DNA from: Amphiscolops sp. MND2022 | Taxonomy: Eukaryota | Assembly (NCBI GenBank): GCA_964187785.1 | Contig: OZ076409.1 | Location: 21,454,001-21,518,000 of the forward strand | Direction of reading: 5' to 3' | Length of the DNA stretch: 64,000 nt | Part shown: positions 1-64,000 of the stretch, piece after piece | How positions within the stretch are numbered: the first letter of the stretch is position 1 | Layout of the letters: each line of letters begins with the position of its first letter | The notes under the pieces: generated by a model | Databases searched by the model: none | What the model saw: only the letters and a program-made list of their open reading frames with translations | What the model was told of the DNA's origin: nothing | Translations under genes and position numbers: made by a program

Positions 1-2318
1 CAACGCCAAGTTGTTGAAACTCTTGCTTTTTCAAAGTAAAATGTCACAGAGTGCAAAAAAACACCCAAAGGAAGCATTTCGTGCTCGGAAGGCGCTTTCC
101 TATAACTAAAAACATCAAAAAAGCACAATTGGGTGATGTTTCTAAATGTCTCACAGTGCCGGAAAAACCCTAATGGGGAACCTTTTGGTTTCAAGTAGTT
201 TCGATGTTACGGTAAACACTAAGAACAATTCATGATACTATGAGGTAGGACACTTCAGAGTCTGAAGTTCAGACTCCTTGGGCTACTTGGGTACCCTTAG
301 AACCCCTTGGGCACCCCTTAGAACTTAGGCCTAAAGTGTGTAAAATTTGGACCATTCAATGTGAGGTCTGTGGTCTGACGAAAAAAAACTTGCCACTTTA
401 CAAAAAGCGCCGACTAAAAGCAAATGCAGCATAACAGTGCTGAACTTCTTTGTATTGACCACGGGTAGTATTTGCAGATTGCCTCAGCTTATTGTTTCAT
501 TTTCTCAATTATATTGCTAACATAGGACACTTTTTGTATATTGTTTGCACTACGGCCATTTTGAAAGAATTGGTCCAACTACCATCAAAATATCTGATTA
601 TGAAATGAAAGCTCTAGTCCTCCTGGCCCTTAGATTTTGCTACTTTCATCCTTTTTCGCAACAATTCCCATTTTTGACCGATGCTAGCCATGTGCAATCA
701 TTTGAATCGATGGGTTACTGTGCTGACGAGCAGGTCCTTTGGGATCTAGGAGCCGAGACAATTGGCCATTCATTCACTTCAAAGCACTGTAATCATCAAA
801 CTAATCTACCAAATTCTATCTAAGGTATTGCTTAGCAGCGACAAAACAGCGTCATAATAGTCGCAATGTCGCGAGTTTTCAATCTCGAACGGATCAGCGT
901 ATAATTTTGGGAAATACTCAAAAAAGCTTAATTCAGTAGTGAATGTAAATAAAATTGAACAATGCAGATTGAATAAAAATCTGAAAACTTGAGTGAAGTC
1001 GTACTTTTATGTTGACCATTTTTTGTGTGCTTTTTCATGTCTGGAATGTCTGAAAAATGTGAAATAAATGGAAAGTTTTCCATGAAACAAGAGAGAATTT
1101 ATGATAATCCTTATATGGCATAGTGGCAACGGAAGATAGATTTATGTGTTAGGCAAGCAATCACGGGGTGTTACCATCCAAGATGGTACGTAATAATTTC
1201 ACCCTGGTGTGTAAATCACGGAAGCTGCCTTGCTTGTGTTCTAAGGCATTAACGGACTATTAGTTTCTTACTCTGCATATGTTGTGTGCAAAAATGACTT
1301 GTTTGGTTATTGTGCCCGTAATAAAACAAGACCTTGGTGCCTATAAAATCATTTTTATAGAAGTCCACATTGGTTGTTCGGTGTGGTTGGGAATATTTTT
1401 TGGCAAATACCTGTCTGTGATGTCATACCTGCGGTGCAGTAGGCGTGGCTTGGCTGAACATTAATGAGCAACAACTGTCGTGAAAAAACAACAGCACGGC
1501 AACTTTGCTTTCTTCATAATGCTCCCTTGTAACTTCGGGGAAGCAATCAAGGGCTTTATTATTGCGACTTCACACGGGGTCGGGTTGCAGTATTTCAAAT
1601 GCACGTAACACCGCGTAACACGGAGAAGACACTTTTTGGTATTCTGGTATTCAACAAACTCTGGAATGGGTATTGCTGGCTAAGGCGACTGGCTAATGCA
1701 AAATGAAATGCGTTGTGCCTTTTCTTAACCATACCTTCATCTCTGGTAGTTCTGAAATGAGGCGAAGCAGCGAATCAGTTTTTATAAGGTTGATTAAATT
1801 CAGATAGCAAGTGTGTGTGTGTTAAGTTGATTACTCTGTGAGGAATTACGACTGCGATCTTTTTTGAAGTTTCTTTGATGTCTTTTTTTAACAGTTTCTT
1901 CCGCATATCTTCGCAAGTTGCCTTCATTAGTAGTTCTTTCCCTTTTCACGCCGGCAGACCGACCAGTGTAGAAAAACCAGATGCAAAGACTTGGGCACTT
2001 GGTAGACTTACTTGATGCTACATGTCGCATCAACGTCACATTTCCATGTTTGGAAATTGTGCCCTAATGCATCGGTTTTAAGCCGTGATCGAAACTGTAG
2101 TGAAATTTGAAGCAATCGATATCGTTGGCAAAGTTGGCGTGAATAAACAGTGACAGGTACCCACATTACGAACCACTATAGTGTACATAGCTGGGTGCTC
2201 TGAAGGTTCTGTTCTGTTGTATTGTTTTATTGAACTATGTTGTGTTGAGTTATTCATCACAGTCATCCCTGCCCTTAGTGTGTTACCATCAACATCATCA
2301 TCATCATCCATCGTTTTC

Positions 2319-2523
2319 ATGTCTGTTGCAGACGACGCTTGCCTTAATCCTCATACATCTGGCCGGGATTCCCAGTGCAGTGGAGGGAGTGGCCGTTCTT
2401 GTGCAGCTCCGGCTACAACTTCACCAGCAGTCTCAGCCATCCACAGTCGCAATTTACCCAACATCAGCGCAGCCAGAGCAAACAGCCACGATAATATCCT
2501 CTCAGTTCCCCCCTTCTCAAATA
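2319..2523 (+). CDS. Possible host coding exon (low complexity)
   Basis: ATG-initiated, GC-richer open frame ending at a GTAAGT donor. No domain recognised and no matching downstream exon found. Confidence 0.25.
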
Positions 2524-3726
2524 GTAAGTTGCACCATCGATAATTCTTTCTGTCTCTTCCCCCTCCCCTCCCCGTCATCTTTATCTTTCCCAAATTTCTG
2601 TATTGTAGCTTTTCACTTCACTCGTTCCTATTTTTCATAAAATTCTGTGCTCCCTTAAAAGTAGAACACAACCGGTCGATTGTGAGCGATTGCTTTGATA
2701 TGGAAGCACGTGGTCGGCCGATGATTAAGCCCATCAGTTTTGCTGAATTTGTTTTAATTATTCAAAAATCGATTCCATCTACTCGATCTTTTGTAGTTGC
2801 GGATACATTGAAGTCGGCGCCGATTTTGTCCCCTTTTAAAAGTAAAAGCCCGTGAAAATGTCACCAAAGGCAATGCTCAATTTTTTAAATGGTTTTCTAC
2901 TACTTTGTGGAGCATACTGACTGCTGGAAAATTCAGCCGGTGGATGTTTTAACCCGTGGACTAGATAACAGGCCCATGGAGCCGTGCTCATTCCATGATT
3001 TATTTCTCCTCGCTCATAATCCCGACACTTTGGATGAATAAAATGAAAAATATGACACTTTGTGTGCGCTCTCTACATCGGAATGGAGCACTTTAGTAGC
3101 TGTCTCCAACTGCGTAAAGAGGATTGACTACATTATTAATACTAATACCATAACCATTGTAAAGCCCTCAATTATGACCAACAATAGCACCATGGATGAG
3201 AGTGTGCAGTAGTAGACTACATGTTGTGTGGAGCTAGTGTTACCATTGCTGACAAGTTTTTGTCATAGTAATTAGTCTGGCTGTTTGCATTTATAATCAA
3301 TAATCAGATGAGTCGGTTTGTCAAGTTCTACATTTTCGATTAAAATCTTACCAACTTTATTTACCTCGCTCTTCGAAATCTTCTTAATCTTACAGAACCC
3401 TTCTTTCATGTTTCTTGTTCATACATCGCAGCAGAATTTTCCTTTGTTCCGAACATTTGATAGCTTTTACCACCTTCAAAGTCCTCCCTTTACTATGGCT
3501 TGCACAATGGCTAAGCTAAAAACACATTGACCTTATATCGATTCCGAGAATCCGTCTTCGTTTCAACTGGCTAACAAAATTTGGCAACTAGTTGAGTCAC
3601 CGCGAGGAGCTGTCGTCAGAAAAAAAAAGCAACAAGAACAACGTCAGTGACTCATTGTTGCCTGGAGCCTGCGTGAAATAAAAGTTTGTTCACTTGAGAA
3701 GCTGGTACGTGAAGTTTTTGGGTGTC

Positions 3727-4356
3727 ATGTGGGAGTCTAACTGTGAGGACGGGGAAGATGCAACATCAGAGATGCCCACTGTGCAGCCTCCACCACCGCT
3801 GCCGCAAGCGACTGAAAACATCAGAAACCAAGAAAACATCACCAAAAACAACCACAACAGCAAGGAAGTGGCATCCACTATTCATTCCCTGGCTAGACGA
3901 CCCAAAAGCCTATACTCTGGCGCTGATTACCATGTTTACAGCGTGCCTAAGCTGTACAACAGCCAGCGAAGTTGTGTTGAAACCCCTTCTGCGTCTTCTA
4001 ATAAATCCCCCACGCGCCCAAATTTCGCAATAGGTGAGACAGACCTGGTTAAAGGTGCCGTGGATTCGAACAGTGCCCAAAGTGTCAACGTGTTGCCTTC
4101 CAATGTCCCGACCACGCATTATAGGCTGAGTAGAACGAGGTCCAATTCGATCTACAAGCCCGCGTCTGTGCATTATTACCCGCTTAATCGCCACGGGAGA
4201 TACAATTATAATCAAACAGGTGGGAATTACCACGATAGAAACCTCAGCGGCCGATACACGTGGAAACCAGTTCGGATAATGAACACTGTTTCTTGGATGT
4301 CCATCGAGGATAAACCTCATGCAAGTTCCGTTAACTCACTTTCACACGCAAGTTAG
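3727..4356 (+). CDS. Possible host ORF/terminal exon, Ser/Pro/Asn-rich protein (209 aa)
   Basis: Open frame of more than 200 codons with disordered-protein composition and AATAAA downstream (~4412). No domain recognised. Confidence 0.35.
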   Translation: MWESNCEDGEDATSEMPTVQPPPPLPQATENIRNQENITKNNHNSKEVASTIHSLARRPKSLYSGADYHVYSVPKLYNSQRSCVETPSASSNKSPTRPNFAIGETDLVKGAVDSNSAQSVNVLPSNVPTTHYRLSRTRSNSIYKPASVHYYPLNRHGRYNYNQTGGNYHDRNLSGRYTWKPVRIMNTVSWMSIEDKPHASSVNSLSHAS

Positions 4357-4970
4357 TCTAAACAACAACAAAGTCTATAAATCCTATTACAAACTGTACT
4401 TCAAAAGTTGTAATAAACAACAGTTAATTAAATCCTGGACAACATACTTTTTACAAAAATCCATATCCCGGCCTTTTGTCTGAGTTGCTGTCAGAGTTGC
4501 ATATAAATTTATATATTTGTCTTTAGTAGTTGTATTGTTGACGGACTTGTCAAAAAATTGTTGATTTTCAGCTTATTCATTGCCTTCTAATTTTAGGCCA
4601 TCTAATTTTAAATAATCGGTATATTACAGATAAATACTTTTTGATGCCATTAGAACAATAAAATACGAAAAAGAGCAAAGCTTCGGTTTTTTTGGTGATA
4701 CAGGGGCCCGGTATTGAACCATTAGAAGAAACCATATACATAACTGGCTGAATATTTGACAGACCAGTTATTAATTTTTTTGGCACAAGCTCTTCAGCTT
4801 CATATTCGAAATTTTGTTCATCTCTTGGACGTTTGTGAGAAGCAAGTGTCACTCCTGATTTGCTGTGAAAATGAATACTTTTGTTTTCTGTCTTCTCTTT
4901 TGAAACTCTCAAAATGACTCGTAACATGAATTCAAGGTTTAAAGTGTCCAATCTGTTAATTTTGGTTAAC

Positions 4971-5421
4971 CAAACGAGTCAGAAACTGGGAACTGCCCTA
5001 GTCGGCGCCCGCTTAATGCTCTAATGCGCTAAAGCAAAGTTTTTCAACGAGGATCAGGGATAGGTATTTGAAAAAATCTGGCTAAATCTCACCTAACCGA
5101 AAAATATCGAAGTATGGACCATTCAGGCTTGGTAAACGGCTTGACCATTTAGGCTTCAAAACTACCAAACGAGACCCTTCGGTGGAAAAGTTCAAAGGGG
5201 GCCCTATATTCCCGTCCGGTTTTGTATCTTACGTTGAAAATTGTGTACACGAAAGTGGGGACCCTTTGCACTACCTTAGATGCGTTTCCGCTTGCCGGTC
5301 CAGTAGTTTAGTAGTTCTGAAGAAAATGTCCACTACGCATACATTCTGTTGTCTGACGAAAAAAACTAGTCACTGTAGTAGTCGGGCTTTTTTCCTTTAA
5401 AGGAAAAGGCGCCGACTAAAA
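4971..5421 (-). mobile_element. HINE-like element copy
   Basis: AGTCGGCGCC near the left end and GGCGCCGACTAAAA at the right end; shares internal blocks with other copies. Confidence 0.55.
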
Positions 5422-5621
5422 ATATACAATACTGTAAAAGCAGACCCTTTGGATGCATGTTTTGCTAGATTTCAATACATTTCCACCGCCAGTGTCTTTC
5501 TAGTAAGTTTTTGAAAAGTGAACATTACAGTGATAGCTGGAGAAACAAGCTGGGAACTGTATAAGTCGGCTCCCGCTGAATGCTGAAAAAGAGCAAAAGT
5601 ACTCAAAAGGGTCAAGGAATC

Positions 5622-6107
5622 TTTTTAGTCGGCGCTTTTCTTAAGAAAAGAGCCCGACTATTACAGTCACTCGTTTTTTTTATTTAGGTCAGACTCGAAG
5701 CGACGAACGTTAAAATTAACGTTCAACTACTAAATAAGTACTAAACTACTGGACCGCTAAAGGCAAACGGGGAGCGCATTCATTTACTTTATAAACGTTA
5801 CAACATACAAGCCCGGACGGGACTAAAGTCCCCCCCCCCCTTTCAATTTTTTTTCGGCGCTGTGAGACTTTTTTTTCGAAATTTTTTTAATGTCCCCAAA
5901 GGGTCCCCCCTTTGAGTTTTTTGTTATTTTGCTACAGAATGCGTGTTTATAAATCAAAAAGGGTCCCCCTTTTACATTTTTCGGCACTGTGCGACATTTT
6001 CCGAAAGAATTTTTTTTTCGAAAATTTCAAATTTTTTTCCAAAAAAAATGTTTTGCGCTTTTTGAGCCTTAGATATAGCGCCGACTTGAGACGTTCCCGT
6101 CTTGTTT
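5622..6107 (+). mobile_element. Helentron-associated non-autonomous element (HINE/DINE-1-like)
   Basis: 5' TTTTAGTCGGCGC subterminal repeat within a hairpin, a 3' inverted GCGCCGACT, and a terminal stem-loop AGACG-TTCC-CGTCT followed by TGTT. Highly similar to 57762-58249. Confidence 0.7.
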
Positions 6108-9100
6108 GAAAATAATCTAAATCTCATAGTGCCGAAAAAATGGGGGACCCCGTGGGCTTCAAAAGTTTTTTTTGCTTTTTAATCATTTCTGCGATAGCAG
6201 TAATATCATTGAACTCTCAAGAAATCAACTTATTTTTGTTCAGTACAATTCTTGTCCTGATACTGAAAAATTCAGATATTTTGATCGGCAGTGAGTATAA
6301 GCGTTGGATTTAAATTTCTCAAGCTGCCGACAACAATTCGTTTCTTGTGCGATGGAACGAGCGAGTGGTAATTATGCATTCGTACGCCGAATTCATTGAG
6401 ATGAAGCGAGCAAATGTTCGTAATTATGCTTTCGTACGCCGAGTTATTGAGATGAAGCGAACGAGTGTTAATTATTCGTTCGCCGAGAGCTTCGCCTGCA
6501 TTCAAATGCGAATGCGAAACTTCGCCTACGCTTAGTTGTTATATTTTCTTTAGTATTAAAAGAATTAAAGGCGGTGTAATCTGATAGTGATTGATTGTGC
6601 GCTATATAAAAGATTAAGATATGCTTCTATTAATGAACATGAAAGCCTAAAAGTAGAAATAATAATGTGCCCCGCATGGGCCTATTTTCTATTACAGGAA
6701 AAAAAAACAAAAATCCGAAACTTTTTCCCTGTTTTATAACCAGAAATTTCAAATAATTAAAGCGAGCACCCTCTTGGGAAAATATTGAGAAAATGGTACT
6801 GTGCCGGAAACACAAAAGGCGACCCTTCGGGCTCCGAACGTTTTTTTCTTGTCCGAAACTTTTTTTCAAAAAAGAAAAGGGGTTTTTTAAAAAAGTAAAC
6901 TTTTTGAAAAAAAAGTCGAAGAAAAGAACCAACTGTAGCAGTGGCTTGTTCAAGACGAGCTATCTGACAGATGGCTATAAGCATTTCTTTGCTTATAGTT
7001 AGTAATCTAGTTTAGTAATTTTTAACTGCCACTTGGCCTAGAGGTTAACTCGAATTTCTGAGGTCTGAGACGATGTCTGAGAAGCAGAAGTACGTGAGTT
7101 CGACTCTCGCACTAAAGCAGTTTTTTAGCTGGCAAAAGTAGAGGCGAGACCAAAGGGTATCCTTTTGTTTTTTTTCGAAGTTGTGCGACTTTTTTCTGAG
7201 TTTTTTCAAAGCCAAACACCCTTCATCATTTTTCGCAGAAACAGCGTTTTGCGAGCATAGAAGATATTTAAAGTTTTTTCGGTACAATGCGACTTACCGG
7301 AGTTTTCAAAAATTTTGGAAGTTTTGAAAATTTTTTTCAATGATTGTGGAAAGATTCTGGAAAAAGGCCGTTCCTGGCTCGTTTCATAGAGCGCCGACTA
7401 AAAATTATCCAATGTAAAACTCTTGCTTTGTTCTTGCAAAAAGCGGGGACTAAAACCCACTAAATTAGGCCTTTTTTCAATAAAACAAAACTGTTTGACA
7501 ACAAAGCAGTGTTTTTAATGATGACGAAAAAGAGCTTTGAAATTGAATAAGGGGCGAAAAGTACTTAGCCGATGAAGAAATTCGATTTTTTTACTTCTTA
7601 CACACCTCCTTTTGAAGAAAGAGCAAGCTATAACTGACTAGTATTTTTCTCTCCAGCCTCCCATCGAAAGTTCAAGTTCTTCAGTGGTTCGATTTTGTCC
7701 TGGGACAAGTGTAAAATGTGCTTAGCGCCATATTGAAGTTTTTCAGCACTTTATGATTTTTTCCGGAAATTTTGTTATTTCATCAAAGGGTCCTGCTTGA
7801 TCGTTTTGTTGCTTTCTGTAAATTAAAAATTCTGGTGCCACAAAAATTTTCCTACAAATGATTCGTCGCGTTTTTGGAGCCTTAAGCGGGCGCCGATTTG
7901 GGCCGTTCCTGGTTTGTTCCGATTGCGAGAATGTAAGTTTCATCCCTGAATTTTCCAGGAAAAAAACTTGTTTCATATACTGCGGTATTGTTTCAGAAAA
8001 TTCAATGAATGTAAAAGGACCGGACTATTTGGACTCACTTATGCAGTTTCAATTCGCTCGGTCCTTTTAACTTTGAGTCCTTTAAGGAAGTAGACTTAAT
8101 TGCTCCTGGCCTAACTTGCTGAAAAAGAACATTTGAATCTAGATACAGAGTCATTCAGGCGCCCCATGAACTTGCGCTTCTTTGCATTTTTGCCATTATT
8201 CGGCGGTTTCCTTTGATGTGACCTCTATACTAAAAGACAATGTGCTGGATTTATGCAAATGTAACCTTCTCGTAATTGCACCATCGAGAAATGAAGTGTT
8301 ATCGACCGTGGCAGTTACACAAATTAGCCACCCAGATTCACTGCATCACTGAAATAATCCCCATTCTGCATATTTTAGAGCCACCGAACTGACATCAAAG
8401 AAAATTTGGGGTGAAAAGCCGACTAAATTCCTTCTTGGCTATTTCAGTTCATGGACTGAATTCCACGGCGCCTTAGCTATTAGTCTTTGAAGCAAATTTA
8501 CCAGTAATCTGGCCCAGGTAAAGTTAAATCGGCAACTGAGTTAACTGTTTCTTTATTAGATATTGGAAGTTGGTTATTACTGAATATTACATATTTGCAG
8601 ATAAAATCATCCAACGGAATACCATTGAAAAGATCAGGCCTGTGCCTTTTTGTAAAAATTTACAAATATATGTATATGTAGGAGGTAATAAATGCGTTAT
8701 TTCTTTTTAAAAAAACCCGCCTCAGGTGAAAAGGCGAATTTCACACCTTTTATGTGAATGAAAATATCCGCATGAAAACCACCTGAAATGAGTCATACAC
8801 TGATTGTTTTCTGAGGCATGCTGAAAGGCATCCATTGATTTATCCGATCTAATTAGGAACTGACTCAAATTCTTTTCTATTGCCCCAAAATCCGAGTTTT
8901 CATCACTAATGGCCTCGAAACATAATAATTCCGACCTCCTTCATGGTTCTCATAATTGGATGCTTATAATTGAAATTTAGAAGAAGCAAATTGGAACAAT
9001 TTTAATCATGAAATTCTTCAATTGTATTATTCGCTGTTTGAATTAAATACGTGACCCCAAAAGAAGTTAAATTATTACTTCCTGGGTATAATTGTTCTGG

Positions 9101-10393
9101 TTTGTAATTTGGCTCTAACCTGGTCGAGGCTTCTCTAACGAATATAACGAGACAATGCCTAATTAGTACCTAAGCAAACTGACAATATCGATCACGGGTA
9201 AACATCGCATCTTTTGCACCCAATGTACAAACCGGTGCTGTCGTAGTTTTGGGGTTAAATATACCAATTCAACCCAATACAGTACACACATTTAAACATA
9301 CCTACTGGTATACAAACTGGTTTACATGTAGACTCGTATTGGTGCAGAAATAGCGAATGTTGTCACTGGTGACGATATGCGCGCATTCATTTCTTGGGAG
9401 ACTCGGTTGGCCAGGGCATGTTTGTACACTTAGAGTACCGTTTGATTGTTCACATTAATCGGCGGGTGTAGATATTTTATTACACAAGTAAACCACCACC
9501 AGGCTGCTTAATCACTGTGATGTAATCCATCACCCATGTAATATTTAGACAACTCTTTAATCGGCGATATGAATCAGAGAGCTTCATTGTCTTTCTCCCG
9601 CTAATGTGAAACTGATATTCGTCTTAGTGCCAAGTTTAACTAACGTCGAATATGATCTAACCAGGCTCACTGGTAAGGTTACCAACTTGCAATGTTTTCA
9701 GCTGTGAGTAATCCGGAATACGGAGGTGAGTTGAAATTTTCTGTTATCCCTGGCTGCTAAATGTTGAAATGCGCGAATGTAGAATGTTAATTTTATGTAA
9801 GCCCAAGTGCGCACTGAATGTTCAGATACAATTTAAAGAAATTGAAGTTTAAGCTAATTCAAAGCTGCTTTTTTCGTTTGGTTTTAGTCTATAGTGTTGG
9901 ACCGAGAAGTTTCTTTGCTCAGCATTATGTGCATTTGAGAAACTCTCGAAAACTTTTCCTGTACCTTCCGAACGGATTTAGCAATAAAGCTGAGTTTTTA
10001 TTACTGAATTCATATTAAACCAATTACGTTGTCCATGATAAAAAATTAATACTTTGAGATAAAACTTTTTTATCCGTCACCCTATTTCATAAACAGTAAA
10101 ATGTTTGAGAAATCAGCAACCATATACAGTAACAGATTGTCAATAAAAAATAAGAATTTGGCTCGAATGCACCCGCTTCTTACCCAAGCGCTTCCTGGAT
10201 CATGGGATTTATGCTTAGATTTTGAAAGAAACTTTCTGTGGAGTTTTCAAAAGATTTGAATCGGCAAGTTTTTGCAATAACAAAGGGACCGATAATACCC
10301 TCATGGTAACTGGGCGTCTCCTTTATTGCTCAAACCTACAAATGATTTGGCAATGATAAAACACCACTTTTGCTTGCTTTGCACGTGACAGGT

Positions 10394-10869
10394 AAACAAG
10401 CCGGGAACGGCCCAAGTCGGCGCCATATCTAAGGCTCAAAAATAGCAAAAGGACTTCAATATGTCAAAGTATTGGTGAGTTGGGGACCCTTTTATGAAAA
10501 AAAATTTTTGGAAAAAAGTCTCACAATGCCGAAAAAACTGAAAGGGGGGACCCTTTGGGATTTTCCAACATCCATTCTGTCGCAAAACAGCAAAAAAAAT
10601 TGAAGGGGGGACCCTTTGGGGAAAAAAAGTCTCACAATGCCGAAAAAAACTGAAAGGGGGGACCCTTTGGTCTCGCCCGGTATGGTATGTTACGCGGGAA
10701 AACAGGAAAAACCTTTTTGGTTCAGTTCGCTAGGCCAAATGGTGCAATTTGGTGCAATAATATTTTGTAGAACTATTTTGGTCAGTTCAGGTGGTCTTAA
10801 AAAAACACTGACGAAAGAAAAGCCATGACTATAGTCGACTCTTTTCTGAAGAAAAGCGCCGACTAAAAA
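10394..10869 (-). mobile_element. HINE-like element copy
   Basis: AACAAGCCGGGAACGGCCCAAGTCGGCGCC ... GCGCCGACTAAAA. Confidence 0.65.
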
Positions 10870-11667
10870 TCTGCTCTTCTCAAAATCACAACGGGCGTGC
10901 CTCAAGGTTCAATTTAAGGACTTTTTTGTTCTTAGTATACATTTTAGCGAATTTGATTCTTTTACATTCTGTTCCTAGTATATGATCTAATTTTGCACAA
11001 ATCGTGTTAAAGCAACTTGACTATTTTCATAAACGACACATCCCTTATGAAATTAGGCGGACCAAACCAATCGAATGTGCAAAACGATTTTGCCGCAATC
11101 AGTACTGTTCTCATGAAACTGCAATTAGTTTCTATTAATTAATTTAAATTAATCAGTACTAATATTGATAAGTTTGAAAAAATTGATTCCCATCTTAGGA
11201 CTACCAAGTGATATAAAAATATTTAGCAAAAAATCAGAACCATGTAGATACTATGATCTTTATATCGATAGGAATTTACGTTTTGCCAACCATTTAATTG
11301 ATGTCAAGAAGTTAAAAACATTTCTGGGTATGAAACAATAATATCTGCTAAAATTCTATCCTTCATATACAAACAAAAATACTTCGAGCTTCTTTACAAA
11401 AAACGGGTAAACTTGATATGAAAATTTGACGGTTCTTTAACTTTGACTAGAGAAAAAGAAGTTTCTAACCAAGCTAATTTTCCTGAGTCAACGCGCTATG
11501 TCAAATTGATTTTTTTGGATGCAATGTAAACAAAATACTCAAATTAGCTCAGGTGAATGACTTTCTATTGCGTTAAAATGACCTATGCTTGGATTTTGTG
11601 TCGAGTTGAGTTTTTTATTCAACTTAATTCATTAGCCGGGAACGGCCCAAGTCGGCGCCACGCCCAA

Positions 11668-12555
11668 GTTTTTAGTCGGCGCTTTTATTAATAAAAGAGC
11701 CCGACTATTACAGTCACTCGTTTCTTTTAAGACAGACTCGAAGCGGCGAACGTTAAAATTAACGTTCAACTACTAATTACAGTACTACTAAAATACTGGC
11801 AGCGCATTTAAGATAGTGAAAGGGTCCCCCTTTCAGTTAGTCCTTTTTTATCGTAAGATACAAAACCGGACGAGACTCTAGGGTCCCCCTTTAAGTTTTT
11901 TCGACACTGTGCGACTTTTTTCTGAATTTCTTTCTGTCTCCGAAGGGTCCCCCTTCAAGTTTTCTGATATTTTACAGAAGTTTCAAAAAGCCCAAAGGGT
12001 CTCCCCCTTCAAGTTTTTCGGCACTATAAGACTGGCTAAAAATTCTAATTTTTAGATTTTTCGTTTTTTCTCGAAAATTTTTTTAATGTCTCGAAAGGGT
12101 CCCTTCAATTTTTTAAATATTTTGTAACAATAGATTTTAAACAATATCAAAGGGTCCCCTATTTTTAGATTTTTCGGCACTATGAGACTGTTCAAAATTG
12201 TCATTTTTCGTCTAAATTTAGGTTTTCACAGAATACATTTACCAATAATTTTTCCGAAACTATCCAAAACTTGGACGTAATATCCTGAGTAAAGCGCTAT
12301 ATCCGAATTTTTGACGTTATATCCGAATTTTTGACGTTATATCCGAATTATATTCCGTTTTACCAAGGAGGAGGCGGAGGTTCAAAAAAGCGCTCCCATT
12401 TGGGCCAGCACGCTATATCCGAAGTTTGAGACGTTACACCCCGCAACAAATTGGGTTTTCAAAAAACCCAAAGGCTCCCCCCTTTTACAATTTCAAAAAG
12501 TTTGAGCTTTTTGAGCCTTAGATATGGCGCCGAATTTAGACGTTCCCGTCTTGTT
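11668..12555 (+). mobile_element. HINE-like element copy with internal tandem repeats
   Basis: TTTTAGTCGGCGC ... AGACGTTCCCGTCTTGTT; internal TATATCCGAATTTTTGACGT repeats. Confidence 0.65.
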
Positions 12556-13944
12556 CGAATATGCAAAGGGCATTATTGTGAAAATTGCATCAAATATACA
12601 GTGCAAAAAATACCTAATGGATAACCATAAGACTCGAAAACCGCTTTTCCTAGCTCGAAACATCAAAAACCCAATTTTTGAAAAACTTTCGAATTTTTTT
12701 CTTGCCGGAAAAAGTCTGATAGTGCCGAAAAACGAAAAACCCAAAAGGAGACTCTAAGTTTTCAAAACTGTTTTTCCAAGCCATTGACTTTTAAAAAGTA
12801 AAAACCCTTTGACCAAATGGATATTTTATTGAAAAAAGTTTCCGAAAAAACCGTAGTTCTTTTTCACAGTTGAGAAAATTTCCCACTTATGGTCTTTTTA
12901 GTCGGCATCAGTCCCACAGGAACTAAGAATAACCAAAGATGTCATTCTTAAGACTCGGAAAGCGGTTTTCGTTTTCGTCAACAGAAAACTTGAAATAGAG
13001 TGAATTTTTTAAAATGTCGTTGATAAGTCGCATAGTGCCGAAAAAATTTAAAGGAATTTTCTGTGCTCGCAAAATGCTTTGTTTTTGTTAAAAAAGAATA
13101 GGGTGGGGGTGTTCGTTAAAGAAACTCAGAGAAAATACGTCGCATAATGTCGAAAAAAAGCCAAAGCAAGCATAAAAAACTTGGTTTTGTGTTGGACTCC
13201 AACCCACGGACTGCTGCTTCTCAGGCCTCGTCACCAGTCCTGGAAATCTGCGTTACTCAGTGGGCCAAATTTCGAAATATATGACCCTTTCAAAACTTGT
13301 AAAAGTGGATGCTTTGAAGGAAGTTCATGCCTTTGTTCTTTTCAAAATCTTGCAGCCAATTTATCGATTGAATTAAAGTGAAGTCGAGAAAAGTTGTGAG
13401 GTATTATTGGAAAATAAAATAAAGGTTTTGGCAGTAATACGACAAGTTTTTTGTTTTAGTTTGTCCAACACTATAGAATACTCGTTAGCTTGTTCCCTTC
13501 TGTCTGTTGCTTCATTTTCTCAAATAAATTCAATGAACGTAACATTTTGCCTAAAATTTACAATTTTTTCATTCTTACCCATTCTAGCATATACGACTTC
13601 AGTGCGTTGCACACCGCCTTTTTCTATTCACACTCTAAAGTTAATTCTTGTGTGTTGAAATAATTTAAAATCAATTGTGGTGAATTACAGATGTCTACGG
13701 GTCTTTGAGGTATAAAGTGAAGTTCTCTTCCTTTATTCGAAAAAACTTGCAGAAAGAAGTATATGTAGTATTTTCTCTCTTCTTACTTCAAATAAGCTCT
13801 GTAAATATTTTTAACCAATAAGAATGGGCCATCTCGAGAGCTGCCATTCAGAAGAGGGGATAGCCTCGAAATTGTAACCCAATCTGGCAACTTTTTATAC
13901 CTTCGTGTATCATTATTCCAGTGATCCGGCAAAAGTAACGCGAC

Positions 13945-14254
13945 AGTAGTAGTGGAAATCCCGATACTGGCCACAAAAACCCCAAAAATTAAAAGTCCTC
14001 AAAACCATTGATTTTAAGTACTTTTTAGAAAACATATCATTAAAAACAATGGTTTTCCGATACTGGCCAACAAAACGCCAAAAATTAAAAGTCCTCAAAA
14101 CCATTGATTTTAAGGACTTTTTAGAAGACAAATCATCAAAAATAGTGTTTTTATCATGAAGCAAAAATTCACTAACCTCTATGATGCAATGTGTAATAAT
14201 AACACGTTGCTGTACAGCCAGCGTTGCTGTACAGCCAGCGTTAATGTACAACCA
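13945..14254 (+). repeat. Left TIR of the Polinton (310 bp)
   Basis: Reverse complement of 28682-28991, with 2 substitutions seen. Contains two ~96-bp direct repeats (starting 13961 and 14057) and the first three copies of a 17-bp repeat. Confidence 0.95.
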
Positions 14255-14318
14255 ACGTTGCTGTACAGCCAGCGTTAATGTACAGCCAACGTTAATGTAC
14301 AACCAGCGTTAATGTACC
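14204..14318 (+). repeat. 17-bp tandem repeat RCGTT(GC/AA)TGTACARCCA, ~6.7 copies
   Basis: Units start at 14204, 14221, 14238, 14255, 14272, 14289 and 14306. Only 3 copies are present at the right end of the element. Confidence 0.9.
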
Positions 14319-14362
14319 GGCGCATACGTTATTCTTATATAACTACAACTAACATTGATTCG

Positions 14363-14608
14363 TCTCCCATAGCTTAGTGGTTATAGCATTGACTAAAGTT
14401 AAGGCTTCGGCCGGAGTGTTTGGGGTTCACTTCTATCCAACGTCCCCCAGTCTTTGTTACAACTTACATGCTATGGGAGAATAATCACCAATGGCACAGT
14501 TCTTAAAAAGGATAATCCCTGCTGTGGAAACTCTTAGTGGAACGGACTCCCGATGGGCTTTGAGTTTACCATAGGCATGTCAATACCAATGGCATGCCTA
14601 TGGGTTTT
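14363..14608 (+). ncRNA. Candidate Pol III-transcribed tRNA-like structured RNA inside the Polinton
   Basis: A-box TAGCTTAGTGG at 14370-14380. TCTCCCATAGC pairs with GCTATGGGAGA (11 bp). There is a GGC-TTCG-GCC tetraloop, a weak B-box-like GGTTCACTTC, and a 14-bp terminal hairpin (14569-14603) followed by the first T4 run at 14605. Confidence 0.5.
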
Positions 14609-14636
14609 GTATTTTTCAACTTTTTCATCTTAATAA

Positions 14637-15464
14637 ATGTATGAAACTCCGTCTCTTCATAAGTTTGGTTATTCTAGTGAACAGCTAAAACTGAGGGAAT
14701 ATCAGGAGCTAAAAGATATGATAAAAAGTCAAGAAAAATTAGCCCAAATAACACATTCCAAATTGAAAGAAGATTTGCAACGCGATTTTGAAAATGACAT
14801 AGAAAATCAAGTAGAAGAAAAAATGCTAGACGCGACAGCTTCCGCGGTAGCTATCACAAAGGCGCATCAAACACTAGACCCACAGGAAATTCAAGATGTT
14901 TTATTAAACACAAAGTTAATGAATGATATTTATTCCCAGTTTTCAGACCTTTCAAAAACCATAAATAAATTAGAACAAAGTATGAAAAAATCTTTCGCCG
15001 AACAAAGAACTGCTTTAGTAAATGAGGTACTAAATTTAATACACAACAATAGTTTTGAAATGTTAACAGTCCGTAATTTAAAGTTTATGAGTCAGGTGGG
15101 CCAAGCTGGAAAGATTTTAAATGAAGATGAAATAAGTAATATTCTTAATGGCCTAGATCAAAATAAAATTACTATAACTAACAACATAATTCAACTGCTT
15201 TATGACAAAGGTTTGTTCGATTCCTTTCCCAATAAAGATCAAGCTTTTGCAAATTATCTAACTTTCAGTGAAACATACCTCTTGGAAAAGTATGGAAAAA
15301 CAATACCTACTTCAGATGGAGAATATTATCTGTCTGATTTAGAATATTCTACCAGACAATCAATTCTGGAGTCATTGAAAAAAGACAATTTTAAAGACCT
15401 TGTTGATATGAAACACAGAATGAAATTAACACCAACGGAAATAAATTTCATTTTATATGATTAA
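14637..15464 (+). CDS. Polinton ORF1, hypothetical helical/coiled-coil protein (275 aa)
   Basis: Long open frame with a TAATAAATG start, abutting the next gene. No motif recognised. Confidence 0.75.
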   Translation: MYETPSLHKFGYSSEQLKLREYQELKDMIKSQEKLAQITHSKLKEDLQRDFENDIENQVEEKMLDATASAVAITKAHQTLDPQEIQDVLLNTKLMNDIYSQFSDLSKTINKLEQSMKKSFAEQRTALVNEVLNLIHNNSFEMLTVRNLKFMSQVGQAGKILNEDEISNILNGLDQNKITITNNIIQLLYDKGLFDSFPNKDQAFANYLTFSETYLLEKYGKTIPTSDGEYYLSDLEYSTRQSILESLKKDNFKDLVDMKHRMKLTPTEINFILYD

Positions 15465-15467
15465 TAA

Positions 15468-16172
15468 ATGGAACAAAAACTCTATCCCTCCCTGACCCCA
15501 ACGGCCTCTCCCCCCGCACCATATGATGTAGAATCAATGATAAATAAGCGATTGCAAAGCGCGTTGCAAAACGAATTACAAAAAGTAAATAGTTTCAATA
15601 ATTCTATTCAAAACATTAGTCTAATGATGAAATATTATGAAATGGAAGAAAAGAAATACAAACAGAAATACAACAAATACAAGCTAATAAATAACCTAAT
15701 TAACTCCATCGATGGCATTATAGTGATTGGAACAACTTCAGCATCAATCTCACTAAGTATTACTGGTGTGGGTATTATAGTGGTTCCAATCGCTGCAGGA
15801 GTTGGTTGTACAACTGGTATTCTTGTTAAGATTTGTTCCAGTTATTTGAAGAAAAAGGAGCAAAATTATAAACTTAAGTACACTATTATTCAGAAGACTC
15901 TTGACGACTTTAGACAACTTTATGTTACTAGCCTAAAAGATAATCATATAGATGAAAAAGAATATCACCGATTTGTGACTCAATTTGAAAATTATCAGGT
16001 AGCTTCGCGCGCGACAGCTAACACAGCTTCGAGCACAGCTTCGCATACAAAATCACAAGTAGCTTCACACGCGACAGCTAACACAGCTTTGCACGCGACA
16101 GCTAACGCGACAGCTAACACAGCTTCACACACACCACCAACAATACCACTTAAACCACACAATTTTTTATAA
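15468..16172 (+). CDS. Polinton membrane protein (possibly PW-like), 234 aa
   Basis: A Gly-rich hydrophobic segment (GIIVIGTTSASISLSITGVGIIVVPIAAGVGCTTGILV) is flanked by Lys-rich helices. N-terminus reads LYPSL/PTASPPAPY. The PW assignment is tentative. Confidence 0.75.
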   Translation: MEQKLYPSLTPTASPPAPYDVESMINKRLQSALQNELQKVNSFNNSIQNISLMMKYYEMEEKKYKQKYNKYKLINNLINSIDGIIVIGTTSASISLSITGVGIIVVPIAAGVGCTTGILVKICSSYLKKKEQNYKLKYTIIQKTLDDFRQLYVTSLKDNHIDEKEYHRFVTQFENYQVASRATANTASSTASHTKSQVASHATANTALHATANATANTASHTPPTIPLKPHNFL

Positions 16173-16284
16173 TTACTTTATTCAATTTTAACATAAAAAA
16201 TAAAATAAAAATTAACACTAATAATTGAAAAATATACTATTGAAAAATATGCTGCTATTAAATTCATAAATTTATTATAAATAA

Positions 16285-19200
16285 ATGGAGAACTGCAGTA
16301 TTTGTAATTCCGATTATAAAAAAGCTTACAAGTCTGATCATCTAAAATCAATAAAACATTTACAAAAATTAAATCAATATTATTGTAAAAAATGTAATAC
16401 ATTTATGCCATTGTCTGACAAGTCTAATCATCTAAATTCAGATGAACATAAAAACAAAACCAAACAACAACGCGAAGCTACACAAATTTGGTGTGAAGAT
16501 TGTGACAAATATATAAGTAATTCAAGACATTTCCAAAGTGAAATTCACACGTTAAGAAGTCAAAACAATGCTACAAAAAACGCATTTGGTAATACACTAC
16601 ATGGAGTAGGAACTGGCGTAGAAATAATTGTGAATGAAAAAACATACAATAAACTGAGAGTAAATCCAACAAATCATCTTGAAGAACAGATTAATGATTT
16701 ACTAAATAAAAATTACTTTCCCCGATACAAGTTCCAATTGAGTTATTTAGCTAAGTTTTCAAAAATAGTTAGTGGGCAGAGCTTCGCAGAAGAAATTGTA
16801 TTTCACAAATGGGTTAAATCAGATTTTAATTACAATTACACGCAGATTGCCCTCGGCACAAACCCAAATATTCACAACATATTAATGCAGAAATTAGATG
16901 ATGAACAATTAGAAGGATCAGGTTTTGTGTTAAACGGTATTGTCAATGTTATATTAGAAATTTATAAAGTCAATGATATTCAAGCTTCTTCATGGGTTGA
17001 GTTGCCAGAAAAATATAAGAATAATAAATCAATTATAAATATAAAAAATGATGATCAATTTTGCTTTTTGTGGTGCATCCTAGCACACCTTTTTCCCGTT
17101 GAGGATCATAAAAATAGAACATCAAATTATTCAATGCACACGAACAAACTACTCATTTTAAATGGTTTAGAATTCCCCATGAAAATTAAAGATTTTCCCC
17201 AAGTTCGAAAACTTAAATAATTTAAACGTAAATGTATTTGAACTCACAAAAACAGTTTTAACACCAATCCATATCAACACAAACTATGATCAACCACAAA
17301 TAGATTTATTATTATATCAAAATCTCTATTGCTTAATAACAAAATTGCATTGTCTAATAAATAAGGATTCGCACATGAAATGGGTGTGTAGAAGATGCCT
17401 AACTGCATTTAGTTCTGAGGATATTCTCAGTCAACACATTGACCGTTGTCAAAAACAACAACCAACTAATATCACATTCAGTTGGAAGGATCACTTAAAG
17501 TTCGAAGATTATCATATGAAAGTTCCCATACCAATAAGAGTATATGCAGATTTTGAATGCATTAATCAACCAACAGACGACCCCAAAGTATTATTTAAAC
17601 AAATTCCAATTGCAGTAGGATTTTATATAATTTCACCATTTGGTAATAATTACAGCTCATACTTTGGTGAATCGTGTGTAACATGGTTTGTAAATGAAAT
17701 GTTGACTCTGGAAAACATTGCTAGTAACTATTTTGAAACAAATTTACCTCTTGAAATAACTCCTGAAGAACATCAATCATTTCAACAATCCAAAGTGTGT
17801 TGGCTTTGCGAACGAAAGTTAGACGGTGAGGGCGAAGCTACGCATAACGTTCGAGATCATGATCATCTTACAGGCAAGTACCGAGGAGCAGCCCACAACA
17901 AATGTAATTTAAATTGTAAAAAAAAGTCAAGTTCGTTTGTTCCTATATTTTTCTATAATTTCAGTGGTTATGATTGTCATTTAATTTTTGAAGAACTCTT
18001 AACATCAGCTTATAATCTAAAGTTACCAATAAATATTATACCAAAGTCAATGGAAAATTATGTAAGTGTGCAAGTAGGTTGTTTAAGGTTTTTAGATTCA
18101 TACAGATTTTTGAGTAGTAGTCTACAGAAACTTATAACATCATTAAATGATTTTCCTTATATGCAAAATGAGGGCCTAACTGATGATTTATTTAAGGAAA
18201 AACTAGCTTATCCATACGAAAAATTCAATCTTAACAACCTGCTTGAACCACTAAATCTAACAAAAGAGGACTATTGGTCAACACTGAATCAATCTTACCC
18301 ATGTGAGGATGATATAAAAAGAACCCAACAATTGATTGACACTTACATTACAACAGCACAAGAACTAACAGAATTGTACTTAAAAATGGATGTACTACAA
18401 CTCACTGACGTGTTCGAAAACTTTGTTGAGAAGTCTACACTTGAATACGGCATCAATCCTTTGTACAGTTACTCTTTACCTGGTTATACATGGAAAGCTG
18501 GTTTAAAACTTACTAAAATTAAATTAGATTATATAAAATGTAAAGAATTATTATTACTTTTAGAAAACAATATACGTGGAGGAATTTCAAGTGTAATGGG
18601 ACCCAGATTCATTGAGTCAAATGAAAATACTAAATTACTGTACATTGATGCAAATAACTTGTATGGATGGGCAATGAGTCAATACCTTCCTACAAGTGAA
18701 TTCGAAAAACTAGATTTCCCAGAAGAGTACGAATTAGAACAAATGATAGAAGATTTGAGATTTATTCCAGACAATAATGAATTTGGATACTTTATAGAAT
18801 GTGATTTAGAATATCCAGCAGAAATTAAAGAAAAAACCGAAAACTTTCCACTTTGTCCTTATCAAACAAAAGCCGATCCAAATCTTTTCTCAGAATACAT
18901 GAACAGTGTAAAACAATCCAACTACAAACCAACCGAGAAACTTATGTGTGACCTAACAAATAAATATAATTATATGATGCACTACAGGATGTTCAAGTTT
19001 TACACCCAGATCGGGATGAAAGTAACAAAGATTCACACAATCTACCGGTTCAAACAATCACTTTAGTTAGAAAAATACATTAATCATAACACACAAAAAC
19101 GCACCAAAGCAAAAACAAACTTTGAGAAGGACCTCTACAAATTAATGAACAACGCTTTCTTTGGTAAGACTATGGAAAATGTTAGAGACCGGACTAATTT

Positions 19201-20113
19201 AGAGTTTATCCCTCACACCAATATTGATCAAATAATAAAAAGACAATCGAAGTTAAGCTTCAAAGGAATTACTAATCATTACTCCGAATTCAGTGTTTAC
19301 AAGTTTGATAAGGAAAAAGTAATTTTTGATAAACCAATATACTTGGGGTTTAGTGTTTTAGAACTGAGTAAATTGTTAATGTATGAGTTTTATTATCACA
19401 AATTACAACCATATTATAACAATAAAATTAAACTGCATTACATGGATACAGACTCATTCATTCTAAGTATTAAAACTGGAGACCTTATAAATGATTTGGA
19501 ATACTTCAAAGATGATTTTGATTTCAGCGAGCTCGACCCAAGTCATGAGTTGTACAACTCAATCAACAAGAAAGTTATAGGTAAAATGAAAATAGAAACA
19601 TCACCAATTATTGAATTAAACAACTTCGTAGCTTTGAGATCTAAATCATATTCTTTTAGCTATGGCTCAGCACAAAAGCTAACACAAGAGGCAAAGCAAA
19701 GAACAATTCAGAAATCAAAACAAAAAGGAATACAACATACACCAATTTATTCACAATTTATAAATTCATTATTTAACTCTGAAACAACAACTGCAACTAA
19801 TTATTCTATTAGAAGTAATGCTCACAACTTAACTGTTCAGAAACAAGATAAGCTAGCTTTGAATCCTTTTGATGACAAAAGACTGTACTTGAATCCAATA
19901 CAAAGTTTATCATGGGATAAACACACACAAAAAGGTGATTGTCCTTGTATACTTTGTATAAAATTAGTTGGTTTGTATTACACCGAACTGAGCACAAGGG
20001 ATGGCACAAGCCTCCCAGATGAAGAAATATACTATAACATTTGGACTCTGAAAGAAAAATTGAATCATCAACAGCTTTTAAATCTGATAAGTGATCGGGC
20101 CCATTTATTGTGA
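16285..20113 (+). pseudogene. pPolB: Protein-primed family B DNA polymerase (~1275 aa reconstructed), disrupted
   Basis: Three N-terminal C2H2-type fingers; vOTU-like DDQFCFLWCI; ExoI YADFE; endonuclease VII-like CWLC..RDHDHLTGKYRGAAHNKCN; polymerase motifs YIDANNLYG, KLMNNAFFGK and YMDTDS. A +1 frameshift near 17195-17200 (gattttccccaag) and an in-frame TAG at 19064-19066 (expected Trp) separate ORFs 16285-17220, 17345-19066 and 19145-20113. Confidence 0.93.
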
Positions 20114-20244
20114 TTACTATCGTGATAACTATCGTGACGCACAGCTTTCGCGATAGCTTTCGCACACATCTTTTATAATTAGAAATATCATTTATTATCA
20201 TTTATAATTATTAATCTATGATTCATCATTCCTCTCATATCAAA

Positions 20245-21492
20245 TCAAATGAGGTCAAAATGCCTTTGCCCATCACTACTAATACTTATTAGTTTTGGGG
20301 TTAATACAAGTGCATAAGCTATATAATCTGCTACATCAATGGCAGCATTAAATTTAAATTCTAAACGGATTGACTGACTCGCAATGATATCCCTTTGTTT
20401 GCTGAGGTCAAATACATAAAAATTATAATTTGTTCTGAATTTGTTCAAATCAATAAATGGATTGAGTAAGTTAGTTTCACTATTCAAGTGATAAAAGTTT
20501 TCAATTTCACTATATGCTTGATCATATTTGTCGCGGTCGTAATCACATTCAATCCCATCATCGGAATATTTTTCTGATCCTATTTTACAAACAGCATTAC
20601 TAATTGGCAACCGGTCAAACACTGCATTATCATGAACCTGAGAATCAATTTTATTTCTAGCTTGAAATCCAACAATCACAAAAGTTGGAGTCGATGTTCC
20701 CGAAGATCCGCCTGCGCTGCCTAATTCAAATGTCCAATTCGAATTCGTGTTAACATCTTTTCTAAAAATAATTCGTTCCGTGTAACTCAATTCGGTTGGA
20801 TCTTTATTTAGAATTTGGTCCATGACAAGTTGTTGGTTTTCGATACTGGGAACATAGTGTGGGATATACCAACCAATGTCTTTAATAACCACTTTTGCAG
20901 CATCCACTCCAACACTTCTTAAAATGGCGTCATTGTTAGTGTTCCGTTTGAGTGTAAGAGTGTAGCCCAACCCATAAGTTATTTTTTCTTGATCAGCAAA
21001 TCCAAACAAGTCTTTTAGTTTTATTCTCACAAAAAAGGTTCCTTTCTCATTTTTGTTGTTTGTTAGTTCTTGTCTTCTTATAGTAGTATCTTCTTCAAAC
21101 CCATACATTAATTGACTTGTGGATTTAGTGCTTGTCAGAAGTTTATACATTAAAGAAATCAAGTGCAAATTGTCAACTTTTTCCAGGTGTTTCCCACTAG
21201 AAGTTGTTAATTTGGCTTCACTAAACAGAGAGATTGGCCCAAAGTTAACCAATCCAATTTCATCACCATCAGCAAATCTTGTATTATTGTTTTTAAGTAC
21301 TTCAAATTCTAAACTTAAATAACTATTTTGTAAACAAATATAAGCATCTTCTCTTGGGAAACTAATTGTAGTATTCGAGTTTGTATTGTTAATTGTCGCC
21401 AAACTACTTGGATTATACTTTATGAAATCAATTTTATGAATAGGTTTTTCAAGAGTGTATTTATTTTTTAAAGAAAACATATCTCTGTTCAT
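20245..21492 (-). CDS. MCP: Double jelly-roll major capsid protein (Polinton PY), 415 aa
   Basis: Size and motifs fit Polinton MCPs (SYLSLEF, NFGPISLFSE, LKDLFGF, PTFVIVGFQ, FYVFDLSKQ). The ORF is intact. Confidence 0.85.
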   Translation of the reverse strand: MNRDMFSLKNKYTLEKPIHKIDFIKYNPSSLATINNTNSNTTISFPREDAYICLQNSYLSLEFEVLKNNNTRFADGDEIGLVNFGPISLFSEAKLTTSSGKHLEKVDNLHLISLMYKLLTSTKSTSQLMYGFEEDTTIRRQELTNNKNEKGTFFVRIKLKDLFGFADQEKITYGLGYTLTLKRNTNNDAILRSVGVDAAKVVIKDIGWYIPHYVPSIENQQLVMDQILNKDPTELSYTERIIFRKDVNTNSNWTFELGSAGGSSGTSTPTFVIVGFQARNKIDSQVHDNAVFDRLPISNAVCKIGSEKYSDDGIECDYDRDKYDQAYSEIENFYHLNSETNLLNPFIDLNKFRTNYNFYVFDLSKQRDIIASQSIRLEFKFNAAIDVADYIAYALVLTPKLISISSDGQRHFDLI

Positions 21493-21551
21493 TTATAATA
21501 AAAAATTATTGCGAAAGCTATCGCGAAAGCTCCGCGAAACTACGTCGAAAA

Positions 21552-22478
21552 TTACTCAAACCTGTGGAAAATATTCATACTTTCTAACGTTTTGTTGTTA
21601 GAGTCAAAGTCGAATATGCTTCTTAAAAGTTCTTGTTCATAGTATTTTCCTTGAATAATTTCTCCGTTTTCATCATTTAGAGTGTATGTTACTGGGTTTG
21701 TTTTGTTGATGCTGTGTATTTTAAAAAGTTCTCTATTCCAATTTGTTGTATAACCTTTTGAATAAATGTTCCTTTTGTCAGGAACTCTTACAAAATCCCC
21801 CACTTGGAATTTGGCGAAGCTTTGCGCGAAGCTGCGGTAGCTATCGCGGTAGCTATCGCGCGGTTGTTTCGGTTTATTAACAAAGGTAGGTGGATCTATT
21901 GGTTTTTTATTCGCTTCAAAAGGTGTCATTTTTGTTGTGGTATGGACACGATTATTATACTTTTGTAAAGCAGCATCAAGGTGATTCAACCAGTTACCTT
22001 TACCCTCAATATACATTGGTTCTTTGATTAAGTCCAGAAGTGTTCTATTGAAACGTTCAACAAAAACAGCCTTCAAATCTGAATTAGTTGAATAAATTTG
22101 AATGTTTTGCTCTTTTAAATAGTGTAAAAATGTTGTGTTGTAAAACTCTTTACCTCTATCACTCCATATTTTGTGTGGTTTTCTCTTCTCTTTTTCAATG
22201 AGACTTTTTATTGCAGTTGTTGTACTTTTTCCTGATTTATCTTTGAGGGGAATCGCCCATGCATATTTGGTATGATTGTCAATTATTGTGAAAATAAACT
22301 TGTAGTTTTTGTTGTATTTGCTTAAGTTTGAGCGATCAATTAAATCGATACTCCAACATTCATCTTTATAGTGAGTTTGTATTTGAATTCTTTGAAACTT
22401 CTTAATTACAGGAGAGAATATTTCTTTAGCAATCTGCTCTTTGTGAAGCTCCGCGCGAAGCCCTGCATTTTGATTCAT
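21552..22478 (-). CDS. INT: Retroviral-like DDE integrase, 308 aa
   Basis: WSIDLID, WSDRGKEF and VERFNRTL form the DDE triad; also YNNRVH..TKMTP and FQVGDFVR..KGYTTNW. No C-terminal chromodomain is visible. Confidence 0.96.
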   Translation of the reverse strand: MNQNAGLRAELHKEQIAKEIFSPVIKKFQRIQIQTHYKDECWSIDLIDRSNLSKYNKNYKFIFTIIDNHTKYAWAIPLKDKSGKSTTTAIKSLIEKEKRKPHKIWSDRGKEFYNTTFLHYLKEQNIQIYSTNSDLKAVFVERFNRTLLDLIKEPMYIEGKGNWLNHLDAALQKYNNRVHTTTKMTPFEANKKPIDPPTFVNKPKQPRDSYRDSYRSFAQSFAKFQVGDFVRVPDKRNIYSKGYTTNWNRELFKIHSINKTNPVTYTLNDENGEIIQGKYYEQELLRSIFDFDSNNKTLESMNIFHRFE

Positions 22479-22595
22479 TTATTATAGTTTTATAACAATT
22501 TTTTATAAATAAATGAATAATGATTATTGCTTGCAGAGCTATAGAAATAATTATCAAGATGAAGGAGCCGGCGCGAAAACTAGCGCGGGAGGTGG
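22418..22595 (+). repeat. 178-bp direct repeat, copy 1
   Basis: Matches 24119-24296 with 1 mismatch (offset 1701 bp). Confidence 0.95.
22479..22512. promoter_or_regulatory. 34-bp bidirectional intergenic region between integrase and ATPase 1 (putative divergent promoter)
   Basis: CAT-TTATTATAGTTTTATAACAATTTTTTATAAATAA-ATG; both start codons lie within ATAAATG. Confidence 0.5.
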
Positions 22596-23721
22596 CGCGG
22601 GAGCTGGCGCGGCCAATTGGTATCAGAAAACACGAATTTATAAAGTAATCACAAATCCTATGTTTATTGTATGTTTAATTTTATTTATAGGTATTATTGT
22701 TGTAATATATTGGAATTATATTCGCCCTAGGCAGGTTAAAACAATTAATAAAAAACTACTACAATTTGCAGGGTTCAAATACTCTCATCTGACAAACCAG
22801 GAACGCGAAGCCCCCCAGGATACACGCGAAGCTACGCACAACCATTCTCATTGCAACGCGCATTTCATAATCTATGGCAGTAGTGGCTCTGGGAAGACAA
22901 GTTTTTTAAAGCATTATTTGGCACAACGTCCCCACGACAAGTCCTGTGATAGCCCCCGCAGTTATTTAGTATTTGGGAGAGATGAACGTGAGTTTCCCTC
23001 TCAAAATTTTGTACCACTACTGCAGTTGGAGAAAGTTAGTATTGAATCACTTGCTAATAAAATTGTTGTACTGGATGATGCAGGTGCATACAAGAACCTT
23101 AGATTGAAAGTAGAAGACCTTTTCCGATTTGGTAGACACTTGGGGATTCAAGTGATATACCTTGCTCACTATGCAAAGGATGTTCTTCCAATCGTGAGGG
23201 AAAATTGCTTCAAAATATACCTAACAATTAATAACCCAGATAATTTCTTCGAGTCGATTGGACAAACTTATGCAATAGCTTCCACAATCAAAGAACTTAA
23301 TTGGAAATACTACCGGGATCAGTTAGAATATGGCATAATTGAACTGGACACAAGGAGTCAGAAATTTAAGATACTAAACGACAAGTACAACTTAATTTAT
23401 GATTCGAGCAAACGAAGTAAATGGGGTCCAGAACAACTTGTTGCTTATGAAAGTTACTTTTTCACTGGTGATGAATACAACAGACTCAAAATTTTCTTAG
23501 AGGAAATGTCCGACCAGACAATTGAAATAACACCACTCAACATAGCTTATTATTATGTAGCCTATTGCAAACAAAATAATATTAAAGTAAATGAATCCAA
23601 AATAAAAAACTACGTTGAGCGTATGCAAAAACCACTAATTAGTGATTCAGTTAAAGAGGACTTTAAAAATTTAATTTATGATCAGGCAAAAAGTTTTACT
23701 AAAAATAAACTGAGTAATTAG
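22513..23721 (+). CDS. A32/FtsK-HerA-like ATPase 1 with N-terminal transmembrane segment, 402 aa
   Basis: Walker A GSSGSGKT, Walker B VVLDD, and the FRFGRH...REN motif. Hydrophobic segment PMFIVCLILFIGIIVVIYW. Confidence 0.88.
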   Translation: MNNDYCLQSYRNNYQDEGAGAKTSAGGGAGAGAANWYQKTRIYKVITNPMFIVCLILFIGIIVVIYWNYIRPRQVKTINKKLLQFAGFKYSHLTNQEREAPQDTREATHNHSHCNAHFIIYGSSGSGKTSFLKHYLAQRPHDKSCDSPRSYLVFGRDEREFPSQNFVPLLQLEKVSIESLANKIVVLDDAGAYKNLRLKVEDLFRFGRHLGIQVIYLAHYAKDVLPIVRENCFKIYLTINNPDNFFESIGQTYAIASTIKELNWKYYRDQLEYGIIELDTRSQKFKILNDKYNLIYDSSKRSKWGPEQLVAYESYFFTGDEYNRLKIFLEEMSDQTIEITPLNIAYYYVAYCKQNNIKVNESKIKNYVERMQKPLISDSVKEDFKNLIYDQAKSFTKNKLSN

Positions 23722-23754
23722 CGGAAGCTATCGCGAGAAATTAGTAAAAAAAAT

Positions 23755-24012
23755 ATAGTGATTCTTAGAGAAATTTAGAGAAATTTAGTGATTCTTAGAG
23801 GAATTTAGTGATCTCTAAGAATCTCTAAATTTCTCACTAAATCACTAAGGTTTCACAAAGAGCATTTATTTTCACTAAATTTCACTATAATCTCTAATCT
23901 TAGAGAAATAAATACTCTTAAAGGAATTTAGTGAAACCTTAGAGGGATTTAGTGAATTTGGCTTAGTGAAATTTAGTGATTACATAGTGATTATTAGAGG
24001 AATTTAGTGATT
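23755..24012. repeat. Non-coding array of TTAGTGA/TCACTAA direct and inverted repeats
   Basis: About 7 forward and 3-4 inverted copies; inverted arms of ~23 bp at 23778-23836. Confidence 0.8.
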
Positions 24013-24025
24013 TTTTACTAAATAA

Positions 24026-24130
24026 ATGAATTGCTTAATTTGTAATAAAAGTAGTGAAAAAAGTTTGTGTGATGATTGTAGTAATAAAAAAAGATGTAAA
24101 GATTTCTTTTATTTGGTGATATTTCTTTAG
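24026..24130 (+). pseudogene. Orphan Zn-finger mini-ORF, probably the original 5' end of ATPase 2
   Basis: AATAAATG start. Translates MNCLICNKSSEKSLCDDCSNKKRCK..., with a stop inside the duplicated segment. Confidence 0.45.
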
Positions 24131-24296
24131 CAATCTGCTCTTTGTGAAGCTCCGCGCGAAGCCCTGCATTTTGATTCATTTATTATAGTTTTATAACAAT
24201 TTTTTATAAATAAATGAATAATGATTATTGCTTGCAGAGCTATAGAAATAATTATCAAGGTGAAGGAGCCGGCGCGAAAACTAGCGCGGGAGGTGG
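24119..24296 (+). repeat. 178-bp direct repeat, copy 2
   Basis: Matches 22418-22595. Confidence 0.95.
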
Positions 24297-25299
24297 TAGT
24301 TTTCATACTCACCTTTTTATTATGAAGAATTGTAATACTTTTTATTCATACAAAAATGGTAAAATGTATAGTACATGCATTCAATGTTTTAATAAAAAGG
24401 TGAGGTGTGAATTTTGTAATAAGGAATTAAATAAGAGTTATTTAAGGTCACACGTCAAGAAGCAACACTATAATCAACACTATAATTATAATCAGCACTA
24501 TAATCAGCATACTGGGGGTGATTTGCTTCCGCGACAGCTATCGCGACAGCTAACGCGACAGGTATCACGAGAGCTACAGCGAGAGTTACCACGAGGCGTG
24601 TCTTCACACAATAATAATAATGCGGAAGCTAACGCGAAAGCTATCGCTAATGATGATAATGCGGGAGCTAACGCGGGAGCTAATGCTAATAGTGGTGTGA
24701 ACGAAACTAATAGAACATTAATAGTTGGGCCATCATTTTGTGGTAAGACTCATTTGTTGTTGAATAAATTACGATTGATTCGTTTGGAAGATCCAGAGAA
24801 ACAAATTCGTATCATTACAAGGAGTCCGGAACAATATGAGGATGTGGAGCTTTATATTCAAGGAATAGAAGTGGAAGAAAATGTGGGGGATTTGGAAGAG
24901 TATAGGGGGTGTTGTGTAGTATTTGATGATATGTTAGACTCCAACCAGAAATTGATTGATCCATTTTTTACTAGGGGAAGACACAAATCTTGTGATGTTT
25001 ATTATTTATGTCAGAGTTATTTTGATGCACCAAAAAAGACAGTTAGAAACAATTCGAATATAATAATTTTATTTCAACAAACACTGAAAGATGTAGAACA
25101 TATTCATAGGGACATATCAGGTTTTGATATGTCTTATGAGGAATTCAAAAGTTTGTGCAGAGAGGCATGGAACGAAAAATTCAATTATTTATTAATAAAT
25201 AGATTGGAAGATAAAAATGGGAGTAGGTACAGGATTTGTAATGAATCTAATCCAAATTACAAGATCTTTAATCCACAAACTGATCCTTTAAGTAATTAG
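24214..25299 (+). CDS. A32-like genome-packaging ATPase 2 with N-terminal Zn finger, 361 aa
   Basis: Walker A GPSFCGKT, Walker B VVFDD, and FTRGRHKSCDVYYLCQSY..VRNNSN. C2H2 finger CEFC..HVKKQH. Confidence 0.92.
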   Translation: MNNDYCLQSYRNNYQGEGAGAKTSAGGGSFHTHLFIMKNCNTFYSYKNGKMYSTCIQCFNKKVRCEFCNKELNKSYLRSHVKKQHYNQHYNYNQHYNQHTGGDLLPRQLSRQLTRQVSRELQRELPRGVSSHNNNNAEANAKAIANDDNAGANAGANANSGVNETNRTLIVGPSFCGKTHLLLNKLRLIRLEDPEKQIRIITRSPEQYEDVELYIQGIEVEENVGDLEEYRGCCVVFDDMLDSNQKLIDPFFTRGRHKSCDVYYLCQSYFDAPKKTVRNNSNIIILFQQTLKDVEHIHRDISGFDMSYEEFKSLCREAWNEKFNYLLINRLEDKNGSRYRICNESNPNYKIFNPQTDPLSN

Positions 25300-25315
25300 G
25301 GACTTCGTGAGGAGA

Positions 25316-26341
25316 TTAGGAGATCAAGTTGCTTCGTGCGTAGCTCTGTATATTTTGGTGTTGAGAAGGTGATATGCATTCATACTCCAATAACTTGTCT
25401 ATAATTGCAATAATTTGTTCATTAAGCTGAGGGTTGTCATTTCCTCCAACTTTTTCAAAATAAAGTAGTTTCAATTGATCCACTAATTCGTCTGGGTCAG
25501 ATGGGAGGAAAATGTACTGTTGTGTGGAACTTCGCGAATATTCGCCATTTAATCCACTTCCTGTGAAGCCCTGTGTATAGCTCTGTGATTGGCCTTGTGC
25601 GAAGCCTTGCGTGTAGCCCTGCAATTGATAGCGAGAGTATAATTCTTTAATAAATTGGTATCTGATTGATTTTTTATCTCCATAATTTAGATCATATTTC
25701 ATATCATTTAGGAAAGTATAAATTATGTCCAGGTTATTTATTTGTTTGTCAAATTGTGTATTAGTTACAAAATATTGAAGATCTGGGTCACTAAGATCAT
25801 ATGAATTCCCACTCTCAAAAGTCATTGTTGAACCTTTGATTAGTACTTGCTGTGGGTTATGGGGATTAATTGTGAATAAATTAGGATTGTCTTGTGCGAA
25901 GCTCTGTGTAATTGGTTCTAAACTAAATTGACTTTTGTTTTTGTCATTAAGTAAATTAGAAACTGTTTTTACAATACTAGAATCAACCTGGTTGGAATTA
26001 ACAAGACTTGTAAGAAGTTGATTGTTATGATTTGTAATTTCATTATATTGTTTTATTCCTTCTTTAATAGAATTTTGAAGAGTATTATTATTGTGTTCTA
26101 TTGCTCTTGTCTGATTTTCAATTGCTTGTGTAACCCCTTGGGTTTGTTTGTCAATGGCTTGTAGTTGTTTTTCATTTGATTCCACCTGCTTTGTAGTAAC
26201 AGGTTCAAAAACTTCTTCAAGGTCATAATGAAAGTCTTGCTTCCCTAGTTTCTCTTTTAATCTTTCTTTGTGTACTAAAGATTTTGTTTCTTGTAATTTT
26301 TTTAATTTTTCCAAGTCATCTCGGGTGTGAATTGAATACAT
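25316..26341 (-). CDS. Polinton structural/core-type protein, 341 aa
   Basis: Coiled-coil N-terminus, a GSGL putative cleavage site, and a C-terminal LPSDPDELVDQLKLL..GGN motif that I associate with Polinton accessory proteins. Confidence 0.75.
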   Translation of the reverse strand: MYSIHTRDDLEKLKKLQETKSLVHKERLKEKLGKQDFHYDLEEVFEPVTTKQVESNEKQLQAIDKQTQGVTQAIENQTRAIEHNNNTLQNSIKEGIKQYNEITNHNNQLLTSLVNSNQVDSSIVKTVSNLLNDKNKSQFSLEPITQSFAQDNPNLFTINPHNPQQVLIKGSTMTFESGNSYDLSDPDLQYFVTNTQFDKQINNLDIIYTFLNDMKYDLNYGDKKSIRYQFIKELYSRYQLQGYTQGFAQGQSQSYTQGFTGSGLNGEYSRSSTQQYIFLPSDPDELVDQLKLLYFEKVGGNDNPQLNEQIIAIIDKLLEYECISPSQHQNIQSYARSNLIS

Positions 26342-26354
26342 TTATTAAGTATAA

Positions 26355-26873
26355 TTAGTGGATTTTCCCCAGATACAGGCCTTTACTATTAGTTCTTGCT
26401 TTTCTGTTTGTGTTGCTTGTGTTAGCTGCTTTGCTGCCTGCTTTGCTGCCTTTACTCGACAAACCTTCGCGAAGCCCTTCAGCTTTGTATAACCCCTTCC
26501 CTTGATGAACAAATTTAATAACGTCAGGGGCAGTTGCGGCAATTAATCGTGGATTTTTACTTGCTGCTGCAGTTCCAATATTTGCTGCTATTTCTAGTGC
26601 GCGGCCTGGATTATTGAGTATTTTCTTTCCAACATTTTTGGCTGCAGAACCTAAATGTTTGAAAAAGTCTCCCAATCCTTCACCATCTATTGTTCGTTCA
26701 CTCACAATAAGACTCTTATTTCTGTTACATATCATGCAGTTGCCACGTAATATTTTTACGGGCCTGCCCATCTGTATCCCAGTGTTTGTAATATCTCCAT
26801 AAATATTTGTGGTGGGAGAATAATGTTTTCCACAAACACAATATGAATTATTTATAAATTTATTATAACTCAT
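26355..26873 (-). CDS. Small basic protein with N-terminal Zn-ribbon and amphipathic helix (putative virion protein), 172 aa
   Basis: YCVC...GNCMIC zinc ribbon, followed by IDGEG-LGDFFKHLGSAAKNVGKKIL. Confidence 0.72.
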   Translation of the reverse strand: MSYNKFINNSYCVCGKHYSPTTNIYGDITNTGIQMGRPVKILRGNCMICNRNKSLIVSERTIDGEGLGDFFKHLGSAAKNVGKKILNNPGRALEIAANIGTAAASKNPRLIAATAPDVIKFVHQGKGLYKAEGLREGLSSKGSKAGSKAANTSNTNRKARTNSKGLYLGKIH

Positions 26874-26940
26874 TTATTAGAAAAAAATTTTCATTTTTGT
26901 GGAGCTTCGTGAAAGCTATCGCGAAAGCTATCGCCCAACA

Positions 26941-28000
26941 TCATATTTTGATAATTTGAATTGTGAAGGTGAGTGTCTCCCCGTTGAAATCAACTGAATC
27001 ATGATTAGAGTCCTCAAGGAATAATTGAATGGTGTCCAGTCGTGTTTTGTTAATTGATTTGTACAAAACAGTTGTGGGTTCTTTTATAATTTTATATCCG
27101 GGAGGTGCGCTTAAATTGAAAGAAAATAAAATTTGTTCTCGTATACCATTAACAATTGAACCATCTACGCAGTCGTACTTCAGATGAACTTTATCGGTGG
27201 TTGTTATCATGACTGGTTTTTCTGAAGTGTGAGTTCCGGATGGGTAATCACGTTGTGTAAAACCCAGGACTTTGTTAAGTTTGGAGTTAAAATGAATAGG
27301 GTTTGAGGTTGTTAAAACTGATTTCATCGATATTGTGTCGGGTATTATGTTGAATTCAATACTAAAAACTGTAAGATCTTTTTTGAATTTTGACTTATCA
27401 TCTAATTCATAACCTGAATCAGTAATTATTTGTTTTATGGTATTATTTATTTCAATCAGTTCGTATACACCTGGAACTAAATTTATATCAATAAACTCAT
27501 TCTCAATTTCAAAGTTTGGAATAGTTATAGGAATGTTGCTCTTCATTTGCTTTAAATAGTCAAAATCTTTTTTCGGAAGTTTCTTCTTTTTTATAACTAG
27601 TAAGTAAATATATATTAGCTTTTTCTATAAATTCATAGTAGAGTTTATTATTTTCTAAATCATAAGTTTCAAATAGTTTTTTTATATTTGGCACCACTCC
27701 TGTGTCAAACTCAGGTGCATCGAGTTGTTGATCATTCAGAATAATTTGTAGTTTGTTATTCTTTTCAGTAATGTTATATACAGTGTTGTATACTTCTAAA
27801 CTTGTTACTCCCATCATCCATTTTTCATTTAAAGTGAGAGGAACGTCGAATGAGAAAGATTCTTTTTGTTTAGTCATTTTAAATTCTAGAGTTTCTTGTG
27901 GTTTAGAATGAGTATTTTCAACAATTTCTTGATTAGATTTTGCAATACTTAAAAGAAGAGATTCTTTTTTATCATAAGCTACGAAGGTGGATAGATCCAT
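26941..28000 (-). pseudogene. mCP: Minor capsid protein/penton (Polinton PX), split by a +1 frameshift
   Basis: N-half has PLTLNEKWMMGVTSLEVYNTVYNITEKNN. C-half has PGVYELIEIN..VLGF..VDGSIVNG..PPGYKI..VDFNGETLT. The frames differ by one base, plausibly in the A-run near 27585-27595, and the shifted frame reads straight through (KKLPKKDFDYLKQMK). Confidence 0.82.
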
Positions 28001-28058
28001 TTATTATAGATTAAATTGTTTGAATCCACTAGCGGAAATGTTATTTATAAATTCTTGC

Positions 28059-28235
28059 CTATCTTTTGATAATGTTTTTCTTATGCGATAGCTTCCGCAA
28101 ATTTGTTGTATTTTTTCCATGATTTTGATTGTGAAGCTGTTCTGTGGAGCTGTGCGTGAAATTTTGTGCGTTAGCTGTCGCGAAGCTGTGCGAGATAATT
28201 TTATATTGAGTTGAATAATTATTAATTTTCTTCAT
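28059..28235 (-). CDS. Small hypothetical ORF (58 aa), possibly frameshifted
   Basis: TAATAAATG start overlaps the protease stop codon and the ORF fills the protease-penton gap. A second frame (KTLSKDRQEFINNISASGFKQFNL*) ends just before the penton start. Confidence 0.35.
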   Translation of the reverse strand: MKKINNYSTQYKIISHSFATANAQNFTHSSTEQLHNQNHGKNTTNLRKLSHKKNIIKR

Positions 28236-28657
28236 TTATTAAGTTTGAAAGTTTGGTAGTATAAATTTAGTACTGCATTTTTGAACCCAATTTTATTTGT
28301 GAGATACAGTGTGTATAAACAATACGCCGCGCAATAACTGTCGTTTGTCTGAATTTGATATTCTGAATAAATACCATTTTTAATATGATTAAGTATATTA
28401 GTTGGGGGTGGGCATCCATATGAATCAAAATAGTTTTGATTTGTAAACATAACCCAATGTGTTCCCACTGAGGGATATAAGTTAACTATACCACTGGTAG
28501 TGTTAAACTTATCATCTCTCATGTATATTCCACACACTGTATTTATTTCGCCGGAGGCACCAAGCCTATCAAGTATTTCTTTTATTTTTACATTGGAAGT
28601 TGCTTCGTTTTTTAGTCCGTATTTTTCAACAAATTCTTTGAATGATAAATAGTTCAT
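28232..28657 (-). CDS. PRO: Adenain-like cysteine (maturation) protease, 141 aa
   Basis: GTHWV (His), YFDSYG (Asp) and QIQ..DSYCAAYC (Gln/Cys). Confidence 0.93.
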   Translation of the reverse strand: MNYLSFKEFVEKYGLKNEATSNVKIKEILDRLGASGEINTVCGIYMRDDKFNTTSGIVNLYPSVGTHWVMFTNQNYFDSYGCPPPTNILNHIKNGIYSEYQIQTNDSYCAAYCLYTLYLTNKIGFKNAVLNLYYQTFKLNK

Positions 28658-28681
28658 TTATTAGTTATTTTTCATTGTTGC

Positions 28682-28991
28682 TGGTTGTACATTAACGCTG
28701 GCTGTACAGCAACGCTGGCTGTACAGCAACGTGTTATTATTACACATTGCATCATAGAGGTTAGTGAATTTTTGCTTCATGATAAAAACACTATTTTTGA
28801 TGATTTGTCTTCTAAAAAGTCCTTAAAATTAATGGTTTTGAGGACTTTTAATTTGTGGCGTTTTGTTGGCCAGTATCGGAAAACCATTGTTTTTAATGAT
28901 ATGTTTTCTAAAAAGTACTTAAAATCAATGGTTTTGAGGACTTTTAATTTTTGGGGTTTTTGTGGCCAGTATCGGGATTTCCACTACTACT
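28682..28991 (-). repeat. Right TIR of the Polinton (310 bp)
   Basis: Inverted match to 13945-14254; ends ACTACTACT and is followed by the TSD CGCGAC. Confidence 0.95.
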
Positions 28992-30540
28992 CGCGACGAT
29001 GACGTGCCTCGTTTTAATCAAAACTTTGAATCTTCTATTCTGTGGCATTGCATGTTGATTTCATTTCTCAACGGCAAAGTTGAAGCTTCAGTTGGGAAGT
29101 TAGGTAATACGTGTGGGTCTTTTAGGTTTCCAATGGACTTAATTGGAAATGAAGTCCAAAAAATAATTAATCCGAGAAATAAAGATTGTTGAATTGAAAA
29201 ATTTGATTACTGTATGACTCAGCCTTCCTCCTTGGCGCTCCTCCAGGTCGACCTTTGTCAAAACCAGCTGCTATACTGGCAATGGGACGTCGCTCCTGCG
29301 TTTAGGGTACTAGAAGTATGTTGTCGTCGCAGATCCCGAGTGCCTTCTTCGGACGTTGTTTACTAACAAAACTTGGACGTTATTTCTTTGCACCGTCGCA
29401 GAAAATACTTTAAATAGTGACGCAACTTTAGCAGTCACATTACAAACTAGGAAGTAGTTTTGTAGCTATTAGGGGATGGGTTTTGACGAATGTTACTGGG
29501 GGAGTTTGAATACCAGAAAAGACCCGATACTATTTCAATTGTTTTTGTCTGTTCGAATCAAATCTTTCATAACAAATGGGGCCAGTCTGGGTTTGGATGA
29601 ACATATTTCAAAATCATTCGCTGGACATCTGATACTCCCCAGTGGAGATAAGAGAACTTCATTCCATCTAAAAAAAACAATATACCAAAAGTTGAATCTA
29701 CACTAATTTCCTTTCATTATCATTAATTCGAATTGTTGAAACAGTTGTCAGTAGTGATTCTCTTTTCAAGTAGCGATTATTGATCTTCGGTTGTGTTCTT
29801 CAACTATAGATATTCTGTTGCTGGGATAAAATGAGCAAGAAAAACAGACCAAAATTAATGTCGTTTTGAATGTCGACCAAATTTGTTTGTGGTGTAGACT
29901 TTTACGTACTGTCAGCTCATCTAAAAATTTGAGTTGAAAACTTTGATTGACAATCAATACCGCCATTTTTAACACAGTGACATAATATAAAATATGAAAC
30001 AACTGGCACAGGTGAATTGTTTTCTTTTCAACAGAACCGGCGCACGTGATTGGTAACTTTAAAGTGTCAGTACGGGACAGAACATCCGATTTTCGAATTA
30101 GACCTAACAGTCGATTTCTTCTAATCCGTGATTTTGCAAATACGACGAAGCAATCTGTTATACTGAGGTTAGACAGAATTGAAAAAAGATAACAAATCGG
30201 GAACGGTCAAGCCGGCGCCATGTTTGGGCTCGAAAAGCGCAAAGACATTCTTTTAAAAATCTGATTGAATTCTGGAAGCTTCTTAGAAATCATACAGATG
30301 AGAAATTCTCCAGAAATAAATAACGTCGAACGTTTTCCTCAATCTTTTCAAAATATGCAGTAGCAAGAGCGAGCATTTTGTAAGATTGAGAGTATCTGGA
30401 CAAAACAAAAGCGAGCAAAATATTTGAGGACCAAGTTACACAGAAATAAAACACACATAGGAGTAGTGGACATCCTATAATGCCCTAAATGCAGGAGGGA
30501 AGGAGAGTGACGTGCCAGTTTTAAACAGCGAATGTTTTGA

Positions 30541-31066
30541 AAACAAGCCGGGAACCAATTCGGCACCATATCTGAGGCTCAAAAATAGGAAAAGGACAAA
30601 GTTTCCCGAAAAACTACAGTACCCGAAAAACCCTAAAGTTGGACCGAAGTGGCGCGCCCTTGCGGATTTTTTTAACATCTGTTGTTGTAAAATATCAAAA
30701 ATTGAAGGGGGGCCCTTTCAAGACACATAAAAATTTTCGAAAAAAAGTCTCGCAAAGCCGAAACATGCACACAAAGGTATCCGAACTTTGAAAGAAAACG
30801 TTAAATCCGAACTATGAAAACGTTATATCCGAACTTTTAAAACGTCATATCCGAACTTTGATAACGTTATATTCGAACTTTGAAAACGTTACATCCGAAC
30901 TTTGAAAACGTAACATGCGAACTTTGAAAACGTTACATCTGAATTTTGAAACGTTATATGAAGTTGAACAAATGAACAAAAAAGTGGACCATTCAAAGTG
31001 AACTGAAAAAAGCTACCCACGGTAATAGTCGGGCCTTTTTCCTTAAGGGAAAAGGCGCCCACTATA
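30541..31066 (-). mobile_element. HINE-like element containing a ~20-bp minisatellite
   Basis: AACAAGCCGGGAAC at one end and AAAGGCGCCCACTA at the other. ATCCGAACTTTGAAAACGTT-like unit repeated ~9 times at 30779-30960. Confidence 0.6.
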
Positions 31067-31129
31067 AACCGACCTAGATGGACAACCATGATTACTCCTC
31101 AATATTGACTGAAATGCTTCGTTGTCGCT

Positions 31130-31715
31130 TTTCGTCGGCGCTTTATTTAGTGAAATGCGACTATAATAGTGGCAATTTTTATTCTGTGCTTTTATTACAG
31201 TCACTCGCTTTCTTTTTCTTTAAAGCAGTCTCGAATGTGACGAACTTTTTGTTCAGTTTGTTCATCTAAACGAATACCTGGGAAATTTTATTCTGTGCTT
31301 TTATTACAGTCACTCGCTTTCTTTTTCTTTAAAGCAGTCTCGAATGTGACGAACTTTTTGTTCAGTTTGTTCATCTAAACGAATACCTGGGAAACGCATC
31401 TAAGTGCAAAGGGTCCCCTCTCATTTTTTTTTACTTTTTAAACGTAACATGCAAAACCGGACGATACTGAAATGTGCCCCTACATTTTTTTCGGCACTGT
31501 GCGACTTTTTTGATTTTTTTGGTCTCCACAGGGCCCCCTTTCGATTTTATTGATGTCCCGCCTTAATATCCGGAGTTTAGGGCTATATCCGAACTTTTGA
31601 CGTTATATCCGAGCTATATCGCGTTTTTTAAGGAGGAGGCGGAGGTTCGTAAACTGGAGTTTTTCGTGAAAGCGTCCTACGCATATTTTAAAAACTGCGC
31701 TTTTTGAGCCTTAGA
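31130..31715 (+). mobile_element. Degenerate HINE-like copy with a ~109-bp tandem duplication
   Basis: TTTTCGTCGGCGC start and GAGCCTTAGATA near the end; duplicated block at ~31177-31394. Confidence 0.5.
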
Positions 31716-32244
31716 TAATCCACACGAGCTGACAAATGTTTCACCAAAAGTCCTTCAAAATTTCAAATTGCGCCATTTGGCCCAGGGAACTGAACTATAT
31801 TAGTTGCAGTTTCTGATATGGACGAAATATCGCGCTATATCCGAATTTTCTACGTTATATCCGAAGTTAATTGTGTTTTATTTGGGAGGAGGCGGAGGTT
31901 GAAATCATATCATTTTCAATGATTTTAAGTCTATTTAAAAGTTCCCTAAATATTCTTACTGCATTGTGCGACATTGTTTTACGACGTTATATTCGAAATA
32001 AATTGCGTTTTACAATGGAAGAGGCAGAGGTGCGAATAAGTCCGCCTTTGGGTTTTTTTTCGATACTGTGAAATTGAGAATTGAGGTAAACCAGGTCAAA
32101 GGTTCTCTTTTCGTTTCGGTCTTGTGTAATTTTTTCCGAGATCAGTTTTCAGTCATTTTGATTTTTTTTTCATGTTTCAAGGTAAGAAAAAGCGTTTTTC
32201 AAGGCCTTCAGATAATTTCTTCAAAAGACACCCCTGAGCATATA

Positions 32245-32392
32245 CAGTGGAAGCCGCTTAAATGTGACTTGCGTATAAGAGACAACGCTTAATTGGCACG
32301 CATATTTCGGTCCCCGCTGAAATTAAGCAAATATATAAATAGTAGACAAGAAAACCCGGTCCCGAGTCGTCCCATATAAGCGGCTTCCACTG
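32245..32392. mobile_element. Tc1/mariner (pogo/Tigger-like) MITE
   Basis: TIRs CAGTGGAAGCCGCTTA/TAAGCGGCTTCCACTG, flanked by TA on both sides. Confidence 0.75.
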
Positions 32393-35300
32393 TATGTGAA
32401 ACTTTTTGGATTTTCCCATTTCACCAAAGGGCTTCCTTTTGTTTTTTGATATTTTCAAAAATAAGTCTTTTATTAGTTCCTAGGGTCCTTATTTCGGCAC
32501 TGAGATTTTTTCTTGAAACAACCTTTCAGCATATTAGAATTACTATGTACTTTTTGAGCGGGCATGGACTTGGGTTTTTCCCGGTTTGTTTAAATTTTAC
32601 TTGAGAATACTACTTTCAATTGCATTACATGCCACCAAAAGTTGACGAATTTTAGTGACACATCCCAGATACTCTCCAGAAAATGTGAAAGTTGAATGTT
32701 TTGAGTAATGCAAAACCACTAAACGAAGTTAGCATGTTTATTGATGTCCACCATCACTTTCCCATGTTTCTATTCTTACAGTGTGAATTGAATTAAAATG
32801 TTAATTGGAAAACAGCTGACTTGTTTGAATGGAAGCTGATTGTTGAAAATTAGATAATATTGAGCTAGCATCTATACCTTAGGGGCTCCTCAAAGGCAAC
32901 GTGATACAATTAATTGATGCGTTGTGTGCGAGACCTTTAGAAATAATTCAATTTTTCCATAACTCAATAGAAATCATCGCAAGTCGGGTACATTTTCCCA
33001 TCGCTGCCTATTGAATTTTCACGCTGATTGATCTCACAAATACCCTCACAGGAAGTCCCGTATTGCGCACGGCTTACAATTTCCTGCTGAAAACCTGACA
33101 GATAATGAGCCGGGCTATCTGTTGAAGATGGCTGTGTTTGGAGATAGAATTGAAAAGACCAACTGTATAATAGGCAGAATGCATATCAAAATGTCCCCGG
33201 GGTTCCCTCTCTGTGCTCAAATCTTTCAATCAAAGTTGTCCTAATTTGCTCCCGTTTGATTATCCTTTGTTACCCCCCTACCTGCTATACCTGCCATTCT
33301 ATTCTATCCAATCATCACACAAGAAAAGTCATCAGACGCAAAGTCATTTTTCAAATTTGCAAATTTTCTTGGAAACGAAATATGACTGAAAAATAAAAAG
33401 GTATATTTTTTGAAGAAATTCCAATTCTCAAGAGTGTAAGTTAGTAATTAAGCCGATTGGATTGACTGTGATGAAAAACATCAATAATGTCTTTTTTCTA
33501 TTATTTTCCAAACGATTAACCAGCTTTTCCATATTGAATTAATTTCTGTTTCCGCCATTTGTTTCGAGCAGATGAATCACGACTGAGCGGATGTGCAATC
33601 GTTAGATTTTGGATCTTGGATTATTTCAGTTATCGCTGAGCTGTAGTGAAGCGCGACTCTTAGGACGAAGCACTACGTTTGCTTTCATCCTACGCTCAAA
33701 GCTTCGGAAGATTCCTCACATCTTCAATATGACATATGACATGAAACGAAAACAGCATAAATTGATACTGTTCAAAGGATTCTGACAGAATAAATTACTC
33801 ACACTGTGTAATAGTTATCACCTAATGCAATTCAGGATTACGGCGATCATGTTGCGCTGATGTTTTCTAATGTCTGGGAAATCAAAGCTTTTGAGGGAAA
33901 AAACGATTTTTAGCGGTACCCTTTATTTTGCCCTTTAAAATGGATACGTATGTTTTTAAAGGACATTGTTACCGGGTTCAATTTGGAAGTTGAAATTGAT
34001 GAGGAATGAAAACACTCAATGGTGATATTAAGACGACGGTTCATTTTCGATGCAAAGATGAAAGCGAAGGTTTCAGAGCTAGTTGTGTATGGTGCATTGA
34101 TTACAGCATTCGGCCCCGTACTGGGGAGGGATCAGGTTTCCAAATTCTCTCGACTCACAATTGTTGGGTCTTTCATCCCTAGCTTAGTCGCATGGTTATG
34201 ACAAAAATAACGCATTCTGTGGAGAAAAGCAAAATGAAAAAGAGCAACGGTGAGTAGTCAGACCTTTGTGACCTTGAGCAAGTCGCTTTGAAACTTGAAA
34301 CACAGTTTCAAGTCCTCAATTGCTTGACCACTTGGCTGCAAAAATGGTACCATAGCTTGGCGTGGGGAGATAGTATCCGAAAAAGGCCGTCTACTTAGAA
34401 AAGTGGATATGCTTATTCGACGTCGACCACGCTGAAACGGGAAATTATCTTTCTTCTTTGTTTTATATTGAATTTTTTATCATGACGAGAAAAGTTCCAA
34501 AATAGAACTAGCTCCGAAAATTTCGCTTTCATAATTGCATATCAAAACACTCGGTTTATTGGTCGTTTTATCATACTTTGTAAAACATTCTAAAAGAGGT
34601 GCAAGAGTTTTTTTTCGAATGATCTCATTTTGTGGTCTGCCAATTTGGGTTATTTTTTTTACTTTACAAGCAGTAATTTCATTTTTCTTTTCCAGTCAAA
34701 AACAATAATTGCATCATATTTGAGTGTATATTTGATAAAATACTGCAAATACACCCCCTTTGTATGCTGAGTGGGGGTGTCTAGTTTTCACTAGTCTTCA
34801 AGCACGCAACTTCTCAGCGGAAGGAAGGCTGGCTGGAAGGCGGTAATTTGAAGTCTTTCCTAATCTGTGACTGATGGCTAATCCCTAACTCAGGAAATGA
34901 TGGCAGTCTTCAGATGCTCTGTGACTCACTTTAACAACCAGCTTCTTCCAGTGGAGTAAGGAGCAGACTAGAAATTAAATTTCCGGCTTAGGGTAGTCGT
35001 AGTAGACCCACGGAACATTTCCCACAGTCTGCACAAGTATCCCCTGTGTTGCTAGCACTTATACAGACCCAGCAGCTTCAAGATAAAGGACGTCCTTCTG
35101 GTTTGATTCTGAGGTTGCTTCAACGTATTGGCGTATCCTATTTGATTGATAGACGCACTGACGCTGACAAATTGATTCATTTCTCTCTCTCCTAGCTTGG
35201 CTGGGAATTGGTTATTGACTGAAAGCATGACTACGTGCATACAACTTATCCAAACATAGTTGCGTGAGTGGCATTTGCATTGACAGATGATTCACTGAAA

Positions 35301-35839
35301 TAGTGAAATTAGTTTTGCAAGGCCCATAAATTCCATCATGGTGAACACTCACCCAGTGAATGTGAAACCCTGCCTAATTTTTCACACGAGGTGAACTGTG
35401 AAGTTGAAATTCCAGACGAAATTAAAGAATTCAAGGTTTTTTCATGAAAATGAAGGCTGCGAAAATATGAGATAGGAAGACATATCGAAACAATTGAAAT
35501 GCATGTCCCCGGACCTGCCAGTTCGGATGCGCTTGAACTTACAATCTACTACAGAACTACATGAACTCGCAATTTTATCTCGATTGCATAAACACGGTTA
35601 GAGAACTTTTGCTCGGAATAGAAATTTAAGACTGCCCGAAGTATTTGGTCACCGAAAATGAACCACTTTGAAACTCGAACCCGAGTTGAGTCTCAAATAT
35701 CATAAAAAGACCATTATTGAGATAATTATCATAACTCTCACTGTGCCCAAAATATGCCTAGAATAGGCCTAGAATCTTTAGGCCCGAAAAACGTTTTCCC
35801 TAACTGAAAACATTGAAAAGCCAACTTGATCAATTGGAC

Positions 35840-36680
35840 CATAAAGATTGGCAGAGTGAAATTATAAAGTATGCTGATGATACAATTATGATCGAGAAAC
35901 TGAACACTAAGTTTGAGGATAAAATTTTGTTCCAAAGCTGGCCAAATATGAATCACCTTGATTGTAACGACAGCGAAACAAAGTTTGTCGTTTTCGGAAA
36001 AAGATCAGTGAAAAAAAATAGTAATTGGGGATCATGAAATTTATTCTTGTGAGAGTTATAAACACTTGGGCATACATTTCGATAAAAAACTGAACTTCAA
36101 TGAACATGGTAATCATGTTGCTGCCAAACAAGCGCAACATAGTGGAATCCTGTAAAATTTAAGGGCTCGTTGAACAAAAAACAATTGATACAACATATTC
36201 GATTATTTATATCACCTTTTGTTCAGAATGGCGTTCTTCTGCATGGGCTGGGCCCGAAAACCAAACTACACAAAATTTTCGAATTCCAAGAAAGTTAAGA
36301 ATAGCCTTAAGGATTCCTACCAAGACCAGCGTTACAGAAAAATTCAAAGATCTGAAAATCGTAACTGTTTTTGAGTATCATGTCTACGAGATTCTCAAGT
36401 TTTTTCTTGACCAGATACGAAATGGTTTCACAACTTTTAACATTGGAACTCAAAACCGACAAGAAATAGAAGTCTAAGCGTTTGGAACATCCCTACAGAC
36501 AATGATCGGCTGGATCCTCGTGCAATAATACTCATCAATGCCTGGCACAAGTGGGGTGTTTTATCTTCTGACGAACGGATATGCGAAATGGACGAAAGTT
36601 TTTCAAAATGTCTACCACCAATTTGCTGATCTTTACATTTTTGGCAATGGTGAATTAATTAACCTCATTTACAACTAGAA
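35840..36680 (+). pseudogene. Decayed non-LTR retrotransposon (LINE) reverse transcriptase 3' fragment
   Basis: IIKYADDTIMI (YADD motif) and KHLGIHFDKKLNFNEH in broken frames. Boundaries are approximate. Confidence 0.75.
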
Positions 36681-39600
36681 TTTTTTGGCTGGATAGATAG
36701 AAACGGTTGAATAAATGTCAAATCTTTACCTCACTCAAAAAAATTAACAAAAAAATTGTTCCAAAAGGTTTCCTCTCGAAAAGGTTCTGTGCTTATAGGA
36801 AGCCTTTCCAGAGGCTATATTATTTTCATATTTTTGCTTATATGTTGATAATTCCCTATGACGTATATTGTACGCAAATTATGAAACATTATCTACAGTG
36901 CACGCTAATGAATTCATATATCATTATTTTCCGCTCACATATAATGGGGAGGAAAATCATAATCTGTGTTGCGTTTCTTTCTAAACTCTGCCAAATCTCC
37001 ACGATCTCCACAACTAAAATACTCGAGTAACTAAAATAGTCAAGTAACTAAGTAAAGCATCTAAGTACCTAAGTCAAGTAACCAAGTAAGGTAACGAAGT
37101 GACTTGACTATTTTAGTTACTACCTAATATTTTATTTCAGTTTTTGTTGTGTTTTTGCTTTGATATTGTATTATTATTGTTACTATTTGATATACTGTTT
37201 TTAGTTAGTACTCAATATCACGTTTTACTAAGGAGGAAGGAAATTTTCGATTAAGTGTGTATTGTTAGCCAATTGAATGCGGAAATTATACCGGTGCATA
37301 GCGTTCGTCTTGTTATTATTATGATTGAAAAATTATTTTCAATAAAAGTAGCAGTGTCGATTGAAGAACCCAGAGAGTGATCGTTCAGGCTCAAAAATGC
37401 CTTTTCCTAATTGAAAGCTTCAAAAACCCAGCCGATGATCTTCTCGTGAATTACTAAAAAAAACTTTCACGAAGTCGCACAGTGCCGAAAATCAAAGAGA
37501 GTTATGTCATCGTATTGCTTTGCAAGTAACATAGAAGGATATTTGAGGTTTGGTTATCCGTTAGGTCGTTATTGTAAAAAAGTCTTTAACGGTACCGACT
37601 AAAAACGCCGTGATTAGTTGAGCGCACTTCCTCCTCTAGGTTCCGGGACTTTGATTCTCGATAAAATATAAACATTGACAAAAGAAATCGAATGCTCTCG
37701 TTTCAGTTGGTGATAAATTATGCCTTCGAACGAGCATGAAATCGTCTTTTCAATTAAAGACTCGATAGAATCCTTCCGCAATTTTTTTCTAGAATTGAAA
37801 GAGAATTGTACTCTGAGATATCTATCTACAGTTACATCAGATCCGAAAACAAATTCAATCAAGCATCTGACACTTTCTTGATTTCCTTTGACACATCTTG
37901 AAGGATTAAACACGCATCTTTCCTCTGAAAAACCTTGAGTTTTTTAATTGAAACAACCCGTTTTTATTCTTTCCCTTTTCAATTACCTTCTGTTAAAAAC
38001 AGGATGACAATTTGCTTTATTCTCTCATCAACTGCCCCGCTAAAATCCCCAGGCTTCTCATTTTCCTGTCAATTCCGATAATGGACTTGTTTTCCTCGCA
38101 AATTTCTTTTTTTTTCTTGAGCGCTTTTCTCTAATCTGAAGAGACCTCAATGGCCAAGTCTCAATTATGATTGATCTTGACAATTTTTTTCTTTTCATGT
38201 TCAAACATCCGCGGCAACTGCTTCCCGTTAAAAACTGGATCAACTGCTTTTGAGAGTACATTTTAAAAGAAAAATTTTCCCTTTGAAATTGTCGATTAAT
38301 ATTTTCGCAGCTTTACCCGTTTTCTGTGAAGCAAGTAGTTAAAAGTATTGTATCAACGCGAGCGGAAAATGACAATTTTTAACGAGCTTTTCAAATATTG
38401 CTCTACAAAAAAGCAATGTACGAAACTGGAAGAAAACTAAATCACGACTATTGATCTTTGTGTTAAATTTGATTTAAAAAGACCGGATTGATGAGTTGCA
38501 TCTACGTTTAAGTGTCTTTTTTTCCAGTTCGTCTTATAACAATAAGAATGAAAAAGGTCTTTTATGACGTGGGACGGATTCAAAATTCACCCAGCGCGTA
38601 GAATGTTGAATATCTTTTTATTCAACCATTGAATAGCATGCTCAGTATATTTACTGTGTGATACCTTTTTTTCTTTGTGAAGTCGAAAAAACTGCGTTTT
38701 CCGGCTGTCCTTGCTCCTCCTTTCACAACACAGGCGTCTGTTAATTACGGCATGTGGTTGCCTCGTAAACGAAGTTTACTGCAAACAAAGCCTTCATCTT
38801 ATTTTAATTTCATCAACCGCTGGCACATGCCACAGTAAAAAGCCAGAAAAATCTTTTTTTATTCTTTTTCATTCCTTGCGTTTTCTGTTTGTTCCGCTTT
38901 TCGTTGTTTTTTTTTTCACAGAAGTCGCCACTGCTATTGAGTAGTATTAGAAAGCAAAAGTGATTCTTCTCGTGATTTCACTTTTCCAATTTTGTTGTTT
39001 CCTTCTTTCAGAGTAGAAAATCACACAACTGAGGCAACTGGCAAAGCGGCTGTGTAAATGTTGTTGAACAAGATCGAATCCACTTTTCTCCCAAATCAAT
39101 TTCCTCTCATACTTTGAAGTTGAACAACTATTCTGTTCAAGTGTACGAAAATTCTATCCACGTTGAGTATATATCCTCACATTTCTTTCGCTTTTCATAA
39201 ATATTTTTATTCTGGTGTTGGCTCAGTAGTTCACGAGACGCTATCTGTTATTTTTCCCAAATAAACAAAGTTTTCGTTTATTTTCCGAAACCTTTCTCAA
39301 ATTTTAATTAATAACTAGCTTTCGGACATTGCTCCTAACAATAGTAAATACACAGTTTGCATGACTTCAAGCTGAGAAAACTCGCCATTTATGTTAGTCT
39401 AAGTTGTAATCTTCCGATCAGTTGAAGGAGGGTTTGAACCGAACGAAGGGTTAGAGTGTTCTTAAGAGCTCATTATGCCATCAAGAGAATCGCCCAATCT
39501 TCTCAAAACTGTCCATCTAACGCCATTTCCTGCTTTTGTTTGACGCGCCAGGGAGATAAACTTGCCAATTGGCGTGTCTGTGAGAGAGCAAGATTTCACT

Positions 39601-42600
39601 CCTAGGCGATAGTTGAACTTGAGAAGACCTCTTGGGTTTCATTTGCAACCACGGTGACACCTAATTAGCATTCCTTCTTTCCCTCCTTTTGGACTTATTT
39701 AAAGCAACTATTCAAATGAACCAAGCAAGGATACCCATTCAACTGCCTAAAGTGTATACCGTTGTCATTGCAATATCCGCTCGGTCCTGACAATCTATTG
39801 AGTTTTTTGGGGATAACCAAAGAATTGGAGAAGGAAACAGTCCCTGATTACAACCTTTTAATTCTCCAGCATTGATTGGCGGGCTTCTTACAACGACTTC
39901 CGTCAATTGTCAGTCTTGTAATGAATCGATAATTCATCTCAACCAATTTTCACTTTTCCACGCCCGCTTCCTGATTGTGTACCAGCAAAACCAACCTACA
40001 CGGTTCTTGATCCATTGCTGTCCATTTATGTTTTTACTTATCTCGCTCTTGATTGACACATTTCCTGAGTTATCTGTGAATACCAACATTTTGATACCTG
40101 CAATTCACATGCAATCTTCTTTGCTCAGCTAAGTGGCCTGAAAACAAGATTTTTTCACACATTTTTTAGAAAAACTGGCTTCCTTATCTTGTTCACCAAA
40201 TTGTGCTTTTTAGCGAGGCTGAGTAATACAAGTTTGATTTATACCCAACTATGCTAAAGCAACAGAGGAAGAATTATGGTAATAGTACTCCCCTCGTGAC
40301 TTCTGCGTAGGCACCTAATGGCATAAGCCTTTAAGCCGACCTGACATCTTGCAAATCTTTTTTGACATTGCATTTATGACATTCATCCCATCTTTTCACC
40401 TCCTCTGCCACTGGAAAGGCCTCCCTTTCAGCAGTCAGTCATCTGATTAGTGTCCTGTACTCAATGAAACACTTAGGGCTTCTCATATTACATATGTAGT
40501 AGCCTCTGTCAACAGTTCTCGCGTTGCTGTTTCCTCATCTTGAATTGGAAACCCACTCAAATTTTGCAATTAATAAACTTTTTGTACCCATACCGGAACT
40601 TGCAGAAATCTAAATCCGTGAACTTCTAGTAAATCATCTTGGAAACAGAACTAAACTGAAGACAACAAAACAATAAAGCCTCGTAGTGCTGACATTTTCA
40701 CAGCACTTGCCGGCAACTTTTAAACATCGGCAATTTCATTAAACTAAAATTTTACACAACGCAATTTTACGAGCACGCTATTATGTAATACATGACTACC
40801 ACTTCAAAGGGTTTTGTGTAGTGCCTGCCTCGTCGGGGGTAATTTCGTTTTGCATTTGTTGCCTCTGAAATTCAGAGTCTGAATAGAGCAGTAACTGAGC
40901 GGCTTGTGCAAAGAAGAAGTTGCGTTTTATTGACATGAAATTACATTGTAGTTCGTCGCTTGGTTCAAAATTCATTTTCACAACAATTCAGTAACAGTAC
41001 ACACGCGCAAATTACTGTATTTAGTAAACTGTAGTGTTTTGGATCATTTTCATTTTCCTCTCTTGTCCTGAAAAGTATCGTAGTAAAAATACTACAAAAT
41101 AACAGATTGTGTTTTGTTTGTCTCCATACCGCGGACTCTCTTCCATTCGTTATTCATGTCCTTCAATCCTCTCCATCGCCCAACGTCTGTCATTCGATGT
41201 AAACAACTTACACGTTTCATTTAAAAACATGCCTGAATTTCGCATGAAACATGCAAAAAACATCCATTTGTTTATCTTCCACTTGAATGTAGCTGAACTG
41301 TGAAACGTTATGCTCTTGAGCTGCTATTATAGGCGCTAAATTAAGGAGTTCAGCAGTAAGCTCCATAGACCACTACTGTACTACAAGTACACAACTATTG
41401 TGTACAACTTGCTGCCTGTAAAATATAGAAAAAATACAGTACATACCATCTATTGAACTGAACCGCTGCCACTAATACTCCTCAATACTCTTAAATGCTC
41501 CTCGTTCGCTCTTCATCTCATCAGACATTTTCGTGCAGCTTTTGACTGCTTCCCGACACTCCTGTTATAACATTATTCTTTTTATTCCCCTTTCATATAC
41601 TTCCTTGTAATAATTCTACCATCTTATACCTATTCTACACTTCGTGGCTCACTTTCCTTATCATCCCACACAGAATCTCCTTTTTTCTTGACTTGTCTTA
41701 CTGTTTCTTCCTCGCGGCGTAGAAGAAGACTGTCACAGTGAAAAAAGAAGTAACAGAAACTCTCAACAGTTTTGCGAGAAAAAGGAAGAAAATTGGGAAA
41801 ATATTATCAGCATTGGTAATTGAAACGGCTGCGCGACTGACTGCTTCATGTGGAAGTGAACAGATAAGATTTCACGAAAAATCCTTACTGCCAAATCGTG
41901 CAAGACAAAGAAAGAAATCAGGGATAACTTCCTATTCCACGATCACTCCTTGTTTGCAAGTAGCAGCGGGGAAGTAGCAACTACTTTCTCTCTGACCGTA
42001 CAACTGTCTGCTTTTCACTTTCCATACCAGTTGTAGTATTAGTTGTTAAATAAGTAGCAACAGTCAGGAAATAGTAGTTGTTGCATCATCATCATCATAG
42101 TAAGAAAAAGAGTTAAAACTATTCTTGTTATTTCTCTCCCTTTCTCTTCCCTTCATACTTTTGCTGCTTTTTGACTAACTTTTCTTTCACTTTATGCACT
42201 CGGCATTTTACCTCATCTCAGTGACAACGCGACTCCTAGTAATACACGCACAGTAGTACGTATTTCTTTGGGCCTGCGGGTACTTTCAGCAGTATCCATT
42301 TATAGTCGGCACGGTTACTCGCGTCCAATCAAATTCAAACAACAAACTGGGATATTTTCCCGCCGCTACACAGCAGTCTGTAGTACCGTCTGCTAAGCCA
42401 GCCGTCTTTACCTTTACTTTCATTCGTCCTGAAATCTCTCGTGAACAGACAAACATATCACGCTTTCACAAGTCGTGTTGTCGTGTTTTCTTGGCACTCT
42501 GACCCGAGAGCAACCTGAGTTGCAGTGTACTGATACTCGGAAAAAGAAGCCTTTGGCGGATATTTGCATACGGATTCAATATCCTTATGCACACAAGACA

Positions 42601-43578
42601 AATTTCAACAATTATTTTCTCAATTGTCAGCCTCTTCTTGACGTCTTTGCCACTCTTTTGTTGCTAATTTCCTTATCATCCCGTCGCTTCTCCACCATTT
42701 TCCCTTCTAGAGTCTCACCCGGGGCTAAAAACCGAGGAAAAGCTCTGCTGTTTTTCTTGTGAGCCCTGCGGCGTAAGAGAAAAAGTTGCGCAAGAAGCAA
42801 ACGAGCTGACAGCCAACAAACAAGAGCGGGAAATTCTGTTTTTCCTTTTTATTCTGGAAGAATTAAATGAACTAACGCTCGCTACTGCTCATGTTGATGC
42901 TACATCATTATTTTGGTTGAATATAAAATTCTAATTGGTTCGCAGCTAGCTAGCTCGCTGTTGTTATTTATTTCCCGCTCGATGGTTTTTGTCATTTGCT
43001 TTTTCCCACTTCTGATTAATGGTTTTATGGCTGAGGCTGCTCCGAAATTAACGCATACACGCGTGCGCTTTTATTCCGCTTTCCCCTTTCTTGTAAATTT
43101 TCCACTATAAATTATCAGTTTATTTCTTCCGTCTCAGCTCGGCGGCGCTGAACTAATCAAACGTTGTTTGTTACATTGTCGCCAAGTCGCTGCACATTTA
43201 ATTGCAACCTCAAAGACATCTTTTGGAGATTCAGATGAGACGACGTCGCATCACTTCTTCTCAGTCTTCTTTTCTTCATAGTGGCTTTGCTAACACTTAC
43301 AGAAGTAAATTGCAGAAAAAACAAATGTTATTGCGGTCACTGCTTTATTTCTCTAGTATTTAAACCAATTATTGAAAATAAACAAAAACTTTGTCTTTAA
43401 AATGTTGTTTACTACAAATCTACAATTCCATCCATCTCATATCCTTTGCAGACCTTTTACTTCTAACATTCTACTCTTTATGCTGATGCATCCGCCGTCC
43501 TAAAGGTGCAAACACCACCATTATCTCTGCATACATACATCTGCATTCTGGTTGTGCAAGATTCTTGCATGTGCAGTG

Positions 43579-43840
43579 ATGCCTCATGAGTTCTACCCTT
43601 ACACGCCTTTAACTAACTCCACAACTGTTGCTTCCTCTGAGTTTGACCCCAGTTCGAATCGAACTCCAGTCATGGATCCGTGGCGTTACCACTTTTCCCC
43701 CCACCTCCCGCCCCGCAATTACATGCATCATGACCCGTTCGGGGACCACCCGGGGCCTCACACCCCTATGAAGTACCTAACCCAACGTAACTACCATCAA
43801 CACACACAAAGTTACCTTATTGATTCTATTCTGTCTCAAG
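43579..43840 (+). CDS. Host gene exon 1; probable transcription factor with eh1 motif
   Basis: MPHEF...SYLIDSILSQ, ending at a phase-1 G|GTAAGC donor. YLIDSIL fits the eh1 pattern (F/Y)xIxxIL. Confidence 0.6.
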
Positions 43841-45851
43841 GTAAGCCAACACGCAACAGCCACTCAGTTAGATAATAACCTGCGTTAGATCAGCCAACCC
43901 AGGTAGATATAAAGACATATGACGTCACTTAGCTGGTTATCATTGCATAAAGGGTGGAGACTTTATTTGTAATATACCCTACAGGGGAATTAAGACACGC
44001 CCTATCTAGCACATTCCATTCCTCACTATCCGTCGTGACATGACATGTCTTGCAAATTCAGTAGGAGGTCTGCATCTTAACATCTGAGAAGGTTTCATGC
44101 TTCTAAGTAGCACTTCTTTCAGGAGAACTGTGGTTTCTGTAACGATCATCTGTTTAAATATTTTAACATCAAGCATTTCAAGTATTTTCGTTCTCACCCT
44201 GCTTAGTACACAATTGTGAGATTCTCATCGTGACTGTTTCTCATCGATATTCACCCACGCGCTCTTTACTTGAGAAAACGATTTGTCATTGCACGAAACG
44301 CCAGGGGTGAGAAAGTGAAAAGACATTTTCGTTCAGTCGTACATTTCTTGTCATTTTTGTGACTCCTGGAACGTATCTGTGACAAAAACCACAAAAAAGT
44401 GAAATTTATATTATATATTCATTATTTAATCTATAAATCCAGGGCAGCTGTCTGGTCGCCAAAATTTTGATCAGCTGCTGTTATCTGAATTTGAAAAGAA
44501 AATAATTCTATCTTTACATTGGCCATCGATTATTTTTGACAACAATAACCATTTTGGTCTCAGCATTTTTTCAACACTTCCTATAAAATTATAATTAAAA
44601 AAATCTTCATCTTATCATAAAATATGAATTTATGTGGATTCGTTTGTTTAGAAAAATGTGGAAAATATTGGGAAATTGTTGTTTAAAGGAGTGATTAATT
44701 TTTATAACATTTTCCATGAAAATGCGGCAACCTCATGATTGTTGTTTGTTAGCAGTAATGTGTAATTAGGTTGGTCTGATTCACATCAGACTTTAAACAT
44801 ATGGGTCCTGCTACAAAAGTGCCGCACGTATGGGCATAATTTTTTGATGAGTCATGAATAAATAACTTCAAGTAAATTACGACCATCCTCCCCACTGATA
44901 AAAAAGCGAATCCTCTTTTTTTTAAAAAAAAAAAGATACTTCAACAGTCTCCATAGGATATACTTTTCCATGGATATACTTTTCCATGGTACGCATCATC
45001 TGATACAACATATACTTGTATATTCCAGACCCGTGCCTGTAGCTCCATACAATAAAGCGCAATAGGAGAGCATTAAAAGTTGAAGTATTTAGATCTGAAA
45101 AGACCTTGGTGCGAATTTCGCCTCCGGTCTTTCTGTGAAGTGTAACTAGTGACTGCTACCTGTGTTCAATGCCTTGCAGCGACCTGCTGGATTGGAAATT
45201 TTATGGCGCAATCATATTGACCTCGGCGTGATAAAATTAAAATTCAGGGAGATCACACCTTGTTCAGGGAGAGCCATTGTTATTCGAATGTTGCAATATC
45301 ATTGCTCATCAACTCTTTGATGTCGCAACCATTTTCTCTTCATTTTTCTTACCGTAGAATTGGTTCCATGAGGCGCAGATATTTGATATTTAAATGTTTC
45401 TCGAGAAAATTTGGATCAAAAATTTGGGTAAAAGCAAACCAGATTCTTGACAATTACACCTATTTACAAGCTCGAAAAACCCTATGAAAATTATTTGGAA
45501 TTTTCCTCTCATTTTTGGAGCCCAAATTTTGAACTGGACAAAAAGTACACGCAGCAGTAAACGTTTTCAGTTGAAAGAATTGGTTTCTTTCAACTTTCAG
45601 ACAGAGAGGATTTGTTTCACACAAAATACACATTATAATCATAACTTTTCGGACGTACTCCTAAAAAGATCTCATGTTCAAATGGACTAATAATGTGGAG
45701 AAAGGAGTAATATTTAATTGAATAAACAGCAAAATGAGATGGTAAAAATCAAACTTGTGTCCTTGGTAATTTTAGTATCTGTTCTTGAAATTCAGAGAGA
45801 CTGAACAACTTGGCTAGTTGGTAACCACGTGGTACTACCAGGCCTAGTATG

Positions 45852-46485
45852 AAACAAGCCGAGACCGGCCCAAGTCGGCGCCCGCTTTAGTTTCTTGAAT
45901 ATGCAAAGGATACTGTTTTTAAACTTTCATTACTTTCTCAGTGCCGAAAATAATCAAAGGATACGCATAAGCCTCGGTAACCACATCATTCCCTACTGGA
46001 AACAAAATATTCATTTTTCGAGAAAAACTTTCGATTTTTCGGAAAAGTCTCATAGTGCCGAAAAAGGAACTTTAGGCTCGAAAAGCTACCTTTTCTCACG
46101 CTGTTTGGTTAACCCTAATCAAGCCAGCGGTATTTTGAAGCAACATACATTTTTTTTCAATTTCTAATCCGTTTTGTCAGTAGCCCATATTCTCTAGCGC
46201 AGTTTTTTCTCAACAATTCCTTGGTACCTAGATTCGTTTGAATGGCACAAGCATCCGAAAAAGTGAATGTTATGTGAAGATGTTATAGAAAAAGTGAAGA
46301 AACGTTATATCTGATATACGTTTATATCCGGAATTCGTTATTTCCGGTGTGCGTTAAATCCGGCATAGGTTGTGTTATTGTCGAAGGCTCATTTACAGCT
46401 CAAATGTAGTATGTAGGTGACGAAAAGCCATGACTATAGTCGACTCTATAATTATTATAGTCGACTTAACAAAAGCGCCGATTAA
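45852..46485 (-). mobile_element. HINE-like element copy
   Basis: AACAAGCCGAGACCGGCCCAAGTCGGCGCC ... AAAGCGCCGATTAA. Confidence 0.55.
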
Positions 46486-46871
46486 CTACCGAGCCGCATT
46501 GAATTTTGGGCCATTTTGAGTTGAGTTCATCTCAAATGTCAACGGTATCACGGGTTGTAGAGAAAACCGTTAAATAAAGTTCCAATTTCTTGAAATCAAG
46601 CACCAAAGATAAGCTCACTGCCTTTATAATTTTTTTTTGAAAAAATGGAATCCTATTTTGACTTTAAAAATTGATTTTTTAATTTTTTTAGAAAAACTTG
46701 ATTTTACTCAACAACTTGGAATGAAGACTATGTTGACGAAATGAGAATTTCGTTCAATTTTGAGTTATCAAGTCAAACCTTCGAAACAAACTAACAACTT
46801 GGAGGTGGAAAACAGTCTCTCCAGAGGCGCAGTTCAAGAAATGCAGGAATTTAAAGAGATAATACGCGTTT

Positions 46872-47352
46872 GTAGTCGGCGCTTTATGAAATGAAACACG
46901 ACTTTTATAGTGACTTTTTGTCGTGTTTCTTTTTCAATGCGGCCGAAGTGATCATGAAAATTCTATATAATCATAAACTATAACGTTCTACAAAATTTCA
47001 AAATGACTAAAAGGGTCTTTTTCCCGTTCTCATTTTGACATACACATTCGTATTCACATTTCCAAAACGATCCCTTTTGCTTCTTGATATATTTGGACAC
47101 GATAAAACGTTTTAAAGCTCACTCTGCGAGTTTTCTTGGGAAATTTTTTTCAGTCAAAAAAGGTTCTTCGATATTACTGGTGAAGAAGCTTTGGTTTTTT
47201 GTGTTTCTGGTTTCTTTTCAGGCTCAAAGGGTGTCTCCTTGTTGGATTTTCTCGGCATTACGAGATTGACAGTTTTTTGAGAACGATTCCTTGAGTGCTT
47301 TTGCTCTTTCTGAGCCTTGAGCGGGGTGCCAACTTTTGCCATTTCCGGGTTG
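46872..47352 (+). mobile_element. Degenerate HINE-like copy
   Basis: TAGTCGGCGCTTT start and a GAGCCTTGAG..GCCAACTT..GTTGT end. Confidence 0.4.
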
Positions 47353-47734
47353 TGATTTCATATAGCTGGCTGCGTCAAAATAAAGTTTGAAAAACTGTTT
47401 TGGTTTTGATCGAAAATGCGCAATTAACTTGACAAAGCACCCGCTGTGTAACGTGATTTTTCACGAAAATATTTTTTACAACGAAATATTCATAGGCAAT
47501 TGCTACGATCTTGCTAACAAGTTATACAATGTAAAGATTTTTACACTTTTTGTTATTTTCCGCCCACATATAATGGGGGAGGAAAATCATGAACTGTGTT
47601 GCGTTTTTTTCCAAATTCTGCCAAATCTCCATGATCTCCATTCACTACTTGACTAATTTATATAGTTACTTGACTATTTTAGGTACTTGAACTCCACTTT
47701 AATACTCCACTTGCCAAATCTCCACCAATGCAGT

Positions 47735-47850
47735 GTACCAATGGTGCAGTTGGTAGTGCGTCTGCCTGGCAGACACAAGGTTGTGGGTTCAAACCCGGGC
47801 TGATGCGTTACATTTTCAGCGGAAAATATCCCGGTGCTTAGCCGGCGTCT
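47735..47850 (+). mobile_element. tRNA-derived SINE-like head
   Basis: A-box TGGTGCAGTTGG (47742-47753) and B-box GGTTCAAACCC (47786-47796), without a proper acceptor stem. Confidence 0.55.
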
Positions 47851-48673
47851 TGTTTCATTTGATCCTTCTTTCGGAAAAAAACACAAAAGTTGGCCAATAG
47901 TTATGTATTTTGTTGAAAAATGTATGGATACTCGTACTCACAGAAACATCTAATGCATGTTCACACTTCTTGTTGAAAATTGAAATGTTTGACACTTTTC
48001 TGTTCAAAAATTATTATTAAGAAACTTTTGCGTTAAAGATCGAAAAGTTCAATTCACCTAATCCGCCTTGTGTGTTAATTCCCTCTTGTTTTTGGTGATG
48101 TCTCGCATCGAACTACGGTATATTTATTGTCAATTGGTCAAAGACATGGTTGACTTCAAGCTTTGATCTCGAAATAACTTCTTTTCACAAAGACCTGACT
48201 GCTCGTCGATGCTTTCCTCAGTTTTAGTTTCTCCGCCATAAGCATGCCTGCCACTAAACAAGGGATGAAAAACTTGCCTCGAGCCTTATTCCGCACCGAC
48301 ATATGTCTAATTTTTTTATCACTATTCAATGATCACTGCAAAGTTTGTATTTTTGGGTTCATTCAACGCCGAAAAAACACTTTTGTCTTGACAAAAGTAT
48401 GGCAAGTAGTTAAGTCAATCGGTTCCTTCTCTATAGCTTTTCAACCGAAAAAAAATCCGAAAGTTGTTCAATGTATTCATTAAGTTGTCGAAAACTGAAT
48501 TGTTCTTTGTTAATTTTGGGAATTTGTATGCAAAATTTTTTTACACAATTTTTTTTTGTGCAAAGTTAACAATGTATTTCATACGTTCGAAATGGTGGGT
48601 TTGAAAAATAATACGAAAACATTTGAGAACTGGGAATTTCGAATATTCGGTCAAATTTGGACACTTTAGTGTT

Positions 48674-49053
48674 GTTAGTCGGCGCATTTTAACAAAATGA
48701 GCCTGACTATTACAGTGGCAATTTTTTTTTCGTCAGACAACATAATGTATGCGTAGTGGACACTTTTTCTACAGAACTACTGGACCGGGAAGCGGAAACG
48801 CATCTAAGTTAGTGCAAAGGGTCCCCCTTTCGTGTACTCAATTTTAACGTAAGATACAAAACCGGACGGGACTACAGGGCCCCCTTTGAACTTTTTTCGG
48901 CACCGTGCGACTTTTCCCCTTCAAGTTTTTTGATATTTTGCAACAAACTGGATTTTCAAAAAGTTGAAAGTGTCGCCCCTTTTTACAATTTTGAAAACAT
49001 TGAGCTTTTTGAGCCTTAGATATAGCGCCGACTTTAGACGTTCCCGCCTTGTT
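48674..49053 (+). mobile_element. HINE-like element copy
   Basis: TTAGTCGGCGC ... GCGCCGACTTTAGACGTTCCCGCCTTGTT. Confidence 0.65.
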
Positions 49054-50582
49054 CAACTATTTTGCGGTTCTTTAGAGTCAGTCTATCACTTACAAAATGT
49101 CTATGACTTCTCTTTGTAGCTGGTTTTCAGTTGTTGAACTCTTTGAACTGCTTATAATTTTCGAAGCCTACAAAAATTGTTATCAAATGGTCAAAAATTG
49201 GTCATTTTTGGATGTTATTGAGTAATTTTTGAGGCACTTTCCAACAAAACGTTTCGGATTTCTCCTCATTTTGGTGAAATAAAAATGTCCAAAAATCTTT
49301 ACAAATACATACATATCGCAACCAAGATTTTAGATTCTGTAGAAGTAGGGTATAAATTTTGAACATCGTAAATTTTAGAAAAGAACGAGCTTCAGTCAGT
49401 GTATTGACTCTCTAATCAAAATTCGCTGAACTCTAACCTCGAAATACATGGTTTTCTCATCTATGGTCACCTATATCATCATCGCTTCTCATTCGCGATC
49501 ATTGTGAAATCATGGATATCATTACATGATCATGGAATGATAATCGGCATAGTGGACCCATGAATAATGAATAGAAAGCCATGACCTGTAGACCAGGGAC
49601 AGCACCAACTCAAAGTTGGCAAAGTTTTCTGCAGGTTGTAATTTTTTTTCAAACTTAGTTTCTGTAGGGTATAAAAGAAGTAGTTCTCAAAGTCAGATGC
49701 TGTATGGTCTTCATGAAGATCTTAAGTATGTGTAAAATATTTGTGAACCACCTAGCTTACGCGGGTATTGGCCTGGCCAATACTCCCGTAAGATAGGTGA
49801 TTCACAATCTTGGCCGGGACCACTCAACACGTAAAAATTTTAGTGAATCGAAAGAACCCTCCTCTCAATATTTTGATCTATTGCAACAATATAAATCAAA
49901 ACTATTGAGGGTTTCTCCTTCATTATTTTCTTAATTTTGAGGGTGATAATTTAGACAATTGTTTGGTAAAACTTTTGTGGTAACGTTTGAGGAATTTTTT
50001 TCGATTTGTTTGTTTGAAATATGTTTTGAAACTTGAAAGTACTAGCGGTTTACCGGTTATCAAGTCCTCTCCGGTATCCGGCCGGATTTCGGAAAAAAAT
50101 ATCTTGTCCGGAATCCGTTCGGACTTTCAACAGAATCCGGTCGAATAATATCCTACCTATCTCACTTGCAAACTGTTCAGAACTGCCAAAATTTGAATTT
50201 ATGATTGGAAAATATGATGAACGTATGATAATTTTTTATCAATCAGGAGCAAATGTTTTTTGTCATGTACATTGTCCAACTCTGAAAACGGTCTTTATTG
50301 CTCTTAGTCTCGGAATACACTGTACTGCCCTGTCGGGTGGAAATTTTATGGTTCGCTGTACATCTAATAAGTACCATTTGTTCCCACACTTGTGAGCTGT
50401 CGCGAAGATGTGAAAAAATTTGACTCAAAAAAGTTGAAGTTCAACGATGATTAAATATCGTACTCTGGCTGTCAATTCAAATCGATTCGATTATCAAACA
50501 TTATCTATCGTTTTTAAACCAGTTTTCGAAAACCAAATTTCCCTTGAAATTGTTTCAATGGTAATTAAAAGCGTATATACAC

Positions 50583-50912
50583 CAGACTTTTGATACCGCT
50601 AATCAGCGAATTAGGGGGCCGCGCAGAATTTTTCAGCTATTCAAATCAGGGGCAACTAAAAGAATGTCCAAAATCAAAATTTCCTCCAAAAAACACGGAG
50701 TTTCAAAATGAATTTTGAAAAAGTCCAACACTTGTAAAACTCACACGGGATGAGAATATTTCTTGCAAAAATTGAATTGAGTTATCTTTTGATTTTGACT
50801 CTTACTTGAATTCAAACATTTAAAAGTTTGATGTAAAAGTTTTCCAGCGAAATAGCGATTTTGAAATAAGCGGTTTAGCGATTAGCAAAAAAATAGCGAT
50901 GTCAAAACTCTG
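50583..50912. mobile_element. hAT-type MITE (degenerate)
   Basis: TIRs CAGACTTTTGATACCGCTA/TAGCGATGTCAAAACTCTG; 8-bp TSD ATATACAC/ACATACAC (7/8). Confidence 0.6.
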
Positions 50913-53900
50913 ACATACACTGGCATTTTTAGTGTCATTAATTTTTATACTCAATATTATCATATAGTGAAAACAGTTTTTAAATGAAAAATGCAACAAC
51001 TCGAAGTATTTCCCATCTTTAGGTTACTGAACTTGCCCGAACCTGTAAAAATGTGAGAAAATGGTCGAAAATTACTTTAGAAGCTTTATAAGTACTATTT
51101 GTGATTCCGCCCTTGAATTATTTTTAATTACTGGGACTATACTTTTTAAAATGCACAGATAATAAGCAGCTAGGCCGGTGGGTATTATGACACATTCCAT
51201 CAAAAGCGGAGATAGAATCCTCACAATACGAGGGAACTCCTGCTCAATCCCCTGTAGACATACTTAATACCCATAATTACTTGACTCGATTTGCTGTAAA
51301 AGCTAATATAGTTATGGGAGAAAGCGTATTGACAAAGCGTACTCTATGCACAAACCGTTCTGCATTAACGTGCGTGTTTGTTCCTGGATGTTATGGAATG
51401 TAAAGTAATTTTGACTCCTTCCAACATTATAAGGTTTGCAAAAAAGTTCATGTTCTCAATGGAGGCTATTTTATTGCCTATGTTCGATTTTTTTGTGATT
51501 TTTTTCTTTTTCGTGCCTCGTTTCGCATTTCTTTCCCATGTCGAAAAATCGCTGAATGAGGCATTGGAAAAATTCCAACGTGTTTCTTGAAGAAATACAA
51601 TGCATTGCAATTTTTCCGAGCTATTGAACAACTGTTTTTTAATTAATACGAAGAATCTGAAACCGCTTGTTGGATCAATGCACTGAAGTTTTAATTAGAT
51701 AACAAAATTGATAAAAAATTCATTTATGAAGTTTTCGAACTTTTCCACATCATGGAGATCTAAGGGTATCTGCTCCTAATGCTACATGCTTCAGTTCTTA
51801 GAAATTAACAACCCCTTCAAATAAGTATTTTTTTGTTTTTGCCGGATCATAAGTTTCCACACGCCAAAATGAACATACAAACCTTTCTCCCTCAAAACAG
51901 CTGGAAAAATTAAAAAATTATAAGAGCTCATTTACATTGGTTTGATAATTCATGTTTACGTCTGTATTTATGAACCTTTCTAAGCATTATTGCGTCTTCT
52001 TGATTTTGGAATTTTTCCATTTGTGAAACCTTCAAACTTTGAAATGACTCATGCATGTTTTTGTGGCTTCTAATTTTTTTCCTACGAATTTAAAGTTTTT
52101 CTCTAAAATAAACTGAGCGACAAACTTTCCATCATTGCATGCATCGTTTGCTGTTCCTGAGTTCAATTTGACTATAAATAACTTTTTGCTGCTTGTATAT
52201 CAATTCAATATTTCATCGAAATTTGGGACCGAGGAAACTGAAACGTTCCAAAAAAACTTTTCACATATGTGATGAATTCGTGATCTTTGAGCTGTGCTGT
52301 CTTTATGGCAAAATGGACATTAAACAATGACACTACGATATGCAGTGGGTTCAACACTCTGACGGACGCAGTCGAGATGTGACATTAAAAAAACATAACT
52401 TGTTCGTAACTAGTTTGAAATGAACGTTTGCTTTCTACTTGAAGAACTCTTATCGCATTTCTTTCACCCTCGTTTTTTCTAGCCGTGCACTTTGCAGTTA
52501 GACGACCACCAGTAGTGAAGTGGGGGACGGTTGAATAGTGCTAAAAAGGAACACGTGGTTTATGTTTATGTAGCTGAAATAAACAACAATTGGAAAGAAT
52601 AATGAAGATACTAGTAGAAGCGAGGGGGGATCCAGGACATAGCACGCACGTGAAAGACTCACTGTGTTCCTAGATGTAAAGCAATGGACGTGACAGCTCG
52701 TTCACTCTTTCTACTTTTAGTCTTTTTACTCAAGTGTAGAAATTGTGTGCCGTTATTTTGAAGCATTCTCCATTTAAGTAAGAATTAGAAAGCATGTTTT
52801 AAAATTAAAATCAATCCTCCCCGCCGCAAGCATCTCTCTCTATCCATCCACTCTGACGTAGAACTAGTGTATTCATTTCTTCCGCCGCGCTCTCGAACAG
52901 CTAAATTCTATCCTCGCATCTTATATTCCATCTTTTTTCTCTCTTTGTTTCGCGCTTGCATGAAAAAGGAAACATGAGTCACGGCATTTTGTTCATATTA
53001 CTTTGACGGTCATCGTCTTACACATATATACTTTCAGTTTCACAGAAAAAAATATTGAAGATTTTACATTGGATGAAAATTGTAAAAAAATGTTGAACGT
53101 ATAGGTTGTAGGTAAGTTAAGTTGTAAGTTAAATTGGTTCTGTCAAGTAATATAAGAATGGCACGGGCTCCTTGGTTGCTTTTTTTTTCACTGGGAATAA
53201 TGAGAGCCCGTCCTCTTATAATTACCCCTTTTAGGAACTCCCTCGACACCTATGCATTATAATGCAATTCCATTGTTCGCCAAAATCTTGACCAGGATTT
53301 AATTTGAGTTGAAATTGCCAACATTACACGTAGACTTGTAACTGTTTCTTTTCCCACCCGCCCCCTGAAATTCAATTATCTATCCTTTCTCCATGTTGCT
53401 TTTCACTCGCGCTCTCCCAATTATTTGTGCCCTAGCCGTCCGCTACGGCCGGACGGGTGAAATAAAATAATTGGGAATTTAGTAATGAAATATTCAACAG
53501 CTCACGGTGCAGAGCGTCTAGTGCAGCATTTTTGCATTTATAACTCACCAGAATGCTTTTCTTTTTGGCCCATTTCGCACTATATTCTCTTTAGTTCCGC
53601 CGTAACGCCTTTATAAGTTCTCAAGCTCTTGGCTTGCGATTTTTTCAGTTACGACAGTTTTTTCTTGTTTGGTAGCGGTTGGACCAAGCAAAGGTTTCTC
53701 TAAATATTGAAGGCAGCATCTAAAGCCACCGAAAGATTAAAGCAAAGAAAAAATCCTATTCGTTTGAGCGAAAGAATTTCTTTGTTGATCAAACAATCGA
53801 TGGAATAAAAAGACTTACTTCAATGTAAATTAATGTTCCCGCGCTCTGCTCAAAAATGTCCCATCATGGGACTTTCTTTAATTGAACGCTAACAAAGACT

Positions 53901-54669
53901 GATAAAATAATTCCCCAATGCTGAAGAGACTCATTAATTATGAATATTGCCGCGAAATGCTTTTCTGTTCACAAAATTATCCAACTTTTTTGGACGGATG
54001 GACATCGAATTATTTTGCCCGTGAGGAGAAATGCAATTATTTTTTCCATCAACCTTACTTCTGGTGCTTTTGTTGGTCGCAAAATTGCAAAACACCAATT
54101 TTAGAAGCTGAATTTTGGGAATGCTGCATTAATGCACGTTCAGCAGGAAAAGGAAATTTATTAATTTTCAATATGCTCCCTATTTTAAGTTCAAAGCATG
54201 TAAATGTCTGCAGATTAAATTGCGCCAAGAAATGGATTAGCTGTAAACATGCAGCAGCAGCAGCAGCAGCATCAATGTTTTGTCATATTTTGGTGAACTT
54301 AGCAGTCTGCTGGACTCTAACAGATGCCAGAGAAGTACATATTTGTTTCAAATAGGCCTTGATGAGAAGACCGCACCAGAACTTTGACACCGCCACGCAG
54401 CAGACGCAATTGAATGTACATATAAGCAATGTGATTGGTTTGTGAGATTAGCGGCAACCAGAAAATGATCATATGATAATTATAAATAAGTTGTGATGAA
54501 TCCCGAAACCTTTAATTTAGCAAACTTTGGTGCGCATCATTAGAAACCCAGTATAGATCTTTTGAAGCCTATCTTTCGTTACGAGCGATACTGTTGTTAA
54601 CTAACTCGAATATAGCTCGTTTTTGTCATCAATTTTCATTCGTGTGTTGATTTTCGACTGTATTTTCAG

Positions 54670-54972
54670 CTACATCGCGAGTGAACCCTTCGGGTGCCGG
54701 TCACGACTTCGACTCAGCTACCCTTGGTAGGAGGTCCTTGGGTTTTCCCAACAACAACAACATACACAGGGGCTCACTGGGCTCCGGAGTCCAGAACAGG
54801 ATTAATGGGACACCATCCATGCAACAACAGCTGCTGTCTAACGGGGGCAGTCCCTCCCTTATCAACAATCACCTCCCCCCACCCCATCTCTCAGGTGTGG
54901 GAGGCGATGAACCCCCCGAGGAGATGTTCATGAAGTTCCCCCATAATGGCACGGTTTATGTACCTCCACCAG
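54670..54972 (+). CDS. Host gene exon 2
   Basis: TTTTCAG acceptor and CAG|GTAATA donor. Phase 1/1 and in frame with exon 1; Gly/Pro/Asn-rich. Confidence 0.65.
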
Positions 54973-55006
54973 GTAATATATTTCAAATGTTTTTATGCTC
55001 TATAAC

Positions 55007-55155
55007 CAGAGTTGGAACCGGGCCCGGGCATATTCAAGCCAGGCCCAGCCTGGCCCGGTCTATGGTTTTGAAACTCCTAATAAGATTTTTGTGAAATGAA
55101 TCCAATTCTTGTTCTACACCGATCGAACCACTGGTCCGACCCGGTTCCAACTCAA
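55007..55155. mobile_element. Small hAT-like MITE (degenerate)
   Basis: Inverted ends GAGTTGGAACCGG/CCGGTTCCAACTC; possible TSD matches 6/8. Confidence 0.4.
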
Positions 55156-55176
55156 CCTATGACAAGTAGATAAGTA

Positions 55177-55351
55177 CACTCAACTCCGCTTATAACGATT
55201 GCCCCGGGGACCGGCGTTTTTTAATCGTTATATCCGAATATCGTTATAGGCAAAAATCGTTATGTACTAGCATCGTGGCCGGGACCGTGAAACTCTATCG
55301 CTCTTACCGGAATATCGTTATAAACGTAATCGTTATAAACGCAGTTGAGTG
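55177..55351. mobile_element. Tc1/mariner-type MITE
   Basis: TIRs CACTCAACTCCGCTTATAACGATT/AATCGTTATAAACGCAGTTGAGTG, flanked by TA. Confidence 0.75.
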
Positions 55352-55737
55352 TACTCGGATTTGCAAGTAGAAGTATAGGGGAACCATGCAATACATTCTA
55401 AGTGCTTCATAAGTATTACGTTTGCTTTGCCTCAACAATGCGAGAAGCTATAACTTTGAGAATTCACTATTAATGACGGAGAAGACATTATGCAGAGATA
55501 ATTTTGGAAGATTTATTCAGATTTTTGACTTATCATGGGAAAACAGATGTGAGAAAAAACCAACGACTAGGCATGGTTTTGAAAGTACATGAAACTCGAA
55601 GGACAATGGCACTTTTTTCCGGGGTGATATTTGTTTTCGATGTTTTGTGTTTTGTGAAGAGATACTTGCATATAAAGCTGTGGTCCTGTTTTATATACCA
55701 TTAGAGGTGCATGTAGTTGTATGTTGTTGTGCAGCAG

Positions 55738-55876
55738 GCGACGACCGTGTGCAATATATTAAAGGTGCAGCTGGTGGCCCGGGAGGTCCCTCCAATGCCG
55801 TGTCCGCAGACGAGTACGAACTGGCCTCTGGCATCGGGGGAGGATCCATCATCTGGCCCAGCAACGTCACTCGCAG
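55738..55876 (+). CDS. Host gene exon 3
   Basis: Phase-1 CAGCAG acceptor (alternative NAGNAG start at 55735), in frame with exon 2. Encodes GDDRVQY...GSIIWPSNVTR and ends at a CAG|GTTAG donor. Confidence 0.55.
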
Positions 55877-56012
55877 GTTAGCACCCAGCGCCTATTACAA
55901 TTAGTCACCCATCTTTGTTCAGTGTATTTAATCACACTATAGTAATGCATAGTATAGTCAAGCCCAGTATGTATTGTAGTGATTTTTTTACAATTACGTC
56001 ATTTTGTACCCT

Positions 56013-58249
56013 GTTTTAGTCGGCGCGTTTTCCTTTTTAAGTAAAAATGCCCGACTATAACAGTGACGTTTTTTTTCTTCAAAACACATACCTCACACTG
56101 ATCGGTTCACATTAGAAACATTCCTGAAATCACTAAGGCCAAGTCCGGCCAATGCAAACTCAGTCCAAAGGGCCCCTCTTTCAGTTTTTTACTTTTTTAA
56201 CGTAACCTACAAAACGGGACGAAACTGAAGGGTCCCCTTTTCGATTTTTTTCGGCACTGTGCGACTTTTTTCGAAAATTTTTCAATGTCCTCAAAGGGTC
56301 CCCCTTCGAGTTTTTTTGATATTTTGCAACAGAATGTATGTTGATAAATCCAAAAGGGTCACCCCTTTTACATTTTTTGGCACTGCGACATTTTTCGAGA
56401 GAAAAAATTCAAATATTTCAAGTTTTCCAAAAAAAATGTTTTGCGCTTTTTGAGCCTTAGATATAGCGCCAACTTTAGACGTTCTCGTCTTGGTGTGTAC
56501 CCCATCTCTGGTGGAAAATTTACCTCTGTCTGGCATCTCATTTCTTCGCTTAAAAGCGCTGTGACATTACATAGTGTTCTTTGTGACATTGATCTTGTTT
56601 TTAGTCGGCGCTTTTCTTAGGAAAAGAGCCCGACTATTACAGTCACTCGTTTTTTTTTATTTAAGACAGACTCGAAGCGACGAACGTTAAAATTAACGTT
56701 CAACTACTAAATAAGTACTAAACTACTGGACCGCTAAAGGCAAACGGGAAGCGCATTCATTTACTTTTTCAACGTTACATACAAGCCCGGACGGGACTAA
56801 AGTTTCGTACCCCCCCCCTTTCGATTTTTTTTCGGCGCTGTGAGATTTTTTTCGAATTTTTTTTAATGTCCCCAAAGGGTCCCCCCTTTGAATTTTTGTT
56901 ATTTTGCTTCAGAATGCGTGTTTATAAATCAAAAAGGGCCCCCCTTTTACATTTTTCGGCACTGTGCGACATTTTTCGAGAGAAAAAATTCAAATATTTC
57001 AAGTTTTCCAAAAAAATGTTTTGCGCTTTTTGAGCCTTAGATATAGCGCCAACTTTAGACGTTCTCGTCTTGGTGTGTACCCCATCTCTGGTGGAAAATT
57101 TACCTCTGTCTGGCATCTCATTTCTTCGCTTAAAAGCGCTGTGACATTACATAGTGTTCTTTGTGACATTGATCTTGTTTTTAGTCGGCGCTTTTCTTAG
57201 GAAAAGAGCCCGACTATTACAGTCACTCGTTTTTTTTTTATTTAAGACAGACTCGAAGCGACGAACGTTAAAATTAACGTTCAACTACTAAATAAGTACT
57301 AAACTACTGGACCGCTAAAGGCAAACGGGAAGCGCATTCATTTACTTTTTCAACGTTACATACAAGCCCGGACGGGACTAAAGTTTCGTACCCCCCCCCC
57401 CCTTTCGATTTTTTTTCGGCGCTGTGAGATTTTTTTCGAATTTTTTTTAATGTCCCCAAAGGGTCCCCCCTTTGAATTTTTGTTATTTTGCTTCAGAATG
57501 CGTGTTTATAAATCAAAAAGGGCCCCCCTTTTACATTTTTCGGCACTGTGCGACATTTTTCGAGAGAAAAATTCAAATATTTCAAGTTTTCCAAAAAAAA
57601 TGTTTTGCGCTTTTTGAGCCTTAGATATAGCGCCAACTTTAGACGTTCTCGTCTTGGTGTGTACCCCATCTCTGGTGGAAAATTTACCTCTGTCTGGCAT
57701 CTCATTTCTTCGCTTAAAAGCGCTGTGACATTACATCGTGTTCTTTGTGACATTGATCTTGTTTTTAGTCGGCGCTTTTCTTAGGAAAAGAGCCCGACTA
57801 TTACAGTCACTCGTTTTTTTTTATTTAAGACAGACTCGAAGCGACGAACGTTAAAATTAACGTTCAACTACTAAATAAGTACTAAACTACTGGACCGCTA
57901 AAGGCAAACGGGAAGCGCATTCATTCACTTTTTCAACGTTACATACAAGCCCGGACGGGACTAAAGTTTCGTACCCCCCCCCCCTTTCGATTTTTTTTCG
58001 GCGCTGTGAGATTTTTTTCGAATTTTTTTTAATGTCCCCAAAGGGTCCCCCCTTTGAATTTTTGTTATTTTGCTTCAGAATGCGTGTTTATAAATCAAAA
58101 AGGGTCCCCCCTTTTACATTTTTCGGCACTGTGCGACATTTTCCGAAAGAAATTTTTTTTTCGAAAATTTCAAGTTTTTTTCCAAAAAAAATGTTTTGCG
58201 CTTTTTGAGCCTTAGATATAGCGCCGACTTGAGGCGTTCTCGTCTTGTT
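56013..58249 (+). repeat. Tandem array of four HINE-like elements separated by three near-identical ~105-bp spacers (period ~580-584 bp)
   Basis: The spacer GGTGTGTACCCCATCTCTGG... starts at 56492, 57072 and 57656. Confidence 0.9.
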
Positions 58250-59058
58250 CCTATACTCCAAACTATCACAAACTATGCGCAAAATTATTCATTATAAACA
58301 TTTTAATGGTGACCAAACTCCTGATTATAAAGGTTTATCTATCAAAACTTGAAAAAAAGTTTAATTAGTTGAAAAGATAACAGTTTTTGATACTTGGTAC
58401 CATTATATCCCGCTTAAATAGGATGTTTTGTCCCAATACCGGTACCATTCCACTGCTTCTCGAACCATATAATACCAAAAGTCGATCTAATAATTAATTA
58501 GGCCTCAGTTCTTAATTATGCCTTCTTGGGTTATTGGGTTATTAACCTCGTTCTTTATTGACACTAAATCCATAAATGTCAAGCTTCAATAATTAAACAT
58601 GTCACATAAGCTGCCACTTCAAACATTTTGTTTGTGATGTTATTGTTTCTGTGAGACCCGAGTTAGACTTTCCCATTTGGAGCGAATCTGCGATAGTGTG
58701 AAATTGGAGATAAAATCACAGCTAATCCTGTTTGTTTGTGGAATAAATGAGTCAGTGATCCTATTAAGCAGCTTCTACGCTTTTGTTTGTATGATACACT
58801 CCCTTGCCTGGAAGTCCTTCTTATACAAATAACCATTGGTCTCTCGGAAGAAGTGCCCAACTGGTAGAGTGGAGATAAAGTTTGTTTTCAGGCCTCAGGT
58901 CTAATTGCTCATTTCGCATTGTCAATTCTCTTACCATGCTTCACCTCTCCAGAGGTCCCAAATTGCCTGTTTGTTCAGTAGTACTCTTCAAACGGGATAA
59001 TCTTTAAATACTACAAGTTTGGAAGCGAAAATCGGGCATATTATATTCATGTTACGGC

Positions 59059-59440
59059 CAGTGAATTAGGTCGCTTGAAAGCGAAAGCGCCAAAGAAGCG
59101 AAAGCGACGTAATATCCGAATAAGCGCCGAATGCGACGAGTGAATTTTGCGCTTATCTGATTGGTCTGAAATTTTTAGCTATTTTGGTAAAAATATGCCC
59201 GACAGTGGCAACTTTTTTTGTACTGGGTGTTTCACCCGACACCAATGCAGTATCTTGTGGTAGTTTGTTTAAAAAAGGGAGTAACCGATTGAAATTTCCA
59301 AAAGTTCGAAATGTTAAGAAATTGCAGCTTTTGAAAACTTAAACTCGTTGGATCAGAGTTTTCTTCCAAAAGCGCCGCTTAAGCGTTAGCGGGTCAGTGA
59401 CAAGCGGTAAGTGCGTTTTTTGGTAAAACCTAATTCGCTG
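59059..59440. mobile_element. hAT-type MITE
   Basis: TIRs CAGTGAATTAGG/CCTAATTCGCTG and a perfect 8-bp TSD GTTACGGC. Confidence 0.85.
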
Positions 59441-59755
59441 GTTACGGCTATTACATGATTTGTTATATACCATCCGGACTCGTAACTCCAGGGTCATCAC
59501 TGGGCCATGACAGTTTTTGCCGTGATTGCCGTTGGACCATCGGTTGTGTAGATATACCTATGGTCCATCAATGGGAATCATTCCGTTTTTCTTGGAATAT
59601 AGGCAATTACCGTCAATCGTATTTTAAGCCCATAAACTTTAAATAAAATTGGCAAATGAAGGATGAAATGATTGATCCTACAGTTGGAGTTGCGATGAAT
59701 AATCAGCGAACATCGGTTGTGAGCTTTGGGTTGTCAAATATGAATGACCTATGTG

Positions 59756-60475
59756 CAGGGCTGGCAGTTTTACTCGGAGCAAAACGGCGAATTACTCGGG
59801 GTAATACTCGGGCATTTAATGTTTTTTACTAGCTAAATTACTCGATAAATACTCAGTGTTACTAGAAAAGTTGTTTCAAAACCTTGTTGAATTTACATAA
59901 AGAAACAAAAGTTCACGAATTGAGTCATTGCTTAAAGTCTGGCGCTCATCAGTGAGGAGTTTATTGTAGTACGAGAAGACGCGCTCAACAGAAGCAGAAG
60001 AAGGTAGCAAAAAACAATAAGTTTTTGCAATTGTTGCTAAATTTGGAAGTTCATCACTGACCGACATCCAAAAATCCAAAACTTGTTGAATTTCGGCCTT
60101 CAGGCTTTCGAAAGTGTCTCCCGCGGGACTAGACACAAATGTTCTTGCTTTTGCCCGGTAATGTAAAAATTCGGCCTCAGGTACTTTAGAAATTCCAGGA
60201 ATCTTCAAAGAATTTGGTCTAACAGAGAAGGAAAGAGATTTGCTGGGAACTAGAAACTGGACATCTTTAAAATATTGCAAGCCAGGGAAGCAACCGTTTT
60301 CGCCAAAGTATTTGAGATACTTGGACTCGGCAGAAAGAGCAGCTGTTGAAATTTTGCGTATCAGTTCCAGTTGCTCGGAGCTGGTAAAAGTTTCTGTAAT
60401 TTGATCCAAGATTTCCGTTAATGAATCTGCCAAGAGTTCTTTTTGAGAAACAATTTCGAAAAACACATTTTTCAA
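59756..60475 (-). mobile_element. Truncated hAT transposon: 3' transposase fragment plus terminus
   Basis: ORF 59876-60475 encodes a hAT dimerisation domain (DFWM..LPNLATIAK..LPSSASVERVFS..TDERQTL). Terminus CAGGGCTGGCA at 59756 with TTACTCG subterminal repeats. Confidence 0.85.
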
Positions 60476-63400
60476 GTAAGGAAGAGAAAAGGTTCGCTGA
60501 TAGGCTATGTGTTACGATAACCGAAAGATACTAATTTAACAAGAGTTAGCAAGTTGAGAATAATGTTACTCAGCAGTCTTGAACATTTAAATGTTTTTAA
60601 TTTTTATTTAAAAGCAAAAATCGGTTTCAGGTTGTCCTTACAAGACGGCCATGTATGGTTACTAAATATCACTGTGGAAGGTATCATGTTTCTAAGATTT
60701 CACATGTGACAAAGTGCTAAAGTTGCTAAAGTAGTTGTATGGAAGATTCCAGGCTGTATCTGGCAACTAATTGGGTCTTTAGTTGGCCGTAGTAGTTGGC
60801 ATTGTTCCTCTGGTCGTCTTGCCGTCCGGAACTCCATGAAATAAGTCCTGAGACAATAAATAGTTGTTGAGTTAGTCGGTATGTTTTTCACAAAATCAAA
60901 CATGACTGGCTGTGGTATATTTTGAAGTCTTGTCTACGCCGTTTGCAAATAATTATTCAACGTTTTTAAACTTTTATTTTTTTACACAGCATGGTTCATG
61001 GTAAAATTATCTGAAGCACAATTTTGAAAACATACTTCTAAAACTTGATGTCGAATATCTAAAAATCAACAAACAGCAACTTTTTTCGAAGAATATTGAA
61101 ACCCGAATGGAAAATCAGTTCCAATTATTTGCACCTGCTTTCACTGGAAATATTCATATAACATGTCTTCTAATATTTGCTTTTCATTTCAACAAGTCGC
61201 TCCGCCAAAAAGTCTGTTCTCCTCGTTTGTAATTTTTGGGGCGTGTTTTCCCACCACATAATCACATTAAGGTGTGTATCCATACCATGCATCAGTGCTC
61301 ACGCTGATTCGACACTCAAGTCTCAGAAGTGAAAGTCAATTCAGCAGCATGTCACTTTCCAAGACCCTTTAATTGATTAGTGCGAGCGAGGCACTCGAAA
61401 CAAGTTCAATTTTGGGGTCAGTTCGGATCCAACGACAATGACTTCACTACCTCAAGTACTCCCGCCCCTTCTCTTAACACCTAATGCCTCTCCTTATTCT
61501 TCAATTTGCGCAAATTGCGAGGGGGGAGATTGTAGTTAGTTCTTTTCCATCCCTCCTCCACTCGCATTTCCCGCTTATCATTTTACTCACTTAGTTAGAT
61601 CCCCTTTCTCCGGAGGTTGCAATTAGTTTTAACGACACGGAATCACACTTACTTAACGGTTATTGACTGCTTCTTAACAAAAGTAACAACCAAGTGAATA
61701 AAATATAACGATTATCTCTACAAATCCAGTTAACAATTCCTTAAAAACCGATTTTTTTCTAAGTGCGTTCAATTAAGTTCGAATCTCAATCACACGAGCT
61801 AAAACTCTTTAGTTCGTTCTCAACAAAATCTCTGTGGATGTTTCCCAGTTTCAGTCGAGAAACAATTTTATGATGAAAAATCATGCAAACCAATTTTGAT
61901 TGTGCTTTTTTTCTTTTTTGTTCACTTCGTGACGTAATTACATCACGTGTTACGTTCTCTTGAGACCGACTGCAGTTGAAAGCGAAAGGTTGCACAATTG
62001 TGTGACGGACAGGTACTCAGCGATAACTGTTCCCTGAAGTATTGCATTTTGAATTTGTGACAATTTTTGAATTTAAAATTCAATTTTGAAAGCATAATGA
62101 GGTAATAGAGCGTAAATGTTTCTTGCCAACCAAATTATACGTGTGGAAATGTCCGCAATTATCGCCCTTACAATTGACTGCTGTCAGCATAATTGAATCC
62201 TGAAAAAAGCGCATTGGTCTTTTAATCGATCCCAAATTTGAAAAGTTAAACCTCAAAAGCGCAATATTTTTTCAACTCTCCCAGGTAAACCAAGCATACA
62301 CAATCAAAATTGAATCACTAAAATTAGCTTCGGGGTCTTAGATCGATCTTACGTGACGCCGTGTAATGTATGAATGCTGCAATTCATGAATGTTTCTTAC
62401 ATAAAACATGCAAGTTGTCAGATAAGATGTATGCGCACATATGTGCCCGCATAGGAACTTTTGCCCCTGGGCAACTGTCATTTTTATGTTCAAGATGTTC
62501 TGTGTCACTGGCAAGAGTATTTTGTGTCTGTATTTAATGTCGGCTATTTGCGTCCGATGATTTGCATTGTTGTACGCGGGTGAGGGTCGCCGTTTGGCCT
62601 CAGGTAAATCCATGATTTTCCACTTGCATAATTTCATTCCATTCTCATGAATTACCCCCATGGACGCAAGTAAGCTGGTTCCCCAGCCGTATTCAACCAC
62701 ACACGTCACATCACACCGTTCAGACTTGCTCCTTCTTAAAATTTCTTCTACCCTCCATTTTTCAACTTCTTGTTTTAATATTCCCGCATTTTTCCATTCT
62801 TTTTGTCTTGTCTTCTGTTGCTGTGGAACTAGGAACAAGAAAGCGGCATTAGAAGATGCTGTTGTGGCTGCTTTCTCTGCCACAGTGGTGTCCCGTTTAA
62901 TCAAACAACAGTGGGCCGCTTCTTTTTATTTCCCATTTTTCTTTCCCTACATTTTGATGTGCCTTCTCTTTTGCTCCAGCTTGCGTCTATTCCAGCCAAC
63001 TAACTATGCTTATTCTGAGTTAAGTTGACTTGTCATTCGTGTTGTCTTTACCATCGCAAGAACTACCCCGCAAAATAGAAAAGCAAGCAAAAATAAAAAA
63101 AAGTATGAGAAATCTGGAATATAGCCTTATTTTCGCCACTCATAAAGTTGCCCGATTTTTCCGAGCTGAATTAAATTCTCTGTCATTGTGTCTGTGCGCG
63201 CTTGTCCAATTCAATTCGAAGCGACCAACTTTCATCGACTAAAAATGTCTCTGGGGTTATGTGTGTATGTGCTTTGCATCCAAAGTGTGAACACTTTTCA
63301 TGCTTCAAAACTTTAATCTTTCATTCATTATTCAACACCCAGTGAAAAGAGAGGCAAACTTCAATGCCTACTTTTCTCCCATTTCTCCACCTCGCGTTTC

Positions 63401-64000
63401 CATCTCTCTCTCTCCCTTTTGTTCCCTCTAGTCTATCTTATCCCAAATCCTTGAAAACTGTGGCTGCGGGGCCGAGGGGCCTATTGAATAACTAACTTCT
63501 GCTTTTTTACTCCTTTTACTTTTCCCCTTACATAACCTGCGCATTATAATCCGTGCTTTGAGTGTGACGTGCTGCCATAACTAGTGTAGAACTCTCGACC
63601 CAATTTCATAAATGTGCAACTTTTTTGCAGTCGTGCGCGCGGTCGCCTCTGTGGCAAGTAGTGATTAGCTGGCTGAGTTACGGGAACTTTAACTGATTAT
63701 AACTCCATTCTAACAATCCTATCTTCACCACCACCTGAGTCTGGGCCAGCGCTCTCAAAACCCATTTCTCGCTAGCCCCCATCCCTTTTCAACTCCTCGC
63801 TTTCAAGTCCCAGAAGTGTAACATACAATCTATGCGTACTAAACCGCCACTACATATAAATATTTCACCATACCTGTATTTTTATATGTATAAACATCCG
63901 GCCCTGTAACTTTTCACCCTACTTGTAATTCTCAGTCTGCTGCTATCGTAGTTTATCTCTTTGACTTTGTGAAAGTTGCCCCTCGCTGATAGAAAGAAAC

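Follow-up and report, generated by a model that had tools for sequence, protein, structure and literature searches.

A selected, tRNA-derived module in one Polinton family as a candidate RNA polymerase III gene

The Locus and Its Carrier Polinton

The window analyzed in this study is a 64-kb stretch of DNA from Amphiscolops sp. MND2022 (contig OZ076409.1, positions 21,454,001–21,518,000), and the analysis covers one Polinton family in one genome. An element of ~15 kb (13945–28991 of the window) is delimited by an inverted repeat with AGT-repeat termini and bounded by a 6-bp target-site duplication (13939–13944 and 28992–28997). Its capsid (PF21738, double jelly-roll), rve integrase (PF00665), and A32 packaging ATPase (PF04665) were all detected over the cut-off and, together with the AGT-type ends of its terminal inverted repeats (TIRs) and the 6-bp duplication, identify the carrier as a Polinton/Maverick. 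Motifs that we take to be those of a family B polymerase were visible in the translations, spread across three ORFs (16285–20113); Pfam and PDB searches returned no polymerase match.

The outer part of the left TIR (13945–14322, + strand) is closed by 17-bp tandem repeats (14204–14322), and ORF1 (14637–15464, + strand), encoding 275 aa with no Pfam family, lies directly 3' of the segment studied here. The right TIR of this copy (28673–28991, − strand) is short and lacks the segment, and its junction recurs in other copies. A preliminary description had presented the segment as a GC-richer island encoding a candidate tRNA-like Pol III RNA, and the base composition agrees (44.7% G+C vs 32.6% for the whole element).

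All features of the segment are on the + strand. Its putative transcription start, G14362, follows a pyrimidine, is invariant in 94/94 copies, and lies where the conserved block abruptly begins on its 5' side. A rod domain (14363–14480) comprises an 11-bp terminal stem (14363–14373/14470–14480) followed by helices 14379–14394/14449–14464, and within it lies a tRNA-derived head (14370–14394) that is identical to a host tRNA-like head at 22 of 25 positions. A full A-box match (14370–14380) begins 8 nt after G14362. It is followed by a 5-bp stem with a 4-nt loop (14389–14402), a 3-bp hairpin with a C-UUCG-G loop (14403–14412; the other DNA strand reads C-GAA-G), and a B-like box (14424–14433) 55 nt past the start of the A box. 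Downstream of the rod are two weaker hairpins (14495–14567), the least variable stretch, and a 14-bp hairpin (14569–14603) whose loop is free to vary in length and sequence. T4 and T5 tracts (14605–14616; first T4 at 14605) form a putative Pol III terminator. The individual elements listed in the preliminary description (A-box match, TTGAC/GTTAA stem, TTCG hairpin, B-like box, three further hairpins, and T4) are thus all present, as is the complementarity of 14363–14373 with 14470–14480.

The B-box consensus is GTTCRANNC. The B-like box has 6/7 of the specified bases at tRNA-like spacing, with C at 14430 in place of A; the missing base is kept in the host vault and tRNA boxes examined. No variant in this box was common to at least 3 of 98 copies. 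An A box with GTTCR 30–55 nt further on occurred once in the window and in 3/100 shuffles, a pattern picked after the site had been seen. An internal T4 was found in 4/75 copies, each different. The absence of T4 from the segment is weak evidence because such runs are common in the element (10 T4-free runs of at least 240 nt on its + strand). A conserved small ORF was rejected: the longest stop-to-stop frame in the segment has 44 codons, and loop insertions shift the frames. One copy carries about ten clustered changes, which run through the UUCG hairpin and the sequence leading up to the B-like box.

Distribution Among Polinton Copies

A search with a 24-nt head motif (≤3 mismatches) gave 625 sites in the 1.07-Gb genome and none with the reversed control, and a 301-nt query gave 721 candidates. 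Many head-motif matches form inverted pairs ~14 kb apart. In 10/10 paired elements retrieved, the segment makes up the inner half of the TIR at both ends, with ORF1 adjoining one terminal repeat and the protease-side gene the other; left/right homology in these long-TIR elements stops at the T tract (14605–14616). The earlier placement of the segment between the left TIR and ORF1 is too simple: in paired elements it belongs to the TIR itself. In many other elements, the window copy included, the segment is present at the ORF1 end only. The first contig holds 17 unpaired exact matches, one being the window copy; among the other 16, the far end is short and without the segment in 11, carries a variant copy in 2, and did not fall within the retrieved stretch in 3. 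The short right-end junction is of one type in seven loci and the window and of a second type in three (protease end).

At the ORF1 end, the segment is present in 29/30 copies picked by ORF1 and in 78/80 left ends overall, many of the latter picked through the segment; the two cases of loss are each single-copy. This lopsided loss, far more frequent at the protease end than at the ORF1 end, fits a role in cis better than a role in trans. The first 26 exact matches on the first contig (window included) all run into ORF1 or the protease side. Since these 26 sampled copies, out of 625 motif matches, are all embedded in Polinton ends, the segment is not a dispersed SINE, and the multicopy host SINE outside Polintons that the preliminary description had raised against itself was not encountered. 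One young Polinton family carries the segment as a fixed module. In one copy, the inner protease-side TIR, segment included, is inverted and points outward.

In a sister family with 84% capsid identity, eight elements searched to 9.9 kb from the capsid gene showed no segment, one far end being out of range and a single 23-nt match being attributable to chance. It was also absent from four further Polinton elements outside the family. In the sister family, ORF1 lies inside the element, and gain of the segment coincides with a move of ORF1-ORF2 to the left end. Two sister families were seen in the same genome: one has TIRs that are mostly short and AT-rich, with ORF1-ORF2 placed between integrase and capsid, and the other combines that virion module with a polymerase only ~47% identical. 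Their capsids look mosaic. Capsid candidates in the genome number ~2,970 overall. Searches of viral contigs with ORF2, the capsid, and a 52%-identical capsid found no related loci, and neither did searches of metagenome contigs; the exact segment motif had no match in either set, and the capsid alignment offered no usable conserved stretch.

Sequence Constraint

Among 75 left ends, diversity was 1.85% in 14362–14579 versus 12.4% just upstream, and 3.75, 2.96, and 5.45% at ORF1 codon positions 1, 2, and 3. It rose to ~11% in the window containing the last loop and then stayed low to ~14720 inside ORF1, past the T tracts. Shared variable sites numbered 9/218 in the segment, compared with 48/275 at ORF1 third positions (Fisher p = 2e-6) and 25/275 at second positions (p = 0.03), p values that are optimistic because the copies are related. 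In the 29 ORF1-picked copies, a set chosen independently of the segment, substitutions relative to the window amounted to 1.6% in 14363–14480 and 0.2% in 14495–14568, compared with 6–7% in the outer left TIR and 6.3% at third codon positions of ORF1. In eight copies from divergent subfamilies, the difference from the window was 1.4–4.2% in the segment, 14–23% in the outer TIR (two of these eight values rest on short alignments), and 5.5–13.6% in ORF1. These results show that, from G14362 on, the segment is more conserved than the neighboring ORF1 codon positions. Key segment variants occur in many combinations. Site-wise selection accounts for these shuffled haplotypes, and for a loop left free to vary within an otherwise fixed block, better than a recent sweep does.

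Predicted RNA Structure

For the + strand, the predicted folding energy is -88.6 kcal/mol (z = -5.2, with 0/200 shuffles as low), and the − strand has z = -2.6. The 11-bp terminal stem and the last hairpin account for this stability; taken alone, the tRNA-like core (14374–14469) has z = -0.5. Elsewhere in the element, 5 of 250 grid windows reached z ≤ -4.4 (25 shuffles each), four of them in TIRs. The long rod 14363–14394/14449–14480, which the preliminary description gave as an alternative, is the predicted fold. In 34 of the 78 distinct variants in the alignment, the rod model was 98.7% paired, and the terminal stem was predicted in 33/34. Insertions of 12 nt, of which 98 copies hold 12, lie in loops, linkers, or the weakly paired apex. 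A candidate pseudoknot (14421–14425/14445–14449) is paired in 28–34 of the 34 variants, shows no covariation, and is not significant.

Compensatory changes in related copies, to which the preliminary description had looked for support, did not appear: no double change was found in 60 pairs among these 34 variants, and pair measures for the rod did not exceed the shuffle control. The evidence for an RNA fold is for these reasons suggestive rather than proven. At paired sites, 11 variants were common to at least three of 90 copies, of which five keep and six break the pair. In pairs of probability ≥0.99, 5/5 shared variants keep the + strand pair (G-U or standard), three of them as G-U, for which the − strand equivalent is a mismatch. 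Of the six pair-breaking variants, four flank the hypervariable loop, around which the alignment is unreliable, and two lie in pairs of probability 0.81 and 0.34. Rare variants kept the pair in 17/63 cases. Shared variants thus kept pairing more often than rare ones (p = 0.03 including the two weak pairs and 0.003 excluding them), a comparison to be read with the caveat that C>T is the commonest mutation and that 55% of transitions keep a pair regardless. The variant 14460 C>T closes a mismatch. Taken with the predicted fold, the recurrent variants suggest that the long rod and last hairpin are maintained on the + strand.

The tRNA-like or TMER-like cloverleaf of the preliminary description was rejected. 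ARAGORN found no tRNA in the segment, the D stem has 3/4 pairs and the T stem 3/5, and the acceptor cannot close at tRNA distance. The cloverleaf arms were 79% paired among the aligned variants, and shared variants at 14374, 14398, and 14400 break these arms and are unpaired in the rod. An intron-bearing tRNA, considered on account of a short match to the anticodon arm of host tRNA-Lys, was dropped, as no T arm follows.

Origin of the tRNA-like Head

The tRNA-like character of the head itself was borne out, its A box matching host tRNA-derived heads. The first 32 nt resemble host tRNA-Lys at a level attained by 3 and 14 of 1000 shuffles in two copies (197 for tRNA-Arg). A head-like pattern occurs at 14 genome sites, namely two in tRNA arrays, one segment copy, and 11 other host sites that share only ~22–25 nt with the segment. 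A wider head pattern gave 90 rows (control 1), including the LTR head of a BEL/Pao retrotransposon. This host element has a 2138-aa open frame (PF05380, PF03564, and PF18701) and a tRNA-like A/B-box head ~55 nt inside each LTR. The BEL/Pao LTR head and the Polinton segment share a 14-nt A-box stretch and box spacing; beyond the search seed, the similarity is weak (p = 168/2000). The upstream score was at best 1/500 among 23 loci tested, with other family members weaker, and descent of the segment from the BEL/Pao LTR head is unproven on these sequence comparisons. Since the head searches used the segment as their seed, what they show is the existence of a host class of such heads, not which member was the donor; no full-length donor was found among the host tRNA-like heads. 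Vault RNA genes also occur in the genome as large tandem arrays; 49 of these genes were scored, at up to 54 bits, and some have a GATCGA B box. Large tandem arrays of tRNA-Lys genes are present as well. Sites of the vault RNA and tRNA-Lys arrays are C8:47.69–47.86 Mb, C6:59.77–59.79 Mb, and C7:5.23–5.34 Mb.

Comparison With Known Systems

Adenovirus VA RNA I and II are viral non-decoding RNAs with A/B boxes, a 5' end within a terminal stem, and a T-tract end. The segment resembles them in its A/B-box layout, closed terminal stem at the 5' end, T tract, and lack of a decoding role. It differs in its length (~245 nt), its place in a terminal repeat, its off-consensus B box, and its terminator, which lies 125 nt after the stem rather than directly behind it. 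Rfam gave no VA RNA match, and by these tests the segment falls outside that family. The TMERs of murine gammaherpesvirus 68 begin with a tRNA-like 5' part and continue with hairpins and a T tract, an order that the segment shares. In contrast to TMERs, it has no cloverleaf and no T arm beside the acceptor-like stem, and its hairpins (6–14 bp) are short for pre-miRNAs. Judged by the predicted structure, a TMER-type RNA, with an RNase Z-cleavable tRNA fold and pre-miRNA hairpins, is not what the segment would encode.

Host vault RNAs resemble the segment in that the A box at +8/+9 pairs with the strand after the B box, which would give a closed rod of ~110–130 nt. Unlike vault RNA, the segment has no terminator right after the stem, and sequence similarity to the host copies is limited to the A box (shuffle p = 0.02–0.12). 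RF00006 did not match the segment at E 10 in a search that detected a weak host vault-like copy (E 0.002). With tRNA-derived SINE heads, the segment shares an A/B-box head and a decayed cloverleaf, differing in that it is not dispersed on its own. A 2-kb scan at E 5 gave no Rfam match within the segment, and short scans gave weak matches only, the best being RAGATH-11 (19.4 bits, E 0.12, cut-off 79.4) with no genome match. No description of a RAGATH-11 likeness was found in the literature searched. With respect to small self-cleaving ribozymes, neither an Rfam ribozyme family nor a hammerhead core was detected. By the tests run, the segment is not a tRNA, VA RNA, TMER, vault RNA, or SINE.

The nearest published arrangement is that of the Helenus/Cassandra (TRIMp3) LTR boxes (PMC10886601). 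There, a sequence that stems from a small-RNA gene lies in the terminal repeats and keeps TRGCY, YGG, and GGTTC without a working tRNA, and tRNA-like heads occur in non-autonomous LTR elements whose autonomous partners are expected to use Pol II promoters. The segment matches the motifs conserved in Helenus (section 3.5 of that paper) and likewise has its boxes inside terminal repeats. Helenus and Cassandra are non-autonomous LTR retroelements with an RNA template, a PBS, and a PPT; the carrier here, by contrast, is an autonomous TIR DNA element, and its segment has 200 further conserved, paired bases.

Interpretation

The segment is a genuine module of tRNA origin, under selection in one Polinton family, and is likely a Pol III RNA gene. 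According to the reading that we favor, a captured tRNA-type promoter gives rise to a structured non-decoding RNA of ~245–265 nt, likely as a Pol III gene (probability roughly 0.45). A host tRNA-derived repeat is the probable source of the captured head, which then lost its cloverleaf. TFIIIC would bind the A and B boxes, Pol III would start at G14362 and stop at 14605–14616, and the RNA would fold into a closed rod and three hairpins. Among the features of a type 2 Pol III gene, the segment has an A box near the start and a T4 terminator with none inside. On the other side are the off-consensus B-like box, the lack of a double change, the absence from sister families, and low diversity that extends beyond the T tracts. 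The claim of a functional Polinton-borne RNA draws support from constraint, stem-keeping, and strand-specific variants, and it is weakened by the restriction of the segment to one family, as absence from related elements is an outcome that the preliminary description had itself listed as refuting.

Adenovirus VA RNA acts as a decoy for host RNA-silencing and double-stranded-RNA proteins. By analogy, the most likely role of the putative RNA would be that of such a decoy or competitor. The full proposition, namely that an actively spreading Polinton took a host tRNA-type promoter into its terminal repeat and turned it into a Pol III decoy of its own against RNA silencing by the host, is tentative and somewhat unlikely to hold in every part.

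Action in cis on ORF1-ORF2 expression is the main alternative, rather unlikely but kept alive by the distribution and the conservation. The segment would then be a structured leader, an attenuator, or an upstream control region, needed since ORF1-ORF2 moved from the middle of the element to the left end, and its right copy would be a by-product of TIR copying. Both the lopsided loss (near-universal presence at ORF1 ends, absence from 11 of 16 far ends of single-match elements) and the conservation running on into ORF1 speak for it, as does the coincidence of segment gain with the ORF1-ORF2 move. A leader through the segment, however, would hold eight upstream ATGs and -88.6 kcal/mol of structure, loop insertions would shift its upstream frames, and the intact A box and 5' edge would be left unexplained. 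Moreover, ORF1 need not use the segment as a leader, because its AAATG start context is common to all 12 ORF starts checked in the window Polinton and because in many copies no segment accompanies the protease gene.

That the segment works as DNA, either as a TFIIIC-bound boundary shielding the element or as a single-stranded fold or packaging mark in replication, appears quite doubtful. Such a role would suit its location in the terminal repeats, where long-TIR copies have it on either side of the genes; other TIR windows fold equally well, and tRNA-like heads lie in the terminal repeats of an unrelated host LTR element. GCGAAGC-type motifs, which form stable DNA mini-hairpins, are also enriched in the element (GCGAAGC/GCTTCGC, 15 in 15 kb vs 2 in 49 kb of flank). 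The rod is weak under DNA folding parameters (z = -1.8 and -2.2), however, and the recurrent variants favor G-U on one strand. A boundary would not require 200 conserved bases past the boxes, and sister families replicate without the segment.

Neutral carriage of a recently captured host repeat, suggested by the restriction to one family, the head match to host tRNA-derived repeats, the decayed cloverleaf and B box, the lack of covariation, and the frequent loss of the right-end copy, is improbable and already disfavored by diversity below that of ORF1 second codon positions around an internal hypervariable loop, the sharp 5' edge, the low divergence between subfamilies relative to outer TIRs and ORF1, and the lack of a full-length donor among the host heads found.

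Literature searches, with subscription papers and Repbase entries outside their scope, found no paper on a Polinton non-coding RNA and none combining Polinton and VA RNA. In the passages of PMC8502044 searched, the terms "non-coding", "Pol III", and "RNA polymerase" are absent, and the one mention of tRNA genes is in a legend concerning other viruses. PMC8363768 contributed nothing further. Polintons have hitherto been described through their proteins. A selected module that recurs in hundreds of young copies of one family, set against segment-free sister families, offers a natural comparison that bears on whether Polintons counter host silencing and on the origin of viral Pol III RNAs such as VA RNA. 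If the decoy reading were true, VA-like RNAs would arise repeatedly in the Polinton-adenovirus lineage, and gain of the segment may have aided expansion of the family. Under a cis or DNA role too, a 250-base non-coding stretch conserved above the neighboring protein would be a working part of a Polinton.

Other Features of the Window

The motif AATAAATG was present at 10 of the 12 ORF starts checked, on both strands and including the divergent integrase/ATPase pair (14632, 15463, 16280, 22483, 22508, 24209, 26346, 26878, 28005, and 28662), and its placement suggests that AATAAATG is likely a shared initiation signal. A 178-nt duplication (99%; 22418–22595 and 24119–24296) causes both ATPase-like ORFs to start identically. 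Insertions of 12–13 nt with a GCGAAGC motif recur in the TIRs, in segment loops, and, in frame, in the ORFs of many copies. Outside the Polinton, a host repeat forms tandem units of ~580 nt at 56019–58249 of the window, and scattered fragments of the same repeat lie at 5622–6106, 10390–12555, 30678–32036, and 48671–49058.

Follow-up and report, generated by a model that had tools for sequence, protein, structure and literature searches.

A 15-kb Polinton inserted in an animal genome carries the same start word, ATAAATG, at all 12 of its independent gene starts, and the sequence suggests that its genes are probably read, in virophage-like fashion, by the polymerase of a Nucleocytoviricota helper, a reading to which we assign a probability of about 60%. 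It is a long-standing question by what means animal Polintons express their genes and if a helper virus is required. A fixed start signal could serve both as a sequence rule for sorting Polintons by the polymerase they use and as a bait in the search for helpers. In the openly accessible literature, bioRxiv supplements aside, we found no published report of a TAAATG-type start signal in Polintons.

Within the window, by which we mean the whole 64,000-nucleotide stretch of DNA analysed, the element comprises the following features:

13939..13944, no strand: left target-site duplication CGCGAC, 6 bp
13945..14254, plus strand: left terminal inverted repeat, 310 nt, first bases AGTAGTAG, 99% complementary to the right repeat
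14615..14639, plus strand: ORF1 start signal (T-run and TAATAAATG), with no same-strand gene upstream
14637..15464, plus strand: ORF1, 275 aa, orphan across the family, predicted helical (low confidence)
15468..16172, plus strand: ORF2, 234 aa, with a hydrophobic stretch, TAATAAATG start
16285..20113, plus strand: protein-primed polymerase gene in three ORFs (16285-17220, 17375-19066, 19145-20113), AAATAAATG start
20245..21492, minus strand: double-jelly-roll major capsid protein (PF21738), TTATAAATG start
21552..22478, minus strand: rve integrase (PF00665), TAATAAATG start
22479..22512, no strand: divergent spacer, 34 bp, two start signals back to back
22513..23721, plus strand: ATPase 1, A32-like (PF04665), N-terminal hydrophobic helix, AAATAAATG start
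24026..24130, plus strand: cysteine-rich ORF, 34 codons, AAATAAATG start, duplicated block directly after
24119..24296, no strand: 178-bp copy of 22418-22595, from which ATPase 2 takes its start signal and first codons
24214..25299, plus strand: ATPase 2, matching relatives' packaging-ATPase ORFs
25316..26341, minus strand: 341-aa ORF common to related Polintons, TAATAAATG start
26355..26873, minus strand: 172-aa ORF, basic and amphipathic, putatively core-protein-like, TAATAAATG start
26941..28000, minus strand: probable penton gene, split between two ORFs (28000-27560, 27546-26941), TAATAAATG start at 28000
28059..28235, minus strand: 58-codon ORF with an ATGA overlap, its TAATAAATG start lying inside the last protease-gene codons
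28232..28657, minus strand: probable adenain-type protease, matching relatives' ORFs, TAATAAATG start
28682..28991, minus strand: right terminal inverted repeat
28992..28997, no strand: right target-site duplication CGCGAC

Polintons, or Mavericks, are marked by long terminal inverted repeats with AGTAG ends and a 6-bp target duplication. The element has such repeats and such a duplication, together with the rve integrase, A32-like ATPase and double-jelly-roll capsid protein of the group. Its polymerase is homologous to the intact polymerases of 1200-1400 aa found in its relatives, as expected of a protein-primed DNA polymerase B; as in the Beta type, a Pfam search gives no PF03175 match, and in a tree of 40 rows built by a quick method it sits unplaced on a long branch. 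The capsid protein falls within the PF21738 Polinton clade, where the family again forms a long branch. Its relatives number more than 1000 proteins (1080 matches), and the best 120 of these matches are 80-95% identical and mostly located on long contigs. The protease and penton ORFs match relatives' ORFs only, with no hit in Pfam or PDB, and we take the former to be an adenain-type protease from its motifs. Rfam yields no match within the element, and scans of viral contigs and of phage records revealed no close relatives.

ATAA precedes the ATG at all 13 positions at which the earlier note had reported it, as TAATAAATG at eight starts (14637, 15468, 22478, 26341, 26873, 28000, 28235 and 28657), AAATAAATG at four (16285, 22513, 24026 and 24214) and TTATAAATG at one (21492). 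Since the start at 24214 was copied from that at 22513 by the 178-bp duplication (22418-22595 = 24119-24296), 12 of them are independent; 11 are gene-sized, because the open frames at 24026 and 28235 comprise only 34 and 58 codons. The long ORFs without the motif (17375, 19145 and 27546) are the later fragments of broken genes, namely those of the polymerase and, probably, the penton. As the earlier note had stated, integrase and ATPase 1 start back to back, 34 bp apart. Altogether, ATAA stands before 22 of the 483 ATGs in the element, 14 of which are accounted for by the listed starts together with the copied integrase start, leaving 8 of 469 (1.7%), and before 13 of 1576 ATGs in the window flanks, which served as the only control for host start bias. 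The window contains 11 copies of TAATAAATG where 1.85 are expected, a number that none of 100 shuffles reaches, and when the 40 bases upstream of each start were shuffled, a mean of 0.7 of the 12 starts retained the word and none of 500 shuffles reached 12. A general Polinton or host Kozak bias was rejected as its source (25 of 282 starts from automatic calls on other Polinton loci, and 43 of 1574 ATGs in the flanks).

The surroundings of the word resemble a viral late promoter. TAAAT overlaps the start codon in 12 of 12 independent cases, as in poxvirus late promoters, and the tenth base before it is T in nine (shuffle mean 4.8, P 0.015). Positions -13 to -8 contain 40 Ts compared with 28.8 in shuffles (P 0.002), and at 10 of the 12 starts at least 21 of the 25 nucleotides upstream are A or T. 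This spacing agrees with the vaccinia late consensus as given in the accessible part of PMC11980589. Vaccinia late and intermediate promoters, as far as the consulted sections of PMC11980589 and PMC5294985 describe them, likewise have TAAAT lying across the ATG, an AT-rich core of about 20 bp and, some 10 bases upstream, a T surrounded by others. Unlike those of vaccinia, the signal described here sits in an integrated animal Polinton without a polymerase subunit; its ATAA does not vary, and it stands before genes of every class, polymerase and integrase among them.

The same starts look poorly suited to the host machinery. Base -3 is T in 12 of 12 and a purine in none, the opposite of a Kozak context, while purines occupy this position at 59 of 65, 21 of 25 and 30 of 39 starts in three groups of relatives. 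A splice acceptor (YAG within 20 nt before the start) is found at none of the 12, on which ground adenovirus-like splicing or trans-splicing onto each gene was rejected. Nor are nuclear processing signals avoided in the window, with 36 AATAAA and 11 GTRAG words versus 30 and 10.7 in codon shuffles. Upstream ATGs in the window alone occur at a ratio of 0.66-0.74, a depletion short of significance (P 0.16-0.18, n=12); examples lie at -11 of ORF2 (out of frame), at -21 of the 172-aa ORF (26873) and at -18 of the protease gene (28657), the last two being closed by a stop. Some word counts tell against a viral polymerase: internal TAAAT (53 vs 50.6) and T5NT (7 vs 7.8) are not avoided in the window, and TTTT, though depleted from the coding strands of the relatives (0.70, z -7.5), shows no such depletion in the window (1.06).

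Related Polintons fall into two start styles. Five relatives with a PF21738 capsid (L152 and L193-L196; 65 hand-picked starts) have TAAA within 12 nt of the start in 58 of 65 cases (shuffle 25.5), arranged as an A-run at -21 to -15, a T-run at -13 to -8, TAAA and ATG, a form that resembles the vaccinia intermediate class (PMC11980589 and PMC5294985, in the parts consulted). Their divergent spacers measure 34, 40 and 44 bp, upstream ATGs are not depleted in these AT-spacer relatives (1.05), and the window's clade avoids neither AATAAA (95 vs 80) nor GTRAG (91 vs 100; codon shuffles). The motif enrichment in related Polintons that the earlier note had called for thus holds for TAAA, the conserved core of the wider clade, but not for exact TAAATG, which is present at only 5 of the 65 starts. 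The invariance of ATAAATG is that of a single copy, the relatives compared all coming from outside the window's own capsid subclade. In contrast, CAGT occurs at 10 of 25 starts (shuffle 2.8) in three control Polintons that share this gene set (L018, L027 and L037), which also have 324-328 bp between divergent genes and a depletion of out-of-frame upstream ATGs (0.48, P 0.015). Upstream ATGs are also depleted in six Polintons with overlapping genes (0.59, P 0.005), and the control Polintons avoid splice-donor words (GTRAG 0.72, z -2.5; RGGTRA 0.31, z -3.3).

According to the reading that we prefer, the T-run and WAATAAATG would constitute a late-type promoter for an RNA polymerase supplied by a co-infecting large DNA virus. 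Transcription would start in the AAA of TAAAT, and slippage would add a 5' poly(A) leader, so that the T at -3 would never be part of the mRNA. Every gene would form its own unspliced unit, and all might be turned on together late in helper infection, with integrated copies otherwise mostly silent, as with mavirus. Late promoters common to virophages and their helpers (PMC6428243, PMC8547959), TAAAN slippage in yeast linear elements (PMC6211774) and Polinton-like elements in entomopoxvirus occlusion bodies (PMC11296320) provide precedents, as far as the parts of these sources consulted go. Dependence on a large-DNA-virus polymerase, as proposed earlier, is backed, if only indirectly, by the T-run spacing, the T at -3, the lack of YAG, the unconstrained poly(A) and splice-donor words and the contrast with the host-type starts of sister Polintons; the poxvirus label is not.

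Indeed, although TAAAT and the T spacing match the poxvirus late initiator, the signal is not specific to poxviruses. Two iridovirus/marseillevirus-like bins (G011 and G012), both with VLTF3 and an NCLDV capsid and the latter with RNA polymerase subunit 2, have TAAATG at 13 of 51 ORF starts in stretches chosen without regard to the motif, against a background of ATAA before 38 of 2323 ATGs. Their capsid promoters resemble the signal of the element, bearing in mind that AT-rich spacers easily look alike. L204 has TAAATG at 6 of 8 starts and L262 at 7 of 10, the matched pair not counted, the giant-virus loci having originally been picked by this motif. L273, presumably a poxvirus, has it at 0 of 10 other starts in what is apparently a terminal region with ankyrin genes. 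Because TAAATG starts are common in non-pox giant-virus bins, a poxvirus label is too narrow: a pox-like helper is possible but doubtful, and an iridovirus/marseillevirus-like or other Nucleocytoviricota helper is a somewhat better, still tentative, candidate.

The best-surviving alternative, which we nevertheless regard as unlikely, is an element-specific promoter read in the nucleus by host Pol II together with a Polinton-encoded factor, either a TBP-like protein from another family or an ORF such as ORF1. TAATAA looks like a TATA word, ORF1 has no assigned function (no match in Atlas, PDB or PHROG), and helper-free transposition fits the high copy number: more than 1000 related capsid copies imply that heritable integration happens often, something less easily imagined if each round needs a lytic helper. 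In planarians, moreover, PIWI knockdown releases Polintons from repression in the nucleus, so that helper-free transcription exists in the group (PMC8532177, in the part consulted). However, a search at Pfam sensitivity, which a very divergent factor could escape, detected neither TBP nor TFIIB nor any polymerase family among 14 ORFs of the window and 78 more from scanned relatives, and the ORF1 model is helical and coiled-coil-like, albeit weak (pLDDT 42). A TATA box normally lies about 25-30 nt from the transcription start. One abutting the ATG would thus have Pol II begin transcription within the coding region, and both the T at -3 in 12 of 12 starts and the lack of avoidance of nuclear signals speak against this route.

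It is rather improbable that the word does no more than pack together a stop, a poly(A) signal and an A-rich start context, within Pol II transcripts that are long or polycistronic and on which re-initiation occurs at every ATG. AATAAA does lie within 11 of the 12 independent signals, TAA is in frame at -3, and in three genes a short in-frame upstream ORF is closed just before or near the start. Yet four starts (ORF1, integrase, ATPase 1 and protease) have no same-strand gene upstream, as had been noted before. The TAA of the word is the stop of the upstream gene in only one of 12 cases (ORF2, where the first TAA of TAATAAATG ends ORF1), and the T-run at a fixed distance is left unexplained. 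An additional A throws TAA out of frame in L152 and further relatives, which also led us to reject in-frame stop insulation. Equally improbable is that the word was left behind by an ancestor dependent on a helper, or spread as a copied cassette, in what are now ordinary transposons: one start was demonstrably made by duplication, the family forms a long branch, and the polymerase and penton genes are broken while the ends are still 99% identical, but the starts have only their last 7-9 bases and the T-run in common with differing flanks, an unused word would decay, and the gene breaks may be recent or assembly errors.

Helper-driven expression would bring the element close to mavirus and other virophages, with which it shares an rve integrase, a protein-primed polymerase, integration into host DNA, a single AT-flanked promoter word before its genes and the lack of transcription genes (PMC6428243, PMC8547959, as consulted in part). 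It differs from them in its animal host, its use of TAAAT instead of TCTA and its Polinton-type capsid, which is not the major capsid protein of Lavidaviridae. This last point lowers the probability that the element is a lavidavirus, not that it works like one. The yeast virus-like elements pGKL1/2 are not known to have a capsid or an integrase. They are also linear, carry a TAAAN initiator at 12 genes and acquire 5' poly(A) leaders through slippage, although they are cytoplasmic and encode their own RNA polymerase (PMC6211774, in part). The Polinton-like viruses associated with entomopoxviruses differ from the element in their occlusion-body origin and, in several cases, the lack of an rve integrase; the portion of PMC11296320 consulted contains no promoter analysis, and a term search of text and supplement finds neither "promoter" nor "TAAAT". 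Animal Mavericks/Polintons of the Beta-polymerase adintovirus type share terminal repeats, integrase, capsid, ATPase, a polymerase without PF03175 match and probably a protease, and promoters and helpers are not mentioned in the part of PMC8502044 consulted (its supplement by term search). Sister Polintons, unlike the element, use CAGT-type or overlapping-gene starts.

It is tempting to speculate, if only tentatively, that a broad clade of animal Polintons represents endogenous virophages of large DNA viruses, whose promoter style marks the polymerase used: giant-virus type here, host Pol II type in the CAGT and overlapping-gene lineages. A family with more than 1000 related capsid copies might then serve its invertebrate host as a heritable defence against a pox- or iridovirus-like virus still to be discovered. 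To our knowledge, no virophage life cycle has been established in an animal, the closest paper being purely genomic. As a separate observation, a hAT transposase was the sole match among 61 frames from window exons.

The start signal of the window Polinton is real and non-random, and it extends beyond the ATAAATG by which the earlier note had recognized it. That word does stand at all 13 starts originally listed (13/13), but one of these is a 178-bp duplicate, leaving 12 independent cases; two of the 13 open frames of just 34 and 58 codons, so that the gene-sized ORFs number 11. Shuffled sequences yield 0.7 of 12 matches, compared with the 12 of 12 observed, and ATAA precedes ATG at 8/469 other sites within the element and 13/1576 in its flanks. 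A T occupies the tenth base before TAAAT at 9 of the 12 starts (P 0.015) and lies in an upstream T-run (P 0.002; 12 starts). According to a review of vaccinia promoters (PMC11980589), the late class has TAAAT followed by G, and ten bases upstream a conserved T flanked by less conserved ones.

The element and the other features of the window are the following (window positions):

13945-28991, Polinton, 15,047 bp, recognized by terminal repeats, AGTAG ends, target duplication and Pfam matches
20189-20207, minus strand, two more signal copies (20191, 20201) after the capsid gene
23721-24025, 300-bp non-coding block between both ATPases with degenerate TTAGTGA/TTAGAG repeats
24026-24296, short ORF followed by a copy of the integrase/ATPase 1 divergent promoter block beside the ATPase 2 5' end, giving ATPase 2 a new start
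59876-60511, minus strand, hAT transposase fragment (PF05699) outside the Polinton

The terminal repeats (310 nt) are complementary at 99%, the ends read AGTAG, the target duplication is CGCGAC, and the Pfam matches comprise a PF21738 double-jelly-roll capsid, an rve integrase and an A32-like ATPase. The polymerase gene is interrupted, giving three ORFs, the probable penton gene is split into two, and the first gene (ORF1) was still an orphan after family searches. The family is large: its capsid has 1080 matches, the best 120 of which are 80-95% identical and mostly lie on long contigs. A quick tree of capsids places that of the window in its own subclade within the PF21738 clade, a subclade for which the DNA retrieved comprises the window alone. 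The signal copies at 20191 and 20201 open frames of 20 and 130 codons antisense to the polymerase; they might represent a poly(A) signal, a gene in decay or an antisense start. The short ORF directly before the copied promoter block is rich in cysteine and carries a signal of its own. CG-rich words of the form AGCT-N1-2-CGC or its mirror, GCGAAAGCTATCGCG being one example, reach 2.2/kb in the Polinton versus 0.04 in the flanks. They cluster just 3' of several stop codons and form in-frame runs within ORFs, and might serve as a terminator or be a footprint left by replication.

At the window starts base -3 is T (12/12), whereas three groups of relatives mostly have a purine there (59/65, 21/25 and 30/39). 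The lack of any YAG within 20 nt upstream of the 12 starts speaks against splicing onto a common leader. Upstream ATGs lie at -11, -18, -21 and -36 ahead of four genes; overall, out-of-frame ones show neither a clear depletion nor a clear freedom from it (ratio 0.66-0.74, not significant). Window coding strands avoid neither AATAAA (36 vs 30) nor splice-donor words (11 vs 10.7). Taken together, the T at -3, the missing YAG and the upstream ATGs would fit best with an RNA starting in AAA and bearing an A leader made by slippage, a mechanism documented in vaccinia and in yeast linear elements (PMC6211774).

Searching for related polymerases retrieved 189 loci, or 175 groups after merging, window included, plus five fuller stretches. 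The motif check at starts of related Polintons that the earlier note had proposed showed exact TAAATG not to be general (25/282 automatically called starts). Start tests refer to hand-picked starts in 14 loci with enough genes; frames lacking a distinct start were omitted (most AT-spacer integrases and mis-called polymerase starts). Five relatives that share the window's capsid family and have AT-rich spacers (L152, L193-L196) carry TAAA within 12 nt of 58/65 starts (shuffle 25.5) and exact TAAATG at only 5/65; with TAAA as the anchor, an A-run emerges at -21..-15 and a T-run at -13..-8. Their divergent spacers measure 34-44 bp in three loci, the other two values (696 and -27) stemming from broken or mis-called neighbours, and upstream ATGs are not avoided (ratio 1.05). 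Three Polintons that share this gene set (L018, L027 and L037, L027 with a PF21738 capsid) instead have CAGT, the arthropod initiator, at 10/25 starts, divergent spacers of 324-328 bp and GC-balanced upstream regions. Upstream ATGs are depleted in these three (0.48) and in six overlapping-gene Polintons (0.59), and both control groups avoid a splice-donor word. Start words, spacers, upstream ATGs and donor words thus divide Polintons into host-like and AT-spacer kinds, the window being the strictest AT-spacer case; the three CAGT loci suggest a promoter-type switch within one clade.

In four of the five AT-spacer relatives, the integrase frame lacks its own start signal (L152:6790-6960, L193:3340-3580, L195:7545-7650, L196:3200-3350). 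It opens near A-runs where the preceding gene ends (phospholipase A2/DUF5679 in three of the four), in another frame, and as the offset varies between loci, slippage, frameshifting and decay are all possible. TTTT is strongly avoided in the coding strands of the five relatives (280 vs 401, z -7.5), as would be expected if a poly(T) terminator of the ASFV type were in use.

Searching viral contigs for such signals placed back to back yielded at least 120 loci, drawn from 9 of 64 parts. TAAATG beyond the matched pair occurs at 23/107 ORFs in 14 loci from giant-virus bins versus 56/524 in 64 others, led by L204 (6/8) and L262 (7/10). Of two high-ranking bins, both contain VLTF3 together with an NCLDV capsid, while polymerase subunit 2 occurs in one; the best PDB matches of their capsids are 6OJN/8HIF and 7YJL, iridovirus and marseillevirus capsids. 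Their capsid promoters read like those of AT-spacer Polintons, and three stretches not selected by motif have TAAATG at 13/51 and TAAA within 9 nt at 33/51 starts. These are upper-end values, as it was the motif that led to the bins. They still show that the signal, for all the likeness to the poxvirus late initiator stated in the earlier note, is not pox-specific. The window, with TAAATG at 100%, exceeds any virus stretch with at least four starts, as might be expected if one late-type promoter served all genes, the arrangement described for mavirus (PMC6428243, PMC8547959).

We consider it probable (about 0.6) that every gene of the window Polinton has a ~25-bp promoter read by the polymerase of a helper Nucleocytoviricota virus. 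RNA would begin in the AAA of TAAAT, slippage would add a 5' A leader, and expression would include a cytoplasmic phase. Several points weigh against helper reading: the high copy number of the family, the de-repression of planarian Polintons in the nucleus reported in one study (PMC8532177), the fact that the window avoids neither TTTT nor T5NT, and the readiness of AT-rich spacers to resemble one another. Host Pol II aided by a Polinton-made factor is an unlikely reader: family searches of 14 window ORFs and 78 others gave no TBP, TFIIB or polymerase. No poxvirus polymerase subunit gene was found in the window Polinton either. A compaction of stop, poly(A) and start signals, or a relic, is in either case quite improbable.

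A literature search found no report of this start signal in Polintons, and the word "promoter" is absent from the main text of the entomopoxvirus-PLV (PMC11296320) and adintovirus (PMC8502044) papers. New here are the sister-Polinton controls, the looser clade-wide form of the signal and evidence for an equally good fit of non-pox giant viruses. With helper reading, the signal would be a directly testable variant of the virophage-type arrangement; an antiviral benefit for the host is speculation. In two Polinton-like viral contigs of 47-50% GC (L230, L250), the spacers consist of A and T only and end in TAATAAATG or AAATAAATG; these contigs may parasitize giant viruses of the L204/G011 kind. 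Many Polinton contigs are placed in prokaryote bins; one, filed in a bacterial bin (L123), carries a ~4.7-kb tandem duplication of the polymerase end, integrase and small genes.
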